Assembly (NCBI GenBank): GCA_043808365.1
Contig: JAZDEZ010000008.1
Coordinates: forward strand, 919 to 64,918
Length of the DNA: 64,000 nucleotides
From: Patescibacteria group bacterium
GTDB taxonomy: Bacteria > Patescibacteriota > Patescibacteriia > UBA10025 > JAHIVO01
Direction of reading: 5' to 3'
Part shown: piece after piece, positions 1 to 64,000 of the stretch
How positions within the stretch are numbered: the stretch's first letter is position 1
Layout of the letters: each line of letters starts with the position of its first letter
The notes under the pieces: model-generated
Databases searched by the model: none
Told to the model about the DNA's origin: nothing
Seen by the model: only the letters and a program-made list of their open reading frames with translations
Program-made: the position numbers and the translations under genes

Positions 1-587
1 TAACCGGTAAACTGGCAAAATAAGGTGCTATTGCCGGTGGTAATCTGCACTTCCGCCGCCGTATCGTAGTCTGCGCCAAATTTGGTGGTAGTAACGGTCG
101 TATTCTCGTCTTCCGCTGTTTGAGTCGCTGCGCCGCTGGCCAGATCTGCCGTGGCTACGGTACCGTCGGTTATCTTGCCTGAAGTCACCGTGCTGTCAGC
201 TAAATCAGCCGTGGCCACTGCCCCATCGGCGATGTTTGCGGAACTGACGATGCCAGTGCCGGCTAAACTGCCGACTGTCAGGGAGCCGGCCACTTCCATA
301 TTGTCATTGACTGAAAACGGCGTGCTGTCGCCAGTGCCAGCCGTAGCTCCCCGATATACCCGGCCATCAATCCGGACATTATCGCCGAAGGTTACCGGGT
401 TATCAACGCCGCCAGTGCCGGTGGTTTCGTTGATAATCGTCCCGTTAAAATAGGTGACGCCGCCAACCCCCTGTTTGCCTACCCACAGAGAATCAGCTGT
501 TACAGTAGCGGCATACACCACGCCGACGCACATTACGGCGGAGGCAAATCCCAGGCAGACGGCAAAGATTAATCTCCTTTTTTTCAT
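1..587 (-). CDS. Secreted repeat protein, N-terminal part only (gene runs off the window start)
   Basis: Absent from the ORF track because it has no in-window stop. ATG at 587-585 gives MKKRRLIFAVCLGFASAVMCVGVVYAATVTADSLWVGKQ... (signal peptide), followed by IxDGxVxxADLA-type repeats. Track ORFs 151-453 and 454-663 (+) are antisense to it. Confidence 0.75.
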   Translation of the reverse strand, partial: MKKRRLIFAVCLGFASAVMCVGVVYAATVTADSLWVGKQGVGGVTYFNGTIINETTGTGGVDNPVTFGDNVRIDGRVYRGATAGTGDSTPFSVNDNMEVAGSLTVGSLAGTGIVSSANIADGAVATADLADSTVTSGKITDGTVATADLASGAATQTAEDENTTVTTTKFGADYDTAAEVQITTGNSTLFCQFTG

Positions 588-642
588 AAGCATTGTGTTT
601 AATAATTATAAATTTTTGTATTTCCAAAAATTTTTAAAAATA

Positions 643-1239
643 CTAACCACCCCTAGTCACTGACCAGACCGCCGGTAAAATGTCCTGATAAAGCTCATCT
701 ACGCTCTGGCTCCAGTCAACCCCGTCAGACTGTTCTTGTTCCAGGCGAACCGCGTAAATAGGAAAAGCCATGTCCTGGCTGGTGTAGGCCTCGACGATGG
801 AATAGGCAATTTTATTGTTGCTGGCATAAAGGGCTTTTAAAATTTCCGCTATTTTCTTTTTGGCTTGCTCCTTTTCTCCAGCAGGATATTCATCGGCGTT
901 AAAACGGATGGTGGCAAAATATTCCTCCTCTTCCGTATACCGGCGATCAACCATGTACCATTGTTCATAAGGCTTACCCTGATTATTATTGCCAGCCAGC
1001 TGCGCTTCGATTACCGCCTCGATAGCTTTGATAGTGGCCTGTTCTGATTGCTTTTCCTCATCAGATCGCGACTCCAGCTTATTGACAATTTCTTGGGTTT
1101 TTTCTACGACTTTTTCTTCGGTAGTTTTTGGCGGCTGGGAACCGATCACTGCCACGGCGATAATTACGCCGATAACCAAAACAGCTGCCGTAATTATTAT
1201 GCCGACTTTTGAGGCAGCTTCTTGCCCTTCCTTAATCAT
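643..1239 (-). CDS. Membrane-anchored hypothetical protein (one N-terminal TM helix, acidic ectodomain)
   Basis: 198-aa ORF. Hydrophobic stretch VGIIITAAVLVIGVIIAVAVIG near the N-terminus. I recognise no family. Confidence 0.6.
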   Translation of the reverse strand: MIKEGQEAASKVGIIITAAVLVIGVIIAVAVIGSQPPKTTEEKVVEKTQEIVNKLESRSDEEKQSEQATIKAIEAVIEAQLAGNNNQGKPYEQWYMVDRRYTEEEEYFATIRFNADEYPAGEKEQAKKKIAEILKALYASNNKIAYSIVEAYTSQDMAFPIYAVRLEQEQSDGVDWSQSVDELYQDILPAVWSVTRGG

Positions 1240-1383
1240 AACTTCATGAGTTAATGATTATGCCCTAATTATAGCAAAAAAAACAATAAAAAAGAATAGT
1301 TGCGCCTCAGGATCTTATTGTTCGCTACCCATGGGATACTAGATACTACGACACACTGGCCCATAATTATACGGGTTGATTTT

Positions 1384-2388
1384 TTATTTCTTCCCCGCCA
1401 GTTGCCCGCAGGCTCCCTGCACGCTCCTACCTAGCCTGAACCGCTCAACTGCGGTTATACTGTTTCTTTCCAAAATTGAAATAAAATTCCTGACTGCTTC
1501 TGGCAATGACGGCTGGTATATGCCGGTTGGGTTATAGACAATCAGGTTGACGAAAAATAACGGCGGTAATTTACTATGCAACAGTGCGGCCAGTTGCTTC
1601 GCGTGGTCAGCGGAATCATTCATCCCTTTCAGCATGACATATTCTATCATCACGCGCCGGTTAGTTTTGTTGATATACGCGGCCGTAGCGGCCATGACTT
1701 CCTTGATCCCATGCCGTTCACCGATCGGCATAATCTTCCGGCGCAATTCATCAGTCGGCGCATGCAAGGAAACCGCCAGGTTTACCTGCAATGGTTCATC
1801 GGCAAGCCGCAGGATACCTGGAACAATACCGGCAGTGGAAATGGAAATATGACGCGCGCCGATGCCCAGCATGCCGGGATCATTTATCTTTTTAACTGCC
1901 TCTAAAACCTCATCATAATTCAGGAATGGCTCCCCCATGCCCATAAAAACAATGCTATTGACCCGGTCATTCTCTTTTTTCAGGATGCGTGAAAAAAACA
2001 GTACCTGCCCGATAATCTCATCAGCAGACAGGTTTCTCGTGAACCCCCGCTGGCCCGTCGCGCAAAAAGAGCACCCCAGCGGGCACCCGGCTTGGGAGGA
2101 GACGCAGACCGTGTTCCGGCCATCGCTATGCCGCATCATTACTGATTCAATTTTTTCTCCATCCGATAGGGTGATCAAAGCTTTGACCGAACGCATGTCA
2201 TCCGATTTTTCAACTTTCGCTCGGATCTCAAGTTGGCATGCCTGGTTTAGTTCATCGCGCAGTGCGGCGGGAAATGTGCTGACTTCTGACCACGAAGATC
2301 GCAATTCCTTAAAAATGGCGACATACGCCTGCTTCAGCCTGAAAGCCGGTTGTGACGATAAAATAGTATTTAGTTTTTGTAAATCCAT
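1384..2388 (-). CDS. rlmN: 23S rRNA/tRNA adenine-C2 methyltransferase RlmN (radical SAM)
   Basis: 334 aa. Radical-SAM cluster motif GCPLGCSFCATG, FMGMGEP, and C-terminal GACGQL typical of the RlmN/Cfr family. Confidence 0.9.
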   Translation of the reverse strand: MDLQKLNTILSSQPAFRLKQAYVAIFKELRSSWSEVSTFPAALRDELNQACQLEIRAKVEKSDDMRSVKALITLSDGEKIESVMMRHSDGRNTVCVSSQAGCPLGCSFCATGQRGFTRNLSADEIIGQVLFFSRILKKENDRVNSIVFMGMGEPFLNYDEVLEAVKKINDPGMLGIGARHISISTAGIVPGILRLADEPLQVNLAVSLHAPTDELRRKIMPIGERHGIKEVMAATAAYINKTNRRVMIEYVMLKGMNDSADHAKQLAALLHSKLPPLFFVNLIVYNPTGIYQPSLPEAVRNFISILERNSITAVERFRLGRSVQGACGQLAGKK

Positions 2389-2427
2389 AGCGTAAGTAAC
2401 ATCGAAACCGTAAAAAAAGTCACGTCA

Positions 2428-2757
2428 TTACCGATGATCCCCGCTGCCATGCAAAGTCCCGCGAACTTTTCTTGATGCGAGCTTGTTTAAATTTCCTTGC
2501 GCCACCTCTTCCAGCGGCATTTTGAGCTCTGAGGCCAAATTCGAAACGTACCACAGCGCGTCGCCCAGCTCTTCGGCAATAGCCTGCTTTTGCGATTCAT
2601 CCAGCACGCCACCGTGGTCCCGGCTTATCTTCTTGACCTTGTTCGCTAATTCACCGGCCTCACCGGCCAGACCGAGCGTCGGATAGATATAATTATTGTC
2701 TTTGTTGGGATACAGGGCGGTTTGCCTGGCCTTCCCTTGATATTCGTTGAAATTCAT
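2428..2757 (-). CDS. MazG-like nucleotide pyrophosphohydrolase
   Basis: 109 aa. LGLAGEAGELANKVKK ... EELGDALWYV pattern of the all-alpha NTP pyrophosphohydrolase (MazG) fold. Confidence 0.8.
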   Translation of the reverse strand: MNFNEYQGKARQTALYPNKDNNYIYPTLGLAGEAGELANKVKKISRDHGGVLDESQKQAIAEELGDALWYVSNLASELKMPLEEVAQGNLNKLASRKVRGTLHGSGDHR

Positions 2758-2761
2758 ATTT

Positions 2762-3244
2762 TTACGTTAATTTTTTTTCTAAAATTATTTCATACTCTTT
2801 ATAGCCCATCCGCCGGTAAAGATGAACAGCCCGGCGGTTTTTTGCCGAGACCTTGATTGACATGCGGGAAATGCCCCGCCGCCTGCACCACTGGTTGAAA
2901 ACCCGACCCAGCTGCGTGCCGATGCCCTTACTCCGATACCGCGGGCGGACATATAAGAAAACCAGCCGACTGGACTTGGCTTGGCGCCGGACCGCGGACC
3001 GCCGCATGACCGTGCCAATTAAAAATCCAACGATTCGGTGACGCGCCAATGCCACGATGAATAAGTGGTCTTTCTTCTTCAAACGGCTGGCCAGATACCG
3101 CGACGCGGAACGGGAATTCGCCCAATGCACGTACATGGTCGGATCATACTCGCGCCGCTCAAGCTTGATATAATCCCGGACCATCTCTTTCGCGATGGGC
3201 AGATCGGCCTTGGTTGCTTTACGCCAGGTAATTGCCTTATTCAT
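2762..3244 (-). CDS. GNAT family N-acetyltransferase
   Basis: 160 aa. Acetyl-CoA-binding motif RPRYRSKGIGTQL followed by NRRAVHLYRRMGY. Confidence 0.8.
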   Translation of the reverse strand: MNKAITWRKATKADLPIAKEMVRDYIKLERREYDPTMYVHWANSRSASRYLASRLKKKDHLFIVALARHRIVGFLIGTVMRRSAVRRQAKSSRLVFLYVRPRYRSKGIGTQLGRVFNQWCRRRGISRMSIKVSAKNRRAVHLYRRMGYKEYEIILEKKLT

Positions 3245-3249
3245 AAATC

Positions 3250-3625
3250 CTTCTTTTTAGCTGCACTATCGGGGTGGGGCCCGCCTAGACTCGACGCTCG
3301 CTTCGCCTATCGAGGCGAGTCTAGTCGAGGCTGGAGAATCGTCCCGCCATGAAGGCGGGATGCCGCCCTACATTTGAAAATATAGGTAGCGGCGGCAGAC
3401 TCCCGAATTCCCCCTCCATAATGAAGTCATCGTACGGGGAAAACTCACACCCTGTATAGTCATCTCAATCGGGGATACCGGCCCCGGATCAAGTCCGGGG
3501 GAACCGGTGACCTCTTGCTCCGGGGCGTGTCGGCGGTTCCCGCATCTCCACACCCGCCTCGTCTCCTCACAACCTAAAGCAGTTCAGGTTGTTCGTAGCC
3601 TCGGCCCCCATGCATGCTGTACTAA
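3250..3625. ncRNA. GC-rich, hairpin-dense non-coding block (unclassified structured RNA or cluster of hairpin repeats)
   Basis: No credible ORF. The ends are complementary on the minus strand (GGGGGCCGAGGC ... GCCTC ... GGGCCCC). Several perfect local stems are present (CTAGACTCG/CGAGTCTAG, CCCCGGA/TCCGGGG, CAACCT/AGGTTG). It lies directly 3' of tRNA-Pro. The class could not be assigned by eye. Confidence 0.3.
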
Positions 3626-3628
3626 GAA

Positions 3629-3702
3629 TCGGGGTACTGGGACTCGAACCCAGGATCTCTGGCACCCCATGCCAGCGCGATAGCCAACTTCGCTATACCC
3701 CG
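3629..3702 (-). tRNA. tRNA-Pro (anticodon GGG)
   Basis: 74-nt cloverleaf read by hand: CGGGGTA TA GCGA-AGTTGGCTA-TCGC G CTGGC-ATGGGGT-GCCAG AGATC CTGGG-TTCGAGT-CCCAG TACCCCG A. CCA is not encoded. Confidence 0.9.
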
Positions 3703-3839
3703 TTTCTTAAAATAGCATGCGCGCCTGCCCCGCAATGAACGAAGTGAGTTATGCGGGGCTAGCCTCAGCCAGAGGCTGATCCGCCTCCGGTGGAAACTGC
3801 TTGCCCCGTCGAATGACGGGGCGTTATACCCCGTTTCTT
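3694..3839. repeat. About 116-nt hairpin-module insert flanked by a 15-nt direct repeat that includes the tRNA-Pro 5' end
   Basis: TATACCCCGTTTCTT occurs at 3694-3708 and 3825-3839. The interior holds the hairpins CCCCGCA..TGCGGGG, CAGCC-AGA-GGCTG, TCCGCC..GGTGGA and GCCCCGTC..GACGGGGC. Confidence 0.6.
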
Positions 3840-3943
3840 GGAAAGAACGCTTGTATACTACCGGTATACTACGCCCCGATACTGCAGCCGTAATATTAAT
3901 TAAACACTTTACTATTCTATCAGTAACCCAGCGCCAAGGCAAT

Positions 3944-3980
3944 AAAAAAGAGCTCTCAGTCGTGTAAAGACTAAGAGCTC
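3944..3980 (-). terminator. Rho-independent terminator after the 164-aa gene
   Basis: 12-bp stem GAGCTCTCAGTC / GACTAAGAGCTC (one mismatch), followed on the minus strand by T6. Confidence 0.7.
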
Positions 3981-4000
3981 GGTCGTTTGATGTCGTCGCG

Positions 4001-4495
4001 CTAACTCGCCACGCGTTTATAGAGCCAGAAAGGCAAATGCTGTAAGATCCATTCCCTCCGCTGCCAATCCTTCCGTGAACGAGTACGCGGTTGAGTAGAA
4101 TTAGAACAGAACCATTCAGCTTCGGTGGACTGATCGATTTCCGGACAGACGTGAATGGAGATCCGTTTCCCTGATTCCTCAACTACCTTTTCAAGATCTC
4201 TCACGCAACGCCAGATGTGTGGTTTAGCGGCTACTACCCACAGTTCGGTGAGTCCCCTAAACAACGCCCATCGAACAGCACTTCTGGCTATCCGGAGAGA
4301 TGGCGGCGGATGGCCGACCTCCGCGCTAATGTACTCAAACTCAATTCCCCGGCCACGCAGTAGAACATCGTACTGAGTGAACACGGGTGCGTCGAGCTCT
4401 TTCGCTTTTTGGGTTGCGATATCAGCAATACGCTGATTGGAAGATATACTCCCGGGTACACCAAACGCGAACGCTACAATTCCTGCTTTACTCAA
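4001..4495 (-). CDS. Hypothetical protein (family not recognised)
   Basis: 164-aa ORF with its own terminator. The overlapping 186-aa ORF 3622-4182 runs through the tRNA and is rejected. Confidence 0.6.
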   Translation of the reverse strand: MSKAGIVAFAFGVPGSISSNQRIADIATQKAKELDAPVFTQYDVLLRGRGIEFEYISAEVGHPPPSLRIARSAVRWALFRGLTELWVVAAKPHIWRCVRDLEKVVEESGKRISIHVCPEIDQSTEAEWFCSNSTQPRTRSRKDWQRREWILQHLPFWLYKRVAS

Positions 4496-4587
4496 GTAAT
4501 ACCTCCTACGATTTATTGTCGATGAACGAATATTTACTTTTCAAAAGAGTATATCACTTTACGTATAAAATGTCAATCCCCCGCAAC

Positions 4588-4619
4588 AAAAAAACCCGTT
4601 TTATACACGGGGTTTTTTA
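4588..4619 (-). terminator. Rho-independent (bidirectional-looking) terminator after ndk
   Basis: AAAAAAACCCGT-TTTATAC-ACGGGGTTTTTT, a GC stem flanked by an A-run and a T-run. Confidence 0.7.
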
Positions 4620-4641
4620 TTCTGACTCTGAAAGGAAAAAA

Positions 4642-5241
4642 CTACTCAAACATAATATCCTCGTCCACCCGCTTATAATCATGGATTTCATTCACACGGA
4701 ACCACAGTTTAGCCTCAAATTCAGCTTCGGCGACGTTCCCTGACGCGTGGATCATGTTCTTGACCGTCCGCTTCTGCTGATTGGCCAATATCGGTGAATC
4801 AAGGGAAAAATCTCCTCTGATAGTCCCTGGTTGGGCGAAACGAGGGAGAGTATTGCCGACTATCATCCTGACAGCATCAACCGCGTGCAATCCCTGCAGC
4901 AGCAATGCTACCACCGGCCCGGAGCTTAAAAATTCCATATTCCACTTGCGGACAGTTTTCCCGATTTCATAGGCGTCAGCAGTGCCCAAGTCCTCGTTCG
5001 GGTCCCGGCCGTATTCCGCGTAGCTCTTGAGCGTCTTCTCGCCGACGCTGGTCAGATACGCTTTCTCATCCGGATAATGCTTGGCCACTAAGTCAGCATC
5101 GACCCATACCATCTTCATGGCAATGACCTTGAAGCCCGCTTTTTCAAACCGGGTCAGTATCTCGCCGATTAACGCGCGTTTCACGGTATCCGGTTTCAGT
5201 AAAACAACGGATTTTTCCAGCCGCGGGTCGTTTGCTTTCAT
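4642..5241 (-). CDS. ndk: Nucleoside diphosphate kinase (long form)
   Basis: 199 aa. KPDTVKRALIGEILTRFEKAGFKVIAMK and the active-site region NMIHASGNVAEAEFE match the NDK family. Confidence 0.85.
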   Translation of the reverse strand: MKANDPRLEKSVVLLKPDTVKRALIGEILTRFEKAGFKVIAMKMVWVDADLVAKHYPDEKAYLTSVGEKTLKSYAEYGRDPNEDLGTADAYEIGKTVRKWNMEFLSSGPVVALLLQGLHAVDAVRMIVGNTLPRFAQPGTIRGDFSLDSPILANQQKRTVKNMIHASGNVAEAEFEAKLWFRVNEIHDYKRVDEDIMFE

Positions 5242-5242
5242 A

Positions 5243-5650
5243 TTATTGTTTGATCTGCTTGGTTAATAAATATTTCACCTTCTCGACTATTTCCGCGGGC
5301 GTGTGGTTGGCTTTGATGAAGTAATCATCCGCCCCAAGTTTTTTCCCTTTCTCGACATCTTCCGTCTGCCCGAGGTTGGTCAGTAAAAGGACGTGGGTCG
5401 TGCCCATGGCCGGGTCCTTTTTCAATTCCTTCAGGACGGCAAAACCATCCAGTTTTGGCATAATTATATCCAATAAAACCAAATCTGGTTTTTCCCTTTT
5501 TGCCATGGCCAGCCCTTGGGCGCCGTCTTCCGCGCGGATGACCTTCAGCCCTTCTTTGGAAAACTTGGTGATGTACATGTCCGCCAGCATCTTATCGTCC
5601 TCGACCAGCAATATTTTCGTATTGAATTTTACCTTTTTTTCATCTGCCAT
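5243..5650 (-). CDS. Stand-alone response-regulator receiver domain (CheY-like)
   Basis: 135 aa. LLVEDD ... DLVLLDIIMPKLDGF ... LTN ... GADDYFIK. No output domain. Paralog of 25328-25714. Confidence 0.85.
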   Translation of the reverse strand: MADEKKVKFNTKILLVEDDKMLADMYITKFSKEGLKVIRAEDGAQGLAMAKREKPDLVLLDIIMPKLDGFAVLKELKKDPAMGTTHVLLLTNLGQTEDVEKGKKLGADDYFIKANHTPAEIVEKVKYLLTKQIKQ

Positions 5651-5707
5651 ACGTGTTTAAAATAAATTTATTCTGTGCCATTAGTATACCCGAAAGCGCG
5701 ATCACCG

Positions 5708-7162
5708 TCAACCTAATTTCGGCTGACGCGTGTGCCATTCTGTCGACTGTTCATAGGCGTACGCTGTTCGTAAGACTGTCGCTTCGTCAAATGACTTGCC
5801 CATGATCTGCAGGCCGATCGGCAATCCTTTGGTAAAACCGCACGGGATCGATATGCCGCACAGCCCGCCGATATTGGCCTGGACATTATAGATATCCGAC
5901 AGGTACATCAGCAATGGGTCGGCGAATTTCTCGCCGAGCTTGAAAGCCACGGACGGCGTGGTCGGCGTGATCAGGCAGTCGACTTTCTTGAACGCGTCAG
6001 CCAGTTCGCGCTTGATGACAGACCGAACCTTCTGGGCTTTAACATAATATTGGTCATAATAACCGGCAGACAAAGCGAACGTACCCAGGATAATCCGGCG
6101 CTTGGCCTCATCGCCAAACCCCTTTTCCTTCGAGAGGGAATATACTTCAAAAAGGTTTTTTGCCGCATCATCGGCTGACAGCCCGTACCGGATCCCGTCA
6201 AACCGCGCCAGGTTTGATGATACTTCTGACATGACCGTGATCAAATAAACCGACAAGGCGTATTTCGTATGCGGTAAACGTAATTTTACGGCTTTCGCGC
6301 CCAGGCTCTCCAGTTGTTTAATCGCATCCTTGACGGCCGTCCGGATATCCTGGTCCATTCCGTCTACAAAATATTCCTCCGCCACGCCGATTTTCAGCCC
6401 CTTTACGCCACTTTTGAGCGACGAAAAGTCTAACGGTTTTTTTACAGCAGTCGCATCCCGGCCGTCTGGTCCGGCGATTGAACTGAAAAGCGCGGCGCAA
6501 TCTTTGACGGTTTTGGTCAGCGGCCCGATCTGGTCCAGTGACGACCCCATGGCTGACAAGCCGAACCGCGATACCCGGCCATAGGTCGGCTTCAGGCCGA
6601 CCACCCCGCAGAAAGCGGCCGGTTGGCGGATAGAGCTGCCCGTGTCCGAGCCAAGCGCCGCGAGGCACATATCGGCCGAGACAGCGGCCGCGGAACCGCC
6701 GGATGAACCGCCGGGTACCCGGTCAATGTCCCACGGGTTATGCGTGTTGAAATACGCGGAATTTTCCGTTGAAGAGCCCATGGCAAACTCATCCATATTC
6801 GTCTTGCCCAAGAAAACGGCGCCGGCGGATTTGAGCTTGGCAATCACGGTCGCGTCGTATGCCGCGATATATTTTTCAAGGATCCTTGACCCGCTTGTGC
6901 ATGCCGCCCCGCTGACCAGGATATTGTCCTTGATCGCCAAGGGGATGCCAGTCAATGCCGTCATCTTTCCACTGCTTATTTTCTTATCCGCTTCATTAGC
7001 TTGCCGTAAAGCGGACTCCTTAGTCATGGCGATGAAAGCTTGGATTTTTCCGTCAGTTTTTTTTATCAATGCCAAACACGCCTCCGTAAGTTCACGGGAG
7101 CTGAATTCCTTTTTGGTCAGGCCAAGATGCGCCTGGTCAATTGTCAGTTTGTGCAGTTCCAT
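5708..7162 (-). CDS. gatA: Glutamyl-tRNA(Gln) amidotransferase subunit A
   Basis: 484 aa. Amidase signature GGSSGGSAAAV and typical GatA N- and C-termini. Confidence 0.95.
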   Translation of the reverse strand: MELHKLTIDQAHLGLTKKEFSSRELTEACLALIKKTDGKIQAFIAMTKESALRQANEADKKISSGKMTALTGIPLAIKDNILVSGAACTSGSRILEKYIAAYDATVIAKLKSAGAVFLGKTNMDEFAMGSSTENSAYFNTHNPWDIDRVPGGSSGGSAAAVSADMCLAALGSDTGSSIRQPAAFCGVVGLKPTYGRVSRFGLSAMGSSLDQIGPLTKTVKDCAALFSSIAGPDGRDATAVKKPLDFSSLKSGVKGLKIGVAEEYFVDGMDQDIRTAVKDAIKQLESLGAKAVKLRLPHTKYALSVYLITVMSEVSSNLARFDGIRYGLSADDAAKNLFEVYSLSKEKGFGDEAKRRIILGTFALSAGYYDQYYVKAQKVRSVIKRELADAFKKVDCLITPTTPSVAFKLGEKFADPLLMYLSDIYNVQANIGGLCGISIPCGFTKGLPIGLQIMGKSFDEATVLRTAYAYEQSTEWHTRQPKLG

Positions 7163-7208
7163 GTACCTGGATCCTTTTTACCTTATGGCTTAGCGCCGAT
7201 ACGCCGTC

Positions 7209-7493
7209 TTACTCCAATACCGGTCTGACCTTGTTTAAATTACCCGCTCGCTCGGGCCACTGGTCAATGATCGGCTTGGTATCCGGCCATGGCTCCACCT
7301 CATCAGTACGTAAGGTGCTGGCCGGCAAGTTATGCGAACCGACCTTCACCTGGCTGGTATCGACCTCATTTAATTGCTTCATATAATCCAAAATAGAGGA
7401 AAGCTGGCCGGCAAACCTCTTTTTTTCGTCAGGTGACAATTCTATTCTGGCCAATGACGCCAATTTTTCTACGTCTTTTTCCGTTAAATCCAT
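7209..7493 (-). CDS. gatC: Glutamyl-tRNA(Gln) amidotransferase subunit C
   Basis: 94 aa. LARIELSPDEKKRFAGQLSSILDYMKQL, located immediately upstream of gatA. Confidence 0.9.
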   Translation of the reverse strand: MDLTEKDVEKLASLARIELSPDEKKRFAGQLSSILDYMKQLNEVDTSQVKVGSHNLPASTLRTDEVEPWPDTKPIIDQWPERAGNLNKVRPVLE

Positions 7494-7539
7494 ATATAAC
7501 AGTATATCATCAGTTTTATAAAATAAAAAGCCGAAGGCT

Positions 7540-8972
7540 GTCCCACGGAAGTGATAATGTCCTACTTGAGGGAAGTTAAAATGTCCTACCTCAAGGTAGA
7601 ATGAAATGGTTATTCACTAACCGTTTCACCTATGACATTACTCACTATGTCGACCAAAGAATTGGATAGGTTTCAAATCATCAAGCAGCTAATTGGCAAA
7701 CGCGTTAACGGCACAGAGGCGGCGAGGTTGCTTCAGGTAACCGCTCGCCATGTCAGACGCTTGAAATCCAAGGTACGGCGGTTCGGTCCTCAAGGCCTCA
7801 TTCACGGTAACCGCGGTAAAGTGAGCCATAACCGCCTGCCAGAGGAAGAACTGAAAGCCATCAGCGCCTTGCTTTTCAGGCGCTACCCTGGCTTTGGACC
7901 GACCTTTGCCGGTGAAAAGTTGTCTGAACATCACGGTATCGCGCGTGATCCCAAAACCATCCGCCAGATCATGATTGAGGCGGGATTGTGGAAACCGCGA
8001 TTAACAAAGAAAGCGTCTGTCCACCGGCAGTGGCGAGAAAGAAAGGCCTGTTATGGAGAAATGATCCAATTCGACGGCTCTTATGAGCACTGGTTTGAGG
8101 ACCGGGAAGGAAGCGGGAAAGTCTGCCTGCTAGCCGCCGTTGACGATGCTACTGGTACGGTGGCCAAAGCCGCGTTTGACGTCCACGAGGGGGTGTTTCC
8201 CGTATTCGCCTTTTGGAAAGCATACTTGGCCGCAAACGGCTGCCCCCGGTCGATTTACCTGGACAAATTCAGCACCTACAACATGAATCACCCCATAGCC
8301 AAGGAGAATCCGGACACCCTCACCCAGTTTGAGAGAGCGGCCCGGGAACTCGGGATCGAGCTCATCAAGGCCAACAGCCCCCAGGCTAAAGGCAGGGTGG
8401 AGCGGTTGTTTGCCACACTCCAGGACCGGCTGACGAAAGAGCTCCGGCTCGCCGGTATCTCGACCATTCCGGAAGCTAACGCTTTCTTGGAATCCTACCT
8501 GCCGAAATTCAATGCCCGATTCTCCGTACTACCGCGTTCTACGGCAAACCTGCACCGTCGGTTGACGGTGACCGAGGCTGGTAACCTGAGCAGTGTTTTC
8601 TCTAAACAGGCTGAGCGAACTATCCAAAATGATTTTACCTTCTCCTTTCACGGCCAATGGCGCCAGCTCACCCCGGAGCAGCCGGTGACGGTCTGCAAAA
8701 AGGACACCGTGATGGTCGAAGAGCGCCTGGACAACACAATCCAGGTCAGACTAAGGGGTAAATATCTCAATTACCGGCTATTGCCCACCCGGCCAGCCAG
8801 GCATACCGTGCCCATTAAAATGCCCTGGGTCTTACCGGCCTCAAAGGCCCACGTCCCGCCCCCCAATCATCCCTGGAGGCTGTCATTTAACGCCAGCATA
8901 AAAGCTAAACAAAACGCCCAGGTAGGACATTTCTATTTCCCTGGAAGTAGGACATTTTAACTTCCCGTTGAC
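7540..8972 (+). mobile_element. Insertion sequence (ISNCY-like, single DDE transposase gene)
   Basis: About 55-bp imperfect terminal inverted repeats, each carrying two AATGTCCTAC boxes (left end GTCCCACGGAAGTGATAATGTCCTAC..., right end reverse complement GTCAACGGGAAGTTAAAATGTCCTAC...). A perfect 20-bp core GGGAAGTTAAAATGTCCTAC occurs at 7570-7589 and 8948-8967. The element is flanked by the 17-nt direct repeat ATAAAAAGCCGAAGGCT (7523-7539 and 8973-8989). Confidence 0.85.
7632..8960 (+). CDS. Transposase (N-terminal HTH plus rve/DDE integrase core)
   Basis: 442 aa. The N-terminus KELDRFQIIKQLIGKRVNGTEAARLLQVTARHVRRLKSKVRRFGPQGLIHGNRG is typical of proteins annotated as ISNCY family. The central part is DDE-type. 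Confidence 0.85.
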   Translation: MTLLTMSTKELDRFQIIKQLIGKRVNGTEAARLLQVTARHVRRLKSKVRRFGPQGLIHGNRGKVSHNRLPEEELKAISALLFRRYPGFGPTFAGEKLSEHHGIARDPKTIRQIMIEAGLWKPRLTKKASVHRQWRERKACYGEMIQFDGSYEHWFEDREGSGKVCLLAAVDDATGTVAKAAFDVHEGVFPVFAFWKAYLAANGCPRSIYLDKFSTYNMNHPIAKENPDTLTQFERAARELGIELIKANSPQAKGRVERLFATLQDRLTKELRLAGISTIPEANAFLESYLPKFNARFSVLPRSTANLHRRLTVTEAGNLSSVFSKQAERTIQNDFTFSFHGQWRQLTPEQPVTVCKKDTVMVEERLDNTIQVRLRGKYLNYRLLPTRPARHTVPIKMPWVLPASKAHVPPPNHPWRLSFNASIKAKQNAQVGHFYFPGSRTF

Positions 8973-8988
8973 ATAAAAAGCCGAAGGC

Positions 8989-9017
8989 TTGACAAAATAC
9001 ATTTTTTCTACTAGTAT
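8989..9017 (+). promoter_or_regulatory. Sigma70-like promoter candidate for the 608-aa gene
   Basis: TTGACA (8989-8994), 17-nt spacer, TAGTAT (9012-9017). The -35 box abuts the right copy of the IS-flanking repeat. Confidence 0.4.
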
Positions 9018-9112
9018 TATACGTTCTATATAATTGAAATAATTGAACGTTATTTGATAAGTAAATAAATGTAAATAAACAATAAACACTTCAAGTAACT
9101 GAAGGAGGACGT

Positions 9113-10939
9113 ATGTCGTTCTTAATTGCACTTATCGTTTCGATCATTGGCACACTGCCAATGTTTCTGAAGAAGAAAGTGGCGGCTGGCGGGATCACCT
9201 TGGTGATTTCCACGCTACTGTATTGGTGGATTATTTGGGGCGCTTTACCATCTTCCGTCTGGCCGCTCTTTGGCTGGTATGGGGCGATGGTGTTGCTGCT
9301 CTGGATCCTCAGCGCAATAGTTTGTGCCATCGACGGGTACGACATGGATCTGAATTGGACCTCGGTCCCGCCGATTCTCGGCATTGTGCTGTACGTGGTA
9401 TTTTTCGTAGCAACAAGCGGAATATTCCGCTCTAGTGACTACGCCAAAATGATCGGTACTGTCGATGACCGGGTCTGGACCCAGGATGTCCAACCGAAAG
9501 ACCCGCGCCACATTCGGCTCGTTCCCCAGGAACTCGCTGAATGGCTCGCCGACAAACAAATCGGTGACGCTCCCGGCGCACTCGGCAGCCAGTTCCACGT
9601 CAGCAAGAGCCACATGACACTGCAGATGGTTCGGGGGGAACTCTGGTACGTCGCTCCACTTGAGTTCAATGGATTCACCGTTTGGACTGACGCCGACGTA
9701 TCGCCGGGCTACGTCATGGTGCTCGCTGAAGACCCATACCAACCGGTACAGCTCAAGCTTGACCACAAGTACGAGTACATGACCGAGGCCTGCTTCTCAA
9801 AAAATCTGCAACGGCACCTTTGGAACAACGGATACCGCTCGCAGGGTCTCACTGACTACTCGTTTGAAGTGAATGATAGCGGTGTCGCCAAGTGGGTAGT
9901 ATCGGTATTCGAGCCGACCATCGGATTCTCTGGCTGCAGAATTAAGGGTGTAGCCACCGTTGATCCGACTACCGGCGAAATTGTCTTCTACAAGCTCGGC
10001 GAGGTTCCTTCGTGGATCGACCGTGTCATCCCGAAAAGATTCATCGAGAGCTACATTGACTGGTGGGGTGAGTACCAGAATGGCTGGTGGAACAGCGTCT
10101 GGGGTAAAAAAGACCTGATCGAAGGCGAGAACGCCACCATCAACTACGGTTCAGACGGGGAGCCCTACTGGGTTACCACACTGACCTCCACTTCATCGAC
10201 TGACGAATCAATGGTTGGTCTCGTCTATACCGATTCTCGGACTGGCCGCTCGATTCGCTACAAAGCGACAGGCGGCACAGAAGCGGGAGTGCTGCAGGCA
10301 GTCGACAATAAAGTCGTCTACCGCAAATTCCATGGTTCTGGTCCGGTGCTGTACAATATCCATGGTACCATGGCTAGTATCGTTCCGCTGCTTGGCGAAA
10401 ACCACACTTACCAAGGAGTGGCCATTGTCCAGGTAGACAATATGTCCGTGGTGGCAATCGGTACTGACCAGTATGTCGCGCTCCGCGACTACCAGAAACA
10501 GCTCGCCTTGAGTGGTCAACAGATTACTGCCGAGCTTGCCTACCAGAGTGAATCAATCCGCGGGATGGTAGCTCGATTCTCCTTTGAAGTGAAGGGTGAT
10601 GAGACTAACTACTACCTACTGCTGAGCGGCGGAAAGCAGGTCTTTACCGCGGTGAGCGAATTGTCTCCGAAGCTCCCGCTGACGGCAGCCGGAGATCAGG
10701 TGGTCATTGAGTACATCGGATCAGATGAGTCGGTGGTTTCCATGACTGCCTTTGACAACACCTCTCTGCCGCTTCTGGTTTCACGGAATCAGGCCGAGCT
10801 CAACGATCGCGTCAGCGAACGCAAACACGGCGAACAACAAACCCGCGAGCTTGAATCAGCGCGCGGTAACGTCGAAAACATGAGTGATGAGGAAATCCAA
10901 GAACTCCTCAAGCTCAAGGCAAAGAAAGAAGGCAAGTAG
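9113..10939 (+). CDS. Polytopic membrane protein with a large extracytoplasmic domain and a C-terminal coiled coil (unknown function)
   Basis: 608 aa. Strong SD (GGAGGA) 6 nt upstream. About 4 N-terminal TM helices. Charged C-terminal tail ...EEIQELLKLKAKKEGK. Confidence 0.8.
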   Translation: MSFLIALIVSIIGTLPMFLKKKVAAGGITLVISTLLYWWIIWGALPSSVWPLFGWYGAMVLLLWILSAIVCAIDGYDMDLNWTSVPPILGIVLYVVFFVATSGIFRSSDYAKMIGTVDDRVWTQDVQPKDPRHIRLVPQELAEWLADKQIGDAPGALGSQFHVSKSHMTLQMVRGELWYVAPLEFNGFTVWTDADVSPGYVMVLAEDPYQPVQLKLDHKYEYMTEACFSKNLQRHLWNNGYRSQGLTDYSFEVNDSGVAKWVVSVFEPTIGFSGCRIKGVATVDPTTGEIVFYKLGEVPSWIDRVIPKRFIESYIDWWGEYQNGWWNSVWGKKDLIEGENATINYGSDGEPYWVTTLTSTSSTDESMVGLVYTDSRTGRSIRYKATGGTEAGVLQAVDNKVVYRKFHGSGPVLYNIHGTMASIVPLLGENHTYQGVAIVQVDNMSVVAIGTDQYVALRDYQKQLALSGQQITAELAYQSESIRGMVARFSFEVKGDETNYYLLLSGGKQVFTAVSELSPKLPLTAAGDQVVIEYIGSDESVVSMTAFDNTSLPLLVSRNQAELNDRVSERKHGEQQTRELESARGNVENMSDEEIQELLKLKAKKEGK

Positions 10940-10970
10940 CAATAGCTCTTTACGGTCATTAAAGATATTT

Positions 10971-10999
10971 AAAGAGAGTCTGACCAACTCTCTTTTTTT
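10971..10999 (+). terminator. Rho-independent terminator after the 608-aa gene
   Basis: GAGAGT-ctgacca-ACTCTC followed by T7. A second 9-bp hairpin ACCGCTTAA/TTAAGCGGT lies at 11010-11037. Confidence 0.7.
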
Positions 11000-11058
11000 A
11001 TTATAAAAAACCGCTTAAAGGTTTCCCCTTAAGCGGTCTGTTTTGAAAAGATCGTTAA

Positions 11059-11190
11059 TTATTCTTTGGTTTCTGATGGCTGTACCGCGACCGTCATTCT
11101 AGCTCGGCGCTCAGCGATCCGCTGCTTGGCCTGCGCCTCAACCACGCCGACGTCCAGCTTGTCAGTTATCTTCCCGAGCGCCCGTTCCAT
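11059..11190 (-). CDS. Possible small ORF (43 aa), not in the ORF track
   Basis: MERALGKITDKLDVGVVEAQAKQRIAERRARMTVAVQPSETKE. Followed on its strand by the 11010-11037 hairpin plus a T-run. The RBS is weak. Confidence 0.25.
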   Translation of the reverse strand: MERALGKITDKLDVGVVEAQAKQRIAERRARMTVAVQPSETKE

Positions 11191-11450
11191 GCGCCACCGT
11201 GCACTGAGTACAAAACAGCCCTTGCCTCGACATTGGCTGTTTTTTATTCCTTGATCCTCACCTTACCTTAGGGGGACGGAGGAGAGCTTAACGCAACACA
11301 TCAATAACGTAACTGCATAAAACTTTTTCCGCCATGCCACGAATTGACAAAAAATATCGTACCAAGTAAGATACAGGCGATAACCGATCTTGGAAAAAAG
11401 ATCATTACCAAAAAATGCCCGACCGGGCTCCTGGATACAGGAGGAATACG

Positions 11451-11843
11451 ATGAATGACAAAATCACGGTATCGACGTTGATTATGGGATCAAACCGGAT
11501 CAATGAGATGAGGTCTCAGATACAAAGGCTCGTTTCAGTGACATTGAGCCTCATCTGCAATGAAGACCTGAAAGGTCGAAAATTTGCGGAAGAAATTTTT
11601 AAATTCACTGAGGATGGGTTGGTTTGGCAGCTGATTCACTACAATAAGAGTCTGTCGTGCCAGATACGTCATGAAAATAGCCGGTACGAGGATGCAAGAC
11701 TAAACCAATATGAAGTTGATAGCCCGTACTGGCTTATCAAACAAATCCACGCCGGCCTGGAACGCTTCTTGTCGGAAATGATAGCGCACTTTCCCCAACT
11801 CAAAGAGAGGGTTGCTCCATTTATCGAAGTGGCCGCATCCTGA
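11451..11843 (+). CDS. Hypothetical cytoplasmic protein
   Basis: The track ORF starts at 11415. ATG 11451 (MNDKITV...) is preceded by AGGAGG at the correct spacing, giving 130 aa. No family recognised. Confidence 0.6.
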   Translation: MNDKITVSTLIMGSNRINEMRSQIQRLVSVTLSLICNEDLKGRKFAEEIFKFTEDGLVWQLIHYNKSLSCQIRHENSRYEDARLNQYEVDSPYWLIKQIHAGLERFLSEMIAHFPQLKERVAPFIEVAAS

Positions 11844-11866
11844 TCATCAGTTGTTCGGCGCCTTTA

Positions 11867-11895
11867 CCCCCCGCTCCAGCAATGAAGCGGGGTTT

Positions 11896-11898
<3 letters not shown>
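11867..11898. terminator. Bidirectional terminator between the 130-aa gene and ligA
   Basis: CCCCGCT-ccagcaatga-AGCGGGG followed by T5. Confidence 0.6.
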
Positions 11899-13935
<2,037 letters not shown>

Positions 13936-14004
13936 TCAAAACGAAAAAAAATTTTGGAATGTATTTTATATATTTTATCTTTGATTTTTTATATCTAAAC
14001 TTAA

Positions 14005-15327
14005 CTATGTCGGGCAATCAGGAAAAATCTTATAACTACTGATCTGGTACCAGTCGACCTGCAACTGCTGCCCGGTTGTTGTTAAATTCTTGAATATGAC
14101 GCTGCGGCCGACAGTCCCGCTGCCGAGAGAGAACGGCTCTGGAATCGTGCATGTTTTCCATGTACCGGAGCTTGACGGGTTGAACGTAAACCCGACTTCC
14201 CCCTCTGCCGGATCAGAAATAGTCACCTCAGCGCTGGTGCTGGCGCTGTTGACGCGAACACTGATATACAATTCCTGTGCCGCGGTAACGCTTGAGGGAA
14301 TTGGCAGCGTAAAATAATTATTGGCCGCGGCCGCGGCACAATAAAATGGCGATCCCGACGTGCAACTCGTACCGGCCGTGCACGCACTGGCCGACCATCC
14401 GACTGCCTGACAGGTAGCACAATCCGCGCAATCCGCGCTGGCATTCGCTTCCACCTGAATCACGCCGGATGAATATATAGCCCTGCTAAGGATAATATCT
14501 TTCGACAATTCCCCTTCGCTGAACAGCACGTAGTCATACAGGCCGGATAACGGCAATCGCCAAGGGACAGTGGCGGTGAGCGCCTGTTTGAATGTATTGC
14601 GCTTGCCGACTGATTTGATAATAACCTGGGATGGTAAAACAGTAACCTCTGTCCCGCTATTAGAGGGGAAAACCGATAAGCCTGTTATCGGCCCAAATAA
14701 TGCCCGCACCCGCAACCGGTACCCGACCGGTGTTATTCCGGCGGTATAGACATTAGCCAAATTAATCGTCCAGCCGTTGGACAAATCCGTGGGACCAATA
14801 ATTTTCTTCGCATCGACTGAAGTAGCCAATAGCCCCGTAGCATCCCACCCGATCCAGGATACCTCGGCCCAGGAATCCGGGTTATTGCCGCTGTTTGAAA
14901 CAAGGACCTGATTAACAATTCGGTCGTCGTCCGGATCTAAGGGATTGTCCACGTCATAATAATCAGCCTGGACCATTTCATTTTCAGTTAAGGCTCTATT
15001 GATAATTAATGAGGTTCCAGAAACAGTCTGGTCATTGGCATATGACGCATTATTGGACGTAAAGTTGGCCGCATACGCAGCCACCAGGGACACGGTATTC
15101 GTGAGTGACATGACGCCCTCATCTCTTTTTACCTTCACGCCATACAGCCCTTTTTCTATGCCCGATTCCGCCGCGTAATACGCCAGCGTCCCGTCAGTGG
15201 ACGAACTGGTCAGCTTGAGCTCATTGATAATTACCAAAGATACAGTCAAGGCGATGGCCGTTAAAAGTCCGATGACCAAGAGGGCATAGATCAGGACCAC
15301 GCCTTGGTTGTGGCGTCGGTTAATCAT
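14005..15327 (-). CDS. PilX-like pilus-associated protein with a Cys-rich C-terminal domain
   Basis: N-terminus MINRRHNQGVVLIYALLVIGLLTAIAL resembles the PilX_N hydrophobic segment. The track start is 15351; ATG 15327 overlaps the upstream stop by 8 nt. The C-terminal part carries CADCATC..C..C..C. Confidence 0.65.
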   Translation of the reverse strand: MINRRHNQGVVLIYALLVIGLLTAIALTVSLVIINELKLTSSSTDGTLAYYAAESGIEKGLYGVKVKRDEGVMSLTNTVSLVAAYAANFTSNNASYANDQTVSGTSLIINRALTENEMVQADYYDVDNPLDPDDDRIVNQVLVSNSGNNPDSWAEVSWIGWDATGLLATSVDAKKIIGPTDLSNGWTINLANVYTAGITPVGYRLRVRALFGPITGLSVFPSNSGTEVTVLPSQVIIKSVGKRNTFKQALTATVPWRLPLSGLYDYVLFSEGELSKDIILSRAIYSSGVIQVEANASADCADCATCQAVGWSASACTAGTSCTSGSPFYCAAAAANNYFTLPIPSSVTAAQELYISVRVNSASTSAEVTISDPAEGEVGFTFNPSSSGTWKTCTIPEPFSLGSGTVGRSVIFKNLTTTGQQLQVDWYQISSYKIFPDCPT

Positions 15328-16060
15328 GGTAAGTATTTTTAACCTGGCCAAGGATCAGGCGGCTCGAGACAATGCTCTGGAGATTCAGGGTTCGGGACAC
15401 AACCGGTAAGCTTGGGTCATCCGCGACCGACTGGATGATTATACGAACCTTAGGCTGGAAATGCTGGCCGTCTGTAAAGTAAACACAATTTGAACCGGGG
15501 CTTGGACATGAATAGCCATAAACATTCTGGCATCCCAACTTTCCCGCAGTCGCACAAAGAGTCGGCGTAATACCTGTAAACGGGTCAGCTGTCGGAGTAA
15601 TGACAAATCGCAGATCCTCAATAGATACGCCGTTTGGCGTTAAATCATTCCACCCACCACCAGTATCTAGGTCACATTCATTCAGAGTAACCTCTTTACA
15701 GTACTGCATCCTCTGATTGGCTGAGTCCCAACGATAAAAAATATCCTGGTTTGCTTGGTTGATCAGGGCTAGAATCCTCACGGGTTGGGTATCAGCGCTC
15801 GGATGTAAATCAACGCCATTTGAAATGTCGGAATAAAAATCATAATTGATCCGCCCGAGCCTAATGTCCTGGGCCATGACTTCCATCATATAACGCACGT
15901 CATCCTGGATCTTTTGCGCGGCGGCGACTTTCCTCTGAGACCGGTTGATGATGACGAAAACGTTGGTGGCAATCAACAAAATCAAGACAAAAATCGAGAG
16001 CGCGATAATCATCTCGATTAGCGTGAAGCCTTTTTTGTTATTTATGGATTGGCGGCGCAT
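15320..16060 (-). CDS. Type IV minor pilin (PilW-like), prepilin-type N-terminal methylation domain
   Basis: MRRQSINNKKGFTLIEMIIALSIFVLILLIA, the canonical G/FTLIE prepilin motif. Confidence 0.85.
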   Translation of the reverse strand: MRRQSINNKKGFTLIEMIIALSIFVLILLIATNVFVIINRSQRKVAAAQKIQDDVRYMMEVMAQDIRLGRINYDFYSDISNGVDLHPSADTQPVRILALINQANQDIFYRWDSANQRMQYCKEVTLNECDLDTGGGWNDLTPNGVSIEDLRFVITPTADPFTGITPTLCATAGKLGCQNVYGYSCPSPGSNCVYFTDGQHFQPKVRIIIQSVADDPSLPVVSRTLNLQSIVSSRLILGQVKNTYHD

Positions 16061-16204
16061 GTTACAAAATCAAAGTTTAAATATCAAAAATTAAATATTT
16101 AGCTTAATAATTATTCCGAATATTTTTAATTTTTTCATTTTGATATTTTATTTATCATCGCTTGCTTTATGCTATTTGATATTTGAAATTTTCAATTTGA
16201 TTTG
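16061..16204. repeat. AT-rich inverted heptamer arrays (TCAA units, then TTGA units)
   Basis: Left part: AAAATCA AAGTTTA AATATCA AAAATTA. Right part: TTTGATA TTTGAAA TTTTCAA TTTGATT, with TTGA ends at 16179, 16186 and 16200 (7-nt register). Located in the intercistronic spacer of the pilin operon. Confidence 0.55.
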
Positions 16205-16810
16205 TCATAACACCTGCCAGTTATACAAACGGTCCTCGATCGTGACGTGCTTGGTAGAGCTTGATGATGGCCAGCGGACTTCAGCCACGACGCGAATGCC
16301 TACTTTGGCATAATCGGTCCCTGTGCCAAAAGACGCGCAATCCTCATCTACCCCGACAGCTACAATTTGTTCATCCCCATCAGAATCTTTTCGACAGATT
16401 GGATTTAAATACACTAACCGATAAAACTGCGTATCATTACCGCTGGCACTGGCTCCTTGCAGATATTCTGCGCCTGACTGCTTTATCACCGTAAAGCCAT
16501 TATCACTGAAATTGAGGGATAACGGATTCGTCCCGTCTACCACGAGCGTGGCCGTATTATCGGTTCCGCTGGTCAGCCCGCTGTCCCAATCCAAAGTCGC
16601 CGTCGCCGCCCAATTGCTGTCGCGGATGTTGCGCGCCAATTCAACCGCTTCACGGGCCAGGCTGGTGCCGATCAGCTTGTTGGTGCTCTCGCGGCCGGCT
16701 TTGATGCTGGCCACGATCAAGGCGATAGTCGTAACCAAAGCCACCACCAGTATGCTGATGGCGATCAGCACTTCGAGCAATGTTTGTCCTTTGGTAGTTA
16801 TTTTTTTCAT
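16205..16810 (-). CDS. Type IV minor pilin (PilV-like)
   Basis: Real start ATG 16810 gives MKKITTKGQTLLEVLIAISILVVALV (prepilin motif G/QTLLE). The 27 upstream codons of the track ORF overlap the preceding gene. Confidence 0.8.
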   Translation of the reverse strand: MKKITTKGQTLLEVLIAISILVVALVTTIALIVASIKAGRESTNKLIGTSLAREAVELARNIRDSNWAATATLDWDSGLTSGTDNTATLVVDGTNPLSLNFSDNGFTVIKQSGAEYLQGASASGNDTQFYRLVYLNPICRKDSDGDEQIVAVGVDEDCASFGTGTDYAKVGIRVVAEVRWPSSSSTKHVTIEDRLYNWQVL

Positions 16811-16811
16811 A

Positions 16812-17495
16812 TTATGGCGTACAGCTCCCCTGGCTCTCGCTGACCTGTCCTGATAGCAAATTAACAGACACCCGGCGGCAAAAGTCAGCAATATGCGTGC
16901 TCTTCACGACGATATCAAGATTTGTATAGTCGGTATTGAGTGAATTATTAATATACAATTTCGCCGTACCTTCCGGCGGACTGAATAATACTGACACAGG
17001 AACAGTGGCAGGATCATATGTCGTTTCCGAAGAAGGGGAATAGACTTTGTACCCGGTAATGTAAATATTATCAGATGTATTGTCCTGGTGAATCACCTGA
17101 TAATCAACTGACGTGTTCAATATGCCATCCGGTTCCGTATCGCCGAAAATCTGATAATTGTCCTGGCTCCCGATATAAATCCCGTATCCATTTGTCGGAG
17201 TGGTATTTTTACATTCTCCCGGCGTCCCGCAATTTGGCGTTGCCACCAAACATGACCCATACTCATTGGCAGTTGAACCGCCCTGGCAATAACTGATGCT
17301 GTTACCGGCGATCGTGTAACTTTGCGCCAGACGGATATCCTGCAACAGCTTCGTGGCCGCGCTCCTCAGTTCCGTCGACCGGCGGCCAGCCTGGAAATTC
17401 ACTAAAACCAGCGTGGTCATTAACCCGATAATCGCCATGACTACGAGCAATTCCGCGATGGTAAAGCCTTTTTGATGACGTAAAAATCCAATCAT
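16812..17495 (-). CDS. Type IV pilin-like protein (FimT/GspH-like)
   Basis: Real start ATG 17495 gives MIGFLRHQKGFTIAELLVVMAIIGLM. It forms an ATGA overlap with the pilD stop. The track ORF (to 17741) is an N-terminal over-extension inside pilD. Confidence 0.8.
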   Translation of the reverse strand: MIGFLRHQKGFTIAELLVVMAIIGLMTTLVLVNFQAGRRSTELRSAATKLLQDIRLAQSYTIAGNSISYCQGGSTANEYGSCLVATPNCGTPGECKNTTPTNGYGIYIGSQDNYQIFGDTEPDGILNTSVDYQVIHQDNTSDNIYITGYKVYSPSSETTYDPATVPVSVLFSPPEGTAKLYINNSLNTDYTNLDIVVKSTHIADFCRRVSVNLLSGQVSESQGSCTP

Positions 17496-18274
17496 AAGGT
17501 CAGGATGCTTTGGTAATAGCTGACGACCGCCGTCCCGATGAAAAACGCCGCAAACGTAGCCACCGCCAAAAAAGTGCCGAAGGGCACCTGGCTCTGCCAT
17601 TTTTTTCGGCGGGACAGCACCAAGAATATGCCGACGACTGATCCGATAAAATAAGCGGCTACCAGGGCGACCAGGACATGCGGCCACCCGAGCATCATGC
17701 CCATCAGGACGCCGAGCCGGATGTCGCCGCCGCCAATCCATTTCCCTCGGGAAACCAGGAATTGCAAGAGGAAAAATCCTCCGCCCGCCACCGCCCCGAC
17801 CAATAGGCTGGCCACGCTGATTTTCAGGACAACCGTGGACAAGATTATGGCTAAAACAATGGCCGGGACGCTCACCTTGTCCAATATCAAGTAATATTTC
17901 AGGTCAAAAACAAAAATGAGCATCAAGATGCCCGCGTATGCCAGGTAAACAAAAAAAGCCGGCGCCAAACCGAACTGCCAGTACAATAATGTAAAGGCGA
18001 TGGACATCGCTGCCTCTACCAACGGATACTGCCATGAAATAGGCTTTTGGCAGTACCGGCAGCGTCCTTTGAGTAATAAGAAACTTATTAACGGCAGTAA
18101 ATCTTTGGCCGCCAAATTATGCTTGCAATGAGGGCAGTATGAGCGCCCCCGCGTGAATGACACGCCGACGTGGAGACGGTAAATGACGGCGTTCAAAAAA
18201 CTGCCGACTACCAAGCCCAAAATTGCCACGAGAAAAGTTATCATAACGGCGTTAATTATACCAAAAAATGGCAA
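17492..18274 (-). CDS. pilD: Prepilin peptidase / N-methyltransferase (A24 family)
   Basis: 260 aa. Zn-binding CPHC...CRYC N-terminal region, polytopic, GGGDIRLG aspartyl-protease motif. Confidence 0.9.
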   Translation of the reverse strand: MPFFGIINAVMITFLVAILGLVVGSFLNAVIYRLHVGVSFTRGRSYCPHCKHNLAAKDLLPLISFLLLKGRCRYCQKPISWQYPLVEAAMSIAFTLLYWQFGLAPAFFVYLAYAGILMLIFVFDLKYYLILDKVSVPAIVLAIILSTVVLKISVASLLVGAVAGGGFFLLQFLVSRGKWIGGGDIRLGVLMGMMLGWPHVLVALVAAYFIGSVVGIFLVLSRRKKWQSQVPFGTFLAVATFAAFFIGTAVVSYYQSILTL

Positions 18275-18321
18275 TTTATCAAAATGACCACATACCGTTA
18301 TGATAAGCTATTTTGGCCAAT

Positions 18322-18744
18322 TTATTTGATGCCATCCTGCGTCAGCAGGTGCCGGCCGGCCGGAAAATTTTCGTATGACTTTTCCAGGGTGAATGAAATC
18401 CCATAACCGTCATTCGTGGGCACGCTCACGACCTGATACTGGTATTCGCCGGGGTCTTTCATTTGGCCGATAGTCGGTATGTATGCCTGCAGGCTGCACT
18501 GGCTGACGAGCATCCCCGCCTTATCGCACCCTATCTGCGCGGCTGCCGCGTAGCTGGACGTATCGGCAAAGTTCAGCTCAAACGCCGCCTGGATCCGCGC
18601 CATATCCGACATGCGTTTGGCATCGCGGGACTTGGCCTTTTCCTCATTGAGCAATAAAAACGCCCCGCCGATGACCGCGCAAAAAATAATCACGACGATT
18701 ATTATTAATAATGCGGACAAGCCTTTTTGGTTATCGTGTGTCAT
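18322..18744 (-). CDS. Pilin-like protein with a non-canonical N-terminus
   Basis: 140 aa. QKG/LSALLIIIVV with no Phe+1 and no Glu+5, followed by the pilin-type helix KSRDAKRMSDMARIQAAFEL shared with the other pilins here. Confidence 0.6.
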   Translation of the reverse strand: MTHDNQKGLSALLIIIVVIIFCAVIGGAFLLLNEEKAKSRDAKRMSDMARIQAAFELNFADTSSYAAAAQIGCDKAGMLVSQCSLQAYIPTIGQMKDPGEYQYQVVSVPTNDGYGISFTLEKSYENFPAGRHLLTQDGIK

Positions 18745-18761
18745 ATATATAGTATTTTAAA

Positions 18762-19256
18762 TTACGGCATGGTCGGGCAATGGCCGCCTTCGCCATACAC
18801 GCCGGTTGAATAAAAATAAAACCACGGGCTGGATTGCTTCTCTTTGTGGAAACAGATCACATAGGCTCGATGGTTGACCTGTTCGCTTTGGTTGGTGTCG
18901 TAAAAATAATAAAAAGCCTGGGCCGCAGAATTAACCGGATCGACTAATAGCCGGCTGATGTACCCGGGATAGAGAGGGTTGCCTAAGGTGGAAAAAATCG
19001 TATTGGGCCCCGTGTCCGTACTCAAATCAGATCCCGCGCCTCCACCGGCCACTGGGATCGGATAGTGGTCATTGTCATCGAAATATAATGCCAGGGCTAA
19101 ACGCAATTGCGAAAGGTCGGAAATTCTCGTCGCGTCACGCGCCGCCTCTTTGGCGCCCCGAAGTTCTGATAAGCCCATCGTTACCAAAATGCCGATAATG
19201 GCCACAACCACCATTAATTCAATCAACGTATAACCGCGCACGCTATTCTTCCTCAT
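18762..19256 (-). CDS. Type IV pilin
   Basis: MRKNSVRGYTLIELMVVVAIIGILVTMG ... AKEAARDATRISDLSQLRLALALY. Confidence 0.85.
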   Translation of the reverse strand: MRKNSVRGYTLIELMVVVAIIGILVTMGLSELRGAKEAARDATRISDLSQLRLALALYFDDNDHYPIPVAGGGAGSDLSTDTGPNTIFSTLGNPLYPGYISRLLVDPVNSAAQAFYYFYDTNQSEQVNHRAYVICFHKEKQSSPWFYFYSTGVYGEGGHCPTMP

Positions 19257-19295
19257 ATGCCAACCAATTAATGACTTCCATTGTATTATACAATC

Positions 19296-21305
19296 CTACG
19301 GCAATTCCTTCAATTTCTGCTCAGCCAGGGAAAAATTCGATTTGAGCCGTAAGGCGTGCTGGTACTCGGCTCGCGCCTTTTCAATAATGCCGGTAACCTG
19401 GTAATTTTGCCCTAAAAGCAAATGTAAAAATGCCAGCTGGGTGGACAAATTCGGGTTACTGGACGACTCAATTTTCCCATAAGTATGTAATATATTCAAA
19501 ATAGTCTCTTTTGACTTTTCGTAATTTTTTGTTCCAAAATATACCAGCGCCGCGGAATAATAGTAGTCCGGACGGAATGTCGGGTTATATAAAATCGCTT
19601 TTTCATATTCCTGAAGCGCAGCCGGCTCGTTCTTGTCCGCATAATACATCTGTCCCAGATAAAAATATCCCGTATAATACGCTGGATTCTGCCATAACGT
19701 GACCTGGAGTTTTTGTTTCAATTCTTGCTGCTGGTCCGCTGACAACACGCGGTACCCGACGCCTAAAGCACTGACTTCATTGACCAAACTGGCCGGGTCA
19801 GGATCAAACCTCCAGCCCTGCATGTAATAGCGGTGGGACGCCTCGAATTCCCCATCCACTGCCGCTCGCTCTCCATTTTGAAAATTATTCACCCCGAGAA
19901 ATAACGTCACGCCCCTGAGCAACAGGACGGCTGCCAGCAGGGACAAAAAGATTTTTATCCCCGGCATAAACAGCGCTGTACGAGTAGATGGGACAGGCTG
20001 GGATGGATCCCCTGGATTTGATGACGGCTTCACGGCCAACAAGATGCCACCGCTCATCCAGAAAAGAATGAACACGGCGGGAAACTGCCAGCCAAAATCA
20101 AACACGGCATGCACCGCTGAACCGCAGATACCGAGCCATAACCCAAAATAAATATATTTTCTCCCCCGATCTGCCTCGGAGGAAATCTTCTTATAGGTCT
20201 TCAATATCAACAAAATTACAAATGCTAAAAACGCAATGCCGCCAATCACACCGGTTTCAGCGGCAGTCTGGAGGTAATAATTATGCGCATACCGAGGCTG
20301 TTCCAGTACGCTTAGGGCGTATCGTGCGTACACTCCCTGGAATGAATTGTACCCAAAGCCAACTAGCGGTTTGTCCAGGAACATTCTGATCGCCGAATAA
20401 TTAAAATTGAGCCGCTGGTTAAAACTGGATGCTAAATGCTGTTCTGAGATGGTGCTGTAAATCTTCACTGCGTCTGACCAGTTATGGCTCTGGCTGTAAC
20501 GGAAAAGTGTCGCACTGCCGGCTAAAACCAAAACCAACGCCGCCCCTACTAAAACCACTCTTTTGGTAAAAAGCGACTTCCAGAAAAAAAACAGCATTAT
20601 GATGGCCGGCAGGATAAAACTTGCCCAACTGGTATATGAATATGTCAAAATATACGCCGCAATAATAATCAATGTGCAGATATAATAAAGGCACCGTATT
20701 TTCTGCTGGGAATACCGGATTGAAATCATGACGCCCAGTGGCAATGAAAATAACAAATAACTACCCAGGGCATTGGCATTGAACAAGAACCCGGATCCGC
20801 GATTATCCGACTGAATGGCGAACATCATCAGGGATATCAGGGCGGCAATGGCTCCCACGAAAAAAATTATATGGCTGATGGCATTGATCCATCTCCATTC
20901 CCGAAAGAAAAACATCGCTCCGAAAAAAACTACTACATAGCAAGCCAAGAGGAAAATCAGGCTGGCGCTGTCATAGTGGTTTACTGAAAAAAATACCGAA
21001 ACAGCCACCGCGAGTAAAAAAATCACCAGATACAATACAGGCGATTTGAATATCTCCGACCTTGACCCGGCAGATTGCGAAGTCTGCTGGCCGATCAAAA
21101 CAATCAAATAAAATGCTACGAGGGATGTGGAAACTAAAATTGCGGCTTGCAGCCATTTGCTCCATTCCCCGCCAAAAAACGACGGAATTACAATCAAAAA
21201 AATAAACAGGCCTAAAATTACTTTTTGCCTGAACCCAGCCATGTCTTGGGAAATGCGGTCAAGAATCATGGAATAAGTATACCAAAAAAGATAGCAGTCC
21301 ATCAA
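19296..21305 (-). CDS. O-antigen-ligase (Wzy_C)-like polytopic membrane protein with C-terminal TPR repeats
   Basis: 669 aa. At least 10 predicted TM helices with a large loop, then TPR-like YYxGxxYY / A..YEKAI repeats. The exact start is uncertain. Confidence 0.7.
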   Translation of the reverse strand: MMDCYLFWYTYSMILDRISQDMAGFRQKVILGLFIFLIVIPSFFGGEWSKWLQAAILVSTSLVAFYLIVLIGQQTSQSAGSRSEIFKSPVLYLVIFLLAVAVSVFFSVNHYDSASLIFLLACYVVVFFGAMFFFREWRWINAISHIIFFVGAIAALISLMMFAIQSDNRGSGFLFNANALGSYLLFSLPLGVMISIRYSQQKIRCLYYICTLIIIAAYILTYSYTSWASFILPAIIMLFFFWKSLFTKRVVLVGAALVLVLAGSATLFRYSQSHNWSDAVKIYSTISEQHLASSFNQRLNFNYSAIRMFLDKPLVGFGYNSFQGVYARYALSVLEQPRYAHNYYLQTAAETGVIGGIAFLAFVILLILKTYKKISSEADRGRKYIYFGLWLGICGSAVHAVFDFGWQFPAVFILFWMSGGILLAVKPSSNPGDPSQPVPSTRTALFMPGIKIFLSLLAAVLLLRGVTLFLGVNNFQNGERAAVDGEFEASHRYYMQGWRFDPDPASLVNEVSALGVGYRVLSADQQQELKQKLQVTLWQNPAYYTGYFYLGQMYYADKNEPAALQEYEKAILYNPTFRPDYYYSAALVYFGTKNYEKSKETILNILHTYGKIESSSNPNLSTQLAFLHLLLGQNYQVTGIIEKARAEYQHALRLKSNFSLAEQKLKELP

Positions 21306-21320
21306 TTGGCCACCTCATCG

Positions 21321-21457
21321 GACGCCTCAACTTGTTTAGGAAAAGTTGAAAAAAAATCTATCACCTCGATTCAATCTTGCTCAGCGAAGCTATCATCCCG
21401 AACTAGTTCAGGCATCCACTTTCCGCCCTAACGGATGCCTCAACTAGTTGAGGGGGT
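21321..21457. repeat. REP-like palindromes downstream of the RAYT gene
   Basis: GGACGCCTCAACTTGTTTAGG (21321-21341), CCCGAACTAGTTCAGGCATCC (21398-21418) and GGATGCCTCAACTAGTTGAGGGGG (21434-21457). Confidence 0.7.
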
Positions 21458-21460
21458 ATT

Positions 21461-21988
21461 CTATACATCTTGCTCCGTAAAATCAATAATCGGATATAAA
21501 CCAAAACACGACTCCATCCATTCCGTTCCATTCTTTTTTATCCACCCACCGTAACTCGAGTAAAAATAATCTTGCATATTTCTCGCGTATTTGTGCTTAA
21601 CGGGGTTATGATGGATATAATTGAAGTGCTTCCAGTAATCAGCGTCGTCGCGAATGCAATGGTCCCAATAGTTAGTCCAAATCTTCCTGCCGGGCTGTCG
21701 GGCTAATCTATTTAACTCTATCGCGCTTTTCCCATGTAGCGATTTGATAAATGTAACCAAATCCTGCTTCTTTTGAACGTGTATTAACAGGTGATAATGA
21801 TTGCTCAAAATTACCCAGGCGAATATCATTATGTCATACCGCTTAGCCGTAATTAATAGCACTTCTTTTAGCAATGATTTCTTGGTCTCGGTATCAAAAT
21901 ATGGCGCCCTGTCTCTCGTTCTCGCCGCGATAAAATAAATTGTATTATCCAAATAAATATGCGGCGGGTGAAATGGTTTGAACTTCAT
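21461..21988 (-). CDS. REP-associated tyrosine transposase (RAYT, IS200/Y1 family)
   Basis: SNHYHLLIHV (HUH motif) and YIHHNPVKHKYA (catalytic Tyr region). The real start is probably ATG 21988 (MKFKPFHPPHIY); the track start at 22045 lies in the REP region. Confidence 0.8.
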   Translation of the reverse strand: MKFKPFHPPHIYLDNTIYFIAARTRDRAPYFDTETKKSLLKEVLLITAKRYDIMIFAWVILSNHYHLLIHVQKKQDLVTFIKSLHGKSAIELNRLARQPGRKIWTNYWDHCIRDDADYWKHFNYIHHNPVKHKYARNMQDYFYSSYGGWIKKNGTEWMESCFGLYPIIDFTEQDV

Positions 21989-22002
21989 ATGTCTCGTTAT
22001 TA

Positions 22003-22081
22003 CCCCGAACAAGTTCGGGCATCCTGATTCGCATAAACACCTCAATTTGTCCCTCTTTTGGACGCCTCAACTTGTTGAGGG
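22003..22081. repeat. REP-like palindromes upstream of the RAYT gene
   Basis: CCCCGAACAAGTTCGGGCATCC (22003-22024) and GGACGCCTCAACTTGTTGAGGG (22060-22081). These are the same two palindrome types as on the other side. Confidence 0.7.
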
Positions 22082-22096
22082 AATCTTAAATACCCC

Positions 22097-23071
22097 CTAT
22101 CTAATCACAAACTTCTCCATCCACCCCTTTATCTCCTTATTGCCAACTTTTCTCTTCCGCCGAATCTGCCTCCTCTGCCTCAATAACCTCGGCCACGAAA
22201 CCACCAGCGAACCGATAATCTTTGTATAGATCAATATATTTTCCCCAATGGTCATGCGATAATCCGCATCAACCGACTCCCGGCCTTTCATTGATTTCAG
22301 CCATAAACTGGCCGGATAATCCTTAATTGCCGTAAAGAGCCTGTTCCGGCCAGAATGGTATCGGCGGAAAATATACGAGAGTTTCTTGGTAGTGGAGGCG
22401 ACTTTATGGTAAACCACGGCCTGTGGTGCGTACATGATTTTCCAGCCTCGCAGTCGGGCCCGAATTGATAAATCAGAATCCTCAATATAAGCAAAAAAAT
22501 GGCTGTCAAAATAATCCCCACTCAGTTCACAATCCTCCAGCATCTCCCGCCGGTACAAAGCTGCACCAGCCCGTGCTGAAAAACATTCTTCAATTCGATC
22601 ATATTGTCCTTTGTCAATATCTCCATATCCTCGAGTTATCACTTTCAAAGTGCCAGGCAGTAAATAATCGCCGGTGGAATCCAATTTGTCCCTCTCAAAA
22701 AAAAATTTTATTTTACTGGCTACGGCGCCAGTCCGATCATCCTGCTGAGCAACTCTAATTAATTGTTCCAGCCAGTCAGCCTGAACTTCTGTGTCATTAT
22801 TCAATGTGACAATATATTTTATTGAAGAATTTTTCAGCGCCTCTCGTATCCCGACATTATTCCCCTCAGCAAAGCCTGTATTTCTTTTCAAGGGAATAAT
22901 CTGAACATCAGGAAAATTTTTCTCGACAAAACTAACGGAATCGTCAACTGAACCGTTATCAACCATAATGACTTCAAAATCCTTATACGTCTGCGCGAAA
23001 ACAGAACGGAGGCACGCATCCAGATGCTCACGACCGTTCCAGTTGACGATGATGATGGAAATAGTTGGCAT
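22097..23071 (-). CDS. Family 2 glycosyltransferase
   Basis: 324 aa. SIIIVNWNG ... VDNGSVDDS ... typical GT2 (rhamnosyltransferase-like) N-terminal Rossmann region with DxD. Confidence 0.85.
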   Translation of the reverse strand: MPTISIIIVNWNGREHLDACLRSVFAQTYKDFEVIMVDNGSVDDSVSFVEKNFPDVQIIPLKRNTGFAEGNNVGIREALKNSSIKYIVTLNNDTEVQADWLEQLIRVAQQDDRTGAVASKIKFFFERDKLDSTGDYLLPGTLKVITRGYGDIDKGQYDRIEECFSARAGAALYRREMLEDCELSGDYFDSHFFAYIEDSDLSIRARLRGWKIMYAPQAVVYHKVASTTKKLSYIFRRYHSGRNRLFTAIKDYPASLWLKSMKGRESVDADYRMTIGENILIYTKIIGSLVVSWPRLLRQRRQIRRKRKVGNKEIKGWMEKFVIR

Positions 23072-23079
23072 AGGAGTCG

Positions 23080-23173
23080 GTAATTAGTAATCTGTAACTT
23101 GTAATAATTGTTACTGATTACAGGTTACCTGCTTAAATCACTAATTACTATTTACGAATTACTAATTACTTAC
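23080..23173. repeat. Heptamer array: 4 GTAANNN units followed by inverted TTAC units (hairpin-forming)
   Basis: GTAA starts at 23080, 23087, 23094 and 23101. TTAC ends at 23114, 23121 and 23128, then at 23148, 23155, 23162 and 23169. Confidence 0.75.
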
Positions 23174-23195
23174 ATTGTACCCGAAACTCCACAAA

Positions 23196-23228
23196 ACAAA
23201 AAGCGCTCCGGTTAAGAAACGCTTTTTG
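23196..23228 (-). terminator. Candidate terminator after the major-pilin gene
   Basis: AAAAAGCG ... CGCTTTTT, a short stem with flanking A-run and T-run. Confidence 0.4.
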
Positions 23229-23273
23229 TTATGATATCTGTAATTTCTGAATACTAATAAACCAAACAAACAC

Positions 23274-23744
23274 TTATGGCGTCACATCACACGCTATTCC
23301 AGTTATTGGCATCGCTGCTACCTTATCATCAGAGCCGCCTAACGAGTCAACCCAGAAAAAAGTATTTGCTGGCGATTCCAAATTGGCCCACAATACATAA
23401 GCGCCATTCGTAATTGCTGGCGTCCCTGAACTTGCGCATGTGATAAAGTGGTATGTTCCGCCGCTTGTCGGATCAGTTGGCAATTTGGAGATATAATCAG
23501 ACACTAATGCAGTCCCAAGAACCGCATAACTATCTGTTGCTGCTGCCGGGTATGCCGCAGAACTATCATCCGCATACAGCACCAACGCCGTCTTCACCTG
23601 GGAAATATCAGATTTGCGGGTCGCATCACGGGCCTTTTCACGGGCGCCGTTCAAAGCGACCAATCCGATCGTTGCCAAAATACCGATGATGGCAATAACC
23701 ACCAATAACTCAATTAAAGTGAAACCCTTTTTATTTATTTTCAT
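23274..23744 (-). CDS. pilA: Type IV pilin (candidate major pilin)
   Basis: MKINKKGFTLIELLVVIAIIGILATIGLVALNGAREKARDATRKSDISQVKTAL. It has its own terminator candidate and sits directly downstream of pilC. Confidence 0.85.
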   Translation of the reverse strand: MKINKKGFTLIELLVVIAIIGILATIGLVALNGAREKARDATRKSDISQVKTALVLYADDSSAAYPAAATDSYAVLGTALVSDYISKLPTDPTSGGTYHFITCASSGTPAITNGAYVLWANLESPANTFFWVDSLGGSDDKVAAMPITGIACDVTP

Positions 23745-23951
23745 TTATTTTCACCCCCTTTCGATGGTCCGCGAACTGCTGACAACTCATGTAAATCATG
23801 GCTTTCACAGATCACGGATCCGAACTGACCCGTGCTTGGTCATGATGGCAAAAGCTGGCAGAAATACAGCGGAAGATTTATTGGCTAATAAAGAGCAAAA
23901 GCCTAATAATACTGTCTTAATAATAGCACATTTTCCGCGACTTGTCAAAAG

Positions 23952-25160
23952 CTAGATGGCATTTGACATGTTATAAATCGGCAAGATGATCGCGGAAACA
24001 AGCAATCCGACCGCCACGCCCATAATGACCATGATAATCGGCTCAATAAGAGTGGTCAGATTTTTCAGTGAGTTTTCCAGCTCGCGGGTGTAAAAATCGG
24101 CTACTTTCGACAGGATCTTGTCCAGTTGCCCTGACTGCTCGCCCACGCTCATCATTTGCGACAGTATCAGCGGGATATCCTTGCTTTTCACGAAAACGCT
24201 GGTAATGGACGCGCCGGCCTCCACCTGTTTTATGGTGTCCTGGATCAATTGGTAATAGATTTTGTTGCCGACGACGTCGGATACGATATCGAGCGACTGG
24301 GTCAAGGTCACGCCGGAAGCCAGGAGCGTAGATAATGACCGTGAAAAGCGGGAGATGTAAGTCCGGCTGAAAATCGGTCCGACCAAAGGCAATCGCAGTT
24401 TCAGCAAATCAATCTGACGGCTACCGCCTTCTGTCTTGGAAATGACGCGGTACCCCACCGCCAGCCCGATGGCGAGCAGCAGCAGCAGCCACCAGAATTT
24501 AACCATAAAATTACTGGCTCCCATGAATATCCTGGTGGTGATCGGGAGCTGGACGTCCGCCCCGACGAATATCGACATGATTTGGGGCAGGACGAATATC
24601 ATCATCATCACGGCGACGACCACCAGGGCGGAAAGAATAAAAGCGGGATAGATGAGCGCGCCGCGCGCCTTGGCCACCATGTCATATTCCTTCTCGGACT
24701 GGTCGGCCAAATATTCCAATATCTCGTCCAGCCGCCCGGTCGTTTCCGCCGACCTGACCATCTGGATGAAAAAATTCGAAAATACCTTCGGATACCGCCC
24801 GAGGGACTGGGACAGCTTGGCGCCGCCGTCCACTTCATCGGCCACGTCAGAAATGATGGATTTAAACCTGTTATTCTCCGTCTGCCTGATCAGGACTTTC
24901 AGGGCCCGGACGATCGGCACGTTTGAAGAGATCATGACGGACAATTGGCGGGCGAAAATCACCACCTCCTTGGTCTTGACCGGCTTCCCGAACGACATGC
25001 CGCCGCCGAATAATTTCAGGTGTTTCTGCTCTTTCAGGTCGACAATAAAAAGATTCTTATCGCGCAGAATGCCGTACGCGACATTTTCCGAGGGAGCGAC
25101 GACGACGCCGCTGACTAAATCCCCGGCCTGGCTCCGTGCTTTGTAGGAAAAATCCGCCAT
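23952..25160 (-). CDS. pilC: Type IV pilus platform protein PilC (GspF family)
   Basis: 402 aa. Two T2SSF repeats and 3 TM segments. Confidence 0.9.
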   Translation of the reverse strand: MADFSYKARSQAGDLVSGVVVAPSENVAYGILRDKNLFIVDLKEQKHLKLFGGGMSFGKPVKTKEVVIFARQLSVMISSNVPIVRALKVLIRQTENNRFKSIISDVADEVDGGAKLSQSLGRYPKVFSNFFIQMVRSAETTGRLDEILEYLADQSEKEYDMVAKARGALIYPAFILSALVVVAVMMMIFVLPQIMSIFVGADVQLPITTRIFMGASNFMVKFWWLLLLLAIGLAVGYRVISKTEGGSRQIDLLKLRLPLVGPIFSRTYISRFSRSLSTLLASGVTLTQSLDIVSDVVGNKIYYQLIQDTIKQVEAGASITSVFVKSKDIPLILSQMMSVGEQSGQLDKILSKVADFYTRELENSLKNLTTLIEPIIMVIMGVAVGLLVSAIILPIYNMSNAI

Positions 25161-25327
25161 GTGTGCTTTTGTTTAGGTAACCGCTAATCCTATTCTCACG
25201 AATTCCACTAATCCCTGATTTCCATTGCTGTTAATATGGTCGCGCACCCACAGAGAGGTGCGCTCGGGAGGATGTAACTAACCTACTAGTAGCTAACCGA
25301 CTAATTACTAACCTACTATCTTACTAT

Positions 25328-25714
25328 TCACTTAACCAGCTTCTTTATCTTATCCACCACTTCGGAGGGCATGAAATGCGCCTTGATCAGATAATCAGAC
25401 GCGCCCAAGTCTAGGCCTTTTTGCACGTCATCGCGCTGGCCCAGATTGGTCAATAAAATGACGGGGATGCTCTTTGTTGACGGGCCTTCCTTAAGGCTCT
25501 TCAGCACGTCAAACCCGCTCATTTTCGGCAAAATAATGTCCAGTAAGATAATAGCGGGCAATTCAGCCTGGGCCATCTTCAGGCCTTTTTCCCCGTCGGG
25601 AGCCAGATGCACCTCAAAATTTTCGAGGTTGAGCTTGGCCACGTACATGCCGGCCAGAAAAGCGTCATCCTCGATCAAAACGATTTTCACTTTTGAACTT
25701 TTTGCGTTCGCCAT
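25328..25714 (-). CDS. Stand-alone response-regulator receiver domain (PilH/CheY-like)
   Basis: 128 aa receiver domain between pilB and pilC. Clear paralog of 5243-5650. Confidence 0.85.
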   Translation of the reverse strand: MANAKSSKVKIVLIEDDAFLAGMYVAKLNLENFEVHLAPDGEKGLKMAQAELPAIILLDIILPKMSGFDVLKSLKEGPSTKSIPVILLTNLGQRDDVQKGLDLGASDYLIKAHFMPSEVVDKIKKLVK

Positions 25715-25741
25715 ATGATTATTTCATAAAATAATTAATAT

Positions 25742-27493
25742 TTACGTTTGCGTGGCGCGCAGCACTTCCGTCAGCGACGTCTTCCCTTCCAGCGCCTTCA
25801 AGATGCCGTCCTGCGCCATGGTCAGGAGATTCTGACGTTTGGCGGTTTCCTTGATGGCATCGATGGTCGGATTCGTGACAATGACGTTTTTCAGCTCCTC
25901 GTCAATTTCAATGATTTCATTGATCAAGATGCGCCCCTTATACCCGGTATTCTCGCACCGGATACAGCCCTTGCCCTCATGGAACTGGAGCCGCGTGGCA
26001 TTGTCGCCGACCCGCTCCTTGAGCATGGCCGGGAGAACCGTCGAAAGCTGTCTTTCTACTTTTATTCTCAGTTCAGCCGGAAGGTCGGTGGCCTGCTGGC
26101 AGTATGGGCACAGCCGCCGGACCAGGCGCTGGGCCACGACAGTGGTCAGGGCGGCCGTAATGAGGAACGGCTCGATTTTCATGTCAATCATCCTGGGGAT
26201 GGCGCCGAACGCGTCATTCGTATGCAGCGTGGTCAGCACTAAGTGGCCAGTCAGGGCGGCATGGACGGCCAATTCGGCGGTTTCATTGTCCCGGATTTCT
26301 CCGACCATGATGATATCAGGGTCTTGGCGCAAAATGGAACGCAAACCGGCCGCGAACGTCAGCCCGACTTCCGGATTTATCTGCGACTGGTTGACGCCGT
26401 TTATGTAATATTCCACCGGATCCTCCAGAGTGATGATATTGATCGTATCGTCATTCAATATGGTCAGGAGCGCGGAAAGCGTGGTGGATTTTCCCGAGCC
26501 GGTCGGCCCAGTGAGCATGATCATGCCGACGTTCTTTTCCACGGATCTTTTCATCACTTCCAGGTCGCGCCCCTCAAACCCCAATTTCTCCAGGTCCAGG
26601 ACGACCGCCGCCCGGTCCAAAATACGCATCACCACTTTTTCATTGGAAAAAAGCGGCAGCGTGGACACGCGGTAATCTATCACCCGCCCGCCCCACTCGG
26701 TCCGGAACCGTCCGTCCTGGGGAATCCGCGTCTCATCGAGCTTTAAATTCGACAATACTTTGATACGGGCAATGATGGACGCGTGCACATATTTCGGCAG
26801 GACTAATGACGTGTGCAATACCCCGTCAACGCGGTACCGGACGCGTGTTTCATTCTCTACCGGCTCGATATGGATATCAGACGCCTTGCCCTCCACCGCA
26901 TGGCGCAAAATCACCGACACCATTTTTGATACTGGGGCGGACTTTACCACCTCTTCCATCCCTTTTTCCTGGCCAAGCATGGCCTCCAGAGAATCTTCTG
27001 CCCGCTCTTCTGTCCCAGCGAGCGCCTCCTCCACCTCTGAGCCGAGCGTGGCAAATTGCTTGGCGGCGTACTGGTATCCGCTCAAGGAAATAATATGGTA
27101 TTTTATCTTGTAGCTCTTCTCCCGGGCGATGTATTCGATGGCTTCGATGGCCCGGAAATCCCCGGGGTCCACCATGCCCACGTTCACGTCATTATTGAGC
27201 TGGCCGAAAGCGATGGCATGGTAGTTTTCCGACAGCGCGCGCGGCACTATCTTCAGAACTGACTGCTGGATGGTCTTGCCGAACAGGTCGGCATACGGGA
27301 CGCCCAGAACCTTGCTTTTCGCCTTTACCAGGTCTTCTTCAGCCACATACCCCCGTTTCATTATTTGATCGAGAAGCTCAGCCTCTGAATGGGTCTGGGA
27401 CTGCAAATCAGCCAGCTTGTCGGCTGGTATCAAGCCTTGTTCGATAATGACGTCGATGACTGTTTTTCTTTGTAGCGTGTTCGTATCGTTCAT
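25742..27493 (-). CDS. pilB: Type IV pilus assembly ATPase PilB (GspE family)
   Basis: 583 aa. T2SSE N-terminal domain, Walker A GPTGSGKST, Asp/His boxes and a tetracysteine CPYC...CIRC. Confidence 0.93.
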   Translation of the reverse strand: MNDTNTLQRKTVIDVIIEQGLIPADKLADLQSQTHSEAELLDQIMKRGYVAEEDLVKAKSKVLGVPYADLFGKTIQQSVLKIVPRALSENYHAIAFGQLNNDVNVGMVDPGDFRAIEAIEYIAREKSYKIKYHIISLSGYQYAAKQFATLGSEVEEALAGTEERAEDSLEAMLGQEKGMEEVVKSAPVSKMVSVILRHAVEGKASDIHIEPVENETRVRYRVDGVLHTSLVLPKYVHASIIARIKVLSNLKLDETRIPQDGRFRTEWGGRVIDYRVSTLPLFSNEKVVMRILDRAAVVLDLEKLGFEGRDLEVMKRSVEKNVGMIMLTGPTGSGKSTTLSALLTILNDDTINIITLEDPVEYYINGVNQSQINPEVGLTFAAGLRSILRQDPDIIMVGEIRDNETAELAVHAALTGHLVLTTLHTNDAFGAIPRMIDMKIEPFLITAALTTVVAQRLVRRLCPYCQQATDLPAELRIKVERQLSTVLPAMLKERVGDNATRLQFHEGKGCIRCENTGYKGRILINEIIEIDEELKNVIVTNPTIDAIKETAKRQNLLTMAQDGILKALEGKTSLTEVLRATQT

Positions 27494-27498
27494 AAAAT

Positions 27499-28401
27499 TT
27501 AGCTTGAGGGCTCAAATGGGTTCGCGCGATATGGGGCGGCCAGCACGTTTGTCGACGATTCATTGCCAGCAGTGTCCAAACTTGTGACCGTGTAATAATA
27601 CGGGGTATTTGGCGTTACCGCGTCGAGCGCAAATTGGCCGTTCCCGGCGTCAGGCTGAACATCCGCCCAGATCAGGGCGCCCAGGATGCCGCGCTGGGAT
27701 GATTTATAGATGCGCACCGCGCTGAAATCAGGGTCAGGCGGGACGACCCAGGAGATTTTCACCTGGTTGTCAGTCAAGTTCTTGACCGTGACATTCATGG
27801 GAGCGCTGGGCGGGAACACATCCGACGGCGTCCCGGAATACTGCTGGTTGTTGGCTGAAGTGCTGTCAGTTGAGTTCACGGTTATGACGAGGTAGTAATA
27901 CGTTTTTTGATTTATCAGCCCCTGATCCACGTAATTCATCAGGATATCAGTCGGCTTGACGTCAGCGCTGTAGATCTCTTCGCCGACCGTCCCCGCGGAT
28001 TCCGCCCGGTACAATTTTACCTTTGTAAAATTTGGCTGGGCCGGAAGCTGCCAGCTCACCAGCAACTTGCCTCCCGTCTTGGGATTGGCGACAGTGACCC
28101 GCTCCGGCGCCAACGGCACCGCCGGGTCAAGATAGATTCCGGATTGCTGGTCCGCGAATTCATCGACGCTTTTCTCGGTAAACGACCGGCCCTGGGCGTC
28201 GCGCAGCAAACTTTCATTCAAAGGCGTGACAATGACCGGCTGCTCGCTGGCCGTTTGTCCGGTATCGACAACCGGCGCCGGATCGGGCGGCGGCGCCAGA
28301 TACGAGCTATACACGAAATATCCGGCCGGCAGCATCAATGCGCAAAAAATTATGAGCAGGATTTTTGATCTTTTTGACAAGCCGGATTTTTGGACTAGCA
28401 T
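27499..28401 (-). CDS. Membrane-anchored protein with two fibronectin-type-III-like domains
   Basis: 300 aa. N-terminal TM, then two copies of the pattern P..V.V....G.L.VSW..P..P.F..V.(L/I)YR... YYY.V. Confidence 0.65.
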   Translation of the reverse strand: MLVQKSGLSKRSKILLIIFCALMLPAGYFVYSSYLAPPPDPAPVVDTGQTASEQPVIVTPLNESLLRDAQGRSFTEKSVDEFADQQSGIYLDPAVPLAPERVTVANPKTGGKLLVSWQLPAQPNFTKVKLYRAESAGTVGEEIYSADVKPTDILMNYVDQGLINQKTYYYLVITVNSTDSTSANNQQYSGTPSDVFPPSAPMNVTVKNLTDNQVKISWVVPPDPDFSAVRIYKSSQRGILGALIWADVQPDAGNGQFALDAVTPNTPYYYTVTSLDTAGNESSTNVLAAPYRANPFEPSS

Positions 28402-28411
28402 AGGCCGGGTG

Positions 28412-28993
28412 TTATTGGTAGTAAGTGGTGAGGTTGAGCGTATACGATCCGTTGCCGGGCAGATAGGACAGGGCGTTTAATTCGAAGAATGGGACATTAG
28501 CGCTCAACTGGTCGAGAAAATTCTTCAACCCCGCGTAGGTATCCAAATCCTTGAAGCTTACGGTAATGTTCAATTTCTGGATGACGGGCGCCGCGGACGC
28601 GGTTGCCGCGGGCGTGTTGGTAAACGGGGTCGTGTCGATTGACTGAAGCGCCAGGCTGTTGTCGGCAATGAGCTGCTTGAGCTTGAGAATGACATAGGGG
28701 AGATCGGCTTGATGGGGCAGGATGGACTGCATTGATCTCAGCTGGTCGTAGTTTATGCTCTCGTATTGAGCCTTCAGCGTCTTCAATTTGCCGATGGTCC
28801 GCTGCTGCTGATCGATGGTTGACTGCTTGTTCTCAATGTCCGCGACTCCGACTACCCTGATTCTATCCACGGTTGATTTCACGAAAAACCAATACCCGCC
28901 AGCCAGTATCAATAAGACCGCGACGATGACCATCGCGACATAATACCGATTGACGGCGGACCTGATGCTTTTTATGACCGGCATGTTTTCCAT
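28412..28993 (-). CDS. pilO: PilO-like pilus alignment protein
   Basis: 193 aa. N-terminal TM plus coiled coil plus a ferredoxin-like C-terminal part. The position after pilN is canonical. Confidence 0.6.
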   Translation of the reverse strand: MENMPVIKSIRSAVNRYYVAMVIVAVLLILAGGYWFFVKSTVDRIRVVGVADIENKQSTIDQQQRTIGKLKTLKAQYESINYDQLRSMQSILPHQADLPYVILKLKQLIADNSLALQSIDTTPFTNTPAATASAAPVIQKLNITVSFKDLDTYAGLKNFLDQLSANVPFFELNALSYLPGNGSYTLNLTTYYQ

Positions 28994-28999
28994 AGGGTA

Positions 29000-31183
29000 T
29001 TACTTGGGCCAATAAAATATCGACGGCTGGACCATGAGATTCACCGAGAATTTAATCGTCTCTTTGGTAGGCGTAATGAGCAAATCGCCGCCACCGCCCA
29101 GGCATTGCTGATTTTCGGCAAAGCAGATGCCCGTGACCGTGACTTTTGAGACAAAGTCAGCCGCCCGCTTGAACACTTCCAGCTGCTTGACCGCTGATTC
29201 ATAATTCCGGCCGATGGCGTTCAAGGCCACGGCCCCATTCACATCCGCGGTCATGGACGTATAGTACACCTCGGCCACCGTGTAATTCTCCAGTTTGTTG
29301 AATATACCTGACCAATAGACATGCTTCTGGAGCAGCGTCTCAATATTGCCCATCGACTGGTTCAATTCGCGGACATTTTTCTGGACAGTCTGATAGCTGT
29401 TGATCTCGATCCGGTTGCTGGCGATCTGGCCGTTTAAGCCGCTGACCCGCGCGGTGACATTTGAATAATAATAGTTTGCCGCAATCCACCCGCCAAACAC
29501 AATGCCGATGGAAATTATAATACACATGGCGCCAATAAGAATTTTTGAAATTGGCAATTCCTTGTCAACTGCTTCTTCGGGAACGAGGTTCACTTCCCAT
29601 TCGATCGGACTTATCTTGGATCCATTCACCTGAACGTCCGTCAGCCGGACGCCGGGGATATTCTGTATTGACCCGGGCTGTTTTGCGGCTATTTTTTTGT
29701 TCGTTAATTTCATGGCGCGGAATTTTCCCGCAACGATGTTCCATATTTTCCTCCACCAGGGCATATTCACGTCTTTTTTCATTTCAGGCGCAGGCGCGGC
29801 GGGTGGTGGTGTCGCGGCAGTCTTTGCTGGAGCGGCGGGTGGTGGCGGCACTGGCACGCTGACTGGTTTTTGCACTGGAGGCGCCTCAAAAGGTTTATGC
29901 GGCGACGGGATGGATATTTTTTCTTGCGTGAATTTTTGTTCAACTGGCCTGGCCATCGGCACGCTCGGCCGGATAAACGACGGCGCTACTGGAGGAACAG
30001 CGGGCGCGCGGGGAGAAAAAATAGTTTTTTCAGTATAACTGACCGCTGGTGGCACGGTAACTTTTGGTTTGTCTGGAGTCTCGGGCTGAATTATTGGAAC
30101 TATTTTTTGCTTCGGGGTACGTGAAAACAGTTTCCGGAACCATCGGGCGATTTTCTGCCACACGGACAGATGCGGCATCCCCGGCCGCGGCGCCGCTTTG
30201 GCATCCTTCTTTTCCAGCACAAGTTTTGGCTCAACGGATTTAGTCATCAGCACGCTTGGCCGGATAAACGACGGAGTGAGCGGCTGGACAGCCGGCGCCG
30301 GCTTAGGCAGTGGAGGCGGCGGCGGCGCTGGAGCTGGCTTGGTTGGTAGAGCAATTTTTTGTTCAGTACGGAGTCCCAGGCTCGGTTCAGGAGATTTCGG
30401 CTGGCTGTCAGCGGCCGGCCGGATCATCGGCACTATTTTTTGTTTCGGCGCGCGTGCGAACAGTTTCCCGAACCATCGGGCAATTTTCTGCCACACGGAC
30501 ATCCGGACGACCCCGGCCTGCGGCGCAGGCACTGACGTTTGTTTGATCGCCTTGAATGCCGGGTCATTTTTCGGAAATCCTTCGTACGGGATATCCAGTC
30601 GCCGGCCGGCTGGCGGCGTGGAAGACATGGCACGAGCAGTCTCCGGTTGTTTGCCATTAGTCGTCACGGTAATCACCTCAATTGATTTCGGTGTCCGCGC
30701 TAATTCGCCAGTTGAAATTTTTTCTGCACGGATTGGCCGGTACTTGGGAAACGTATCCGCTACTGGAGCTGGCGGCACCTTCGGCGCAACAGCCGGAACT
30801 TTCGATTTGCCGCCAAACATATTCCTGAAAAAATTTCCCAGCCGCTCGCCAATAGACTGTGAACGACGCGCCTGCGTCCTCTCCGGTTTCGGCGCTACTA
30901 TTTTGATGATCGGACGCGGGGTCTCCTGCGGCTTCTGTTTCTGAAAAACAATTCTTTCCTCGACCGCAATCTTTTTCTCCGGTAATGGCGTCATTGCGTC
31001 AGGCGAGACCGGTTTCGGCTTGGCGAACGCCTGTTTGAAAAAACCCAAAACACCGCCGCGCTTGTCAGCTGGCTTGATTTTTTTCACCTCAACAGGCCCA
31101 GTCATCTCGATGATGGGGGCGGGCTGATACTTAATTTTCCCGAATTTTGATTTTTCCTCCGAAGGGAGGAGATTTATGGACAT
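29000..31183 (-). CDS. pilN: PilN-like protein with a roughly 500-aa Pro-rich cytoplasmic insertion
   Basis: The N-terminus MSINLLPSEEK matches the PilM-binding INLLP motif. The single TM helix (ILIGAMCIIISIGIVFGGWIAANYYY) and the PilN-type periplasmic domain appear only after about 520 aa of PxP-rich linker with repeated amphipathic helices. Confidence 0.7.
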   Translation of the reverse strand: MSINLLPSEEKSKFGKIKYQPAPIIEMTGPVEVKKIKPADKRGGVLGFFKQAFAKPKPVSPDAMTPLPEKKIAVEERIVFQKQKPQETPRPIIKIVAPKPERTQARRSQSIGERLGNFFRNMFGGKSKVPAVAPKVPPAPVADTFPKYRPIRAEKISTGELARTPKSIEVITVTTNGKQPETARAMSSTPPAGRRLDIPYEGFPKNDPAFKAIKQTSVPAPQAGVVRMSVWQKIARWFGKLFARAPKQKIVPMIRPAADSQPKSPEPSLGLRTEQKIALPTKPAPAPPPPPLPKPAPAVQPLTPSFIRPSVLMTKSVEPKLVLEKKDAKAAPRPGMPHLSVWQKIARWFRKLFSRTPKQKIVPIIQPETPDKPKVTVPPAVSYTEKTIFSPRAPAVPPVAPSFIRPSVPMARPVEQKFTQEKISIPSPHKPFEAPPVQKPVSVPVPPPPAAPAKTAATPPPAAPAPEMKKDVNMPWWRKIWNIVAGKFRAMKLTNKKIAAKQPGSIQNIPGVRLTDVQVNGSKISPIEWEVNLVPEEAVDKELPISKILIGAMCIIISIGIVFGGWIAANYYYSNVTARVSGLNGQIASNRIEINSYQTVQKNVRELNQSMGNIETLLQKHVYWSGIFNKLENYTVAEVYYTSMTADVNGAVALNAIGRNYESAVKQLEVFKRAADFVSKVTVTGICFAENQQCLGGGGDLLITPTKETIKFSVNLMVQPSIFYWPK

Positions 31184-31326
31184 ATCCTGTTTTATTTTTG
31201 TTTTTTTGGATTCAAACGCAAAAGTTGCCTTTTGAATGGCATTTTCGCCGAACCACGCCGCTCCTTAGTCTTTTGTAAGCAACGGTATTTATTTACATAT
31301 ATATTGTAGCATATCTGGTAAAAATA

Positions 31327-31440
31327 GTCAACCCCGTTAGAAAATGTACAATTATTGTTAATACAATTAAGGGAAGTTAATATCAATTAATGTCCTTCTA
31401 TCAGGAAATGATTTTTTATACATTTTCTAACGGGGTTGAC
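31327..31440. mobile_element. MITE-like element with 22-bp perfect terminal inverted repeats
   Basis: GTCAACCCCGTTAGAAAATGTA at 31327-31348 has its exact reverse complement at 31419-31440. The interior GGGAAGTTAATATCAATTAATGTCCT resembles the IS inner repeat GGGAAGTTAAAATGTCCT. The termini share GTCAAC...AAAATGT with the IS right end. Confidence 0.6.
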
Positions 31441-31540
31441 CCGAGCTCAAAATATACAGTGTAAGGAACCTTGCTGCATTATATAATTGCACTTTATAAT
31501 GAATAAAATTACTCACAAACCAAAAAGCGATATTATTTAC

Positions 31541-31567
31541 AAAAAAACAACGGGTGGTTGCCCGCTG
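31541..31567 (-). terminator. Rho-independent terminator after pilM
   Basis: On the minus strand: CAGCGGG-caacca-CCCGTTG followed by T7. Confidence 0.65.
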
Positions 31568-31588
31568 TTTAATACGCAAAAGCTTTTT

Positions 31589-32698
31589 TTAAACGATTTC
31601 CCTCATCGCGAGGCCGATCGACACTGACATGCGCGGCCCCAGCTCTTTCAATAACGAATTGATTTCAATGGGATGGATAACCCGGGCCCACGGATCGCCG
31701 ATAAATGATTTGATGTTGAAGATGCTTTCGATGGAAGAGGAGATGTTAGCCAGGAACGCCGACCCGCCGGTTATGATCACTTTCGTGATCGGCTTCTTGT
31801 TCTGGTTCTGGTAAATGTTCAGGATATACCGGATCTCATTGATGATGGAATTGATGACATAGCTCATCGGTTTCGGCAGTTTGCTGGCCGCGTCGCCTGA
31901 AATCGACCGGCTGACATCGCGCTTGAACTGCTCGGCCTGGGCCGCGGTCAGGCCCATGGTTTCCTGCAAGGAGCGGGTGATCCCCTTGCCGCCGACGTCG
32001 ATGCTGCGGTTGAGGATCGGCACGCCGCTGGAAAAAATAATGATGCTGGACGTCTGGCCGCCGATGTCGATCACCATCACCGGATTCATGTCATTGCCGA
32101 CCAGGGACCGCTCCAACGCGAACGACTCGGTCTCCAGGCCGACGAGCTGCAAACCGACCATTTTGAAAAGCTCGACGTACCGGTTGACCAGGTTTTTCGG
32201 CGCGGCGGTCATCAGGATGCGTAAATTCGCTTTCGGGGCAGGCGCGCCGATCTCTTTCTTCCCATCCGGATTCCCTGAATCCGCGCCTGCTGCCGGGGCG
32301 GCCGGTTTCGGCCCCGCCGGCTCTTTCAGGACCTCCCAGTCCAGAATCATCTCCTCCAGCGGTATGGGGACGAACTTTTTCGCTTCCCACCGGATGGCGG
32401 ACACCAAATCCTTGTCTTTCATGGCCGGCAAGTTGATGATGGAGCTGAACACGGAAAAAGACGGCAGCGCCGTGACCGCTGAAGCGGAACCGGCCCGCGT
32501 CTGCTTGATCAGGTCCTGGAGCTGTTTGGCAATCGCGGCCCGCGCCACCGGGTTGTCATCCTTGATGATATTGTAGGTCTCATCGATAAAACCGTACGTC
32601 ACCAATTGCGGGCGGCCATTGCCGGCATTGCGCAACTCGACCAGCTTGATGCTCGCGCCGCTCAGGTCGATGCCCAGATAGTTTAAGTTTTTAGCCAT
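31589..32698 (-). CDS. pilM: Type IV pilus assembly protein PilM (actin-like ATPase fold)
   Basis: 369 aa. LGIDLSGASIKLVELR start and the DIGGQTSSIII phosphate-2 motif. Confidence 0.9.
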   Translation of the reverse strand: MAKNLNYLGIDLSGASIKLVELRNAGNGRPQLVTYGFIDETYNIIKDDNPVARAAIAKQLQDLIKQTRAGSASAVTALPSFSVFSSIINLPAMKDKDLVSAIRWEAKKFVPIPLEEMILDWEVLKEPAGPKPAAPAAGADSGNPDGKKEIGAPAPKANLRILMTAAPKNLVNRYVELFKMVGLQLVGLETESFALERSLVGNDMNPVMVIDIGGQTSSIIIFSSGVPILNRSIDVGGKGITRSLQETMGLTAAQAEQFKRDVSRSISGDAASKLPKPMSYVINSIINEIRYILNIYQNQNKKPITKVIITGGSAFLANISSSIESIFNIKSFIGDPWARVIHPIEINSLLKELGPRMSVSIGLAMREIV

Positions 32699-32785
32699 CC
32701 TTGTTCAATGTATAATTGATAATTTCTAATGCATAATTTGTTACTTTGATTATACATTTTGCCTTATAAATTCCCTCCTAATATC

Positions 32786-32835
32786 TAACAACTAATTACT
32801 AATTACCAACTACTAATTACTGATTACTAACTTAC
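32786..32835. repeat. Heptamer array (NNNTTAC), spacer between the giant gene and pilM
   Basis: TAATTAC TAATTAC CAACTAC TAATTAC TGATTAC, with (T/C)TAC ends at 32799, 32806, 32813, 32820 and 32827. It overlaps the stop codon of the giant gene. Confidence 0.7.
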
Positions 32836-35800
32836 GGCGTAACGCGGTGGTAGATCGGCAGGGCTGTGATAAAGTCAGACAGTCCGGGAGGCGTATTAGC
32901 CACCACTCTCCCATCATACAGTATCCGTTCAGACGGAGCAAGATTCTTCGTGTACTTGCGGTCGAAATTATATCCGGTGCCGGCCACGAACAGTCCGGAA
33001 ACAGAGAGCGGAATCTGGTAATCGATTGACAATGAAGTGGCGGTTTTTTGGATACATCGGTTTTCGCCTGGGCCAACCACGCCTTCTACAGAATCGCTCC
33101 CGCGGCGCAAGCGCAGGTCAAATTCCGAATGCGAAGCTACGCCTGGCAGATAATCCGACCGGCTGATAAATGCGGTGATTATGCCGGAAATATCATTTAA
33201 TGCAACCTGGCCGCTGCCTAAGGCATTAACAGCCACGTCTTGGGCCAACTCACTGACATCAAGAGATATGGGAAAGGCATATGGATTGCTATCGATAACT
33301 GACGGGTAATTTTGCAATACGCCTTGGCGAATCTGGAATGCGGCTGTGCCAGCGTTACACATCGTGGTATGCACCTGGGCTTTTAAGATCTCGGCATTAG
33401 CCGGGACGTTCACCGGAAATTGCAGATACGCGCGCTGTGGCTTAGTGCCATTCCAACCGAACGTCATGTCATTTAAGGCGGTTTCCATTGTTGTATCCGT
33501 AACAATCGAACCATTAGCCGCATTAGATGTAGAACGTCGTGGCGCGTATTCAATAACAAGTTGTGGCGCAGAACCCGATTCAAACGTCCTGAATCCGCGC
33601 AAATCTCCGACTTCCGCGTCACCCTCCCTGATAGACAAGCCGATGTAATTGACCTGGGTATAATTGTCCCTGTTTACAAACCGCTGTACGATAGCTTTCA
33701 GGTCAGGGGTCTGGTACCAGGTTCCCGCCGTCCAATTGCCCTCAATCGGGAAATTCACGCTGTTCGACGTATTGGCATTATACAAAGTACTGTTTGGTGT
33801 AGTGATAAAATCTATCGAAGCATCTGTCGCATTATCGTAATCAAGCAAATAAACGCGGGCATTGAAATCTCCGTTACTCGAACCGTCGCTCTGCAGTTTC
33901 AAGTAAGCGCTCTTTATTTCCGCGCCCGCCGGGATACTCGCGAGGGCAAATCGGAGATAATCCCGACTGACGACATTGCCGGCGTCCTTGCCAAACTTCG
34001 CGCTGGCCGCAACCGGCGCATTAACGTACGAACCAGACACTACTTCAGTATCATCATTCCCCGCTGAAACGGATAAACTGCTCGGCGCTTTCCGCCCGGT
34101 ACTGATAATACCCTCAGTCAGCGTGGCGGTCGCGGGATTATCTATGGCCGCGACGACGGCCGACACCTGGCCGGCCAATGAATTGATATAGATATTCCCC
34201 CTGACAATGATGGCCGCAGACGGCAATTCGATTAGATTACTTATTAACGGATCATCACATGTATTGCCAGTGCCGCAATCCCCGTTCTGGTGACAGACTT
34301 GATTATTATTGTTACTGCAACGCTTGTCATAATACACATTGGCATTAATTTCCAGGTTGCCGTCCACCACGATGACGCCATTGCCTTTTGTAGCGGGTAT
34401 TGCGGACGCAGAGCCTTTCATGAAATACATGTCACTGCCAATCGTAAAGGTTTGGCCCGGGGTCCCATGGAAATAATACACCTTATTATTTAATATCGGA
34501 TTGCCAAGGCTGGCACTCAATTCAGTGTCAGTGCTTTCCACCACGACAGTGCCATGACGATTCTTATCCCCGTTTGTTTTATTGACCAGCCCGTCCACGT
34601 CCAGCTTGGCCAGCAGTTCGGCGCCGAGCGTCTGGATGGACGGCTGGTTCTGGATCAGCGGAGAGAAGCCGGGCTGGGTAGGCAGCTGCGACGTCGGCAA
34701 ACCGGTGGTCGTGCCGCCATAGTATCCGGGGATGCCGCTGATAGCATCGCCTGACTCAATGATATACGTGGAAGTGTAATCGCCAGTGCCCCGCGGCGGC
34801 GGCGCCAAAGCAATGCCCTGGCTGGCATGGATGTCGGCAAACATCGTCTGCACCCACGGTATCCCGAGCAAGGCGCCGGCCGGCATGAACTCCACCCAGC
34901 CCAGGCCGGATTGGGCCACGCCGGGCATCCATTTGGAATACTCCACGTCAGACGCGGCGCAGTAGTACACATTCGCTCCCAATTCACCCTTCCAATAATT
35001 GAACATGCATGAGGGATATTTTGAATCCACGCAATTCGAATGCTGGGGCGTCACCAGTACGCCGCTGTCCTTGTAGCGCTTCTCGATGCGCCAGGTAGTC
35101 GGACCAAAATTATGACTGCCGACGGCATACATATAAGTGTTGTCGACAACAATTCCATCGATTCGCCCATCAACCGCACCATGCCCGTTATTGCCATCTT
35201 CAAAAATTATTCCATTCTGCCAGCCACCACTGGTCATATCATCAGGCTGACGAACACCATTGTGGTTAAGTCGTTCGTAGCGCCATCGAGAATTACCGAG
35301 ACTATAACCTACCCACCCGGCAAAATATATAAAATTATCATCAGCCGCGATAGTAAAGGCCTTTTTCGATCTACTGTCAGGAAAATCAACAATTTGAATA
35401 AACCCGTTACCGTTAACGTCACCGTCAAATGTATCAACCGGCTGGCCAGTAACGCGATCATACTTGGCCACCAGGAAATCTTCATTATTTGATAAATCCT
35501 TAGTATTACCAACCACATATAAATAATTTCCATGCAAAATTGCCTGAAAGGCCCTTTCGCTCTCATACGACCCTGAACCATCAATAATGCCATCGGTATC
35601 AAAACCAGACACCAGCGAACCGTTGCTTAACCGGCGTTTCTCAATACGCCACCTGCCGCCAGCATTACCGCCGACTAGATACATGAATTCCGCGTCAATG
35701 GTAATCCACTGCGCGGTATATCCGCCGTTTGAATTAACCACGCCGCCGGCGCCAAAGCTGGTGACCAGCGAGCCGTCGTCACTATAGCGCTTTTCAATAT

Positions 35801-38800
35801 GCCAACTATTATCATTATTGCTCCCAAAAACATATAAATAACTCAAGTCAACAGCCAGACTAACGTTTTTGTTGTTTGTGCCAGATTCTCCACCCGTATT
35901 TTCTATAAGGATGTTGCCGCCACCGCCAAAATTAGCGTCATAAGCGCCGGTCGCGGTCAAACGCTTCTGGATATATATATTACTGCCATTATTGCCTATG
36001 GTAAAGCCGCCAACATAGAGATAGTCGCCACTCGGGTCCAGGGCTATGTCAGTGGCCGTATCGCTTACGTTGTTATAGGTATAGCGCACTACTCCGTCTT
36101 CAGTATAAGTGGTAGCGGAAGAGTCATATCTATAGCCGAATCCGGTACCGCACGCGCTGTCGGTACAGAGCTCTCCGCTGTCTGCCCGGCGCTTCTCAAT
36201 GCGCCAGTTGGGATACCAGATGGATTCAATTTCTGTTTCGTCTTTGCCAACAATGTATAAGTACTGACCCGACTCATCCAGCACGGTTTCTGTTGCGACT
36301 GCCCGCGTTGGTTTATCTACCACGCCCCCGTTCCCGAAGCTGCAGCCGGTGTTGTTAAAATTTATTTCTCCCCAAACCACGTGCGGATTGCCCCACCGGT
36401 CAAAGCCGAAGACCGGGCTCCAGGACTTGACCGCCGAGGTCTGGGACACGTTGAAGTCATCAGTCGACGGCGCCCGTGTTTCGTCTCCCGTGTTCACTGG
36501 TGTTGATTTATTGGCAGTTACCCAGTTGGCACCGTTCCAAGCGGAATAATATATATCAGTAGCAGTATTGCCGCCCAATGGACTATAATCCCAGACCAGG
36601 TGCGGCCGGTCATCTTCATCAATAAATAAATCATGGGTCAAATGAACCTCCCGCGGCGCGATTACTAAATCAGGATCATCCACATCTTCAGAATTATTTA
36701 CTGAAATCCAGGCACTGCCGTTCCACTGGCGAAACATCAAGGTCGTGGGATCGCGCCACGCAATGCCAGGCCGGCCATCGCCGAAAAAGGCGACCTTGGG
36801 CACTTGCCCAAGAAAATCATCCGGTGCATTTCCAATGCCAATACCTTCGCAACCGGCGCAGTCGCTGGTGCTTCGACACGCCGTGCCGTTCGGAGTGCCG
36901 TCGCACGTTAAAACTCCCCAGTTCACCGAAGTATCTTTGCTGATGCACCTATTTTGTCCGCAAATAAACGGAGTACACTGACTATCTAAGATACATGATT
37001 TTGACGAATCATCAGTACATGACTGTTCGCAATCACCGTCATTAGCACAGCTAGTAGTAAAATTATTTGAACATACATTTGTTCCGGCTTTACCGCTGGC
37101 CGAAACCCAGGCAATGCCGTCCCACCAGCGGTAAAAAATATGTCCGGGACTCTCCATCCAGGTGATATGTGGAATCCCCTCGTCGCTCACCGCTACATCA
37201 ACCGAATACGCTGAACCAGCCGGCGTATTGCTGACATTCAGGTTATTCCCGTCGCCGGTGACAGTTTGCCACGTCGCGCCGTTATCCGCGCTTTTTTTAT
37301 AATAAATTTCCGAGCCATAATAATTTCCAAACCGGTAAGCCACATGCAGTCCGCCGCTGGGATCGCGCTTAAGAACGGGAATTTGGGCTACACCACCCTC
37401 CACTGGTACGGCGCTGGTCCAGCCGCTATTTTCCCAGCGGGAAAAATAAAGGCCATTACCGCCTTCCCAGCCCGCGCCGCCCTCCTGCCAGACCACGTAG
37501 GGATTGTCATTAGCGTCCAAAACCAGGGAAGGAAAACGGGAATCCCGGTCTGTTGTGCGGCTGACATTTAATCCGGTGGCGATGGGATCTATCGCTCCGG
37601 GCCGGTATTCCACGCCGCTGGCCGTCAGCCATTTGCCGGCTTTTAACTTTAGATAATAAATTTCATAATTGTTATCCGCCCGCTCGTAGTTCGACCAAAC
37701 AACATGCGGATCGCCGATTGAATCGATCACCATGTCCTTTTCCGCGCCCCGCCCCCAATCTTCATGCCCCGCGGCGCCGCTGATGGAAATATTAACCGGA
37801 TTAAGCCACAATGAATTACCGCTATAATCCGAGGCGGCCGCGCCCCACCCCCAGCCGAACACGCTGTACAGCTTCAAATCATTCGGGTTCACGTCCGGAT
37901 CGCCGAAAAACTGCTGTGAATCCACCTCCGTGCCGGTCAATCCGTACGGGCCGGTATTCCCCTGGCCGTCATCATAAGTGCCATTCAGCTTGAGCCAGCC
38001 CCAATCGGTAAATCCGAGGGCGGCACCCGAATCTTTCTGCGATAATAGCCTGGCCCAGCCCTCGATACCACGCGTCGTGCCGCTGAAATTGGCGGTGGTG
38101 TAGGCGCGGCATTCCTCGACGCCCAAATCTACGTCTTGGTCAGGACACGTATCACCCGGCGGATTTTTGCATGTTTCAAATATACAAGTGGCTGACGTCG
38201 GCTCATTGCACCGCGACAGATCTCCATTGACACAAAAGCTAGTCGATTTGTCAGAGCACCGGCCGTACTTTACATCAGAAGTATCTGAGCCGGTATAGCA
38301 AAAACCGTATAATGGGTCGCTATTTGGCGGTATATTTGTACTTATAACATCGCAATAATTCCCAGTTCCGCAATCAGCGTCAGTAGCACAGCCTTTCTGC
38401 ATGTTGTTTGTGCAGGTCTTGGCATTGAAGCTTATCCAGCCCAGGCCGGTTTTTTTCAGCTGATTCTTTAGACATTCATCGCCTACTCCAGTCGTGCACT
38501 CAGAATTTTCCGCGCAGTATTGGCTAGGGTTGTTCTTGCAGACATCGACTAAAGCGTGACTGGAAGCGCTCCAGGCGTATCCCTCCATCGGGTTGATGTC
38601 GCGCGACGGCTCGAACCAGGTGTTCACGCCCCAGTCGCCGGCGTAATTACAGCTGTAATCCGACTGGTTATAGCGGTTCAGGCAGTTCAATGAAATCCAG
38701 CCGACCTGGGATGACCAGGCCCAGCCGACCAAGTTATTCTTCACTAAAAATAACGTCGCTGGCGAGCCGAAAGCCGTTTCGCGGCACCGGCCGTCCGCTT

Positions 38801-41800
38801 TTTCCACACCGCCAGAACACTGGTCGGTGCCAGAAGAATTATCCGTACTGCTCCCGGTCCGCGCCTTAAATTTAAAGTCATATTTTCCGGCCGTGACCAG
38901 GTCAACAGTCTTACCGGCGGCGTCGCCCCAGGTAACTCGGTTATACCAATATTTATTGCCATCCCCTTCCGGCGGCGGCCCCCCTTTGCTGGCTGAATTG
39001 CAAATCTCAATGCCGTTTGCAGGCACTCCATTTATCTTATCAGCAGTCCAAACGCCGCCGTTGGCAGGATCAATACAAACATCTTCTGTATCATACTTTG
39101 GCAAACTGCAGTTATGGTCAATTGAGCCAGTCACAGGATTGGCATAATGCCACCACAGCGGTGAGCCGGTTGGGCTGTATTTGGTGACACAGAGCGCGTA
39201 TTCTGTATCAGCGGCTGGCGGAATTCCCTGGGGATTACTTGGGTCTTCAGGCCTAATGATAATATTAATTGAGGTTTCGCTGATCTGCCGGACCAGCTTA
39301 GGTGCGATTGGAGTGGCGGCGTATGTGTAGTGGCATTGCGGGGTAGGCGGCAACCAACTAGTCGCATCCCCATCCCCGTTCTTGGTCTGGCCTTGATAGC
39401 AATATTTCGTATTTGGCGTAAGGGGGGAATGGGTTATGGAATTGGTTGTCGACCGTGCGGAATTCCACCCGGTGCCATTCTCCCGGAACCACAGCCCGGC
39501 CAAGCCCGAAGTCGGATTACCCAATAAATTAGTAAACGCGTTACTGGTAATGGTCAGTTGCTGTGTCTGCACATTCTGAAAGCTGATCGAAGATACGTTT
39601 TCATTTGAGGTATAGGCGTAGGCAGTTGCCGGCTGGCCCCATCTCGCGGTCGCGTCGCCCGCGCGAACCGTGGCTGAATATTGAGTATTGACGCCTAAAC
39701 CAGTATGAAGGTAATTCCTTATCGTGTCAGCCAAATAGCACGTGGGGGGCAGAAACGGAGTGGGCGAATAACAAGTACTGCCATTGTTAGAAGTTTTTAC
39801 TTCATATCCGTTAGTCGCATTGACAGGTGCGCCCCCGACTGGCGCGTTCCACAACCAGCTAAGTTGCGCAACCGTCTGGTCAGCATGATTAGGAACCGGG
39901 AATGTTACCGCGCAGGGGGGTAAAGTCATACTGCTGCCTGCGATACTTGGCCGCCAGCTGCCGGGATTTTCCAAGCCATCAGGATTAAATGCGCGCAGGT
40001 GGTAGGAATATGTCGTATGATCGGGGTCGCAGGTCAATAATTTGTCCTCCACTAAATAATCATTAGTGTAACTCTGCGCCGGCACGGGCGAAACAGTCGT
40101 CCAGTCGCAACCAGTGGTGCCATTGCATTTGCGCTGCCACTCATAAGTTACATTGGTCGGGTTAAATAATGTGTTCAAATTAAACTGGCAATAATAAGAA
40201 TTGACACCGCTGTAATTGCACGATAACGACTCGAGAGACGGATTATTCGGTCTGGTATAGACCATAGCGCAGGCGCCTGACTTCATGTAGCAGGTCCAGC
40301 TGGTCGGAGTGATATCGACGAAATTCCTGGCCTGCACCCTGACGTAATAGCCAGTGCTAGGTAATAAAATACTACCGATGCCCGTATATCTGCAGTATTC
40401 AGTGGATGAGCCGATGTTATAGCAGGGCAGGCTGGCGCTGCCAGCCACTATCCAGCCGGACTGATGGGCAAAAGCGGTAAAACCACTGTTAGTGCTAACC
40501 TGGATTTGGTAATTTGTGCCAGCGGGATTAAGTCTTGTCGTGGTGTTATTATTCTGCCATTCCACATAAAAAGTCCGGTTAGTTATATTAGCGGCCGGTA
40601 TAGATACTGTCCCGGGCGGCGCGGCCAGCGTGTACGCCCGGCTGCCGCTGCAGGCGCCGCCGTAGCAGGTCCAATTTGTATATATGTTATTGCTGTTTTT
40701 CGCCCGGACGCGGATATAATAGCCGGTATTGATTGCTAAACTCTGGGCGCCGGTATATTCGCAGGTGCCGCTAGGGCCCTGGCTGCAGATCAGCGGGCCG
40801 CTCGTACCGGAGGCCAATTCGGCACTGATGATCGGACTTGAAAAATCACTATTAATAGAAACGGTAATGCCGTACGTAGTGGGATTAGGATTTGACTGCG
40901 GATTTTTATTGTCCCACTGGATATGAAAACCAGCGGTGCCAGCAGCTACATTCACGCTTTTATCGTTAACGCTGACAGTACCCGGCTGGCCGGCCATGGT
41001 GCAAACTAAGCCAGTCGCCGCTGACCAGCCGTCGTCTGGGCTGGGACAGGGCGGAATATTTTCAGGGCAACCCTCGCCATAAACTCCATTGCCGTTTTTT
41101 GTCCGGGCGCGCAATGTATAGCAGGTGTTCGGCGATAAATTGATGATAGTATTGCCGGTTAGCCCCCCCCAATTGGGAGTAGTGCCCGCGCTGTAACCGT
41201 ACCACGCTTCGCCTGCCTGAAAGCTTCCGGTGCTCAGGTTATAGTATTGGCTATTGGCCGTGTTCTGCAGGGCGTACGGAGTAGCGGGATGATTAACATG
41301 AGTAGGACTTTTAGCATAACCGGCGTTATCCATTGTTACATACAGTTTTGTGGCGTCAGTCAGATTTGGCGTTACAATCGGTGTTTTCGAGTTCCGGGCG
41401 CGCGTGCAAATTATAGAAGTCGCCGACGGCGCGACCACGTAATTATCGTTCGTATCACCTTCATCGTCGCCGTTCTGGCTGTAAAGGCCGGCGTCAAAGC
41501 AAAGATTCGGAGACAGAGTCACCGCCTGTGGAAGCAAACCTATAATCGGCCAGGCCGTCGCCAAGGCGCTATCCCATTCTGCCTTGGTCATGCAAGCTGG
41601 GGTATCGCTGCCAATGTCTGATACTTGCCTGACCGGCGCCAGAGCAGGTCCTCGAAACACGGCGCCTTCGGGGCCAACTGCTTTATCGGATGAATAAAAA
41701 TAACCCGGCAAACCCGCGACAGCAAACCACTCGCCCGAAGAAAACCTGGAATAAAAACCCAGGCAATATTCGGTAGTAGCGGATGGATTGCTGGCCGGGA

Positions 41801-44291
41801 CAGTGACTGTCCCTCCGGCATTATACTGAATATTGTAATAATGTAGGGAAGACAGCGCTGGCGGCGCGCTCGTGACTGGCGCGGCCAGGGTGTAGCGGTA
41901 GGCCGGCGTACTGGCGCGATAACTGGCGTCGGAAAAACTGCAACCGATATGCGTCTGACATTGGAGGTTGTCCAGCGTGCCGTCGGACATTTTCAGCTTC
42001 ACGACTTTATTGGCATTCACGGCTTCATCGGTGACGACATACAGGTAGCCGATTCCATCCGCACCCGGCTCCAGGGTAACTCCCACGCCGGTATGAAAAT
42101 CCGCTGCACTGCCCAGATATACGCCATTGGTGCCAAACGCGGTGCCGCATTGGGCGGCCGTGCATAATGCTCCAGTGTCAAGGCGGCGCTTTTCCACCCG
42201 CAGGTGGCCGGTTCCGTCGTCACCGACTAAGTAAAAGTACAAGCCGTCCACCGCCATAGCGTAGGGCGTTCCAGACCCTCCGTCGTACAAAGTATATGAA
42301 GACGCACCATTCGTTAAAAGCCTACCAACCGTCCACACGTTTGGATTCGCATGTGTCGCCGCCGTTTTACCAGCCCAATAAATATTACTACTACTGTCAA
42401 GCTTGAGATCAGCAAAATTACTCATATTAGGGTAGGTATTGGAAAATATTGATGTTCCGTTTGCTGTTCTGTCCTTTTTAATTAACATATTATTAGTATC
42501 GCTCCTGACATATCCGGAATATAAATAAGTATTGTCAACTTCAATGGCGTGATTGGTTATAAAAATTAAGCTGCCGAAGAATGAAGATAAATATCCGTCG
42601 CCGTCAAATGCGGTATCAAAAAGACCGTTATCCTGCCTGACCTTCCAGATTATCCTATAGGAACTGTTATTGAAATTGTCATAGCAATAACCCACGGTGT
42701 ATATATTCGTGGCATCCATCGCCAAATCCGTAATTACTCCACCTTTATTAGAACCGCTACAAACAGCCGGGTCGTGAGTCTTATAGCCGTCGCTGTCAAA
42801 AGTAATATCATATTCTCCAGTCGTGGCCGAGCGCTTCTCCAACCTGTAACCTCCGTCTCCTCCATAATAAACCCTGTCGCCGCTGACGCCGGCCGTATAG
42901 CCGGTCATTCCCCACGCGACATATCCGGGCGTGCCGGCACTCGAGCCAAAAGTGGTGTCATAAGCGCCATTTGCGGCCGAGCGCTTCTCCCTATACCACC
43001 CCGTGGGATAAATGTAATTCGCGCCGTAAATAATATCGCGCATACCCTCGTGCGTAGCATCGCTGATAGTATTCAGCCAGCCGTCGCCGTCAAAACTGAG
43101 CCACTGCACGGTGACAATGCGGTAATAATGCTTGGTATTGATGCCTTGATTTTGATGCATAATCTGGCAGGTGCCGCCAGTACCTCCTTTGGAAATTCCT
43201 GTACACTGTTTAAGAATGTTAATGTCCGTTGCGCACATCTCCCAGGTATCATTATCTCCTGTGAGCAAAAAGCATGTGTCAGTCCAACTACCAGTACCAG
43301 TAGTGGAAGTCTGTACCAGCCAGCCGTCCTCGGCAGTGGTCTGGTCGCTGAACTGTAAATATAGTGCCTGCTGGATACCTTCCGGGGGGTTCGGAGTAAC
43401 ATTAGGCGCGATGATGGTGAAATTAGTAGGCTCCGGCAAGTCGATCGTGGGATCAATAACTACAGGATATTTTGCCTGATCCAGCCAGGCTTGCCCCGCT
43501 TTACTGATGACCTTGCTGATTATGTAATCGTCGCCGTCCCGGGTTATCTCGTACCCCAAGCCGTAATTAACCTTGTTTTCGTCATCCTGCTCGTACATGT
43601 GCGGCCTGGGCATGCGCCAGGTTATCCGCTTGGTTTTCTGGTCGTGGAAGGTGATTGAGCCGTCTGCCTGCTCTTTGTAATATACCCCTTCCAGCTTCAT
43701 CTGTTGGCTGAATTTTGCTTGTCCGGTTTTTTTATTCAAAATAATTTTCTCGGCCAAAGCGTCATTAGTGACAGTGTAATCCACGTCCACTCCGTCGTAC
43801 ACGCCGGCGTAAGAAACCGTACTGCCTTTGGCGCTGCTTTTCTTTGACGCTGAATCAATGAAGGACAGGGCAATGCCGCGACCGCCGGCCACCTCGAATT
43901 TGACCGCCCCTTCTTGGCCGGCTTCTGATTTGAAATGCGTTTTATGCACGTTGGCGGTGTTTTCGTATTTAAAATCGCCCGTTGAATTGACCACGGTCGT
44001 GTCGATCGGCTGGTACTTGCCCGCCGCGTCCTGGTACTCCGCGTAGGTATCGTGGTAATCGCCGGTGATGGCGCCGTCCGGCCGGACCTGCTCGTTGGTC
44101 AGGCTGCGGCCGGAAGTGAGCACGTCGATATCCGCTACCGTTTCCGGGTCTACCGGTCTCGCGGGCTGGGCTTGCGGTGTCCCGAACGGCTTAAGGCCTG
44201 TATGAATAACCAGCGTCAGCCCAGCGACCAGCACCGCGGCGGCGGCGAGGATGAAGCAGACTGTTAAGATGTATTTAGTGGATTTGGGCAT
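32832..44291 (-). CDS. Giant surface protein (about 3819 aa): beta-propeller arrays, BNR/Asp-box propeller, Cys-knot modules, C-terminal DNRLRE-like modules
   Basis: Uninterrupted 11.5-kb ORF. The likely start is ATG 44291 (MPKSTKYILTVCFILAAAAVLVAGLTLV, a signal anchor). Contains many W(R/H)IEKR..G.L...FG.DG blades, an Asp-box SADNGATW, blades of the type PH(V/I)VW ... W.GS.W, CxnCxxxDCxnC knots, and three L(R/Q)F....(I/V)PAGAEI..A.L modules. Confidence 0.9.
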   Translation of the reverse strand: MPKSTKYILTVCFILAAAAVLVAGLTLVIHTGLKPFGTPQAQPARPVDPETVADIDVLTSGRSLTNEQVRPDGAITGDYHDTYAEYQDAAGKYQPIDTTVVNSTGDFKYENTANVHKTHFKSEAGQEGAVKFEVAGGRGIALSFIDSASKKSSAKGSTVSYAGVYDGVDVDYTVTNDALAEKIILNKKTGQAKFSQQMKLEGVYYKEQADGSITFHDQKTKRITWRMPRPHMYEQDDENKVNYGLGYEITRDGDDYIISKVISKAGQAWLDQAKYPVVIDPTIDLPEPTNFTIIAPNVTPNPPEGIQQALYLQFSDQTTAEDGWLVQTSTTGTGSWTDTCFLLTGDNDTWEMCATDINILKQCTGISKGGTGGTCQIMHQNQGINTKHYYRIVTVQWLSFDGDGWLNTISDATHEGMRDIIYGANYIYPTGWYREKRSAANGAYDTTFGSSAGTPGYVAWGMTGYTAGVSGDRVYYGGDGGYRLEKRSATTGEYDITFDSDGYKTHDPAVCSGSNKGGVITDLAMDATNIYTVGYCYDNFNNSSYRIIWKVRQDNGLFDTAFDGDGYLSSFFGSLIFITNHAIEVDNTYLYSGYVRSDTNNMLIKKDRTANGTSIFSNTYPNMSNFADLKLDSSSNIYWAGKTAATHANPNVWTVGRLLTNGASSYTLYDGGSGTPYAMAVDGLYFYLVGDDGTGHLRVEKRRLDTGALCTAAQCGTAFGTNGVYLGSAADFHTGVGVTLEPGADGIGYLYVVTDEAVNANKVVKLKMSDGTLDNLQCQTHIGCSFSDASYRASTPAYRYTLAAPVTSAPPALSSLHYYNIQYNAGGTVTVPASNPSATTEYCLGFYSRFSSGEWFAVAGLPGYFYSSDKAVGPEGAVFRGPALAPVRQVSDIGSDTPACMTKAEWDSALATAWPIIGLLPQAVTLSPNLCFDAGLYSQNGDDEGDTNDNYVVAPSATSIICTRARNSKTPIVTPNLTDATKLYVTMDNAGYAKSPTHVNHPATPYALQNTANSQYYNLSTGSFQAGEAWYGYSAGTTPNWGGLTGNTIINLSPNTCYTLRARTKNGNGVYGEGCPENIPPCPSPDDGWSAATGLVCTMAGQPGTVSVNDKSVNVAAGTAGFHIQWDNKNPQSNPNPTTYGITVSINSDFSSPIISAELASGTSGPLICSQGPSGTCEYTGAQSLAINTGYYIRVRAKNSNNIYTNWTCYGGACSGSRAYTLAAPPGTVSIPAANITNRTFYVEWQNNNTTTRLNPAGTNYQIQVSTNSGFTAFAHQSGWIVAGSASLPCYNIGSSTEYCRYTGIGSILLPSTGYYVRVQARNFVDITPTSWTCYMKSGACAMVYTRPNNPSLESLSCNYSGVNSYYCQFNLNTLFNPTNVTYEWQRKCNGTTGCDWTTVSPVPAQSYTNDYLVEDKLLTCDPDHTTYSYHLRAFNPDGLENPGSWRPSIAGSSMTLPPCAVTFPVPNHADQTVAQLSWLWNAPVGGAPVNATNGYEVKTSNNGSTCYSPTPFLPPTCYLADTIRNYLHTGLGVNTQYSATVRAGDATARWGQPATAYAYTSNENVSSISFQNVQTQQLTITSNAFTNLLGNPTSGLAGLWFRENGTGWNSARSTTNSITHSPLTPNTKYCYQGQTKNGDGDATSWLPPTPQCHYTYAATPIAPKLVRQISETSINIIIRPEDPSNPQGIPPAADTEYALCVTKYSPTGSPLWWHYANPVTGSIDHNCSLPKYDTEDVCIDPANGGVWTADKINGVPANGIEICNSASKGGPPPEGDGNKYWYNRVTWGDAAGKTVDLVTAGKYDFKFKARTGSSTDNSSGTDQCSGGVEKADGRCRETAFGSPATLFLVKNNLVGWAWSSQVGWISLNCLNRYNQSDYSCNYAGDWGVNTWFEPSRDINPMEGYAWSASSHALVDVCKNNPSQYCAENSECTTGVGDECLKNQLKKTGLGWISFNAKTCTNNMQKGCATDADCGTGNYCDVISTNIPPNSDPLYGFCYTGSDTSDVKYGRCSDKSTSFCVNGDLSRCNEPTSATCIFETCKNPPGDTCPDQDVDLGVEECRAYTTANFSGTTRGIEGWARLLSQKDSGAALGFTDWGWLKLNGTYDDGQGNTGPYGLTGTEVDSQQFFGDPDVNPNDLKLYSVFGWGWGAAASDYSGNSLWLNPVNISISGAAGHEDWGRGAEKDMVIDSIGDPHVVWSNYERADNNYEIYYLKLKAGKWLTASGVEYRPGAIDPIATGLNVSRTTDRDSRFPSLVLDANDNPYVVWQEGGAGWEGGNGLYFSRWENSGWTSAVPVEGGVAQIPVLKRDPSGGLHVAYRFGNYYGSEIYYKKSADNGATWQTVTGDGNNLNVSNTPAGSAYSVDVAVSDEGIPHITWMESPGHIFYRWWDGIAWVSASGKAGTNVCSNNFTTSCANDGDCEQSCTDDSSKSCILDSQCTPFICGQNRCISKDTSVNWGVLTCDGTPNGTACRSTSDCAGCEGIGIGNAPDDFLGQVPKVAFFGDGRPGIAWRDPTTLMFRQWNGSAWISVNNSEDVDDPDLVIAPREVHLTHDLFIDEDDRPHLVWDYSPLGGNTATDIYYSAWNGANWVTANKSTPVNTGDETRAPSTDDFNVSQTSAVKSWSPVFGFDRWGNPHVVWGEINFNNTGCSFGNGGVVDKPTRAVATETVLDESGQYLYIVGKDETEIESIWYPNWRIEKRRADSGELCTDSACGTGFGYRYDSSATTYTEDGVVRYTYNNVSDTATDIALDPSGDYLYVGGFTIGNNGSNIYIQKRLTATGAYDANFGGGGNILIENTGGESGTNNKNVSLAVDLSYLYVFGSNNDNSWHIEKRYSDDGSLVTSFGAGGVVNSNGGYTAQWITIDAEFMYLVGGNAGGRWRIEKRRLSNGSLVSGFDTDGIIDGSGSYESERAFQAILHGNYLYVVGNTKDLSNNEDFLVAKYDRVTGQPVDTFDGDVNGNGFIQIVDFPDSRSKKAFTIAADDNFIYFAGWVGYSLGNSRWRYERLNHNGVRQPDDMTSGGWQNGIIFEDGNNGHGAVDGRIDGIVVDNTYMYAVGSHNFGPTTWRIEKRYKDSGVLVTPQHSNCVDSKYPSCMFNYWKGELGANVYYCAASDVEYSKWMPGVAQSGLGWVEFMPAGALLGIPWVQTMFADIHASQGIALAPPPRGTGDYTSTYIIESGDAISGIPGYYGGTTTGLPTSQLPTQPGFSPLIQNQPSIQTLGAELLAKLDVDGLVNKTNGDKNRHGTVVVESTDTELSASLGNPILNNKVYYFHGTPGQTFTIGSDMYFMKGSASAIPATKGNGVIVVDGNLEINANVYYDKRCSNNNNQVCHQNGDCGTGNTCDDPLISNLIELPSAAIIVRGNIYINSLAGQVSAVVAAIDNPATATLTEGIISTGRKAPSSLSVSAGNDDTEVVSGSYVNAPVAASAKFGKDAGNVVSRDYLRFALASIPAGAEIKSAYLKLQSDGSSNGDFNARVYLLDYDNATDASIDFITTPNSTLYNANTSNSVNFPIEGNWTAGTWYQTPDLKAIVQRFVNRDNYTQVNYIGLSIREGDAEVGDLRGFRTFESGSAPQLVIEYAPRRSTSNAANGSIVTDTTMETALNDMTFGWNGTKPQRAYLQFPVNVPANAEILKAQVHTTMCNAGTAAFQIRQGVLQNYPSVIDSNPYAFPISLDVSELAQDVAVNALGSGQVALNDISGIITAFISRSDYLPGVASHSEFDLRLRRGSDSVEGVVGPGENRCIQKTATSLSIDYQIPLSVSGLFVAGTGYNFDRKYTKNLAPSERILYDGRVVANTPPGLSDFITALPIYHRVTP

Positions 44292-44369
44292 AGGAAATTT
44301 AAAGGGAGGACAAGGGTAACATGGGATGCAAGGGGGAGCAGGGGACTTCAAGGGTAGATACTGGTGCTA
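44292..44369. repeat. Array of about 9-nt NNNCAAGGG units (left arm of four-helix-bundle cassette 1)
   Basis: TTTAAAGGG AGGACAAGGG TAACATGGG ATGCAAGGG GGAGCAGGG GACTTCAAGGG. It contains the IR half GGGGAGCAGGGGACTTCAAGGG (44333-44354). Confidence 0.75.
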
Positions 44370-44789
44370 TTAAGGCTTTTTAATTTTGCTGGCTCCGCTA
44401 TTAAAATTATTCATACGTTTTTTAGTTTCTAATGATTTTACTAACTTTGAGAATAAATAATCAGTTTTACCGCATAGGGCGTCTAATTTTCTAAATTCCA
44501 CCTCGGTAATCAATTGGTCTTCGAAGCAATCTTCTATATCACCCTGCAATTCGGAAAGTGACGGCTGGCAAATATTTTTCAGGGCGTTGATGTACTGGCC
44601 AAGGGTCTGGCGGTACCCTTCCTGAATATTCTGCTTTACCGAGCGGGCGGCGCTGTTCATCTGGCTGACACGCCTGATTTCAGATTTTGGAAAACGCCTC
44701 GACATTTCATAGACCGCGCTTCTTAACTGGCTGGCGTTCCGCCAAACAATTAGATCTTTATACCCCTGCTTGTATTTTTTATCCAACAT
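44370..44789 (-). CDS. Four-helix-bundle protein (23S rRNA intervening-sequence protein / Avd family)
   Basis: 139 aa. YKDLIVWRNASQLRSAVYEMSRRFPKSEIRRVSQMNSAARSVKQNIQEGY matches the F.DL.VWQ.A..L...IY.....FPK.E.. L..Q..RAA.S...NIAEG pattern of TIGR02436/PF05635. Confidence 0.8.
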   Translation of the reverse strand: MLDKKYKQGYKDLIVWRNASQLRSAVYEMSRRFPKSEIRRVSQMNSAARSVKQNIQEGYRQTLGQYINALKNICQPSLSELQGDIEDCFEDQLITEVEFRKLDALCGKTDYLFSKLVKSLETKKRMNNFNSGASKIKKP

Positions 44790-44805
44790 ATTTCAATCGT
44801 GTAAT

Positions 44806-44925
44806 TATCCCCCTTGAAACCCCTGATTTCCCTTGGACCCCCCTAATCTCCCTTGAAATTACCCTGAATCTCCCCTTGCCTTCCCTTGAAACCCCCTGCT
44901 CCCCTGTGGAACCCCTGAATCTTTA
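44806..44925. repeat. Array of about 10-nt CCCTTGA/CCCCTGA units (right arm of cassette 1, inverted relative to the left arm)
   Basis: AACCCCTGA TTTCCCTTGG ACCCCCCTAA TCTCCCTTGA AATTACCCTGA ATCTCCCCTTG CCTTCCCTTGA AACCCCCTGC... IR half CCCTTGAAACCCCCTGCTCCCC (44883-44904) matches 20/22 with the reverse complement of 44333-44354. Confidence 0.75.
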
Positions 44926-44930
44926 CGTGC

Positions 44931-47162
44931 TTACAACTCATTGCAAATTATTTCGGTAATCTGGGAATTGGCGTCGAGGGTAAGGCCCGTCATAAATTTG
45001 CCGCCGATGGTGGCGCAGTTGGCCACGCCGCTGGAAACCGGAACCACCTCGTCACTGCCGCCCCACTGGTTATTTTCCGCCTGAACGTCACTGCCAACGG
45101 TAAGATTATTTCCCACCATGCCCGCGCCTGACACGTTGACATGGCCGGGCTGGGGGGTAATGTTGCACGACCCATATATTTCACAATCACTGTTATTCTT
45201 ACAGACGCGGGTTGGCCGTCCGGAACAGAATCCCAGCCGGTCAAGATTCACAACCGTATTTAGATCCGTATGCCCCTGGCCCGAACCGGAATAAAATTTC
45301 TGCAGATTAAGTGGCCTGGTTTCGTCGCATCCAGTACTGTTGCAAGTGTTTAACGTCCATAAATATGTCCCGTCAAAAAGCAGTCTAGCGCCAGACCAGT
45401 CTGACCATAAACGAGTAGGATACCCCTTAATTTCACCATTAGCGGCAGTGATCCGATATACCGAATTACCGATACCAGGTTCTCCCAGCCCAGCCAGCCA
45501 GACATAAGTGCCATCAAAGGCCAGGTCTGACGCCTCAAGCTTTGAACTAAGCGCTAATGGCATAAATTGGCTGTCAGACACGCGGAATTTGGCCACTTTC
45601 CCTTCTGTCCCTATATAGCTGGAAATAACCCAGATATGGGCGCCGTCAAAGATCAGCCGCCCGGGCGCGGATAGTCCAGTCGCGTAGCGCCCTACAACGG
45701 CGCCGGTATCCGGATCGATTTTTATTAAATTTTCCGGATTTTGCTGGCAACCTGGGCCACTGACGCAAATTTGGATAGTCGCGGGTCGTGTCGCGCCCTG
45801 CGTGACATTGGGCAATAAAGTCCAGATATAGCCATCGGCAAAAATAATTCCCTCCGGCCTGACGCGCCAGCCGGCGCTGTTCAAACGGTTCAGGTCAACG
45901 CCAGCGCCGTTTGTTCCCACGGGATAAATGCCGACCCGATTGCAGTCAGAATCGATTTTTGTTATGTCGCCGCCATCAGGACTGACCGTCCAAATAAACA
46001 CCTTGCCATCATCATCCACGCTGGTGGCAATTTCACGGGGAATAACCCCAAAATTGACCGTACCGCAGTGCTCCGTCACTGATCCATCTTGGGGATCAAA
46101 CTTTGTCAATGTAGCGTCATAATTCGACAGCCACAAATACCGGCCGTCAAACGTGATATTAGTACCTTCTGTGTTGGGCAAATTATACGTACCTATTACC
46201 TCGCCGTCAGACGCCCGAATTTTCCACAACTCATTGCCATCGTCATCGCTAAATTTATTCATAACCCAAATATTTGAACCGTCGAATGCCATATCTGGAA
46301 ACAAAAAACTATTTGATCCGGCTGCCGCTGACGCCGGATATTCCCCTATTTTCTGCCCGGCCGCAAACGGCACTAATGATCTTTGCAATTGCGTCGGCAG
46401 AAATATGCCGGCCGCCACGTCCGCCCCGGCGCCGAAAAACCCTTTGAAATACCCGGCCAGGCCGCTGCCCGTATTCTGACCATAGACGGCCGCGTCGGTA
46501 AGCGCTCCTGTTTCGACATAGATGCCTTTACCGCCCGTGCTGACTCCCTTTAGGCCGTTCCCGTTTACACTCTGGCCGCTGACCGCCTGACTGCTGTTGC
46601 CGGTATAGAGGCCATAGACACCCGTTCCGCCCATTGAAGCCGCGGTCAGGCCGGCGCCTTTTGAGCTGTATCCGCTGACCGCCCGGCCATTGATCGGGGC
46701 CGCGCCACTGCCGATCCGCGCCATTCCACCCTCTACTATCAGCGCCGTGTCCGGCGTCTGGAATTTCGTACCGATGCCCACCCAGCCTTCGGTGGAATTC
46801 GCGTAGAGGACGTCGTCATCGACGGCCAGCACGTCGTTATAAACATATGGCGTGGAAAAAATGGCGCCATCACCTCGGACATCCAATGGCTTCAGGGGAG
46901 GATCCGCGGAGAACGAACTGGACTGCGTCAGGTCATACGTCGGTAAAATTTCAAGCGACCCGGCCTTAGCCTGGTTCTCGGGACCCGTCGTCAGCGGAGC
47001 GTCAAAAGTCTCCGTCGGCGGCGCTGATGACGGCTCCAACCACTCGGCTTGGGCCACGCGCGCCCCGCCCTGGGCAATTCCAACACACGCCAGAATCCCC
47101 AGGATGAAAAATGTCCCGAGGTTTTTCCTGAATATATTTTTTTTGATATTTAATCTCTTCAT
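44931..47162 (-). CDS. Secreted beta-propeller repeat protein, paralog 1 (743 aa)
   Basis: Signal peptide MKRLNIKKNIFRKNLGTFFILGILACVGIAQG, then AEWLEPSSAPP... The body carries FDG(T/S/R/A)(Y/N/H)(L/I/V)W blades. The C-terminus is C..G.F..G...(n)..ITEIICNEL. Confidence 0.85.
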   Translation of the reverse strand: MKRLNIKKNIFRKNLGTFFILGILACVGIAQGGARVAQAEWLEPSSAPPTETFDAPLTTGPENQAKAGSLEILPTYDLTQSSSFSADPPLKPLDVRGDGAIFSTPYVYNDVLAVDDDVLYANSTEGWVGIGTKFQTPDTALIVEGGMARIGSGAAPINGRAVSGYSSKGAGLTAASMGGTGVYGLYTGNSSQAVSGQSVNGNGLKGVSTGGKGIYVETGALTDAAVYGQNTGSGLAGYFKGFFGAGADVAAGIFLPTQLQRSLVPFAAGQKIGEYPASAAAGSNSFLFPDMAFDGSNIWVMNKFSDDDGNELWKIRASDGEVIGTYNLPNTEGTNITFDGRYLWLSNYDATLTKFDPQDGSVTEHCGTVNFGVIPREIATSVDDDGKVFIWTVSPDGGDITKIDSDCNRVGIYPVGTNGAGVDLNRLNSAGWRVRPEGIIFADGYIWTLLPNVTQGATRPATIQICVSGPGCQQNPENLIKIDPDTGAVVGRYATGLSAPGRLIFDGAHIWVISSYIGTEGKVAKFRVSDSQFMPLALSSKLEASDLAFDGTYVWLAGLGEPGIGNSVYRITAANGEIKGYPTRLWSDWSGARLLFDGTYLWTLNTCNSTGCDETRPLNLQKFYSGSGQGHTDLNTVVNLDRLGFCSGRPTRVCKNNSDCEIYGSCNITPQPGHVNVSGAGMVGNNLTVGSDVQAENNQWGGSDEVVPVSSGVANCATIGGKFMTGLTLDANSQITEIICNEL

Positions 47163-47173
47163 TTACTTTCCGC

Positions 47174-47271
47174 GGATTACTTGTTACCCGTTACTAATTA
47201 CGAATTACTATTTACTAATTACTTATTACCTTTTATCTATTATTTATTATCTATTACTTATTACCTTCTAC
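47174..47271. repeat. Heptamer array, 14 NNNTTAC units in unbroken register
   Basis: TTAC/TTAT/CTAC ends at 47180, 47187 ... 47271 (every 7 nt). It fills the spacer between the stop of the 1677-aa gene and the start of the 743-aa gene. Confidence 0.85.
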
Positions 47272-47275
47272 ATGC

Positions 47276-50200
47276 TTACAGCCCCCGGCATTTCAGAGTG
47301 GCGGGTACATTGTCTAGCGCCCCATTTGCCAGGTTGCGCTTCTCAATGCGCCAGCCGGCAAACCCGTCCAAATTGCCGAAGGTATATATGTAGGTATCGT
47401 CAATCGCGATATCGCGGCCGTACTGGACGTCATTTGGGTTGGCATTACTGTAAATCGCGATGGAACCGGAACCGCTATCGCCGAACCCGATTCCACAATT
47501 TCCTGCTGTGCACAGCGCACCCGTATCCAAGCGGCGTTTCTCCATGTACCAACCGTCGTCATTCATGGACCGGTAGCCGATCAGATACATGTAATCATCG
47601 TCAATGGCGATTGAATTCACCCCATCAGCAATATTCGTCACAACCGTGATTGCTCCGCTGCCTGAATCGCCGAAGTTACCGGCCGAGCAAGCACCGCCGG
47701 TGCAGAGCGAGCCATTGTCCTTGTCATATTTCCTGATATGCCAATTGGCATTGTCCATGCCGGCTACGTAAAGATAATCAGAGTCAACGGAAATACCGCC
47801 GACATAGGTCGTGTTATCATCCACGGTAGCGGTGGTCTCTGTAATAACCCCGCTGCTGCCAAAACCGCTGTCTAAGCTGCCATCCGTGAGCAAGCGCTTT
47901 TCAATGCGCCATTGGAGATTTTCATCAAACCCAAACACGTACATGGAGGCATCGTCAATATCAATATCGTGCGCTGAACTTGTCAGGGCGCTGCTTTCGA
48001 CATACCCATCACCGTCAAAAGCAGTGCCGCAAACAGCTGCCGTGCACAAATCTCCCGTGCCCAGCAACCGTTTTTCCGTCCGCCAAGTATTTGAACTGCT
48101 CTGGCCGGTTACGTACATATATTGGCTGTCGATGGCAATTGCTCTGGCCGCTTTGCCGCCCGCCGCGTTTAATGCCCATGCCTGACTGCCGTTTGTTTTA
48201 GCACGTTTCTCGATATGCCATACATCAAGCGGTGTCTGGCCGACTGTATAAAGATAAGTATCATCAATTGCCACATCCCAGCCGGCATTGCTGCCGCCAT
48301 TAGCCGCCGCTCCGGTAATGATGCCATCGCCGTCAAAACCCGTATCGAGAGTCCCGCTCCAAATATCGCGCTTCTCGGCGCGCCAGCGAGTATTTATATC
48401 CGTATCTGAATTTCCAGCCAGATACACACTGCTTTCATCAACCGCGATGCCCCAGCCAAGCGTGCTCCCGTTCATGCCGTCCTCCCGGATATACCCGCTC
48501 GTCCCAAAAGAAACAGCGCGGCTGGTGAGATCAATGCCCTTCACATACTGGCCGTCTTGGCAGCTCTGTCCGGTATTCCTGTCATCGTCCGCCGCGCCTG
48601 CCCAGGCGTTATTAGCGACGACTAAATCACCAACCACTGTCAACTTCGCGCCAAAAGCCGCCGAGCCATCAGCGGAAAAACTGCCCGGCTGGGAATCGAC
48701 GCTCCACTGGCTAGCGTCGCGGAGCTGGACAGAACCGGCAAGATCAGCGGCGCCGCGCCCACTGCCGACATAGTACTGTTTCAAGGAGTACCCCTCGTAC
48801 CAGGCCAACCCGTAGGATGTGATCCACAAACTATTGCCGTCAAAAATTGCCGCCCGCGTATCGTACTTAGTGCCGAGCGTGACGCTCTCGACAATCTGGT
48901 CAGTGGCCGCCGCGATTCTGGTCAAGTAGCGGTTATTTTCCGAACTGGTTTCTTCCGACGTGTCGAGCGCGCTGCTGCAGCCGGGATCCGGCTTGCCGCT
49001 GCACCCGGGATTGCCGATGCCTCCGTCAAAGTCGCACAAGCTGTTGCCGTCGTTATCCAGGTGATCGGAGCATTGCCCCACAGCCGGTGAAATGTCATGG
49101 TACCCGACATGAGTGGCCCAGACGTAGGTGCCGTCAAAAGTCAGCGTGGTAACGTTGGCGGTGTCCCCGTCCTTAAAAATCGAGTACTTGGCCGCAACCA
49201 CGGCATTGCAGTCATTGCCGCCGCAATCGGCAGGAGTGTTGCAAACCAAGGTGGTATTATTGCTGCAAACCCCGGCATGGGTGCTGTCCCCGCCGTAGGG
49301 GTCTATCTTATAAATGCTGTTTCCGTCCGCGTCCGCGAAGTACGAACCGACCCAGAGGTAGGTGCCGTCGTACATGATAGACCTGATCGGCCGCGCACCG
49401 CCGCCAGGCGACTGGGTCGACATCTCTGCAATGCTCAGCCTGGATAAGAACGCGCCATCCTGCCTGACGTTTACCACCTTCCTGCTATTGTTGAGCGAAG
49501 CCCAGATACTGCCGCTCGCCTGCGCCAGCAGATGCGGCCGCTCGTTTACTCCGATGTACCCACCGAGCGTATACCGCGTGTAGCTGGTACAGACATGCGA
49601 TCCGGGACTACAGCTCGATAAATCGATCCGCAAGAGATAATTACTATCTTGTTCTAAGGATGCCCAGAGGTACGCGCCGTCGTAAGAAAGGTCGTAGACA
49701 TACTTTTCTCCAAGGCCAGCCAACTCGTACTCATCTACCGTTAAGCCGGTTTTTGGATCGACCTGTCGAAACCACATTTTAAAATCGTGCGCGTGGGGCA
49801 GCCACAAGCTCGCCCCGTCAAAAGTGATGTACCCGACATCGAAGCCCATGTCATAGTCGCTGATTTTTTTACCGTCGGAGGCGCGGTACTTACTGAGGTA
49901 AGTCGAAGCTGAAGCGGTTCCCCAGAGGTACGTGCCGTCAAATATGAAATCATCATAACCCGCGCCGAGAATTGGAACAGTAGTGTCGACGTACGGCGCC
50001 TCCATGGTTCGCTTCCCCACGCTGCCGATCCGTCCGAAACCCTGCCAGATGATGGGATTGCTGGGATCGCGCGGGTCATAGGTGAAATCATACAGGGTGC
50101 GGTCCCAGGGACCCTCCCCGTAGTGGTTTTGCTCCACGCCGTCAGTGTCAAACTTCTCCAGAAAACCTTTGCTGCCGACCCAGACCGATGGCCCGCCCGG

Positions 50201-52309
50201 TGTTTCTCGGTAGAATGAAATAGTATCTTCACGGTCATATATGCCTCCCCAGCCGCCGTCGTAGAGTCCTTCGACAGTTTCGCTCGCTGGATTGAACTTG
50301 ACCAGCCGTCTATTGCCCTGAGGGAATTCACGGAAAGCGCTGTAGGCGAGCCAAATTTTATTATTGACATCATCAAACGTCGCATCGCTCGGGCCGGTCG
50401 CCGGGCCGCTGCAAAATACCTTCTGGCTTGCCGGCTGGCTCGGATCGCTTGCCAGCACTCTGGTGAACCCTTCTCCGACATTGGAATTGCCGCCGCCGTA
50501 ATAGCTCGTCCAGACGTAGGTGCCGTCAAAGGTTATACCAGTCGCATCACCGACCACGCCGCTGGATACGCGCTCATCGTTATCCGGAGTACCGGCGGGC
50601 GATGTCAAAATATTGGCGCATTGGGTGTCGGGTCCGCGCCATGTGCCGGCAGAACAGCTTACCGCCGGAGTGCAGGTGGCTGAAGTAGCGCAACGGGCGT
50701 CGCTGCACGCCGTACCGTTCCAGGTGCCGCCGCAGGTAGCGGGATTGGCAGTACAACTGCCCGCCACCCAGCGGGAATCGCACTGACCAGCTCCTGTTCC
50801 GGTGCACGATGCCTGATCACCGCAGGATCGGTCAACGCAAACTCCAGGAGTCCAGGTGCCGCCAACGCCCGCGCAGGTTGCTTCTGATTCGGCAAGGACA
50901 CACCAGCCGATGGTATCAATAGAATTGTCAGTATCGGTGTCAAGACGGTCGGTGCAGGAGCCGAGGTTCATCGTCCAGCAGGAGTTGCCGGTGCCGTTCA
51001 CTCCGGTTACCAAGTTTTTAATCGATGCTTGGCTGCTGATCTGATAGGCCAGCAATCCGGTGCCATCCGTTTTTATCCGCGACTGAACATCGTTTCCGTT
51101 ATTTCGCTTACTGATTGTCCAGAAATACGGGCCGCCGGGTGTCACGTTATCGTAGGTCATGTCAATCGGCCCACCGACAGCGGTAGCATCGGTATCAACG
51201 GAGTAGTACGCTACCGCCTGGTACGTCGCCGGGTCAAACTTTACCAGGCTTGGGTCGCCATCGTGATCGGTCAGCGCCCAAACAAAGCCTTCATGAAAAA
51301 ATAGTTTATTGATTCCGTGATCAACGGGGAGCAACACTGGCCTCGCCACCACCGCCATGGTATCGGGATCCACTACGTACATTCTCGGCTCCCAATCGTA
51401 AGTGCCGAACCAGAGGTTAACACCGTCAAACGTGATGGCAGAGCCCCCGATCAGCTCGCTGTCTTCGGCAGTCCCCATGGGCCACCCGGCAGTGTACGGT
51501 ACCCGGGATTGCTGTAATCGGTTGGGAATAAATTTTCCAGCTGCCAGCGCCCCGCTGCCGTACAGCCGCTGCTGGAAATAGCCGGCCCACGCGCCCATGC
51601 CGTTCGCCTCGCCATAGACGGCGGCAATGACATTTGACGGGTTATACGGGGAATTGATAATGCCAACCACGGCGGATGCCTGATTACTGTATGCGTAGAT
51701 GCCGGAACCATTCACTGAGTTCAATCCATACACACCCGGGCCAGTCACGGAAGCGCCGCTGACAGCGGGCTGGTTGCCGGTTGAGTTGCCCGTAGCCGCT
51801 GTATTAGCATCAGCTGTATTCACTGAAATTGCTGATCCTGTCGTGATCGGCGTCGTTGCTGATCCGGCATTGGCACTGCCACTTACCACGTCCAAAATCA
51901 CCGCGGCGCTTGGCGATGCCGTGCCGATCCCGACATTATCATTTGCGCCGCTGACATTGAGCGTATCCGTATCGACAGCCAGATTTCCCGGGTCAACCAG
52001 ATTGAACGTATTGATGTACACGTCTTTCGTCCCGCGCACGTCAAGCGGATAATTCGTCGTCGGCGTATCGCCAAACGGGTTATAAAGCGGGTCGAGGATC
52101 AGGTGGCCTTTCTTGGCCTGGTCTCCCGGGCCGGCGGTCAATGGCGCGTAGATATTTCCGGCCGGCGCCTGGGCTGACGGCTCTTCCCAAGCCGCCTGGA
52201 CAAACTTCGCGGTGCCAACCAGAACCCCCAAGCACACAAAAAATCCCAGGACAAAAAACATTGCCCGGTTTTTCCTGAATATATTTTTTTTGATATTTAA
52301 TCTCTTCAT
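47276..52309 (-). CDS. Secreted beta-propeller / Cys-rich surface protein, paralog 2 (1677 aa)
   Basis: Its first 15 codons and 5' leader are nearly identical to paralog 1. It has FDG.Y.W blades, a Cys-rich region, and a C-terminal W(R/H)(I/T/A)EKR propeller of the same type as in the giant protein. It ends ...LKCRGL like paralog 3. Confidence 0.9.
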   Translation of the reverse strand: MKRLNIKKNIFRKNRAMFFVLGFFVCLGVLVGTAKFVQAAWEEPSAQAPAGNIYAPLTAGPGDQAKKGHLILDPLYNPFGDTPTTNYPLDVRGTKDVYINTFNLVDPGNLAVDTDTLNVSGANDNVGIGTASPSAAVILDVVSGSANAGSATTPITTGSAISVNTADANTAATGNSTGNQPAVSGASVTGPGVYGLNSVNGSGIYAYSNQASAVVGIINSPYNPSNVIAAVYGEANGMGAWAGYFQQRLYGSGALAAGKFIPNRLQQSRVPYTAGWPMGTAEDSELIGGSAITFDGVNLWFGTYDWEPRMYVVDPDTMAVVARPVLLPVDHGINKLFFHEGFVWALTDHDGDPSLVKFDPATYQAVAYYSVDTDATAVGGPIDMTYDNVTPGGPYFWTISKRNNGNDVQSRIKTDGTGLLAYQISSQASIKNLVTGVNGTGNSCWTMNLGSCTDRLDTDTDNSIDTIGWCVLAESEATCAGVGGTWTPGVCVDRSCGDQASCTGTGAGQCDSRWVAGSCTANPATCGGTWNGTACSDARCATSATCTPAVSCSAGTWRGPDTQCANILTSPAGTPDNDERVSSGVVGDATGITFDGTYVWTSYYGGGNSNVGEGFTRVLASDPSQPASQKVFCSGPATGPSDATFDDVNNKIWLAYSAFREFPQGNRRLVKFNPASETVEGLYDGGWGGIYDREDTISFYRETPGGPSVWVGSKGFLEKFDTDGVEQNHYGEGPWDRTLYDFTYDPRDPSNPIIWQGFGRIGSVGKRTMEAPYVDTTVPILGAGYDDFIFDGTYLWGTASASTYLSKYRASDGKKISDYDMGFDVGYITFDGASLWLPHAHDFKMWFRQVDPKTGLTVDEYELAGLGEKYVYDLSYDGAYLWASLEQDSNYLLRIDLSSCSPGSHVCTSYTRYTLGGYIGVNERPHLLAQASGSIWASLNNSRKVVNVRQDGAFLSRLSIAEMSTQSPGGGARPIRSIMYDGTYLWVGSYFADADGNSIYKIDPYGGDSTHAGVCSNNTTLVCNTPADCGGNDCNAVVAAKYSIFKDGDTANVTTLTFDGTYVWATHVGYHDISPAVGQCSDHLDNDGNSLCDFDGGIGNPGCSGKPDPGCSSALDTSEETSSENNRYLTRIAAATDQIVESVTLGTKYDTRAAIFDGNSLWITSYGLAWYEGYSLKQYYVGSGRGAADLAGSVQLRDASQWSVDSQPGSFSADGSAAFGAKLTVVGDLVVANNAWAGAADDDRNTGQSCQDGQYVKGIDLTSRAVSFGTSGYIREDGMNGSTLGWGIAVDESSVYLAGNSDTDINTRWRAEKRDIWSGTLDTGFDGDGIITGAAANGGSNAGWDVAIDDTYLYTVGQTPLDVWHIEKRAKTNGSQAWALNAAGGKAARAIAIDSQYMYVTGQSSSNTWRTEKRLLGTGDLCTAAVCGTAFDGDGYVESSALTSSAHDIDIDDASMYVFGFDENLQWRIEKRLLTDGSLDSGFGSSGVITETTATVDDNTTYVGGISVDSDYLYVAGMDNANWHIRKYDKDNGSLCTGGACSAGNFGDSGSGAITVVTNIADGVNSIAIDDDYMYLIGYRSMNDDGWYMEKRRLDTGALCTAGNCGIGFGDSGSGSIAIYSNANPNDVQYGRDIAIDDTYIYTFGNLDGFAGWRIEKRNLANGALDNVPATLKCRGL

Positions 52310-52320
52310 CTACTTTCCGC

Positions 52321-52453
52321 GGATTACTTATTACCCGTTACTGATTACTAATTACGAATTACTTATTATTTATTATTTATTACTTATTACCTATTATTTA
52401 TTACTTATTACATTGTTCATGGTTCTAAGTTCAAAGTTCATGGTTCATAGTTC
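52321..52453. repeat. Heptamer array, 19 units: 13 NNNTTA(C/T) then 6 NNNGTTC in the same register
   Basis: Units end at 52327, 52334 ... 52411 (TTAC/TTAT) and at 52418, 52425 ... 52453 (GTTC) with no phase break. Confidence 0.85.
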
Positions 52454-52464
52454 TAACCTGCCCC

Positions 52465-55008
52465 TTACAGCCCCCGGCATTCTATCTTGGTAACGCGGCC
52501 GCTTCCATCCATAACGACATTCTTTATATAATGCCCGGCCGGGCACCTTTTCGTTCCGGCCCCGAGACCCGCTGGATTGACGATGACATCGCCCGATCCC
52601 GCGGTCGGCCAGGCATTGCTGGCCGCGATCAAATCACTGCCCGCGGTCATGGCACTGCCGATCCGTCCGGATCCTGCTATGTTAAAGCTCCCTGACTGCG
52701 CGGTGAGCGGAGTGTTGTTCTGGAGCGTCAGCGTCCGGCTCATGTCGGTATGGCCATAGCCCGTGCCGGAAAAAATCTTGGTAATGCCGGTCGGCCCGAA
52801 AACGTACAAGTACGTGCCGTCAAAAGCGATACCGGTCGGCTCGAAACCAAGGGCAAAATCCGACCGGTCAGCAGGCAGGGCGGCATTAAGACGGGTAATG
52901 TTCGAGTCACCAGCATTTACGATCCATAAATAAGTTCCGTCAAAAGCCATATCCGTCGGAGTGCCTCCAGTGCCAAAACCCGCGTAGCCATTATCAGACA
53001 TTGGCACGGGCGGCGCGAAACACCCGCCCAGCCCCAGGCTCGAACAAGAGGCGTCATCTGTACAGGGTGCGTTGTTTCCCTCGGAATCTTTTATCGAACA
53101 GACGCGGTTCTGGCTCAAATAAAACCGCTTGGCCGTATTGCTGGACGCATCCAATATCCAATAATAGTAATTATCATAAAAAATGTCAGTGGAATCGCCC
53201 GTCACTAGGCCGGTAAAAAACATCGCCTTACCAGAAGACGGATTAATGTTGTACAGATTGCTTTCATCCGGCGCCAGCACCCACAGGTAGCTGCCGTTAT
53301 AAATTATTTTCGTAAAAGTTCCCTCCGCGTCAGTGAGATGGACCGCGGATCCGACTATCCCGCAGGCACTGTTCAGTTTGACCACTTCCCCTCCGGCACT
53401 GCCGCTGGTCGCCACCCAGTAGTACGTGCCGTCAAAGGCGATACTGACTGGGTCTGTGATGTCCAGCGAACACTCGCCCGGTCCGGTTCCCTGCCCCGGA
53501 TCGTATGGATTCATTTTTTTCACCCGATCCCCGCTAGACAGGACCATCCAGATATACTGCCCATCGTATAACATATCAGACACGTCACTGCTGACATCCA
53601 GCTCAAAAATTTTAAAGCCGTCCGCCGCCCTGATCTTGAAAATTTTCGACTCGTACGCGGCCCACAGGTACGTCCCGTCAAAAAAACGGAAATACATCTT
53701 CCCCACATTGTACGTATCCACGGCCTGGCCAGCGGTAAACGGCACCAATGAAGCCTGCGGCGCCGTCCGGACTAATTTTGCGCCGGACACGTCGCCGCTC
53801 CCCTCCACCTGGCCGTCAAAATACCCCGCCCACAGCCCGTAGGGATTGGCATTAATCGCGTAGATGCCGTATCCGGTCTGGCTGTAGCCGTAGACTGAAC
53901 TCAAATAACCCGGGATCATTTGCGATCCAATTGATCGCGGAGTACCGCCCATACTGACAGTCACCCACGCCCTGACATAATACATATTTGACGAGCCATT
54001 GACTGAATTTTGCACCCAGTCCGTCGGCAGTGACGTCCAGATGGTAACCTTTGTGACTATTGGATCCGTGTTCTTGAAACTGTATGGCCCGGACACCGGA
54101 TCGACTTTAAGCCACGCCGTGCAATTGCCGGCGTTTACCGCCGTACAGTACTCCCACCAGACCTCCCCAACGGAATTATAATTCGTCACGTCCAGCGCAA
54201 TACTGTTAAATGGATTCGTTCTCCCGAAATACATCGCGTCACCTACTGCGCTGAGAAACCCGTTACTTTGGTCAGCGCCATAATAAATATCATTCCTGGC
54301 ACTGTTGGCCGCGGCGGCTGTCACGTTCGTATATGTCGTGGTATTGTCATTGTACAGGAGCACTTTATCAAAAACATCCTGGCCTGACTGCCCCTGTGCC
54401 GCGATTCCGGATTGGTTTTCTGCCCGCACGCCATAGCCATCATCACTCGCGGAAGTCCCCTGGACACCCGGGTCGGTGCTGGGATATACCGATGAGCCGT
54501 ACAAGGCCTCCGCGCTGCTGCTGGTCGCTGACAGCGCGTCAGCGTTTGGCGCATTGATGCTCCAGGTGCCTCCGCTAACTTCAAGCTTGCTGCCCGAAAT
54601 GCCGAGACAAGGTCCGACACAGACCTTGTTGTTGGCGGCATCGACAAATAGTGTTCCCGGGTATGCGCTTGATGCCGTACCGACTTTCAGGTTTTGCTCC
54701 AGTACAGCCTCAGTTGATTGCGCGCCTTCACCCAGAACTTCCAGCTGGTAATTGAACGGGTTGGCCACGTTACCAGACCCAAGCCGCAAACTCCCGGATT
54801 TCGCCTGCGTTGACCCGTCAATCAGCAAATATCCGCTGGCATTCTGGTCAGGCGGCGCGGCGATCGGGCCGCTCGGCGCCGCTTTCACTTGAGCATGCCA
54901 AACTAAGGAGGCAAGGATTATGCAAGAACAAAAAAATAGGCCAAAAAAAGCCCATTTTGCCCGGAAATTATTATTTTTCGTGATGTATTTCACGCCCCTC
55001 GACATCAC
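52465..55008 (-). CDS. Secreted beta-propeller repeat protein, paralog 3 (847 aa)
   Basis: Signal anchor ...WAFFGLFFCSCIILASLVWHAQVKA, then APSGPIAAPPDQNASG.. The body carries FDGTY(L/Y)W blades. The C-terminus is CPAGHYIKNVVMDGSGRVTKIECRGL. Confidence 0.85.
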   Translation of the reverse strand: MMSRGVKYITKNNNFRAKWAFFGLFFCSCIILASLVWHAQVKAAPSGPIAAPPDQNASGYLLIDGSTQAKSGSLRLGSGNVANPFNYQLEVLGEGAQSTEAVLEQNLKVGTASSAYPGTLFVDAANNKVCVGPCLGISGSKLEVSGGTWSINAPNADALSATSSSAEALYGSSVYPSTDPGVQGTSASDDGYGVRAENQSGIAAQGQSGQDVFDKVLLYNDNTTTYTNVTAAAANSARNDIYYGADQSNGFLSAVGDAMYFGRTNPFNSIALDVTNYNSVGEVWWEYCTAVNAGNCTAWLKVDPVSGPYSFKNTDPIVTKVTIWTSLPTDWVQNSVNGSSNMYYVRAWVTVSMGGTPRSIGSQMIPGYLSSVYGYSQTGYGIYAINANPYGLWAGYFDGQVEGSGDVSGAKLVRTAPQASLVPFTAGQAVDTYNVGKMYFRFFDGTYLWAAYESKIFKIRAADGFKIFELDVSSDVSDMLYDGQYIWMVLSSGDRVKKMNPYDPGQGTGPGECSLDITDPVSIAFDGTYYWVATSGSAGGEVVKLNSACGIVGSAVHLTDAEGTFTKIIYNGSYLWVLAPDESNLYNINPSSGKAMFFTGLVTGDSTDIFYDNYYYWILDASSNTAKRFYLSQNRVCSIKDSEGNNAPCTDDASCSSLGLGGCFAPPVPMSDNGYAGFGTGGTPTDMAFDGTYLWIVNAGDSNITRLNAALPADRSDFALGFEPTGIAFDGTYLYVFGPTGITKIFSGTGYGHTDMSRTLTLQNNTPLTAQSGSFNIAGSGRIGSAMTAGSDLIAASNAWPTAGSGDVIVNPAGLGAGTKRCPAGHYIKNVVMDGSGRVTKIECRGL

Positions 55009-55058
55009 TGGTTAAGTTAATTTTTATTTTCGCAGAAAAAACATTTTTCTTCAGTCCG

Positions 55059-55087
55059 TTGACAAATACTGGGAATACTGCGATACT
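55059..55087 (+). promoter_or_regulatory. Sigma70-like promoter candidate (divergent region)
   Basis: TTGACA (55059-55064), 17-nt spacer, GATACT (55082-55087). Confidence 0.35.
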
Positions 55088-55141
55088 CACATTGAGAAAA
55101 ATATTTTTTATTAGCCCAATTGTAACACATTTTTACCCGAA

Positions 55142-55633
55142 ATGTCAAGTGAAATTAAAATGAAATATTTACCCTTCAATAAGAGCCAAAAGACCGTCCT
55201 GCTTGGCGCGGGAATAATCTTTGTCGTGGTAATCGGCATCGCTTTAGTGAGCTTCTACTATGGGAAGCATCAGGGCACCAAAAGCCTGGCGGCCGTACCC
55301 GGCATCAATGTCGCTCCGGCCGGATATCAAAAAGTCCTGGGAGTCCAAACCGCCAGCTGGCAGGGAAAAATTACCAAGGCGTCAGGAAATGTTATTACCT
55401 TCACTATTACTGACCAGGACAACAAATCAAGAAGACTATCCGCGCGCGTGACGGATGGCACCCAATTACTCCGCGCTGATTTGACAAAAGCTCCATCCGC
55501 TAGCCGGTCTCCGGCCGCGCTCTCGGACTTCACGATCGGCTCGACAATCTACGTTCAGGGCCCGGCTGCTGACGCCAGCCAGTCCGAATTCGACGCCATC
55601 GCGATAACCCTGCTGATCATCCCAAAAACATAA
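55142..55633 (+). CDS. Membrane-anchored hypothetical protein
   Basis: 163 aa. N-terminal TM VLLGAGIIFVVVIGIALVSFYY followed by a small beta-rich ectodomain. Confidence 0.6.
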   Translation: MSSEIKMKYLPFNKSQKTVLLGAGIIFVVVIGIALVSFYYGKHQGTKSLAAVPGINVAPAGYQKVLGVQTASWQGKITKASGNVITFTITDQDNKSRRLSARVTDGTQLLRADLTKAPSASRSPAALSDFTIGSTIYVQGPAADASQSEFDAIAITLLIIPKT

Positions 55634-55667
55634 TCATTTTATTACATAACCATTAACTAACATTCCT

Positions 55668-56231
55668 ATGTCACCAATTGTCTGGATCATCATCATCGCC
55701 ATCGGCGCCATCGTCCTATGGTTCATTGCGGTCTACAACGGCCTGATCCGCCTGCGCAACCAAACTAAGGAAGCCTGGGCTGACATCGACGTCCAGCTCA
55801 AGCGCCGCTACGACCTGATCCCGAACCTGGTCGAAACGGTCAAGGGCTATGCCAAGCACGAACGCGAACTTTTTGAAAAAGTAACCCTAGCCAGGACAGC
55901 GGCCATGGGCGCCACGGGCGTGGCTGCCAAGGGCCAGGCGGAAAATATGCTGGCCGGCACGCTGAAAAGCTTGTTTGCCGTGGCCGAAGCCTATCCTGAC
56001 CTGAAAGCCAACCAGAACTTCTTGAAGCTCCAGGACGAGCTGTCTGACACGGAAAACAAGATCCAGGCCGCCCGCCGGTTTTATAACGGCAACGTGCGCG
56101 ACTTCAACACGAAGATTCAGGTGTTCCCGAACAACATGATTGCCGGCACCCTCGGTTTCAAGGCCTTTGAATTCTTCGAGCTCGGCGCCGGTGAAGCGGC
56201 GGCTAAAGAGCCGGTGAAGGTGAGCTTCTAG
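55668..56231 (+). CDS. lemA: LemA family protein
   Basis: 187 aa. N-terminal TM, then YNGLIRLRNQTKEAWADIDVQLKRRYDLIPNLVETVKGYAKHE ... ARRFYN, the LemA signature. Confidence 0.9.
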   Translation: MSPIVWIIIIAIGAIVLWFIAVYNGLIRLRNQTKEAWADIDVQLKRRYDLIPNLVETVKGYAKHERELFEKVTLARTAAMGATGVAAKGQAENMLAGTLKSLFAVAEAYPDLKANQNFLKLQDELSDTENKIQAARRFYNGNVRDFNTKIQVFPNNMIAGTLGFKAFEFFELGAGEAAAKEPVKVSF

Positions 56232-56237
56232 TTAGAC

Positions 56238-56265
56238 TAAGAACTTTGAACCGAAAACACTGAAC
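56238..56265. repeat. NNNGAAC heptamers (left arm of four-helix-bundle cassette 2)
   Basis: TAAGAAC TTTGAAC CGAAAAC ACTGAAC (ends at 56244, 56251, 56258 and 56265), followed by the hairpin CTGAAC-tggaatatc-GTTCAG. Confidence 0.7.
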
Positions 56266-56296
56266 TGGAATATCGTTCAGATTATATTTGATACTT

Positions 56297-56653
56297 ATGT
56301 TATTCAGATTCAGACAATTTCCTGTTTACAAGGATTCCAGAAAATTCCGAAATGACATATACGCTTTAACGAAAAAATTTCCTAAAGAAGAGCTATTCAG
56401 TTTAACTTCGCAAATCAGACGCGCGACAAACTCCATCTTATTGAACATTGCTGAAGGATCAAACCGACTGTCCGATAATGACTTTGGACGCTTTTTAAAT
56501 ACAGCATTGACTTCACTTGAAGAAGCAGTCGCCTGTATGGATATTGCGCTCGATGAAAAATATATTAGCCTACAAGATCACGAAAAACACCTTGCATTAG
56601 CAGAAAACCTTGGCAAGCAATTACTCGGTTTCAGCAAAAAACTTCGAAAGTAA
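56297..56653 (+). CDS. Four-helix-bundle protein (23S rRNA intervening-sequence protein / Avd family)
   Basis: FPVYKDSRKFRNDIYALTKKFPKEELFSLTSQIRRATNSILLNIAEGSNR is a close match to the TIGR02436 pattern. The ATG at 56297 is preferred over the TTG at 56288. Confidence 0.85.
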   Translation: MLFRFRQFPVYKDSRKFRNDIYALTKKFPKEELFSLTSQIRRATNSILLNIAEGSNRLSDNDFGRFLNTALTSLEEAVACMDIALDEKYISLQDHEKHLALAENLGKQLLGFSKKLRK

Positions 56654-56663
56654 GCTAAATTTA

Positions 56664-56753
56664 TAGGTTCCAAGTTCCTAGACAAAGTTGATTGTTCAAG
56701 GTTCTAAGTTCCTAGTCCCAAGTTCATTGTTCCCAGTTCATAGTCCTGAGTTC
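56664..56753. repeat. 13 NNNGTTC heptamers (right arm of cassette 2, inverted relative to the left arm)
   Basis: TAGGTTC CAAGTTC CTAGAC AAAGTTG ATTGTTC AAGGTTC TAAGTTC CTAGTCC CAAGTTC ATTGTTC CCAGTTC ATAGTCC TGAGTTC. The track ORF 56688-57668 wrongly translates this array as an HtpX N-terminal extension. Confidence 0.8.
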
Positions 56754-56765
56754 AACGTAAATCCC

Positions 56766-57668
56766 ATGCCCACCATCTACACGCATATCAATGCCAACAA
56801 ACGCCGGCCATGGATCCTGATGGGAATATGCGCAATATTCCTATTTGGCATCGGATTTTTTCTCGATCAGGCGTACGGCCATGGATCCTGGGGCTGGACC
56901 ATAGTCGCCCTGATATACGCTGTAATCAGCGCTTTAATCGGCTATTTCAAGGGTGATAAGATTGCCCTGTGGACATCCGGGGCCGTCCCAGTGACCAAGG
57001 AACAAAACGCCTATGTCGTCCGCATGGCCGAGAATCTGGCCATCACCACCGGCTTGCCGGCGCCGAAAGTCTACATCATCCCTGATGAGGACATTAACGC
57101 GTTTGCGACCGGACGCGACCCGCAACACGCCTCCATCGCCGTCACCCAGGGGGCGATTGACAAGCTGGCCAACGAGGAGCTGGAAGGCGTCATGGCGCAT
57201 GAAATTTCGCATATCGGAAATTATGATATCCGCTACATGACTCTGGTGATAGTTTTGGTTGGGACGATTATCGTTTTATCTGACATGTTCTGGCGGGTTC
57301 GCTTCGGACGTTCATTTGGCCGAAGCAGTGGCCGGAGCGGCGGCGGCGCCGCCATCATGGTGCTTGGACTCGTTCTCCTGATACTCGCTCCGTTGTTCGC
57401 TGAATTGATAAAACTGGCCGTCTCCCGCAAACGCGAATACCTGGCGGACGCTTCCGGCGCATTACTCACGCGGTACCCGGAAGGGCTGGCCCGCGCTCTG
57501 GAAAAAATACGCGACCAGGGAGCGCGGATTGAGCGGGCGACGAAATCTACGGCGCACCTGTACATCGCCAACCCAATGGGCTCGGGATTCTCAAAATTTT
57601 TTTCCACCCATCCGCCGATTGACGACCGGATCAGCCGACTGCGCCAGATGGGAAATATAACGCAATAA
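56766..57668 (+). CDS. htpX: Membrane zinc metalloprotease HtpX (M48 family)
   Basis: HEISHIGNYD (HExxH), 4 TM segments, and C-terminal STHPPIDDRI. The start is reset to ATG 56766 (MPTIYTHINANKRR). Confidence 0.9.
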   Translation: MPTIYTHINANKRRPWILMGICAIFLFGIGFFLDQAYGHGSWGWTIVALIYAVISALIGYFKGDKIALWTSGAVPVTKEQNAYVVRMAENLAITTGLPAPKVYIIPDEDINAFATGRDPQHASIAVTQGAIDKLANEELEGVMAHEISHIGNYDIRYMTLVIVLVGTIIVLSDMFWRVRFGRSFGRSSGRSGGGAAIMVLGLVLLILAPLFAELIKLAVSRKREYLADASGALLTRYPEGLARALEKIRDQGARIERATKSTAHLYIANPMGSGFSKFFSTHPPIDDRISRLRQMGNITQ

Positions 57669-57672
57669 GCAT

Positions 57673-57810
57673 ATGGATAATAAAAAAGACATCATTACCG
57701 AGGTACAGACTGGCACCGCCACTTCGACAAAAATTACTCTCGGGATTTCTATTGCCGCGGGAATTATTACCGCCGCCGCCATCATCTTGGCGCTGACGAA
57801 CATCAAATGA
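57673..57810 (+). CDS. Possible 45-aa tail-anchored membrane peptide (below the track cutoff)
   Basis: MDNKKDIITEVQTGTATSTKITLGISIAAGIITAAAIILALTNIK. It starts 5 nt after the htpX stop. No clear SD. Confidence 0.3.
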   Translation: MDNKKDIITEVQTGTATSTKITLGISIAAGIITAAAIILALTNIK

Positions 57811-57997
57811 ACTACCTCGCAGCAAGCTGACGAGGTATCGTCAGCCAAGAGATATGTTCATTCTCCGTAGCTAGCTATCCTCCTTCGCTTGCGCTTCGGA
57901 GGATTCTCCTCATTTGTTTCCCCGCAGTCCAGCCTTCGTAGCCGAAGCTACTTCGGCGGAGCAGGCCAAGCTGCGGAGTATTAATGCGGAGGAGAAT
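57807..57997 (+). repeat. Dispersed GC-rich hairpin repeat, long copy
   Basis: ATGAACTACCTCGCAGCAAGCTGACGAGGTATCGTCAGC...GTTCATTCTCCGTAGCT ... CAGTCCAGCCTTCGTAGC ... GCGGAGGAGAAT. It matches 62132-62245 but carries two extra internal hairpins. Confidence 0.75.
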
Positions 57998-58045
57998 AAC
58001 CGGCGGTAAAAGCCGCAATGAATGTTTCGCGGTGGTCTTTTTATT

Positions 58046-58074
58046 TTGACAAACATAAAAAAATATGCTAAAAT
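58046..58074 (+). promoter_or_regulatory. Near-consensus sigma70 promoter for the 459-aa gene
   Basis: TTGACA (58046-58051), 17-nt spacer, TAAAAT (58069-58074). Confidence 0.55.
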
Positions 58075-58105
58075 AACTAAGTAACATTAAACAAAAAACA
58101 AAGAC

Positions 58106-59485
58106 ATGGACATCAAAAGCCTCCAGGAATGGCTCCGTCAATCACGCCAAGCCGGTCTTTCTGACGTTCAAATCCGGGAGCAATTGCAAAGCTCCGGCTG
58201 GACTGACCAACAAGTGACCGATCTTTTTTCCGGTGACATGTTCAGGCAAGGGCAATTGGAAGCGGTCGGCGCGACAAAAAAAGAAGATTTCGATACGATG
58301 GCCGGGCTGGCCGAAAACCAAATGGGTACGGGCGGTACTTTACCCGGTTTTGGGGATGTTCTCAAGGAAACGTGGGAATTATATAAATCAAGAATCGCTA
58401 ATTTCATCATTATTGCGATCATTGCCGCCATCCTTGGGACGCTTCTGGCAGCAATATTCATGTTTGTTACCGGGGTTGGACTCTTTGGTTTAGCCAGTTC
58501 TTTCGGAATTCTGAACGGCCAAAATACGACAGGAGCCGGGTCCATTGTTGGATGGTTCGCTGGATTTATTCCATTAATTCTGGCTATCAGTTTTGCCTAT
58601 GCCTGGATCCAGGCTGCTCTGATGCTCACCATCACCAATAGAGATATATCCGTTGGGACGACATTGAAACAATCATTCCGGTACATGATGAGATATTGGT
58701 GGCTGACTGTATTGATGGGTTTTTTTGTTGGAGGCGCCACCATGCTATTCATCATACCTGGAATTATTATCAGTATCTGGTTTAGTTTTGGTTTTTTTAT
58801 CTTATTAACGGAAGAATTGCGTGGCACACAAGCGTTACTCAAGAGTAAAGAATATATTCGTGGATATTGGTGGAAAATATTCCTGTACGGCTTAGGAGTA
58901 AGCCTAATGCTTTCGATACCATTAATTGCGTTAAATTTGTTTCTTTCCCGCGAAACGGCCGGCGCAATATCGGTTGTCATCCAGCCACTTCTCAGTCTAC
59001 TCATGACACCCTTCCTGCTGTGTTTTAGCTATAACCTCTACCTTCACATGAAGGGCATTAAGGGAAAAGATATTTCTGTCCCGCAAAAGAAAGCTGGCCT
59101 TATCATAACAGCCATACTGGGCTGGCTAATGATCCCGGTTATCGTATTTGGTATCGGTGGATTGACGCTCGGCGGAGCGAAAAGCAAGGCAATGGATGCC
59201 ACTCGCCAGTCCGACATACAACGAGTTTATGCCGCCGCGCTCTCATATTACGATGACAATAAATCATACCCGAATACCGTCGATGAGTTGGCGCCAAAAT
59301 ATCTAGCTTCCATCCCCACTGATCCCAAAACGCGCGAGCCGTACGCGTATGCGCTTACCAGCGATCGGAAAAATTTTTCTCTTTGCGCGCGATTGAATAA
59401 TAAAGACTTAACCGGTACGAAGGAATACTGCCAGTGGTCTCAAATAGCGCCCTCCAATTATCCATACAACTCCAATACCCAATAA
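58106..59485 (+). CDS. Polytopic membrane protein fused to a C-terminal pilin-like globular domain
   Basis: 459 aa. About 8 TM helices, then ...GGAKSKAMDATRQSDIQRVYAAALSYYDDNKSYP...PTDP, which aligns with the helix/head region of the pilins at 23274 and 18762. Confidence 0.75.
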   Translation: MDIKSLQEWLRQSRQAGLSDVQIREQLQSSGWTDQQVTDLFSGDMFRQGQLEAVGATKKEDFDTMAGLAENQMGTGGTLPGFGDVLKETWELYKSRIANFIIIAIIAAILGTLLAAIFMFVTGVGLFGLASSFGILNGQNTTGAGSIVGWFAGFIPLILAISFAYAWIQAALMLTITNRDISVGTTLKQSFRYMMRYWWLTVLMGFFVGGATMLFIIPGIIISIWFSFGFFILLTEELRGTQALLKSKEYIRGYWWKIFLYGLGVSLMLSIPLIALNLFLSRETAGAISVVIQPLLSLLMTPFLLCFSYNLYLHMKGIKGKDISVPQKKAGLIITAILGWLMIPVIVFGIGGLTLGGAKSKAMDATRQSDIQRVYAAALSYYDDNKSYPNTVDELAPKYLASIPTDPKTREPYAYALTSDRKNFSLCARLNNKDLTGTKEYCQWSQIAPSNYPYNSNTQ

Positions 59486-59551
59486 TACTAATATACAGAT
59501 GTTTTTTCCAGGTCCCGTCTTGTACGGGGCTTTTCGTTCCTAAACGCTTGA

Positions 59552-59580
59552 TTGACAACCGGAGGCATTCTCAATATACT
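59552..59580 (+). promoter_or_regulatory. Sigma70-like promoter for clpC
   Basis: TTGACA (59552-59557), 17-nt spacer, TATACT (59575-59580). Preceded by the hairpin CCCGT-cttgt-ACGGG plus a T-run (terminator of the 459-aa gene). Confidence 0.5.
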
Positions 59581-59623
59581 AAACTGTACTAAAAAATCAT
59601 TTGTACGCGTATACTATATATAT

Positions 59624-62119
59624 ATGGATAACGCAATAATCGATAAATTCACCACCCACCCGAAAAACTCCCTGAAAAAGGCTCGCGAGCTTTCAGCCTC
59701 GCTCAGCCATGCGCAGATCAATCCGGAGCACCTGATATACGGGCTGGTCATGCAAAAAGGCAGTATTGCCGCGGAATTGCTGTCAAAAATGGGCCTCACG
59801 GCCGAACGGGTCCGCAGCCATATCCTCCAGTCAAATAAGAGCGCTCGAGAAACAGAAAAAAATCAGGATACCATTACCCTGGCCGACACCGCAAAAAAAG
59901 TAATTGAAAAAGCGGCGCTGATCGCCCACCAAAACGGCCACAAATATGTCGGCACGGAACATCTCCTGATCAGCCTAGTCCGCATCAACACGCCAGTCAT
60001 GGTAAATTTATGGGAGCATAACCGCGTCAATCTGGCTAAGCTCGAATCCAGCCTGGAGACGGTGATGCGCAGTACGTCAAAATTTCCCGACCTGGCGCAA
60101 ATCTTCGAGCAGGCGAAAGAATCCGACAAGGAAGAAAAGACTAAGGACGACTCAAAGACGCCGGCCTTGGATTTCTTCACGACCGACCTGACCAATGCAA
60201 AATTGCAGAAAAGCATCGACCCGGTGGTCGGTCGGGCAAACGAGATCGAGCGCCTCATCCATATCCTTTCACGCCGGACAAAAAACAACCCGGTACTGAT
60301 CGGAGAGCCCGGCGTGGGCAAAACTGCCATTGTGGAGGGTTTGGCAAAAAAAATAATGTCCGGCGACGTGCCCGACGTTTTGCTGAACAAAAAAATCCTC
60401 CGGCTTGACCTGTCCCTGGTTGTGGCCGGCACGATCTACCGCGGCGAATTCGAGGGCCGGTTCAAGCAGATCATCGACGAAATCAAGAAAGACCCGAACA
60501 TCATCATGTTCATCGACGAACTGCACACCATCATCGGCACCGGATCGGCAGCCGGCTCCATGGATGCCGCGAATATCCTAAAACCGGCTTTAGCAAAAGG
60601 AGATATCCGGACCATCGGCGCCACGACGCTTGATGAATACCGAAAATACATAGAATCCGACGCCGCGCTCGAGCGCCGTTTCCAGCCGATCATCATCGAA
60701 GAAGCAACTCCGGAAGAAACCGCCGAAGTGCTCCGCGGCATCAAAGACAACTATGAAAAATACCATCTCGTCCAAATCACCGACGACGCCATCCAGGCCG
60801 CCGTCAGACTGAGCACCAGGTATTTGCAGGACAAATACCTGCCGGACAAGGCCATCGACCTGATTGACGAGGCCGCATCAAAGATAAAAATCTCCAGCCA
60901 CAGCGACGGCCTGCTGAAGGAAATTTTCCAGACGGAAAAGGAGATAGGAAAACTGAGAAGCGTAAAAAACGAGCTGGTTAACAAGGAAAATTTTGAAAAA
61001 GCCCTGAAGATAAAAATGCAGGAATCGGCGCTCCAGGACCGGCTGGCCGGACTGCGCCAGGCACAAACCCAGGCTGCCAAAAAATTCATCGGTAAAATTA
61101 CCCAGCATGACGTAGCCGAAGTCGTGGCCCGCATCACAAAAATCCCGCTGAAAGAATTAGTAGTCGAAGAAAAAGAACGGCTCCTGCGCCTGGAAGCAAT
61201 CATGGGTGGGCAGATTATCGGCCAGTCGGCCACGCTGACCACCATCGCGGATTTCATCAGGCGGTCCCGCGTCGGGCTCTCTGATCCCCGCCGGCCGATC
61301 GCCTCGTTCGTTTTCCTGGGCCCCTCCGGCGTCGGCAAGACTGAAACGGCCAAAGTATTGGCAAAAACCGTGTTCGAGGATGAACACGCGCTCATCAGGA
61401 TCGATATGTCGGAGTTTGCCGAAAGCTTCAATGTTTCCAAGCTCATCGGCGCCCCGGCCGGTTACGTCGGGTATAAGGAAGGTTCAAAACTGACCGAGCC
61501 GGTCCGCAGGAAGCCGTACTCCGTCGTCCTGTTCGATGAAATTGAAAAAGCCCATCCGGAAGTGTTCAACCTCCTCCTGCAAATCCTGGACGAAGGCCAC
61601 CTGACTGACGCATCGGGCCGCCGCGTTAATTTTAAAAATACCATTGTCATCATGACCTCTAATGTCGGCCTGTCGTCACTGAACCAAGGCGCGACCATCG
61701 GCTTCGAAGCCCAGACAAAAGAAGACCAGGCCGCCGCCGACCAGCGTTACAAGGAGATTAAGTCGGGCGTGATGAAAGAATTGGAAAAAAAATTCCGGCC
61801 CGAGCTTTTAAACCGCATAGATAAAATAATCGTATTCCGGCCATTGAATCGGGGCGATATCATAAAAATCGTTGATTTGGCCATTCTGGAGCTTGGACGC
61901 AAGCTGCAGGAACAAAACATCAAACTCTCCATGGACAAGGCGGTATCCGCCCTGATCGCTGACCGGAGCTACCAGCCTGACCAAGGCGCCCGAGCCGTAC
62001 GCCGGAATGTTCAGGAACTCATAGAAAACAAAATTGCCGCCGATCTCCTGTCTGGTAAATATTCATCTGGAGATACGATTAAAATCAAAATAAAAAATAA
62101 TGAATTTGCCTTTTCGTAA
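59624..62119 (+). CDS. clpC: ATP-dependent Clp protease ATP-binding subunit ClpC (class I AAA+)
   Basis: Clp_N repeats, Walker A GEPGVGKT and GPSGVGKT, and a short UVR-like middle domain ([12 protein letters not shown]). The start is reset to ATG 59624 (MDNAIIDKF). Confidence 0.9.
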
Positions 62120-62131
62120 CAAACTGCTACA

Positions 62132-62245
62132 ATGAACTACCTCGCAGTAAGCTGACGAGGTATCGTCAGCAAAGAAATGCGTTCATTCTCCGTAGCTTCT
62201 CTTTAATTCATTTCTCTCAGTCCAGACTTCGTAGCGGAGGAGAAT
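62132..62245 (+). repeat. Dispersed GC-rich hairpin repeat, short copy
   Basis: ATGAACTACCTCGCAGTAAGCTGACGAGGTATCGTCAGCAAAGAAATGCGTTCATTCTCCGTAGCT...CAGTCCAGACTTCGTAGCGGAGGAGAAT, starting 13 nt after the clpC stop. Confidence 0.75.
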
Positions 62246-62286
62246 CAATCATTATATATCAAACCTTCCCATAAACGGAAGGTTTT

Positions 62287-63009
62287 ATGGTTTCACTACA
62301 TGCAATCAAACAGTTCATCCTGGATATCCTGTTCCCGATACACTGCCTCGGATGCGATCAGGAGGGCGAATGGATTTGTGATCGCTGTATGAAGCGCATA
62401 CGCCTGAATGCCCGGCAAGCCTGCCCGGTATGCAGACAGCCTGGCATGGGCGATGTCTGTCCAGGCTGCCGGTCAAAAACCGCTTTGGACGGATTGCTGG
62501 CGGTGTGCGATTACGATCAGCCTCTTGTCCAGGCCTGCATCCATACGCTTAAGTACCTGGCCATACCTTCATTGGCACCACCAATTGTAGTACTCATGTG
62601 GCGGTGCCTTACCCAGTTAAGTCCGCTGCCTAAACCAAGCATTCTTTCAAATAAAAACACTGCCCTAACACCAGTTCCTTTGCACGCGCGCAGGCTAAAA
62701 AATCGCGGATTCAACCAATCAGAGCTTATCGCGAAAGAAATCGGCAGGCTGGCCGGCCTACCTTCAGTTGAATTGCTTGTTCGAACATGCTACACGGAAA
62801 GCCAGATGTCATTAACACGCGCCGAACGCCTAAAGAACGTCCTCGGGGCGTTTTCAATAAAAAGCGATTTTGAAAAAATGCCGGAAAATGTTATAATTAT
62901 CGACGATGTCGCCACCACGCTCGCCACTTTACATGAATGCGCCAGTGTACTAAAATCACACGGCGCCAAAACAGTCTGGGGCTTGGTGGTAGCCAGGGGC
63001 TCATCATAA
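62287..63009 (+). CDS. comF: ComF family protein (double zinc ribbon plus phosphoribosyltransferase domain)
   Basis: CLGC...CDRC and CPVC...CPGC ribbons, plus the PRTase loop IIIDDVATTLATL. Confidence 0.85.
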   Translation: MVSLHAIKQFILDILFPIHCLGCDQEGEWICDRCMKRIRLNARQACPVCRQPGMGDVCPGCRSKTALDGLLAVCDYDQPLVQACIHTLKYLAIPSLAPPIVVLMWRCLTQLSPLPKPSILSNKNTALTPVPLHARRLKNRGFNQSELIAKEIGRLAGLPSVELLVRTCYTESQMSLTRAERLKNVLGAFSIKSDFEKMPENVIIIDDVATTLATLHECASVLKSHGAKTVWGLVVARGSS

Positions 63010-63018
63010 CAAAATTTG

Positions 63019-63041
63019 TGGAGAGGTGGCCGAGTTGGCTG
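63019..63041 (+). pseudogene. Orphan 5' fragment of tRNA-Ser(GCU) (first 22 nt plus 1 leader nt)
   Basis: TGGAGAGGTGGCCGAGTTGGCTG is identical to 63114-63136. It is followed by the twin hairpins CCCGCC-AGA-GGCGGG and TCCGCC-TTT-GGCGGA instead of the rest of the tRNA. Confidence 0.7.
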
Positions 63042-63114
63042 CCCGCCAGAGGCGGGTCCGCCTTTGGCGGAAAGGCTACTTAAAAAGAATAAATTAATTT
63101 GTAAAAATAATTTT

Positions 63115-63206
63115 GGAGAGGTGGCCGAGTTGGCTGAAGGCGGCAGGTTGCTAACCTGTTATACGGGTTTAAATCCGTATCGCGAGTTCGAATCTCGCCC
63201 TCTCCG
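63115..63206 (+). tRNA. tRNA-Ser (anticodon GCU)
   Basis: GGAGAGG TG GCC-GAGTTGGCTGAA-GGC G GCAGG-TTGCTAA-CCTGT, long variable arm, GCGAG-TTCGAAT-CTCGC CCTCTCC G. CCA is not encoded. Confidence 0.9.
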
Positions 63207-63227
63207 AATTGAAATACTAACACATAT

Positions 63228-63465
63228 GGAGAGATGCCGGAGTGGTCGATCGGGGCGGTCTTGTCCCGCGAATAGCGGTGGGATGTCGGAGTGGTTTAAC
63301 GAGCTGGTCTTGAAAACCAGAGTCCCTGTAAGGGGACCGCAGGTTCGAATCCTGCTCCCACCGCCATTCGCGCGATCCCGCCTACATTTTATAAAATAAA
63401 GGGGGCAGGAAAAACCGGTAAGGGTGATAAGCCCTTCGGGGGTTCGAATCCCTCTCTCTCCGCCA
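63228..63465 (+). tRNA. Class II tRNA (Ser-like) split in the anticodon loop by a 147-nt insert (intron-containing gene or disrupted pseudogene)
   Basis: 5' half 63228-63263: GGAGAGA TG CCG-GAGTGGTCGAT-CGG G GCGGT CTTG. 3' half 63411-63465: AAA ACCGG T-AAGGGTGATAAGCCCTT-C GGGGG-TTCGAAT-CCCTC TCTCTCC G CCA. Acceptor, anticodon-stem and T-arm pairings all close across the insert. Confidence 0.6.
63277..63366 (+). tRNA. tRNA-Ser (anticodon UGA), nested inside the split tRNA
   Basis: GGTGGGA TG TCG-GAGTGGTTTAA-CGA G CTGGT-CTTGAAA-ACCAG, variable arm AGTCCCTGTAAGGGGACC, GCAGG-TTCGAAT-CCTGC TCCCACC G CCA. Every stem is Watson-Crick. Confidence 0.9.
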
Positions 63466-63513
63466 AGAAAACTTAGTATCGGATGCAACCCGAATAACTA
63501 AAAATGATTGATT

Positions 63514-64000
63514 ATGCAAAATAACATTAAACATATCTGGTTTGATCTTGATGGAACTTTAACAATCCATACGCCAGAGTTTCACAAAGCACACAATAGT
63601 TTACGTTACAAAACATATGCCGAAGTTGTAAAAAAACCGGTTACAGAAGAGCTACAACAAGAATACGAAACCCTATACAAGAAATATGGCAGTAACTCAG
63701 CAGTTTTTCGTTCCCTTGGGTTACCGTCGGGCTATTGGCAACAATATTTTAACAAATTAGATGAAACTAAATTTTATAAACCCGAGCCGCAAGTCTATAA
63801 AACCCTCCAGAAACTAAAAGGGTTGGTCCCTATTTCTATCTTCACTAACGTTACGCCAGAAAAAAACTCACGAACGCTAGGGGCCATTGGCGTCAACCCA
63901 CATTGGTTTACTCATATTCTTACCGGGGATGACATTAAAGAGCGTAAGCCTGCGTTAGACGGTTTCCGTACGATGATAAATAAGTCTCAAATTCCACCAG
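63514..64000 (+). CDS. HAD-superfamily hydrolase, N-terminal part (runs off the window end)
   Basis: Absent from the track (no stop in-window). MQNNIKHIWFDLDGTLTIHT... carries the DxDGT motif I, and ...SIFTN... motif II. Confidence 0.7.
   Translation, partial: MQNNIKHIWFDLDGTLTIHTPEFHKAHNSLRYKTYAEVVKKPVTEELQQEYETLYKKYGSNSAVFRSLGLPSGYWQQYFNKLDETKFYKPEPQVYKTLQKLKGLVPISIFTNVTPEKNSRTLGAIGVNPHWFTHILTGDDIKERKPALDGFRTMINKSQIPP

Follow-up and report, generated by a model that had tools for sequence, protein, structure and literature searches.

The pilin-GT2 locus

The window, by which we mean the whole stretch of 64,000 nucleotides analysed here, is the type IV pilus cluster of a Patescibacteria MAG, and carries genes for PilB, PilC, PilM, PilO, a prepilin peptidase and minor pilins. 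The major type IV pilin gene (23274..23744, minus strand) is a 156-aa ORF with an N_methyl motif (E = 1e-9), and is syntenic in orthologous loci. It is followed on the same strand by a gene for a GT2 glycosyltransferase (22097..23071; Pfam PF00535, E = 2e-26), and after GT2 the cluster continues with the gene for a Wzy_C-TPR protein. A RAYT gene (NF047646, 110.6 bits) lies directly downstream of GT2. The spacer between pilin and GT2 is 202 nt long, and no ORF of at least 40 aa is present in 23072-23273, in keeping with its description as ORF-less in the initial annotation of this DNA.

What the spacer does contain is an array of short units placed seven nucleotides apart. On the plus strand, GTAA begins at 23080, 23087, 23094 and 23101; TTAC begins at 23111, 23118 and 23125, and again, in a second set, at 23145, 23152, 23159 and 23166, with a fifth at 23170. 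The initial annotation, which gave the layout as four GTAANNN units (23080-23104) facing three TTACNNN units (23111-23128) and then four to five more (23145-23173), is exact in the sequence. Within the heptad units only GTAA or TTAC, that is, 4 of the 7 positions, is constant, and the triplets vary from unit to unit; TRF gives 82% matches over 23136-23170. The perfect copies that define a phase-variable simple sequence repeat are absent, the GTAA/TTAC cores being constant and the triplets different. Copy number is identical in L002 and L003, the only near-identical pair of orthologous loci from independent assemblies, and between species there is an indel of 21 nt (three units).

The pattern GTAAN3GTAAN3GTAA, with at most one mismatch, has 27 occurrences in the window, where 0.14 would be expected, and period 7 alone is enriched among short periods across the window. 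The inverted pattern, GTAAN3GTAAN3GTAA-N(5-35)-TTACN3TTACN3TTAC (expected 0.00), has its sole occurrence in the array at 23080-23173. Elsewhere in the window, spacer-filling GTAA-type arrays in sense orientation lie at 32785-32835, 47163-47264 and 52323-52411, together with a TAGTA-type array (25274-25326) and a TGAAC-type array (52411-52453). There is also an A/T-rich inverted heptad array at 16063-16207, which we rejected as a stable fold, it being no better than its shuffles (z = -0.8). At least four of the array-bearing spacers have counterparts of only 5-13 nt in two of the orthologous loci considered below (L001 and L004), which indicates that the window genome gained arrays at several sites.

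Position of the array in the probable GT2 leader

Read in the sense direction, the pilin stop codon is followed by a terminator, the hexamer TACAAT, six GTAA units, three GTAA units, four TTAC units, 7 nt and the GT2 ATG. The terminator-like hairpin of the pilin transcript (23186..23236, minus strand) is an inverted repeat of 14 nt (93%) with the stem AAAAAGCG...CGCUUUUU and then GUUUUGU; its stem comes to 15 bp when the 202-nt spacer is folded, and an equivalent hairpin with T-tract was seen in 8/8 orthologues where the spacer was first examined. TACAAT (23174..23179, minus strand), which we read from the sequence as a -10-like hexamer, abuts the first GTAA unit. A hexamer of this type (TAnAAT/TATACT; TACAAT, TATAAT or TATACT) occupies the same position in all eight orthologues examined for it; a consensus promoter scan made no call at 23174-23179. 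This conservation suggests that GT2 may have its own promoter, and is to be taken as evidence rather than proof.

Beyond the hexamer comes the distal sense array (23139..23173, minus strand), with the units GTAA, GTAATTA, GTAATTC, GTAAATA, GTAATTA and GTGATTT. A 9-nt spacer separates it from the proximal sense array (23111..23129, minus strand; G-GTAACCT, GTAATCA, GTAA), which is joined by the linker CAATTA to the antisense array (23079..23104, minus strand; TTACAAG, TTACAGA, TTACTAA, TTACC). The latter ends 7 nt 5' of the start codon. The ATG begins at 23071, and the start region, GACUCCU plus AUG (23069..23078, minus strand), is predicted to be unpaired (P(unpaired) ~1) and has no Shine-Dalgarno (SD) motif.

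Since the sense order puts both the terminator and the -10 box upstream of it, the array probably belongs to the 5' leader of GT2, and not to the terminator of the pilin gene. Indeed, if the conserved -10 box correctly marks the 5'-UTR, the heptad hairpin would make up nearly the whole untranslated leader of the GT2 gene. The earlier suggestion of a terminator-like hairpin separating pilin from GT2 must accordingly be abandoned, as a canonical terminator (~23186-23236) and the -10 box lie upstream of the array. Nor does the array itself have the form of an intrinsic terminator: what comes after its A/U-rich stem is CCGACUCCUAUG, without a U-run, and a terminator scan made no call on it. A stem with a U-tract after the end of a gene is found in the separate hairpin at ~23186-23236, 60 nt upstream.

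Predicted folding of the leader

Folded as sense RNA from 23176 to 23069, the leader reaches -29.2 kcal/mol, against -13.7 +/- 2.9 kcal/mol for 200 dinucleotide shuffles (z = -5.4), none of which was as good; another RNA fold test on the array gave z = -5.7, again ahead of all 200 shuffles. The structure beyond shuffled controls that was anticipated in the initial annotation is thus borne out. The same leader folded as DNA beats all 200 dinucleotide shuffles (z = -5.6), and the antisense RNA of the leader gives z = -3.3. As RNA, DNA and antisense RNA are all structured, folding alone is not diagnostic of the molecule that acts, and that the DNA strand folds as significantly is a point against a cis-acting 5' RNA hairpin.

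The favoured fold joins the UUAC arm to the distal GUAA array by 13 bp and, past a single mismatch, by 4 bp more, with an internal loop and further pairs beyond; the proximal GUAA units are left in a small inner hairpin. The two segments concerned (23080-23110 and 23139-23169) are 31 nt long and 81% complementary. The core-to-core pairing with the proximal units that was first noted (23079-23098 with 23110-23129) is possible, the arms being 80% complementary, and would make the proximal array an alternative partner of the 3' arm, but this is the weaker conformer, with -16.8 kcal/mol versus -29.2 kcal/mol when the distal array is used. Pairing probability is ~1 from -31 to -9 relative to the AUG, and the final 7 nt and the AUG are open. 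Sense-only GUAA arrays from the same genome show less structure than shuffled versions of themselves (z = +1.0 and +0.7); since these are unusually unstructured, it is the inverted segment that creates structure in the leader.

Orthologous loci

An exact-protein look-up with the window GT2 gave no match, and a GT2 search of genome contigs yielded two useful loci only. Our comparison set consists of ten other lineages with a syntenic pilin-GT2-Wzy locus, which together with the window makes 11. The GTAA...TTAC leader layout is found in 4 of these 11 lineages, namely the window, L002, L010 and L012, the GT2 proteins of the last three being respectively 73%, 77% and 67% identical to that of the window (L002 is identical to L003 and L005). 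The comparison with orthologous loci that had been proposed for the array thus supports the layout in four lineages and does not in the other seven: no array is present in the pilin-GT2 spacer of L001, L004, L011, L006, L105, L106 or L107. Array-free leaders are mostly short and plain, though that of L105 is ~310 nt and that of L107 has REP-like hairpins. With only four of the 11 lineages possessing one, the heptad hairpin must be dispensable. The GT2 tree is star-like and uninformative, so array gains and losses cannot be ordered along it, and monophyly of the array-bearing lineages was set aside for the same reason.

Where the layout does occur, it is closely similar. In L002, L010 and L012, GTAANNN units begin 0-11 nt after the hexamer, and the ATG comes 0-15 nt after the last of three or four TTACNNN units. 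A second copy in L012, upstream of Wzy, consists of TTATAAT, five GTAA units, a 70-nt insert with hairpins of its own, three TTAC units and the ATG; in all five GTAA instances the first unit is 0-11 nt past the -10 box. Alignment of the four leaders leaves the -10 box, G-T-A-A in the 5' units and T-T-A-C in the 3' units as the invariant columns; the triplets vary, and the L010 leader carries an insertion of 21 nt, or three units. MAFFT would match the cores of any pair of GTAA arrays, so that homology of the leaders rests also on unique stretches that they share: ATTTAAG between the arrays is common to the window and L010, and TTACCGAC-CU-ATG is common to the window and L002 (CCGAC(C/U)..AUG in L002). 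Array-like sequence is found in the RR-PilC spacer of L002 and L012, too.

The two L012 leaders, of GT2 and Wzy, are more stable than their shuffles (z = -2.6 and -3.9), and those of L002 and L010 show no significant gain (z = -1.75 and -0.65). Compensatory co-evolution of the arms was considered, the triplets appearing matched by eye, and was rejected on an own-versus-cross test: with RNAduplex, the 3' arms of the orthologues pair with their own 5' arrays at -19.5 kcal/mol and with those of others at -22.5 kcal/mol, hence with no advantage for their own.

No ORF lies between pilin and GT2 in any of the 11 lineages. A search of the GT2 loci L001-L012 with an HMM built from alignment A1 found no PF05635 gene, nor do the gene calls of L105-L107 place one between pilin and GT2.

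Inverted arrays around PF05635 genes

Two genes in the window code for four-helix-bundle proteins of the PF05635/TIGR02436 family. The first (44370-44789, minus strand) has CAGGGG/CAAGGG units on one side and CCCTTG/CCCCTG units on the other; the second (56288-56653, plus strand) is flanked by GAAC x4 and GTTC x12; and in both cassettes the 3' array reaches the ATG of the next gene. Both genes being bracketed by inverted short-period arrays, the likeness originally drawn between the pilin-GT2 array and the arms of four-helix-bundle cassettes holds. The array at 23080-23173 likewise has inverted arms able to form a stem, a feature of cassettes of the PF05635 or 23S-IVS type, and is a gene-less example of the architecture that elsewhere brackets PF05635 genes.

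This architecture is not peculiar to the window. From an alignment of 40 homologues we obtained 80 PF05635 loci in metagenomes, 72 of them with enough flank for comparison. The 160-nt upstream and downstream flanks show inverted complementarity (z > 4) in 52/72, while the direct-comparison control is mostly at background. Arms in 16 inspected loci are periodic at 7 or 8 nt, with a core that differs per locus. With the window cassettes counted in, the cores include GAAC, CAGGGG, CAGCT, GGCATAT and others. Conversely, of the periodic inverted arrays with loops of 250-700 nt, 60/74 enclose a PF05635 gene (at 48/78 loci), such genes making up about 7% of the sequence searched. The LemA-PF05635-M48 cassette is found in syntenic position in L102/L103 and L104, where the GAAC/GTTC core is kept with ~6 and 3 units versus 12; synteny with the same core across species argues that this cassette was inherited vertically and is not mobile. 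In none of the 80 metagenome loci do clear GTAA arms enclose a PF05635 gene, and in L042 there are TTAC units downstream only.

A bias towards a purine-rich 5' arm is weak (38/59, p = 0.036), and since GTAA...TTAC reads identically on both strands, it is a property of the arrangement and not of the strand. G:U pairs are not in significant excess on the sense strand of the cassette arms (134 versus 111, p = 0.16). Taken with the own-versus-cross test and the weak folds of L002 and L010, this leaves no covariation evidence for a specific RNA helix.

Across all loci, 39 periodic hairpins have loops of at most 160 nt. An ATG-opened ORF (of at least 70 aa) begins within -6 to +30 nt of the arm end in 23/39 of these gene-less hairpins, where random positions give 13.8% per strand, or roughly 26% for either strand. 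Many begin directly after the preceding stop codon.

RAYT, Rfam and the coding neighbourhood

The RAYT gene next to GT2 raises the question of a REP or REPIN element. The RAYT has palindromes of its own, CCTCAACnnGTTGAGG, at 21302-21350, 21415-21463 and 22042-22090, which are unrelated to the heptads. Moreover, hairpin and RAYT are uncoupled: L002 and L012 have the heptad hairpin and no RAYT, neither in the space from GT2 to Wzy nor in the rest of the sequence searched, and L107 has a RAYT without the hairpin. We therefore rejected a REP/REPIN identity for the array. At the gathering threshold Rfam finds only tRNAs in the window and nothing on the array; at E <= 1 the only additions in this region are sub-threshold hits to Thr_leader and mir-9457, over the terminator hairpin (23180-23257) and not the array. 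Negative results from Rfam and RAYT, together with those of the own-versus-cross and G:U tests, led us to lower the claim of a selected RNA helix. Among the scanned window proteins we found neither rnc nor a candidate binder encoded beside the array.

Comparison with known systems

In H. influenzae, the (ATCTTTC)n repeat in the 5'-UTR of hmw1A forms a hairpin that is cut by RNase III, raising expression (PMC12721329). The GT2 leader would be similar in that a 7-nt array serves as one arm of a hairpin, with the complementary arm just upstream of a gene for a surface structure, the 5'-UTR position being a probable one in the case of GT2. The hmw1A repeats are perfect and phase-variable, whereas the GT2 units are degenerate (four conserved positions plus three free), and the right arm is a non-repetitive G-rich tract in hmw1A but an inverted array in GT2. 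For hmw1A, RNase III cleavage has been demonstrated and control is post-transcriptional; the hairpin of the GT2 leader is a predicted one.

Arrays of the heptamer TAACTGA lie upstream of start codons in Beggiatoaceae, cyanobacteria and Bacteroidetes, where translational control has been proposed, and only one of 170 such sets is an inverted case (PMC4679880); intergenic heptamers have also been described in Nostoc (bioRxiv 10.1101/2022.06.06.494920). The GT2 array shares with them tandem 7-nt units that are intergenic, forward and a few nucleotides from an SD-poor start, as well as sporadic occurrence among lineages and stops in all frames. Here, too, the end of the array is 7 nt from an ATG with no purine-rich SD. 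The TAACTGA arrays, of the MacGregor type, consist of direct repeats for which no structure is predicted, like the sense-only arrays of the window, and their unit sequence is another one; the GT2 leader, which is in Patescibacteria, is defined by the inversion of its 3' units and a strong predicted hairpin. In cyanobacteria, tandem intergenic heptamers known as STRR occur in either orientation and with lineage-specific abundance, and their units are specific, near-perfect heptamers.

Intervening sequences in 23S rRNA can carry an S23p/PF05635 ORF, as does the IVS of Coxiella burnetii (PMC4990558). In these, as around the PF05635 genes of the window, inverted arms form a stem about a loop with or without such an ORF. 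The GT2 array differs in lying in an mRNA leader, in having no ORF and in having periodic heptad arms, and was rejected as a 23S-IVS since it lies between protein-coding genes, outside helix 25 or 45 of 23S rRNA. With REP/BIME elements, the palindromes of which can act as barriers in translation or mRNA stability, the array shares the form of an intergenic palindrome between co-directional genes with a RAYT next door. It is set apart from them by its periodic units, by having no conserved REP sequence, by being distinct from the RAYT-flanking palindromes and by a presence that is independent of RAYT.

Possible function and origin

We consider, with moderate confidence, that the array is most likely a cis-acting RNA leader hairpin that would limit or gate expression of GT2. 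The order of its parts, its stability, its recurrence in relatives, the enrichment of such hairpins at start codons and the precedent of hmw1A all favour this reading. Under such a model, transcription of the pilin gene would stop at the canonical terminator and be restarted by the -10 box, the new transcript beginning within the GUAA heptads. Pairing of the 5' GUAA array with the UUAC array, the end of which is 7 nt from the SD-less AUG, would close nearly all of the leader into one long A/U-rich, mismatch-punctuated stem. This might occlude the ribosome landing zone or start region, might offer RNase III a double-stranded stretch of 13 + 4 + 4 or more bp, or might protect the 5' end. Bound to the GUAA units, a single-strand-binding protein that covers ~7 nt, for instance one of the cold-shock-domain or S1 type, could open the stem. 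The hairpin suggests that pilin-glycosylation genes (GT2 and, in a relative, a Wzy-type ligase) may be expressed via their own promoter and a closed SD-less leader, which would then be a control point separate from the highly expressed pilin.

A less probable reading, though one to be taken seriously, is that the array is a neutral or selfish by-product: heptad arrays would have spread by slippage or template switching in tolerant intergenic DNA, the inverted part being a template-switch or palindromic duplication and the RNA hairpin incidental. The lineage-specific arrays in at least four window spacers whose counterparts in L001 and L004 measure 5-13 nt do resemble repeat proliferation, and genomes are either array-bearing (the window, L002, L012, L010) or array-free in a manner that does not track the GT2 tree; pairing is generic to the core and not tuned to register, and there is no G:U strand bias. 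Heptamers are, besides, the commonest long simple repeats in prokaryotes, and have been credited to polymerase slippage (Mrazek 2007, as related in PMC4679880). Against this, the 4-nt cores have been kept while the 3-nt spacers drift, among lineages whose GT2 proteins are 22-39% different, and the units are too degenerate for efficient slippage. Furthermore, five sites share the order of -10 box, sense array, antisense array and ATG, start codons have an excess of gene-less hairpins directly in front of them, and the arms of the LemA-PF05635-M48 cassette retain their GAAC/GTTC core across species. It is unlikely, in our view, that the array is primarily a periodic binding platform, on which GTAA/GUAA cores 7 nt apart contact an oligomeric single-strand binder (a CSD/OB-fold protein, a HutP/TRAP-like ring or possibly a PF05635 pentamer) and the hairpin is the unbound state. 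HutP recognises UAG triplets at 7-nt spacing, and the invariance of the cores with free spacers extends even to sense-only arrays with no complementary partner, which, being less structured than shuffles, would suit a single-strand binder; CspB, according to the review of it in PMC4679880, binds as one protein per heptamer. Cores differ between loci, however, so that one sequence-specific factor cannot serve all of them, no candidate binder was found next to the array, and there is no PF05635 gene within 10 kb of any GT2 locus.

The initial annotation raised the possibility of an empty or ancestral cassette, in which the arms were left behind by loss of a four-helix-bundle gene or form a site awaiting one. 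The architecture is indeed that of the PF05635 cassettes, in which sense array, payload and antisense array come in turn before the next gene's ATG, gene-less hairpins adjoin cassettes with a common core in L087, L028 and L025 (by inspection), and the Wzy leader of L012 has its 70-nt payload between the arms. We nevertheless think this very unlikely, given that the 11 lineages lack an ORF between pilin and GT2 and give no sign that one was ever present, that clear two-sided GTAA arms do not flank any PF05635 gene among the 80 loci, and that the one cassette checked (LemA-PF05635-M48) is vertical at a single site with no sign of excision or insertion polymorphism; gene-less GTAA/TTAC hairpins also occur in viral and cyanobacterial-like contigs with no PF05635 gene in the stretch searched. 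Origin as a REP/REPIN element mobilised by the neighbouring RAYT, or as a transcription terminator of the pilin gene, is extremely unlikely: the RAYT gene directly downstream of GT2 and the palindromic, intergenic nature of the array would fit, but the RAYT palindromes are unrelated and the presence of RAYT is uncoupled from that of the hairpin, and the A/U-rich stem has no U-tract where the real terminator is 60 nt upstream. A cis-acting hairpin, repeat proliferation and a binding platform are not mutually exclusive as regards origin and present effect.

Heptad arrays as a wider class

The array belongs to a wider class of inverted arrays with a period of 7-8 nt, found either alone between a stop codon or promoter and the next start, or enclosing a PF05635/TIGR02436 gene. 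Heptamer-repeat leaders and intergenic palindromes are already known, and the GT2 element is a variant of these. Heptamer arrays in intergenic DNA have been on record for decades, and no mechanism has been given for them. We tentatively propose that inverted 7-8-nt arrays with a locus-specific 4-5-nt core are widespread, undescribed modules (heptad clamps) that would close a leader or spacer against the next start and that, at many loci, hold in the loop a PF05635/TIGR02436 gene (Avd-like, '23S-IVS protein'). If this is true, heptad clamps would be the mRNA counterpart of rRNA intervening sequences, with a stem that RNase III cuts or that a binder with a heptad footprint opens, and the four-helix-bundle protein would be either a passenger or a trans-acting partner of the stems. 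We know of no function for this protein outside DGRs. In the searchable literature we found no described link between four-helix-bundle genes and heptamer arrays, no PF05635 genes in locus-specific heptad stems with gene-less versions before other genes, and no connection of STRR to leader hairpins or PF05635 genes. The conserved cores, the contrast in structure and the association with PF05635 together offer a testable link between heptad arrays, RNA stems, 23S-IVS and the Avd-like family. GTAA/TTAC hairpins themselves extend to nine viral contigs, with no PF05635 gene near them in the stretches searched, and some of these contigs carry GCGATCGC motifs, which we take to be cyanobacterial from their appearance.

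Inverted arrays with and without an enclosed gene

Two cassettes in the window comprise a PF05635/TIGR02436 four-helix-bundle gene set between inverted short-period arrays, of the CAGGGG/CCCTTG type at 44300-44930 and of the GAAC/GTTC type at 56232-56760, and in both the ATG of the next gene adjoins the 3' array. Across 80 metagenome loci, most PF05635 homologues are likewise bracketed by inverted arrays, the core (the bases conserved in each unit) differing from locus to locus. Many of the PF05635 homologues found for the 56288-56653 gene, a large share of them, lie on very short contigs (0.6-2.5 kb), and assembly breaks at repetitive flanks would fit this.

Inverted heptad/octad hairpins that enclose no gene also occur, with other cores, in other retrieved loci: GTGTAAT/TTACAC in L022 (3600-3760), TCAGCTT in L087 (597-662), CCACCGA in L092 (594-673) and TGGTAGA in L094 (5067-5194). 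In the examples inspected among these loci, the gene-less hairpin fills the interval between a stop codon and the following ATG, and a PF05635 cassette, with the same or a different core, sometimes shares its contig.

Within the window, an A/T-rich inverted heptad array of the TCAAAT/ATTTGA type (16063-16207) occupies the whole of the 144-nt spacer between two minor-pilin genes. The same pair of genes is separated by 5-9 nt in three lineages with a syntenic pilin-GT2-Wzy locus (L001, L002 and L004) and by about 20 nt in a fourth, L012. The predicted fold of the 16063-16207 array is no better than that of shuffled sequences (z = -0.8).

Putative mobile elements and other repeats

Between the GT2 glycosyltransferase gene and the Wzy_C gene, a REP-associated tyrosine transposase (RAYT) has been inserted at approximately 21461-22045 (NF047646, 110.6 bits), flanked by three copies of a repeat of about 49 nt (21302-21350, 21415-21463 and 22042-22090) that contains the hairpin CCTCAACnnGTTGAGG. 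A RAYT is also present at the equivalent position in L107, a further syntenic lineage, and other REP-like hairpins, caccctttagggtg and cagcctaaaggctg, are found in L107 and L012. What looks like an insertion sequence lies at 7543-8966, where 39-nt inverted repeats (85%) flank a 442-aa ORF (7632-8960) with an HTH and a weakly matching integrase core (rve_3).

A 192-nt stretch is duplicated at 47086-47277 and 52233-52424 with 83% identity. Each copy contains a GTAA array together with the leader GTAATCCGCGGAAAGTA(A/G)ATG and the opening codons (MKRLNIKKNIFRKN) of a gene for a large unannotated protein, the two proteins being 743 and 1677 aa long; the genes upstream of both copies share the ending ...TGCCGGGGGCTGTAAG. 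Direct repeats of 67 nt, 93% identical (57806-57872 and 62131-62197), enclose a segment in which a ClpB-type ATPase is encoded alongside a 459-aa ORF with no annotation. Finally, a 25-nt inverted repeat (31327-31351/31416-31440; 96% complementary, 64-nt loop) is located in the spacer upstream of a 727-aa gene that itself follows PilM (31589-32698).

Follow-up and report, generated by a model that had tools for sequence, protein, structure and literature searches.

The origin and purpose of the intervening sequences (IVSs) of 23S rRNA, and of the conserved ORF that they contain, have been open questions since about 1990, and the meaning of the abundant heptamer arrays of cyanobacteria, Xanthomonas, and giant sulfur bacteria is likewise open. 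ORF-bearing IVSs, such as those of Coxiella burnetii and Leptospira, carry a PF05635 ORF in the loop of an inverted-repeat stem and lie inside the host transcript without a promoter of their own. The stem of the C. burnetii IVS is cut by RNase III, and tandem heptamers (GACAGAT) in variable number are found directly upstream of the S23p ATG (PMC4990558). Tandem heptamer arrays are also known as STRR sequences in cyanobacteria, as TAACTGA in Beggiatoaceae, Cyanobacteria, and Bacteroidetes, and as GGGAATC in Xanthomonas, which has 70 to 75 convergent pairs of these repeats (PMC4679880; PMC4692102). The papers on these arrays name no gene cargo, S23 protein, or four-helix-bundle protein (PMC4679880; PMC4692102).

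The window analyzed in this study, a 64,000-nucleotide stretch of a Patescibacteria contig, contains two cassettes in which a small four-helix-bundle gene is enclosed by complementary arrays. Like the ORF-bearing IVSs, these cassettes place a PF05635 ORF between inverted repeats, have short tandem repeats in front of the ATG, are probably carried in a host transcript without their own promoter, and have ORF-less hairpin counterparts at the same kind of site (PMC4990558). They differ in that they reside in mRNA operons or tRNA clusters and not in a 23S helix (25 or 45), the arms are far more repetitive (up to 12 or more units), and the protein is under strong purifying selection, whereas the ORF of the Coxiella IVS is in decay and is probably not translated. 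Cleavage by RNase III is established for the 23S IVS and is proposed for the cassettes by analogy. The arms also resemble the heptamer arrays, which are 7-nt intergenic tandem units located mostly in the sense orientation just upstream of start codons, whose convergent pairs can form hairpins, and whose host taxa are also rich in TIGR02436 genes; by contrast, in the cassettes two complementary arrays enclose one particular small gene, and they are gained and lost together with it.

Cassette 1 lies on the minus strand, and its cargo ORF (44370..44789, 139 aa) sits, as originally predicted, exactly in the spacer between the stop of a 743-aa gene (44931) and the ATG of a 3819-aa gene (44291). The prediction had called both neighbors giant surface-protein genes, but only the downstream one (32832..44291, minus) is giant; it has weak fn3, Ig-like, and BNR matches and is followed by a pilM-like gene. 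The upstream gene (44931..47162, minus), which a solo AAGTAAT array precedes, gave no Pfam family. The 5' arm (44790..44930, minus) is composed of approximately 11 degenerate units of approximately 10 nt whose sense-strand end is AGGG(G), and its repeat run, from 44925 to 44806 on the sense (minus) strand, starts 5 to 13 nt past the stop of the 743-aa gene and ends approximately 17 nt before the ORF ATG. The 3' arm (44292..44369, minus) consists of CCCT(T)-type units, the complement of the 5' arm, with a sense-strand repeat run from 44357 to 44298, and ends approximately 8 nt before the ATG of the giant gene. A 22-nt inverted repeat claimed for these arms (44333-44354 against 44883-44904) was read directly from the sequence with 20 of 22 positions matched, and a repeat search extended it to 38 nt at 79% identity. 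The GC content of the cargo ORF is 0.41, against 0.52 to 0.54 in the neighbor genes, and its product is basic (pI 9.6).

The second cassette that had been proposed (56232-56765) is also real, with a PF05635 ORF preceded by GAACT-type units and followed by AGTTC-type units. It lies on the plus strand between a LemA gene (55668..56231, 5e-62) and a gene for an M48 (HtpX-like) peptidase (56766..57668, 2.6e-32). The 5' arm (56232..56296), made of 7-nt units of the GAAC(T) type, begins at the LemA stop codon and is followed by the cargo ORF (56297..56653) for a 118-aa four-helix-bundle protein, and the 3' arm (56654..56765) consists of 7-nt units of the (A)GTTC type, complementary to the 5' arm, and ends 8 nt before the peptidase ATG (56766). 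The cargo again has a low GC content (0.37, against 0.56 to 0.57 in the neighbors) and encodes a basic protein (pI 9.5). An Rfam scan of the window returned only tRNAs and no rRNA, and both cassettes are located between protein-coding genes.

The family assignment of the 139-aa ORF was confirmed by an HMM search, in which the cassette 1 protein matched PF05635 (E = 7.2e-16, 58.8 bits, cut-off 33.8) and TIGR02436 (E = 3.3e-14, 53 bits, cut-off 24); the cassette 2 protein matched both more strongly (PF05635, E = 3.8e-31, 107.9 bits; TIGR02436, 103.6 bits). The AlphaFold (AF2) monomer model of the cassette 1 protein had a pLDDT of 91.2, and Foldseek placed 2GSC as its best match (TM 0.90-0.95, rmsd 0.9-1.5 Å), followed by 2RLD and the Avd structures 4DWL and 8UB7. 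2GSC was also matched by sequence, at 1e-12 with the cassette 2 protein and at 1.5e-4 with that of cassette 1. The two ORFs of the window encode four-helix-bundle proteins of PF05635/TIGR02436. Comparison of the cassette 1 protein with its syntenic copy at locus L175 gave a dN/dS of 0.09/1.54, and that of the cassette 2 protein with L176 gave a dN of 0.09 with saturated dS; these cargo proteins are under strong purifying selection, with a dN/dS of approximately 0.06 or lower. Neither protein matched the defense-system models of PADLOC, and a reading of the cassettes as a defense system was dropped.

To evaluate the arms, the 5' arm was aligned locally with the reverse complement of the 3' arm. 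Cassette 1 scored 28 and cassette 2 scored 29, against 13.8 ± 2.1 for random window segments of the same size, which puts both cassettes approximately 7 SD above background. The arm–arm duplex energy had a z of −4.2 for both cassettes, and none of 300 dinucleotide shuffles was as good. For the AT-rich cassette 2, the GC-rich background of the window made a comparison of duplex energy with that of random segments uninformative, and composition-free alignment scores were used instead. The original prediction held that a co-transcript would fold the whole ORF into the loop of a long imperfect stem. The arm-specific tests agree with this, and the minimum free energy (MFE) structure of the full region is predicted to pair the arms in both cassettes, but the stability of the whole-cassette fold did not differ significantly from that of shuffles (z = −1.4 and −0.2); arm-specific tests replaced that comparison because shuffling mixes both arms.

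We then extended the analysis to 80 homologous loci from Patescibacteria, Omnitrophota, Margulisiibacteriota, Desulfobacterota-type, and other MAGs. The mean arm score was 29.7, against 14.2 ± 2.5 for shifted controls at the same loci, and 63 loci exceeded the 99th percentile of the controls (22); tandem periodicity was detected in 46%, against 3.7% of the shifted controls. The array–ORF–array layout is general, being present at 63 of these 80 loci from other phyla as well as in cultured cyanobacteria. Cognate arm pairs scored 29.6 and noncognate pairs 16.2 (p = 3e-35). The repeat unit differs among loci, even within the LemA–M48 site (GGGCT, GAACT, GAACG, and TAGAA), and the arms nevertheless remain complementary, a pattern that indicates covariation of the arms between loci. 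The repeat period goes with the protein clade, being approximately 10 nt in clade p1 and 7 to 8 nt in clade p2, and the N6AGGG units of p1 are kept across three genomic contexts. A purine-rich 5' arm, a strand-specific feature, was present in 77 of 86 loci, and the difference between sense and antisense duplex energies was marginal (p = 0.049). No asymmetry was found between G:U-compatible mismatches (121) and A·C mismatches (116), so by this measure an RNA stem is indistinguishable from a DNA-level inverted repeat. The arms are imperfect, with a median longest uninterrupted helix of 13 bp, many transversion mismatches, and unpaired variable positions of the units; judged on their sequences, they would be poorer matches than a classical RNase III substrate.

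Natural occupied and empty sites were found in cultured strains. A 415-nt block is present between cas10 and cmr3 in Picosynechococcus PCC 7003 and absent in PCC 7002, and a block of approximately 480 nt is present between nrdB and nrdA in Nostoc edaphicum and absent in Calothrix. The block boundaries in such pairs coincide with the outer ends of the arrays, and arrays and gene are absent together at empty sites. Among 59 LemA–M48 junctions related to cassette 2, 33 were empty and 3 held a four-helix-bundle gene; some others held a GxxExxY gene with arrays or ORF-less array hairpins. MazG-like ORFs at some of these junctions, which lack arrays, were not counted as cassettes. At one occupied LemA–M48 junction, L095, the host gene is 73% identical and the four-helix-bundle protein 36%, and different cassettes occupy the junction independently. 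These comparisons indicate that array, ORF, and array come and go together as one block between relatives, as expected of an element that is mobile or, at the least, prone to indels. The cassette 1 junction was occupied in 4 of 4 syntenic relatives (L004, L005, L008, and L175), and the dS of approximately 1.5 between syntenic copies argues that this cassette is old at its site and not a recent insertion. The cassettes contain no transposase or recombinase, the four-helix-bundle protein being the only cargo, and the two junctions that could be aligned showed no convincing target-site duplication and did not identify an insertion mechanism.

The neighboring genes are mostly co-oriented with the cargo (upstream in 61 of 68 loci and downstream in 58 of 64), and approximately 10% of cassettes are antisense to their neighbors, an example being found in the nrd operon. 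A coarser scan that took the nearest ORFs gave median spacers of 57 and 45 nt to neighbors on the same strand, approximately the size of the arms. Neither a sigma70-like promoter nor an intrinsic terminator was detected in the arms, which suggests that the cargo is probably expressed from the host transcript. Related cassettes were found between co-oriented tRNA genes at five loci and inside cas operons in two cyanobacterial plasmids examined, and none of 20 loci scanned was located in 23S rRNA.

Arrays are not restricted to the two cassettes. At least five further arrays in the window occur without a four-helix-bundle gene. An ORF-less hairpin (23072..23175, minus) of AGTAATT heptamers and their complement lies in the 5' leader of a GT2 glycosyltransferase gene; it contains a 31-nt repeat (81%) and has an MFE of −29.2 (z = −5.4), and it is a cargo-free version of the same type of structure as the cassettes. 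Solo arrays on the minus strand comprise (AGTAATT) x6 immediately after the giant gene stop (32785..32835), (AAGTAAT) x12.7 in sense orientation between the stop of a 1677-aa gene and the ATG of the 743-aa gene (47176..47264), and (GAACNNN) x6 followed by (AAGTAAT) x12.7, also in sense orientation, between the stop of an 847-aa gene and the ATG of the 1677-aa gene (52323..52453). The core of the (GAACNNN) x6 array is identical to that of the cassette 2 5' arm, and the common GTAATNA arrays of the window differ from the arms of both cassettes. As solo arrays with no complementary partner occur in the window, arrays may also function apart from pairing. The same kind of arms flanks genes for the unrelated GxxExxY proteins, which have a PD-(D/E)XK nuclease fold, and the arrays are thus not specific to the four-helix-bundle protein. 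Plasmids yielded a single weak match to GxxExxY, and metagenome contigs were used instead; units of the ACGAA(T/A) type (TACGAAT, ACGAAA) were found in four of the five GxxExxY cassettes examined, and the fifth, L181, was partly of this type.

Because the layout recurs and is lost or gained as a block, it looks like a 23S rRNA IVS that resides in ordinary operons. We consider it about an even chance (roughly 50%) that each of the two window features is a copy of a widespread IVS-type hairpin cassette riding in host transcripts. Such a cassette consists of a purine-rich tandem array of 7- to 10-nt units, a small basic S23p gene, and the reverse-complement array, and it occupies the gap between two host genes that are probably co-transcribed. 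In the host transcript, the arrays could pair into a long imperfect stem, and since its base would lie approximately 0 to 13 nt from the upstream stop and approximately 8 nt from the downstream start, the whole gene would become the loop. If the ORF-bearing IVS of 23S rRNA is a guide, the stem would neutralize the insertion: either RNase III would cut it, freeing the cassette mRNA and parting the two host cistrons, or the stem would just keep the host flanks close to each other. Over evolutionary time, the block has been gained and lost, with selection keeping the protein. Pairing at the RNA level and processing by RNase III are inferred here from the Coxiella IVS, and co-transcription and the neutralizing role of the stem are likewise putative. 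The original prediction of an IVS-like, mobile or RNA-processing cassette thus stands in part: the protein family, the complementary arms, their recurrence, the match to the layout of the Coxiella IVS, gain and loss as a block, and sites in operons and tRNA clusters speak for it, but the mismatch spectrum (121 against 116) does not favor an RNA stem. Intercistronic RNase III hairpins of the phage T7 early region and of lambda are similarly imperfect and could separate polycistronic messages, but these are short unique sequences that enclose no gene.

The inverted arrays might instead act in DNA, as terminal inverted repeats or as hairpin or cruciform ends at which an enzyme, in cis or in trans, inserts and excises the element (REP/BIME with RAYT and MITEs are comparable), with any RNA stem incidental. 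This is compatible with the IVS-type cassette; we regard it as rather unlikely, although it would account for presence/absence boundaries at the outer array ends, the strand-symmetric mismatch spectrum, the travel of unit type with cargo clade across contexts (p1; four of five GxxExxY cassettes), a cargo family with a PD-(D/E)XK nuclease fold, and the independent filling of the LemA–M48 junction (L095). A purely double-stranded-DNA function would not lead one to expect 90% co-orientation or the purine-rich 5' arm (77 of 86), the lack of a transposase, a recombinase, and a clear target-site duplication also weighs against such an element, as does the retention of cassettes at one site over dS > 1.5, and a four-helix bundle is not known to be a nuclease. 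Two described systems of small genes with folded repeats are relevant here. The REPtron (REP/BIME with RAYT) likewise has a small gene flanked by inverted short repeats that are also dispersed, solo or as hairpins, but the cassettes carry no Y1 transposase, their arms are built of 7- to 10-nt units in tandem and not of single palindromes, and the dispersed GTAATNA arrays of the window match the arms of neither cassette. Integron cassettes are also small, promoterless, co-oriented single-gene units with variable cargo that depend on an upstream host promoter, and they too are bounded by imperfect inverted repeats capable of folding in single-stranded form; however, attC stands on one side and the arms on both, integrons need an integrase and an attI platform, and the present cassettes are scattered singly in housekeeping operons.

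We also considered that the arrays are binding sites of the encoded pentameric protein, an autoregulatory RNA- or DNA-binding ring, the inverted arrangement being secondary. TRAP, which reads triplet repeats, is a model for a ring that reads tandem units, and the family does form basic nucleic-acid-binding pentamers in the DGR complex (2GSC, 4DWL, 8UB7; pI 9.5 to 9.6 in the window), with both repeat period (approximately 10 nt in p1, 7 to 8 nt in p2) and unit type tracking the cargo clade. This proposal is nevertheless improbable, as orthologous cassettes at one site encode proteins that are 60 to 75% identical and yet have different unit sequences, the unrelated GxxExxY fold occurs in the same architecture, ORF-less hairpins and solo arrays exist, and binding leaves the complementarity of the arms unexplained. 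Coincidence, in which tandem heptamer-like arrays are common in spacers and two of them simply happen to flank the gene, draws on the at least five other arrays of the window and on arrays described upstream of start codons in other phyla (PMC4679880; PMC4692102). It is very hard to reconcile with the shifted controls of the 80 loci, which were almost never complementary (99th percentile 22, real mean 29.7) or periodic (3.7% against 46%), with the loss of arrays together with the gene at empty sites, and with the difference of both pairs of arms from the common GTAATNA arrays. Finally, the fold is that of Avd, and a giant protein with Ig/fn3-like domains adjoins cassette 1, so that the ORF might have been the Avd of a diversity-generating retroelement (DGR) diversifying that surface protein. 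The cassette 2 protein scored below the cut-offs for the Avd equivalog NF033474 (25.9 against 80) and bAvd (27.2 against 40), the cassette 1 protein matched neither model at E ≤ 0.01, no ORF of at least 200 aa across the 64 kb contained a YxDD reverse-transcriptase motif, and neither a template/variable repeat (TR/VR) pair nor a long direct repeat pair was found in the window. The same cassettes also occur between LemA and M48 genes and at cas, nrd, and tRNA genes. Within the window, the DGR reading is effectively refuted: the cassettes share with Avd the fold and membership in a family of basic nucleic-acid-binding pentamers but come without a reverse transcriptase and a TR/VR pair.

More broadly, and tentatively, the IVS-type cassettes may belong to a large undescribed class of hairpin cassettes, complementary array pairs that are empty or carry one of at least two unrelated small genes, S23p or GxxExxY, and that colonize the spacers of any strongly transcribed unit. 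Across Patescibacteria, Cyanobacteria, Omnitrophota, and other phyla, members of this class would be found in helices of 23S rRNA, in clusters of tRNA genes, and in housekeeping operons as well as those for pilus, cas, and nrd genes. On this view, the classical IVSs of 23S rRNA would be its rRNA-resident members, and the STRR, TAACTGA, and GGGAATC arrays would be arms, footprints, or landing pads of hairpin cassettes; the finding would tie together the 23S IVSs, their ORF, and the heptamer arrays through one testable unit. Proteins of the 23S-IVS family are reportedly associated with CRISPR adaptation modules, and cassettes inside cas operons may account for this association. Our literature searches, with subscription-only literature and database family notes outside their reach, turned up no earlier account of arrays on either side of these genes. 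Culturable strains, such as PCC 7003 and PCC 7002, offer natural pairs of occupied and empty sites in which processing, host cost, mobility, and the role of the protein can be tested.

In genome annotations, the cassettes split operons and give rise to fused gene calls, as in L179.

The 139-aa ORF of cassette 1 (window 44370-44789, minus strand) was located by direct reading of 44100-45100 together with the ORF listing, and it occupies, as originally predicted, the spacer that runs from the stop of the 743-aa gene (44931) to the likeliest ATG of the 3819-aa gene (44291). A profile search placed its product in the expected four-helix-bundle family (PF05635, E = 7.2e-16; TIGR02436, E = 3.3e-14; both above the curated cut-offs), and its AlphaFold model, obtained with 17 homologues as input (pLDDT 91.2), superposed on 2GSC (TM 0.90-0.95) and also on 2RLD and Avd. 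In sense orientation, ~10-nt units ending in AGGG(G) make up the upstream spacer and a complementary CCCT(T) run makes up the downstream one; the 22-nt inverted repeat proposed for these arms matched at 20/22 positions on direct reading and could be extended to 38 nt at 79%. The second cassette of the original prediction was borne out as well: its plus-strand ORF (56297-56653; PF05635, E = 3.8e-31) is preceded by GAACT and followed by AGTTC units, and the cassette is flanked by LemA and M48 peptidase genes. The GC content of both ORFs is 10-20 points below that of the neighbouring genes, and the arms start 0-13 nt past the upstream stop and finish 8 nt short of the downstream ATG.

Both proteins are basic, and comparison with close relatives gave a dN/dS of 0.09/1.54 for the first and <0.05 for the second. 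The cassette proteins are therefore functional, in contrast to the Coxiella 23S rRNA intervening sequence (IVS), whose ORF is decaying. Avd identity was rejected for both, because the cassette 2 protein scored far below the cut-off of the Avd equivalog model and the cassette 1 protein did not match it; no window ORF of ≥200 aa contained a YxDD reverse-transcriptase motif.

Folding of the whole cassette region, which had been expected to give a long stem, showed no stability significantly above shuffles, but this test is uninformative because shuffling mixes both arms. When the 5' arm was aligned locally with the reverse complement of the 3' arm, the two window cassettes scored 28 and 29, against 13.8 ± 2.1 for random window segments of the same size. 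In 300 dinucleotide shuffles of a single arm, the arm duplex never reached its observed value (z = -4.2). Among window inverted repeats ≤1.5 kb apart, cassette 1 ranked second, behind an IS-like element (7543-8966) with a 442-aa ORF (7632-8960; N-terminal HTH_28/HTH_23 domains). This element has 39-nt inverted repeats (85%) at both ends, themselves partly duplicated.

The same layout was found in other genomes. Homologues of the first protein came from Patescibacteria, and four contigs carrying them all had N5-6AGGG-type units before the gene and their complement after it, across three contexts: the same 7xx-aa gene/giant-gene junction (L004, L008), a pilin operon (L001), and a site after topA with the variant units TAGCAAGG/CCTGCTA (L006). 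A profile of the second protein, scanned against one genome per species, yielded 80 loci from many phyla, and the layout recurred almost everywhere, with unit types that include ACTGAGAA, GAACTNA, TGACAAT, GGGCTNA, and TGAACGA, each with its complement. Flank complementarity averaged 29.7 at these loci against 14.2 ± 2.5 in shifted controls from the same loci (63/80 exceeded the 99th percentile of the controls), and tandem periodicity was seen in 46% of real loci but 3.7% of controls. Cognate arms scored 29.6 and non-cognate arms 16.2 (p = 3e-35). In clearly periodic pairs, both arms share a period of 7 or 8 nt; the unit period in the first protein's clade is ~10 nt. Orthologous cassettes between LemA and M48 differ in their units (GGGCT, GAACT, GAACG, TAGAA), and thus both arms change together. 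In a tblastn search against plasmids, the family was almost confined to cyanobacteria, again with arms: (AGGAGTC)n in Nostoc punctiforme, GAGGAGATAA/TCTCCTAA in the cas10/cmr3 spacer of Picosynechococcus PCC 7003, GGTGACA units in the cas6/cas4 spacer of Anabaena 90, and (GGGAGTA)x8/(TCCCTAC)x5 in the nrdB/nrdA spacer of Nostoc edaphicum. At three loci (L046, L017, L040), the downstream units are in direct rather than inverted orientation, and in L046 the gene has long CAGAATAA arrays to either side; these could be tandem cassettes, cassettes that lost the 3' arm, or something else.

Comparison of occupied and empty sites showed gain and loss of the cassette as a block. The cas10-cmr3 junction of PCC 7002 is 90% identical to that of PCC 7003 minus a 415-nt block, and the nrdB-nrdA junction of Calothrix NIES-4105 is 86% identical to that of N. 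edaphicum minus a block of ~480 nt; both missing blocks comprise array, ORF, and array, with breakpoints in or at outer repeat units. When the M48 peptidase beside cassette 2 was used to scan metagenomes, 59 LemA-M48 junctions could be assessed, of which 33 had no intervening gene, 3 carried a four-helix-bundle gene, and 23 carried other content. Within the scan, the closest relative of the window M48 gene (L095) has an occupied junction, one of the 3 with a four-helix-bundle gene, and the second closest (L096, 70% identical) has one without a gene. Because the L095 host gene is 73% identical to that of the window and its cassette protein just 36%, independent occupation of this site is suggested by the sequences. 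Fifteen of the 33 gene-free junctions are tight (5-24 nt), and several wider ones contain ORF-less hairpins of inverted arrays (fold z -2.8 to -6.8). Most rRNA IVSs are likewise ORF-less hairpins. At three junctions (L144, L158, L172), a conserved ~125-aa ORF (RVYYNKLVRDNI...) without arrays had no NCBIfam match and looks MazG-like.

At least 2 of the 23 junctions with other content encode a GxxExxY protein (TIGR04256, E = 2.6e-20) between inverted TACGAAT/ATTCGTA arrays, and four further GxxExxY genes outside LemA-M48 have arms of the same kind. These genes (L099, L108, L178-L181; TIGR04256/PF13366, PD-(D/E)XK fold) are on metagenome and MAG contigs, between LemA and M48, between M48 and ligA, upstream of a T2SSE ATPase, or beside a four-helix-bundle gene (L179). 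Their units are mostly of the ACGAA(T/A)/(T/A)TTCGT type, only partly so in L181.

Neighbouring genes were co-oriented with the cassette upstream at 61/68 and downstream at 58/64 assessable loci, and a cruder pass over the nearest ORFs gave median same-strand spacers of 57 and 45 nt, which is about arm size. Purines predominate in the 5' arm at 77/86 loci, a strand-specific property. The arms of the window cassettes contained no sigma70-like promoter or intrinsic terminator. Five of the 80 cassettes (L026, L050, L052, L059, L076) have co-oriented tRNA genes on both sides and therefore lie inside tRNA operons; the tRNA is ~50-80 nt away upstream and 40-250 nt downstream. Related cassettes often follow PilB/GspE-like ATPases in type IV pilus-like operons; that of L001 lies amid prepilin peptidase and pseudopilin genes. 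In the window, the gene after the giant gene (31589-32698) is PilM-like (4e-38), and a near-perfect 25-nt inverted repeat (96%, 64-nt loop) lies downstream of it (31327-31440).

Of the documented systems, the ORF-bearing 23S IVS comes closest. The inverted repeats of the Coxiella IVS form a stem that RNase III cuts, and variable-number tandem heptamers directly precede the start of its ORF product, S23p (PMC4990558). This likeness, together with that of the ORF-less hairpins to ORF-less rRNA IVSs, leads us to favour an IVS-type cassette. We infer that such a cassette would be transcribed together with its host genes and that its paired arms would make the inserted gene a loop where host cistrons join; processing, or juxtaposition alone, would then limit the cost of insertion. 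G:U-compatible mismatches (121) and A.C mismatches (116) lend no support to RNA over DNA, and interruptions leave the arm helices with a median longest run of 13 bp. A serious alternative, compatible with the IVS-type reading, is that the arms act at the DNA level in insertion or excision. The pentameric protein may bind the arrays, a reading that loses weight because units turn over fast at orthologous sites and the unrelated GxxExxY cargo has the same arms.

23S IVSs and Avd-like proteins are already known. Tandem heptamer arrays have been described (PMC4679880, PMC4692102), and 23S-IVS proteins have been associated with CRISPR adaptation modules (PMC10910872). The cyanobacterial plasmid cassettes L090 and L091 lie within cas operons (cas10-cmr3 and cas6-cas4), and such cassettes may contribute to that association. 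Full-text searches of the openly available literature retrieved no description of array-bounded cassettes of these genes outside rRNA or of an architecture common to four-helix-bundle and GxxExxY genes. There is a substantial chance that the cassettes represent a broader, unrecognised class beyond the IVS.

The window also holds arrays without cargo. An ORF-less hairpin of AGTAATT heptamers and their complement (23072-23175; 31-nt arms, 81%; MFE -29.2, z = -5.4) has a terminator/promoter-like stretch on one side and, on the other, the ATG of a GT2 glycosyltransferase gene. Solo tandem heptamer arrays in minus-strand sense occupy four spacer regions of one minus-strand gene string (47176-47264, 52323-52453, 32785-32835, 25274-25326), none with a complementary partner or ORF; their units are (AAGTAAT)x12.7 twice, (GAACNNN)x6, (AGTAATT)x6, and one of TAGTAGGTTAG type, and the arrays precede neighbouring genes. 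Over ~60 nt of upstream sequence, the 1677-aa and 743-aa genes are almost the same, and the match takes in their first codons (MKRLNIK).

Follow-up and report, generated by a model that had tools for sequence, protein, structure and literature searches.

Tandem heptamer arrays in bacterial intergenic regions, described as STRR, TAACTGA and LSSR repeats, have been known for decades and are poorly understood. The TAACTGA direct repeats are located between genes in Beggiatoaceae, Cyanobacteria and Bacteroidetes (MacGregor 2015, PMC4679880); their function is unknown, and translational roles acting via S1, Csp or CsrA have been proposed (PMC4679880). For the heptamers of Nostoc, deletion constructs suggest effects on transcription or translation (bioRxiv 10.1101/2022.06.06.494920). 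A related arrangement is present in Haemophilus influenzae, where hmw1A and hmw2A, paralogous surface-protein genes with a common upstream region, carry an (ATCTTTC)n simple-sequence repeat in the 5′-UTR that is transcribed in the mRNA (PMC12721329). It is also well established that 23S rRNA IVSs contain inverted repeats that form a long stem and are excised by RNase III (PMC11270868).

The arrays described here lie in a Patescibacteria MAG, within a 64-kb window (the whole stretch of DNA analysed). They separate the tandem paralogs A, B and C, which belong to an operon conserved in Patescibacteria (gene order C-B-A-giant) and are all on the minus strand. Gene C (52465..55008) is the operon's first paralog, gene B (47276..52309) codes for 1677 aa and is 37% identical to A over the first ~360 aa, and gene A (44931..47162) codes for a 743-aa predicted secreted repeat protein with FDGTYLW-type repeats, ending in ICNEL and identical to the NCBI MAG Patescibacteria protein V1668_01710. 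Pfam gives no family for any of the three proteins. The sole strong promoter-like site upstream of C-B-A is a TG-extended TTGACA-18-TACAAT (55119..55148, minus strand) with 11/12 sigma-70 matches, which is conserved in the related locus L001. Among the relatives, the synteny M48-LemA-small and C-B-A-giant is retained in L001, L002, L206, L208 and L210.

The spacer between B and A is filled by array A (47174..47271, minus strand; TRF period 7, 12.7 copies), which begins 4 nt past the gene B stop codon and ends 11 nt before the gene A ATG. Its 14 heptamers, GTAGAAG followed by 13 units of the form [G/A]TAA[T/A/C]NN, read on the coding strand GTAGAAG, GTAATAA, GTAATAG, ATAATAA, ATAATAG, ATAAAAG, GTAATAA, GTAATTA, GTAAATA, GTAATTC, GTAATTA, GTAACGG, GTAACAA and GTAATCC. 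A sequence-only reading of the window had described 14 NNNTTAC heptamers in unbroken register; the 14 units and their single register stand, but the strict NNNTTAC form (plus strand) applies to 10 of them, three having TTAT and one CTAC. TAA occupies positions 2–4 in all 13 units after the first, and 13 TAA at period 7 were obtained in none of 20,000 mononucleotide shuffles of the B/A spacer. The leader of gene A, GCGGAAAGTAA (47163..47173, minus strand), contains only a weak SD-like GGA/AAG and keeps the 7-nt register, which runs on through GCGGAAA and GTAA followed by ATG, such that the start codon forms positions 5–7 of the last unit. The C/B spacer contains array B (52321..52411, minus strand; TRF score 101), with 13 [G/A]TAATNN heptamers in register, and a block of six GAACNNN (TGAAC-type) heptamers (52412..52453, minus strand) that shares this register and starts 11 nt past the gene C stop, giving up to 19 heptamers in that spacer. 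The leader of gene B, GCGGAAAGTAG (52310..52320, minus strand), differs from that of gene A by one base, and the 7-nt register is without a break from the upstream stop codon to the ATG.

Several features mark these arrays. First, their composition is 45–48% A and 6–10% C, or 70–75% A+T in a genome of ~50% G+C, and they contain 7–12 stops per sense frame and 0–3 per antisense frame. Second, mismatches to the consensus fall unevenly over the seven unit positions (6, 0, 0, 1, 6, 11 and 11; chi-square p = 9e-5, a statistic that is not fully independent, arrays A and B being partly copies of one another), with TAA retained in 26 of 27 units and positions 6–7 free to vary. The retention of TAA together with the GTAAT core suggests a sequence-specific constraint, for example a binding factor, beyond what a passive spacer would need. 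Third, RNA folding predicts no more structure for the arrays and module than for shuffles (z = +0.35 and +0.28), and no cis pairing partner for the arrays was found in the operon RNA beyond chance extremes. Finally, Rfam covariance models gave no match at E ≤ 1 over 44000–57000, and neither 47163–47275 nor 52310–52464 contains a promoter-like or terminator-like site (sigma-70 −35/−10 hexamers; GC hairpin plus T-run).

The likeness to the TAACTGA repeats is considerable. Both are intergenic tandem heptamers oriented toward a start codon a few bases away, both place stops in all three forward frames, some overlapping the stop codon of the gene upstream, and neither is predicted to form RNA structure. 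However, TAACTGA repeats are exact and mostly occur in arrays of 2–6 units, whereas the window unit, GTAATNN, has two free positions and arrays of 13–14 units fill the whole spacer; the duplication of array plus gene start between paralogs, in a Patescibacteria MAG, also sets the window apart. The contiguous arrangement near start codons or promoters is shared with cyanobacterial STRR and Nostoc heptamers, and cyanobacterial genomes abound in heptamer arrays that contain GTAAT, although these are mostly near-perfect repeats of one heptamer and the window arrays are degenerate. With tandem 7-nt units (14 and 13 + 6) in forward orientation and stops in three frames, the window arrays have the features of intergenic heptamer repeats, but they contain no TAACTGA and belong to none of the named families (TAACTGA, STRR1-3). 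On these features they are heptamer repeats in kind, outside the named sequence families, and we class each with the TAACTGA/STRR kind of heptamer repeat, anchored at a stop codon.

The second notable property of the locus is that the two junctions share a block around the gene start. The sequence-only reading had described two nearly identical leader and start modules, and alignment bears this out: the stretch of ~85 nt that begins at GTAACGG and closes with codon 14 has two mismatches and includes a 43-nt perfect block at 47120–47162 and 52267–52309. Its account of the contents (14 codons, an SD region and heptamers) is right as to the codons, leader and array units, but the 'SD' is no more than GGA/AAG, in a genome with low Shine-Dalgarno use (a core of at least 4 nt precedes 6 of 26 genes). 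Codons 1–14 of gene A (47121..47162, minus strand), coding for MKRLNIKKNIFRKN, the basic n-region of the signal peptide, are identical to those of gene B (52268..52309, minus strand) at 42/42 bases, and the probability of 14 identical codons given identical amino acids is ~1.5e-5. Over the next 322 aligned codons identity falls to 40% for amino acids, 50% for bases and 35% for third positions; the gene bodies are thus strongly diverged, and the module is elevated over the bodies (42/42, all third positions included, vs 50% of bases), so that the refuting condition set by the sequence-only reading, a module no more identical than the bodies, does not hold. The window has two copies, and no more, of a 36-nt pattern across leader and start, against a chance expectation of 0, and a 23-nt module pattern had no match in public genome contig and metagenome contig collections. 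The 5′ end of gene C is without the module.

Identity of all 14 third positions followed by an abrupt stop is the signature of a copied tract. Like other conversion tracts between paralogs, the block is short, near 100% identical at synonymous sites too, sharply bordered and absent from orthologs; it departs from the typical case in consisting only of an intergenic repeat array and a signal-peptide n-region, with donor and recipient deduced. A and B N-termini differ in all eight related loci with a readable B/A junction (L001, L002, L203, L204, L206, L208, L209 and L210), four of the relatives have no arrays, and the shared module is therefore derived in this lineage. We conclude with high confidence that the last array units, leader and codons 1–14 are best read as a recent ectopic gene-conversion tract between adjacent junctions, one of two options that the sequence-only reading had offered. 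The tract possibly extends over all ~190 nt of the junction and into the final 5 codons of the gene upstream. The stretches 47086–47277 and 52233–52424 are 83% identical without gaps, B and C are base-identical in their final 5 codons and stop, and AATGCCGGGGGCTGTAAG (47275..47292, minus strand), which comprises the last codons (CRGL) and stop of gene B plus one base, is base-identical to the end of gene C (52464–52481) and may mark the 5′ edge of the duplicated junction. However, distal array units are ~80% identical between junctions vs 98% over the proximal 85 nt, so the tract may be shorter than the junction, or the arrays older than the conversion. Similarity between the arrays probably aided the exchange.

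Gene B was likely the donor and gene A the recipient, because the N-terminus of B (MKRLNIKKNIFRKN followed by RAMFFV) is collinear across the module boundary with that of its L204 ortholog (MKRLKEQKNRIGKI followed by RTLFFV); this direction is based on short, low-complexity N-terminal similarities, and as the A ortholog of L203 also begins MKRI, it is the collinearity with L204 B, more than N-terminal identity, that tips the balance toward B. The other option, selection for a common 5′ control module on different cargo genes, is not supported. A and B, adjacent tandem paralogs in one operon, do not qualify as different cargoes; the array lies between cistrons, starting just past a stop codon, and is not a promoter-proximal leader; and the spacers have neither promoter-like nor terminator-like sites, nor more RNA structure than shuffles (z = +0.3), nor more of an SD than GGA/AAG. 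It is with high confidence that we consider the module not to be a separately selected control element.

Comparison with related loci places the arrays in context. The intercistronic spacers of the operon are 1–21 nt long (4–21 nt at C/B and B/A) and free of arrays in L001, L002, L208 and L210. Three other relatives have arrays at the junctions concerned, all shorter than those of the window: L204/L205 and L209 with the GTAATNN type, and L206, at C/B, with the TAATNNN type. In this lineage, normally tiny spacers are thus filled by degenerate GTAATNN heptamer tandem arrays. The B/A array of L204 likewise terminates in GTAAATG. A further GTAATNN array in the window (32785..32835, minus strand) starts at the stop of a 3839-aa gene, with the TAA of the stop in register, and another at 23080..23172 (minus strand) is followed by an inverted ATTAC array, the two forming a hairpin just upstream of an ATG at 23071 (−34.7 kcal/mol, z −3.5).

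Heptamer arrays are also present around 23S_rRNA_IVP genes, which are often flanked on both sides by inverted copies. Both such genes in the window (PF05635 ORFs at 44370–44789 and 56288–56653, in cassettes at 44295–44925 and 56230–56755) lie between inverted arrays for which the MFE fold predicts pairing, and thus resemble rRNA IVSs in their capacity to form a long stem, but these cassettes are in mRNA spacers rather than in rRNA. The literature searched yielded no account of IVP genes bearing heptamer arms. A general association of GTAAT arrays with IVP genes was sought in 120 public array loci (phmmer; Pfam on 76 adjacent small ORFs; a custom HMM) and rejected, an adjacent IVP gene being present at one.

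The explanation we favor, to which we assign a probability of about one half, is that of a conversion tract together with a passive, stop-rich intercistronic array. Several other explanations have to be weighed against it. The arrays could be neutral products of slippage or unequal recombination, seeded at a TTG-TAA/TAG 'GTAA' stop context and tolerated as harmless, unstructured, stop-rich spacer, with the module a result of conversion and nothing functional. Relatives that share the operon have anything from 0 to 13 array units, and the absence of arrays from four of these implies that they are dispensable and could be neutral. A conserved C-terminal Leu codon plus TAA supplies the GTAA seed at every junction, arrays A and B differ by one unit-sized indel, and among the long simple-sequence repeats of bacteria those with a heptamer unit are the most frequent, a pattern put down to polymerase slippage in the work of Mrazek 2007 as related in PMC4679880. 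Nonetheless, neutral decay of a perfect repeat should strike all positions equally, and the position-specific pattern with TAA in 26 of 27 units counts against it, as do the recurrence of the same degenerate GTAATNN type in several Patescibacteria lineages and the dependence of placement on orientation (among the 120 public loci, 45 of 70 sense arrays but 10 of 87 antisense arrays start within 15 nt of an upstream stop). We regard neutrality as rather unlikely, while giving it more weight than the explanations that follow. The same conserved GTAAT core with two free positions per unit would also suit a selected cis-regulatory module in which a protein that binds RNA or DNA recognises multivalent GUAAU/GTAAT sites and controls A and B jointly, the module being kept identical by selection on its bases rather than by conversion. 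The start codon is in register both in the window and in L204, and similar proposals exist for the TAACTGA repeats (S1, Csp, CsrA; PMC4679880) and Nostoc heptamers (bioRxiv 10.1101/2022.06.06.494920), but identity that includes every third position of 14 codons and then stops abruptly points to a copied tract. The module is missing from relatives, four of which lack any array, no candidate binding protein was identified, and we consider this explanation improbable.

The IVP genes raise the prospect that the solo arrays are relics of IVS-like cassettes, the surviving arms of an IVP gene with inverted heptamer arrays of a kind that populates the spacers of this genome. Besides the two pairing cassettes in the window, the GAACNNN heptamers that precede B belong to the type found in the arms at 56230–56755 and have a predicted pairing of −44 kcal/mol with the plus-strand RNA of that cassette (window mean −11.8, sd 4.5), L109 has an IVP gene between nine GTAATGG and sixteen CCATTAC units, 25 of 62 metagenome IVP loci have flanks that pair with each other at z < −3, and 16 of 144 IVP flanks are strongly periodic (14 with period 7) vs 0 of 109 controls. 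Arrays A and B, however, have no adjoining inverted partner, IVP ORF or IVP remnant, no IVP gene is present in the DNA analysed from L204 and L209, which have arrays at these junctions, and with a single adjacent IVP gene among the 120 GTAAT-array loci this origin seems to us improbable. A broader proposal, about equally improbable, is that GTAATNN and related heptamer arrays are selected, stop-codon-anchored RNA elements tied to Avd-like 23S_rRNA_IVP four-helix-bundle proteins: inverted arrays around IVP genes would be RNase III-processed, IVS-like mRNA cassettes, and solo arrays, A and B among them, would serve as targets in cis or in trans (for IVP binding, or for pairing with complementary arrays on other transcripts) that set translation per cistron, here of symbiont surface proteins. 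Phase variation of the hmw1A/hmw2A type, with heptamer copy number tuning two paralogous surface proteins, fits the layout, in that a heptamer array immediately precedes two paralogous genes for predicted secreted proteins with an identical 5′ region, array length differs between lineages, and a 20-nt perfect repeat lies within array B. But hmw repeats are perfect and hypervariable and pair with a G-rich arm in a long hairpin that is cleaved by RNase III, whereas the window units are degenerate, and so have low slippage potential, and are unstructured, with no hairpin partner of the hmw 5′-UTR kind (z = +0.3). In two pairs of almost identical contigs that come from different samples the arrays do not differ (L204 vs L205, with 8 SNPs in 14,192 nt; L206 vs L207, with 30 SNPs and no indels in 11,183 nt), and there is no promoter-like site between upstream gene and array, as judged by promoter rules not established for this phylum; a contingency locus is very improbable. 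Least probable is that the AT-rich arrays act as internal promoters from which A and B are transcribed independently. Strings such as TAATAA and TAGATAAT resemble −10 elements in a background of 70–75% A+T, yet TTGACA-like −35 elements are absent, no spacer site has as many as 9/12 sigma-70 matches vs 11/12 for the operon promoter (the same caveat as to promoter rules in this phylum applying), and relatives express the same genes across spacers of 4–21 nt, too short to hold a promoter.

A passive, stop-rich array bearing a conversion tract thus remains our preferred explanation, and we propose the following role for it, each step with moderate to low confidence. The array would be transcribed within the polycistronic mRNA and would be passive there, A-rich, C-poor and unstructured, with a stop codon in every unit and stops in all three frames. 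With these properties it would act as an insulator and leader, ending stray translation, uncoupling termination–reinitiation from the upstream cistron, and leaving a standby platform open on which Shine-Dalgarno-independent (S1-type) initiation could begin at a start with a weak SD. The effect on expression is probably modest, and array length would drift through gain and loss of units.

The locus is a real and fairly ordinary example of a widespread bacterial repeat kind. It offers a natural comparison, the same operon being present with spacers of 4–21 nt and with spacers of 37–155 nt that hold 5–13 TAAT-core units; with array-less and array-bearing spacers, position-specific constraint and anchoring at stop codons, reporter tests of translational coupling become possible. 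It also indicates that arrays of this kind are able to promote ectopic conversion, and in doing so to homogenise the starts of neighbouring surface-protein genes. The common pairing of IVP genes with inverted heptamer arrays, for its part, may connect two features of bacterial genomes that still lack an explanation.

Heptamer arrays occupy both spacers between the tandem paralogous genes C (52465..55008), B (47276..52309) and A (44931..47162), which lie on the minus strand in that order ahead of a giant gene. The B|A spacer is 113 nt long, from the TAA stop codon of gene B (47278-47276) to the ATG of gene A (47162), and in the minus-strand sense it reads GCAT, 14 heptamers (array A, 47271-47174), GCGGAAA and GTAA, followed directly by ATG. 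The 7-nt register holds without a break from just past the stop of B through the ATG of A, and its final unit is GTAAATG. The sequence-only reading had described 14 NNNTTAC heptamers in continuous register; the number and the register hold, but only 10 of the 14 units are strictly TTAC on the plus strand (GTAA... in the sense strand), the remainder being ATAA (three) and GTAG (one). TAA occupies positions 2–4 of 13 consecutive units, an outcome reached by none of 20,000 spacer shuffles. The C|B spacer (155 nt, 52464-52310, minus strand) follows the same plan in a single register: GGGG, CAGGTTA, six GAACNNN units, 13 [G/A]TAATNN units (array B), GCGGAAA, GTAG and ATG. The two arrays are about 80% identical, with one unit-sized indel.

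Both arrays are rich in A (45–48%) and poor in C (6–10%), with 7–12 stop codons per sense frame versus 0–3 per antisense frame. Over their 27 units, mismatches to GTAATAA are distributed by position as 6, 0, 0, 1, 6, 11 and 11 (chi-square p = 9e-5, a statistic inflated by the arrays being partly copies of one another), and 26 units carry TAA and one TAG. Folding predictions for the array RNA do no better than shuffles (z-scores of +0.35 and +0.28); a search of the operon RNA for stretches that might pair with it brought up no clear candidate, and an Rfam search gave no match for the arrays. A plus-strand ORF of 265 aa (46852-47649) crosses array A and overlaps genes A and B; it is open through the array because the antisense strand is almost stop-free, is almost certainly spurious, and is of a type that gene callers could mis-annotate. 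A Shine-Dalgarno core of at least 4 nt is found within 20 nt of the start in only 6 of the 26 ATG-start genes of the window, and the sequence upstream of these genes is A+T-rich, which suggests that initiation in the source genome is mostly SD-independent. The 'SD region' earlier assigned to the duplicated module does fall in the shared block, but GGAAAG is at best a weak SD.

The end of the array, the leader and the first 14 codons constitute a module common to A and B. It includes a 43-nt perfect block (47120-47162 and 52267-52309), and from GTAACGG to codon 14 there are two mismatches over ~85 nt; the repeat search joins 47086-47277 to 52233-52424 at 83% identity, and a 36-nt leader/start pattern has exactly two copies in the window, against a chance expectation of zero. 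In a codon alignment limited to the homologous N-terminal ~360 residues, codons 1–14 are identical at 42 of 42 bases, and the next 322 aligned codons show identities of 40% for amino acids, 50% for bases and 35% for third positions. The near-identical blocks and the abrupt divergence after 14 codons were thus correctly perceived from the sequence, and identity is sharply elevated in the 5′ module relative to the gene body. Since identical A/B residues use the same codon in only 45% of cases, codon identity at all 14 of 14 positions would arise with a probability of ~1.5e-5. The codons in common (MKRLNIKKNIFRKN) coincide exactly with the basic n-region of a Sec-type signal peptide; the hydrophobic core and AxA-like site (VAQA|EW, VQAA|WE) that come next have both diverged between A and B. 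Codons 6–9 of both genes (ATC AAA AAA AAT) contain an A8 homopolymer (47135-47142 and 52282-52289, minus strand), with A7 at the equivalent position of the B ortholog in the related operon L001; the run could be prone to slippage or frameshifting, or may simply reflect lysine codons.

The N-termini of A and B are shared in no relative, and the module residues best resemble B orthologs. The B protein of L204, another related operon, is collinear with that of the window across the module boundary (MKRLKEQKNRIGKI-RTLFFV and MKRLNIKKNIFRKN-RAMFFV), which tentatively marks B as the donor and A as the recipient, the sequences compared being short and basic. The final five codons and stop of B and C are base-identical (AATGCCGGGGGCTGTAAG), and relatives' paralogs encode the corresponding C-terminal motif with differing codons, so the copied unit may be the whole ~190-nt junction, its array part diverging faster. 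The gene-conversion interpretation of the sequence-only reading is borne out by the identical synonymous codons and by the N-termini unshared in relatives, and ectopic conversion between similar junctions that overwrote the A start with the B start is a well-supported reading of these alignments; the accompanying proposal of a common control module maintained on different cargo genes finds no support.

Protein A is 100% identical to hypothetical protein V1668_01710 of an NCBI MAG ('Patescibacteria group bacterium'). The three paralogs carry FDGTYLW-type repeats and gave no Pfam family; NHL or YncE-like beta-propeller domains occur in distant homologs. A C-terminal ...C-R-G-L* motif is common to B and C, and A ends ...C-N-E-L*. 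A conserved Patescibacteria operon (the window genes and related loci L001-L002 and L203-L210) encodes three paralogous secreted repeat proteins and a 3,800-4,900-aa protein; in the paralogs a signal peptide precedes A(E/A)WxEP, and the C-terminus is C-x-x-L* (mostly CRGL, CNGL or CQGL). In the relatives, peptidase M48, LemA and a small gene are transcribed away from the C-like, B-like and A-like genes, which the giant gene follows. Upstream of C is a canonical promoter sequence, TTGACA-18-TACAAT (55148-55119, 11 of 12 positions, the best site in 13 kb), also present at the equivalent place in L001, and neither array spacer contains promoter-like or terminator-like sites; from this we infer co-transcription of C, B and A, with the arrays forming intercistronic stretches of the RNA.

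The same junctions vary greatly among relatives. The C|B and B|A spacers of L001, L002, L208 and L210 are 4–21 nt and without repeats; L204/L205 have five GTAATNN units at C|B and seven at B|A, where GTAAATG is once more the final unit; L209 has four to five GTAATNN units at B|A; and L206 has five TAATNNN units at C|B and a minimal GTAATAA-GTTATG at B|A. The closest homolog of A (48%), in L203, is in an operon with CGTTGNN heptamers after each stop and, at two junctions (the C|B spacer, 2965-3146, and the spacer after A, 9111-9300), a different GC-rich repeat of 141 nt that contains palindromes and is 87% identical between its copies. On this comparison, arrays have come, gone and changed in size at exactly these junctions, the spacers of which seem to attract repeats in several lineages, and the arrays and shared module of the window are judged to be derived. 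A (T)TGTAA/G seed, the conserved C-terminal Leu codon plus TAA/TAG, is always present at the junctions.

Arrays of this kind are found elsewhere. Within the window, a GTAATNN array (32835-32785) begins at the stop codon of the 3839-aa gene, and a looser one follows a stop codon at 25326-25274. The GTAATNN array at 23172-23080 runs directly into its own inverted complement (an ATTAC array), and the two fold into a predicted hairpin (-34.7 kcal/mol, z = -3.5); this lies 3′ of a terminator-like hairpin and TACAAT box, ends 8 nt before the ATG of gene 22097-23071 (minus strand), and looks like an IVP-type cassette without its ORF. A scan of public genomes (one per species, at least five consecutive GTAATNN units) yielded at least 120 loci; those listed (L003-L122) are mostly in Cyanobacteria and Bacteroidota, with some in Planctomycetota, Verrucomicrobiota and Chloroflexota. 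Among the matches listed, two are from candidate phyla (Kuenenbacteria, L034, and Peregrinibacteria, L056), with arrays degenerate like those of the window, and most others are near-perfect repeats of one heptamer. Also among the matches listed, and resting on crude ORF calls, 45 of 70 sense arrays begin at most 15 nt from the stop of an upstream same-strand ORF (median 7 nt, 14 overlapping the stop) versus 10 of 87 antisense arrays (median 97 nt), and 6 arrays are in divergent spacers versus 29 in convergent ones. A sense array cannot artificially lengthen the ORF that precedes it, so the anchoring of sense arrays to stop codons looks to be general. Other repeats in the window include a 67-nt intergenic repeat (57806-57872 and 62131-62197, plus strand, 93% identical) with the palindrome CCTCGCAGCAAGCTGACGAGG and no Rfam match at the gathering threshold, and a ~49-nt element in three copies (21302-21350, 21415-21463 and 22042-22090), each at a gene boundary, with the palindrome GCCTCAACTTGTTGAGG.

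Inverted arrays also flank both window genes for IVP proteins (23S_rRNA_IVP, PF05635, Avd-like four-helix-bundle), and the two arms of each cassette are base-paired in its MFE fold: one (44295-44925, gene 44370-44789, minus strand) has CAAGGGG-type and CCCCTTG-type arrays, the other (56230-56755, gene 56288-56653, plus strand) GAAC-type and GTTC-type arrays. Locus L109 (4039-4585) has the form [GTAATGG]x9 - IVP - [CCATTAC]x16. Of 62 metagenome IVP loci (from the range L123-L202), 25 have flank pairing at z < -3, including 10 at z < -5, the best-pairing loci having inverted heptamer arrays of locus-specific unit sequence; strongly periodic flanks number 16 of 144 (14 with period 7) versus 0 of 109 controls. 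The converse link fails, only 1 of 120 GTAAT-array loci among the matches listed having an IVP gene. These cassettes resemble rRNA intervening sequences in having inverted arms, here of short tandem units that are often heptamers, able to form a long stem around an IVP ORF, but those of the window are inside mRNA spacers. We found no description of IVP genes with heptamer arms in the searchable literature, and the link between arrays and cassettes is possibly of interest. In RNA of the C|B spacer, the GAACNNN units (52412-52453, minus strand) are complementary to the GTTC-type array (56651-56755, plus strand) of the IVP/M48 spacer RNA, which is transcribed divergently. A duplex of -44 kcal/mol is predicted (window mean -11.8, sd 4.5), and mRNAs of the two operons might pair in trans.

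We propose that a slippage-prone, stop-anchored heptamer array expanded in the C|B and B|A spacers and that ectopic conversion between the similar junctions then replaced the A start by the B start, an evolutionary account that is well supported. Against the alternative that arrays A and B are relics of an IVP cassette, neither a partner arm nor an IVP trace is present at A or B. For the layout, in which paralogous surface-protein genes have an array and share a duplicated 5′ region, the closest described system is hmw1A/hmw2A (PMC12721329), but the window arrays lack the testable features that define that mechanism: phase variation of this type is argued against by degenerate units, by the lack of a hairpin, and by arrays that do not differ within either of two pairs of near-identical contigs, the contigs of each pair coming from different samples.

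As to function, we infer that the arrays may act on translation. The 4–21-nt spacers of relatives fit termination-reinitiation coupling (see PMC10666635), and a spacer of 113–155 nt would abolish it; an A-rich, unstructured, stop-saturated array would be expected to terminate stray ribosomes and could offer an open landing site for 30S subunits (with S1), which would matter because this genome rarely uses Shine-Dalgarno pairing. The invariant TAA and the orientation rule argue against pure neutrality, and internal promoters have no consensus site in the arrays and no room in the spacers of relatives. The arrays may alternatively be sequence-specific binding arrays.

The closest described systems include cyanobacterial heptamer repeats (bioRxiv 10.1101/2022.06.06.494920) and the TAACTGA repeats known from Beggiatoaceae, Cyanobacteria and Bacteroidetes (PMC4679880), which likewise adjoin start codons, provide stops in three frames and lack structure, in a setting where ribosome-binding sites are scarce. 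The window arrays share this kind but are outside the named sequence families. The degenerate GTAATNN arrays described here from Patescibacteria are an addition to this known kind of repeat, and together with their relatives they make a neat comparative series.

Follow-up and report, generated by a model that had tools for sequence, protein, structure and literature searches.

The 133-nt tandem array at 52321-52453 is probably a degenerate heptanucleotide SSR in which two unit families have expanded within an ancestral spacer of ~10 nt between two giant surface-protein genes of an operon. It is part of the repeat population that also forms the hairpin arms around S23p/Avd-like four-helix-bundle genes, rather than a conserved regulatory signal of this operon. 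The window, by which we mean the whole 64,000-nt stretch analysed, belongs to a genome assembled from a metagenome (MAG), which NCBI lists as 'Patescibacteria group bacterium', in agreement with the CPR host that the initial annotation had supposed. What is new is the Patescibacteria host and the unusually degenerate, two-core form of an already described repeat class; a protein landing pad, one of the functions proposed for the array at the outset, is kept here as a minority hypothesis.

The array is assigned to the minus strand and consists of two sub-arrays. Positions 52321..52411 hold 13 heptads that read NNNTTA(C/T) on the plus strand and (GUAAUNN)13 in the mRNA, with UAA in all 13, while positions 52412..52453 hold six heptads that read NNNGTTC on the plus strand and (GAACNNN)6 in the mRNA, in register with the 13-unit part. 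The first seven of the 13 units, whose ends run from 52327 to 52411, are GGATTAC, TTATTAC, CCGTTAC, TGATTAC, TAATTAC, GAATTAC and TTATTAT, and the last six are TTATTAT, TTATTAC, TTATTAC, CTATTAT, TTATTAC and TTATTAC; about nine end in C and about four in T. They are followed after 52411 without a gap by ATTGTTC, ATGGTTC, TAAGTTC, AAAGTTC, ATGGTTC and ATAGTTC, the last ending at 52453. Consecutive unit ends are exactly 7 nt apart, with no phase slip in 19 units, and at most two identical units stand in a row. The mRNA of the array is C-poor and contains UAA in every GUAAU unit, so that there are stop codons in all three frames; it has no G-quadruplex potential. In-register reading and lag analysis agree with the coordinates, unit counts, phase and intercistronic position first given for the array. 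The four-base core then assigned to both unit types holds for GAAC, kept in 6/6 units, but not for GUAA, of which UAA is the invariant part: the 26 pooled GUAAU-type units of this array and of its sister at 47.2 kb have the composition G20/A6, U26, A26, A26, U21/C3/A2, N, N, so that UAA is kept in 26/26 and the remaining positions vary. The units of the array have a core of 3-5 nt in common and differ elsewhere; most of the TTAC arrays listed from other genomes are more uniform.

Self-identity of the array reaches 0.76, 0.69 and 0.74 at lags 7, 14 and 21, whereas the values for the remaining lags lie within 0.15-0.43, a profile that leaves no period beyond 7. Over the whole window, 42-nt segments with at least 28 self-matches number 186 at lag 7 and 157 at lag 14, and 0-2 at the other lags from 3 to 15. 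The pattern TTAYNNN repeated five times has 18 matches in the 64-kb window against 0.00 expected from 100 dinucleotide shuffles, and GTTCNNN repeated four times with one mismatch has 11 against 0.01 expected by chance. Both sub-arrays are called by Tandem Repeats Finder.

Folded alone, the array is less stable than its own shuffles (z = +1.0), and folded with 150-nt flanks it remains an open loop with no significant structure relative to shuffles. Pairing between the GAAC part and the GUAAU part is negligible (duplex -8.4 kcal/mol), and pattern scans found no AUUAC- or GUUC-type partner array on the array's own transcript. An RNA processing or stability element between the cistrons, another of the proposed functions, is not supported for an array that is less structured than shuffles and has no complementary partner. 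Positions 52321-52453 are a solo array, and the unit types of the window are found both solo and as hairpin arms. The dismissal of several known element types in the initial annotation (CRISPR, REP, coding sequence, terminator, known riboswitch) is upheld by unit size, folding, scans and Rfam. Units of 7 nt with 2-3 free bases are not the 24-48 nt repeats with unique spacers of a CRISPR, there is neither the palindromic unit nor the stable stem-loop of a REP/BIME element or intrinsic terminator, and no Rfam covariance model (riboswitch, leader, sRNA) matches the array. It is also not an S23p/IVS-type cassette, as it holds no gene and no complementary arm. In the whole window Rfam reported only tRNAs at gathering score, and at E <= 1 nothing relevant around the array; the best weak match there, Giardia U6 (E = 0.27), lies at 52221-52294, at the start of the 1677-aa gene and outside the array. 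PADLOC models of anti-phage defence had no matches among the small neighbouring proteins.

On the minus strand the genes follow in the order 847-aa, 1677-aa, 743-aa, four-helix-bundle gene, giant gene (32832-44291, true start ATG 44291) and pilM, and then comes the type IV pilus cluster. The 847-, 1677- and 743-aa proteins are paralogues with signal-peptide-like N-termini and a common C-terminal ending of CRGL type, and none of them has a Pfam match. The stop codon of the 847-aa gene (52465-52467) is separated from the array by a minus-strand linker of 11 nt (52454..52464), as originally described, while the minus-strand linker on the other side (52310..52320), given as about 12 nt, also measures 11. 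This second linker is purine-rich and carries an RBS-like GGAAAG before the ATG of the 1677-aa gene (52307-52309), and the mRNA of the junction reads (GAACNNN)6(GUAAUNN)13, then GCGGAAAGUAG, then AUG. The best sigma-70-like promoter (55119..55148, minus strand; TTGACA-18-TACAAT with TG) lies upstream of the 847-aa gene. Promoter and terminator scans found no such site in or near the arrays, nor between that promoter and the arrays, which are therefore most likely transcribed inside a polycistronic mRNA.

The 5' regions of the 743-aa and 1677-aa genes are ~97% identical over the first 42 coding bases, the purine-rich linker before them and the final three heptads of the array, while the two proteins are 37% identical overall, a disparity that indicates a probably recent gene conversion at the 5' ends. 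The near-identical stretch (47120-47210 and 52265-52355) is ~85 nt long and reaches through the first 14 codons. Farther upstream the 47.2- and 52.3-kb arrays are alike only as any two arrays of that consensus would be, and an ungapped alignment of the two 13-unit arrays was discarded as evidence of homology or of constraint on length, ~74% identity being expected from the consensus alone.

Lag-7 arrays occur at six sites of the window, every one in a spacer. The sister array (47174..47264, minus strand), with 13 GUAAU-type heptads, fills the spacer between the 1677-aa and 743-aa genes. A shorter array of ~7 GUAAUNN-type heptads (32785..32835, minus strand) runs from the stop codon of the giant gene and lies upstream of pilM, and at 23072..23175 (minus strand), between a pilin and a glycosyltransferase gene, a GUAAU-type and an AUUAC-type array form the arms of a hairpin, the RNA of this spacer folding strongly (z = -5.75). 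Right after the 32.8-kb array, at 32735-32790, stand a strong AGGAGGG motif and then an ATG. This ATG lies ~60 nt before the pilM start, in a different frame, and may belong to a small upstream ORF. In each of the three paired elements the longer arm is the one that is pyrimidine-rich on the plus strand, and the four solo arrays are likewise pyrimidine-rich there (7/7); because this pattern covers two cassettes transcribed in opposite directions it hints at a replication-strand bias of the arrays within the window. A general rule of this kind was rejected, as 105 loci of other phyla among the matches listed show no strand preference (56 vs 49).

Other repeats of the window were recorded beside these arrays. 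The target site of IS608-like elements is TTAC. The array core was considered as a landing site of such an element and this was rejected, since the arrays contain no ends of such an element, the local hairpins lack TTAC and there are other cores as well. Hairpins of the GGACGCCTCAACTTGTTGAGG type stand on both sides of an IS200-like Y1 transposase gene (21461-22045; region 21306-22096), as is typical of REP sequences and the tyrosine transposase that goes with them. A repeat of ~65-90 nt (GAACTACCTCGCAG.AAGCTGACGAGGTATCGTCAGC...TTCATTCTCCGTAGCT), present at 57790-57880 and 62130-62225, downstream of the M48 peptidase operon and of clpB, includes a hairpin; it may represent a small mobile element or one associated with a terminator. 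Both sides of tRNA-Pro (3245-3628 and 3703-4000) are occupied by GC-rich, hairpin-rich gaps of 300-380 nt without ORFs, where Rfam at E <= 1 gave nothing but a weak molybdenum-riboswitch-like match (E = 0.09).

Relatives bear on the age of the array. At three syntenic Patescibacteria loci the genes stand in the same order as in the window (ClpB, M48, LemA, then big1-big2-big3-giant). The junction equivalent to that of the 847-aa and 1677-aa genes measures 14, 10 and 9 nt at these loci and the next junction 7-17 nt, and no lag-7 arrays were found in ~23 kb of each. In two further relatives the same junction is 77 nt with a REP-like hairpin and 94 nt of plain AT-rich sequence, so that the array is missing at the orthologous junction in five relatives, all of them distant (37-50% protein identity). 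Short junctions without arrays argue for a lineage-specific expansion and not for a conserved operon signal, and on this comparison of sequences the 133-nt array is best taken as a recent, lineage-specific expansion of a presumptive ancestral spacer of ~10 nt. Look-ups of the exact 847-aa and 1677-aa products for strain variants found none on record, a metagenome scan for the conserved junction CCGCGGAAAGTARATGAAGAGATT gave 0 matches, and no relative closer than these was found. The hairpin in the big1-to-big2 spacer of one relative (L140, 4223-4299) is very like the GGACGCCTCAACTTGTTGAGG type of the window, and a Y1 transposase gene is present in that relative too.

Heptad arrays of this kind are spread over several phyla. 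When one genome per species was searched for runs of six TTAC cores in phase, at least 120 stretches emerged, mostly from Cyanobacteria, Bacteroidota and Chloroflexota, a few from Verrucomicrobiota and Planctomycetota, with three CPR genomes among the matches listed. Among these matches 126/135 TTAC arrays are intergenic on a crude ORF map, 119/128 (93%) have no inverted partner array, and many switch unit type in register (e.g., L024, L025, L097, L114). Their orientation relative to neighbouring stop and start codons was discarded as unreliable, because GTAA units create stops that bias mechanical ORF ends.

The initial annotation implied that a heptad core with free bases was without precedent, which does not agree with the literature: published work describes (GGGANTN)n repeats, TAACTGA repeats and an over-representation of 7-nt SSRs (PMC4692102; PMC4679880). 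For this over-representation in bacteria polymerase slippage has been proposed (Mrazek 2007, as cited in PMC4679880 and PMC4692102). The GGGNATC repeats of Xanthomonas and Nostoc are perfect or heterogeneous, as (GGGANTN)n, and often form convergent inverted pairs; close species share the positions of these repeats while the lengths differ, and no part in regulation has been found for them (PMC4692102). The array resembles these, other long SSRs and the cyanobacterial STRR heptamers in its head-to-tail 7-nt units and its intergenic position, sometimes within an operon; units of this class can be heterogeneous with a conserved core, and its arrays stand solo or in convergent inverted pairs and vary in length between relatives. 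The array differs in its Patescibacteria host, in its UAA/GUAAU and GAAC cores, two core families standing in one register, in the lack of G-quadruplex potential and in units that are more degenerate than those of most described arrays. The 19 unslipped units, their recurrence in spacers of the window and their absence in relatives are the marks of intergenic heptameric SSRs, and the array therefore belongs to this known class (STRR, long SSRs, (GGGANTN)n, TAACTGA).

Some published heptamers lie close to start codons. TAACTGA repeats of marine Beggiatoaceae, Cyanobacteria and Bacteroidetes are, like the array, heptamers before start codons with a stop triplet on the sense strand; they adjoin the start codons in Beggiatoaceae, and a translation role via an RNA-binding protein has been proposed (PMC4679880). 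Unlike the array they repeat one heptamer near-perfectly, in 2-6 copies (rarely up to 43), and overlap the RBS (PMC4679880), whereas the array has 19 degenerate units and a separate purine-rich site between array and ATG. In Nostoc, heptamer repeats located near starts influence expression modestly (bioRxiv 10.1101/2022.06.06.494920). The tandem AT-rich TTTTGAT heptads of Vibrio cholerae ctxAB are another likeness, and their number affects expression via regulator binding to DNA upstream of the promoter (bioRxiv 10.1101/2021.05.14.444153); the array, unlike them, lies inside a transcription unit with no promoter-like site nearby.

The proposed history of the array begins with two cistrons ~10 nt apart. 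Units of 7 nt would have been gained and lost in register, by replication slippage or unequal recombination, until the array filled the room between the upstream stop codon and the downstream RBS. The two cistrons would now be separated by a C-poor, unfolded stretch rich in stops, the downstream gene would need its own translation initiation site, and the length of the spacer may tune downstream expression. In-register gain and loss of units is the most likely origin because the local tandem duplicates inside the array (GTAATAA, GTAATAA, ATAATAA, ATAATAA) are both a substrate and a signature of slippage, and because the arrays in several spacers of the window speak of a repeat population and not of a single site. 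Against this account stands the fact that imperfect units slow slippage. The cores are moreover too well kept for neutral decay (UAA 26/26, GAAC 6/6), and invariant cores beside varying positions point to selection on the core or to a factor that regenerates, templates or binds it. The in-register junction of the two cores, which arrays of independent origin would show one time in seven, carries little weight alone. The strong link between heptad arrays and four-helix-bundle genes is a further sign that a specific factor may be involved.

PF05635 is the family of the 23S rRNA intervening-sequence protein (S23p), which is related to Avd of diversity-generating retroelements. The window holds two such genes, both in the loop of a stem built by periodic flanks. 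Cassette 2 (56232..56769, plus strand), in the spacer of the LemA and M48 peptidase genes, consists of a GAAC-heptad 5' arm (56238-56270), a PF05635 gene (~56297-56653; E = 4e-31) and a GTTC-heptad 3' arm (56665-56760), with an arm duplex at z = -2.9; the recurrence in these arms of the GTTC unit of the array, seen from the start, was recovered by pattern scan. Cassette 1 (44292..44930, minus strand), between the 743-aa and the giant gene, consists of a G-rich 5' arm (44790-44930), a PF05635 gene (44370-44789; E = 7e-16) and a C-rich 3' arm (44292-44369), with an arm duplex at z = -4.2. Its 5' arm carries about nine G3-6 tracts with a period of ~11 nt on the transcribed strand. G-quadruplexes are conceivable there in addition to the pairing with the C-rich 3' arm.

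In other Patescibacteria, orthologues of the cassette 2 gene (70-85% identity) occupy the equivalent spacer of the LemA and M48 peptidase genes, and all have flanking heptad arms whose cores are GAAC/GTTC or AGCT/AGCC; the GAAC arm core is kept in 3/4 orthologous cassettes, with host proteins diverged to ~37% identity. The GAAC units of the array, and the opening sequence TTAGAAC that follows the stop codon, are similar to the 5' arms of cassette 2 and these orthologues, which supports a putative family relation of the GAAC sub-array to the cassette arms. The relation to four-helix-bundle cassettes suggested earlier thus gains support from the unit type and from the general association with heptad arms; its stronger form, the footprint of an excised cassette, is a conjecture. 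Similar elements were seen in other contexts. In a candidate division WOR-1 genome 14 units of the AAGAACNN/GTTCTTNN kind run up to the ATG of a four-helix-bundle gene. A Parcubacteria conjugation-like operon with PrgI-like, TraC-like and TraG-like genes has two spacers (L132, 2410-2520 and 3220-3335) that are gene-less hairpins of (AAGAACNN)n and (GTTCTTNN)n, GAAC and GTTC arrays with a period of ~8. In a syntenic relative without the four-helix-bundle gene the LemA-M48 spacer (L121, 5465-5687) is a gene-less hairpin with heptad-like arms (GGTTATT GGTTGTT ... CTAATAACC), which is either a relic or a precursor of a cassette.

The association is general. The loci that bear on it beyond the window are L124-L131, L132-L139 and L142-L217, and the sample used for statistics comprised 63 metagenome loci of PF05635-type genes with 38-64% identity. 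In this sample the flanks are complementary at z < -3 in 32/63 loci, against 3/63 mismatched controls. The best lag among 5-11 is 7 in 42 upstream and 42 downstream flanks (84/126), and 8 in 8-9 flanks on each side, while only 2/25 flanks of other genes in the same metagenome loci have 7 as their best lag. Strong lag-7 arrays are 38-fold denser at up to 130 nt from the four-helix-bundle gene than elsewhere in the loci. The heptad cores vary by locus (ATCGC, CTACAGT, GGAAGTC, CCATCAG, GACTGTC, TTGACAA and others). In the reverse direction a four-helix-bundle gene lies within ~4 kb in only 1/120 TTAC-array loci of other phyla among the matches listed, so that arrays greatly outnumber these genes. 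S23p/Avd-like genes are thus generally found inside hairpins with heptad-array arms, a new result, as the literature search found no paper that states such a general association. The same design is seen in the classical 23S rRNA intervening sequence of Coxiella, where the loop of a 28-bp stem, which RNase III cuts, holds the S23p gene, and this gene is directly preceded by two or three GACAGAT heptamers, their number differing between strains (PMC4990558). The two cassettes of the window are like the Coxiella and Leptospira intervening sequences in having a PF05635 gene in the loop of a stem of complementary flanks (PMC4990558), and unlike them in standing between protein-coding cistrons and not in rRNA, whereas the solo array differs from these sequences in having no gene inside and no complementary arm. 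Of the two readings of the association, one has the four-helix-bundle genes settle or be kept in array hairpins, and the other has the proteins that they encode act in trans on arrays.

The alternative that survives best, although we hold it unlikely, is that an oligomeric protein reads one core per 7-nt unit on the mRNA or DNA and so controls translation of the downstream giant gene. The model is TRAP, which binds arrays of (G/U)AG triplets with a period of 5-6 nt in Bacillus trp leader RNAs. The array is like a TRAP site in its short fixed core, free spacer bases and regular spacing in single-stranded RNA near a translation start; it is unlike one in its period of 7 nt, in having only a candidate protein and in the lack of conservation in orthologous operons. 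An invariant core with variable filler in strict phase, in an unstructured array 11 nt from the start codon, speaks for such a landing pad, and so do the heptad flanks of four-helix-bundle genes (84/126 vs 2/25, and the 38-fold density) and the persistence of the GAAC arm core in three of four orthologous cassettes. The most attractive candidate ligand is the window-encoded, presumably toroidal pentameric S23p/Avd-like four-helix-bundle protein, a circumstantial candidate for the TRAP-like role: Xanthomonas S23p is a homopentameric toroid (PMC4990558), and the entry of the closest solved relative, 2GSC, holds five chains. On the other side, the orthologous operons lack the array, unrelated cores (GUAAU, GAAC, G-tracts) occur in one genome and the core differs among loci of the family, the reverse association with TTAC loci is as rare as given above, and binding data for the four-helix-bundle family come from members in diversity-generating retroelements only.

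It is a doubtful proposition, too, that the array is a phase-variable contingency locus in which the number of units switches or grades the downstream surface protein, as with (ATCTTTC)n of hmw1A. In Haemophilus influenzae the (ATCTTTC)n of the hmw genes pairs with a G-rich segment to form a hairpin that is cut by RNase III; the repeat is phase-variable, and more repeats in the hmw1A 5' UTR lower expression (PMC12721329). This was the only such transcribed heptameric SSR with an experimentally worked-out mechanism found in the literature. The array is comparable to the hmw1A/hmw2A repeat (PMC12721329) in that both are transcribed, have 7-nt units and precede the gene of a large surface protein, and it stands directly before genes of very large, fast-evolving, signal-peptide-bearing proteins in a pilus/surface region. 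It is unlike the hmw repeat in its imperfect units, with no more than two identical in a row, and in lacking the partner for the RNase III hairpin that the hmw mechanism requires, as it stays unpaired; pilM and glycosyltransferase genes are also preceded by arrays.

We give as little credence to the idea that the array is a remnant of one or two inverted-array hairpins or cassettes that lost the partner arm and the gene and whose surviving arm expanded. Its GAAC units and TTAGAAC opening would then be explained by descent from an arm like that of cassette 2, the GUAAU and AUUAC arrays at 23.1 kb do make a true hairpin, gene-less GAAC/GTTC hairpins fill spacers of the Parcubacteria operon, and the pyrimidine-rich plus strand is common to the longer arms of the three paired elements and the four solo arrays. 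Yet there is no trace of a partner arm or gene at the junction, solo arrays are the norm elsewhere (119/128 among the matches listed), and the strand pattern is no rule in the 105 other-phyla loci among the matches listed. An assembly or sequencing artefact, which the initial annotation had named as a possible refutation, is very improbable: the source is a MAG and low-complexity sequence is prone to mis-assembly, but the distinct units make the 133 nt unambiguous, the 47.2-kb array has proximal units and flanks in common with it, and similar arrays stand in hundreds of independent assemblies, isolate genomes included.

As an SSR grown in a short spacer, the array adds Patescibacteria to the phyla with intergenic heptameric repeats; its ancestral state, a ~10-nt spacer, is at hand, which makes it a clean example. 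It also carries a warning for annotation, as in CPR genomes a long spacer inside an operon may have come from repeat expansion and need not be a regulatory RNA. The data join two long-open questions, why bacteria favour 7-nt repeats and what role S23p/Avd-like proteins have outside retroelements, and the association of four-helix-bundle genes with heptads is the more interesting result, as it makes the landing-pad idea testable. A speculative extension, to which we attach a low probability, is that heptad arrays are ligands or products of S23p/Avd-like pentamers with one 7-nt unit per subunit, the genes lying in hairpins of their own heptads and solo arrays being trans-acting sites. If so, the genes in their own hairpins would serve autoregulation or processing, solo arrays such as 52321-52453 would let an S23p-like protein set the translation of giant surface-protein genes, the S23p family would gain a function outside retroelements, and the over-representation of 7-nt SSRs in phyla rich in S23p-like genes would be explained.
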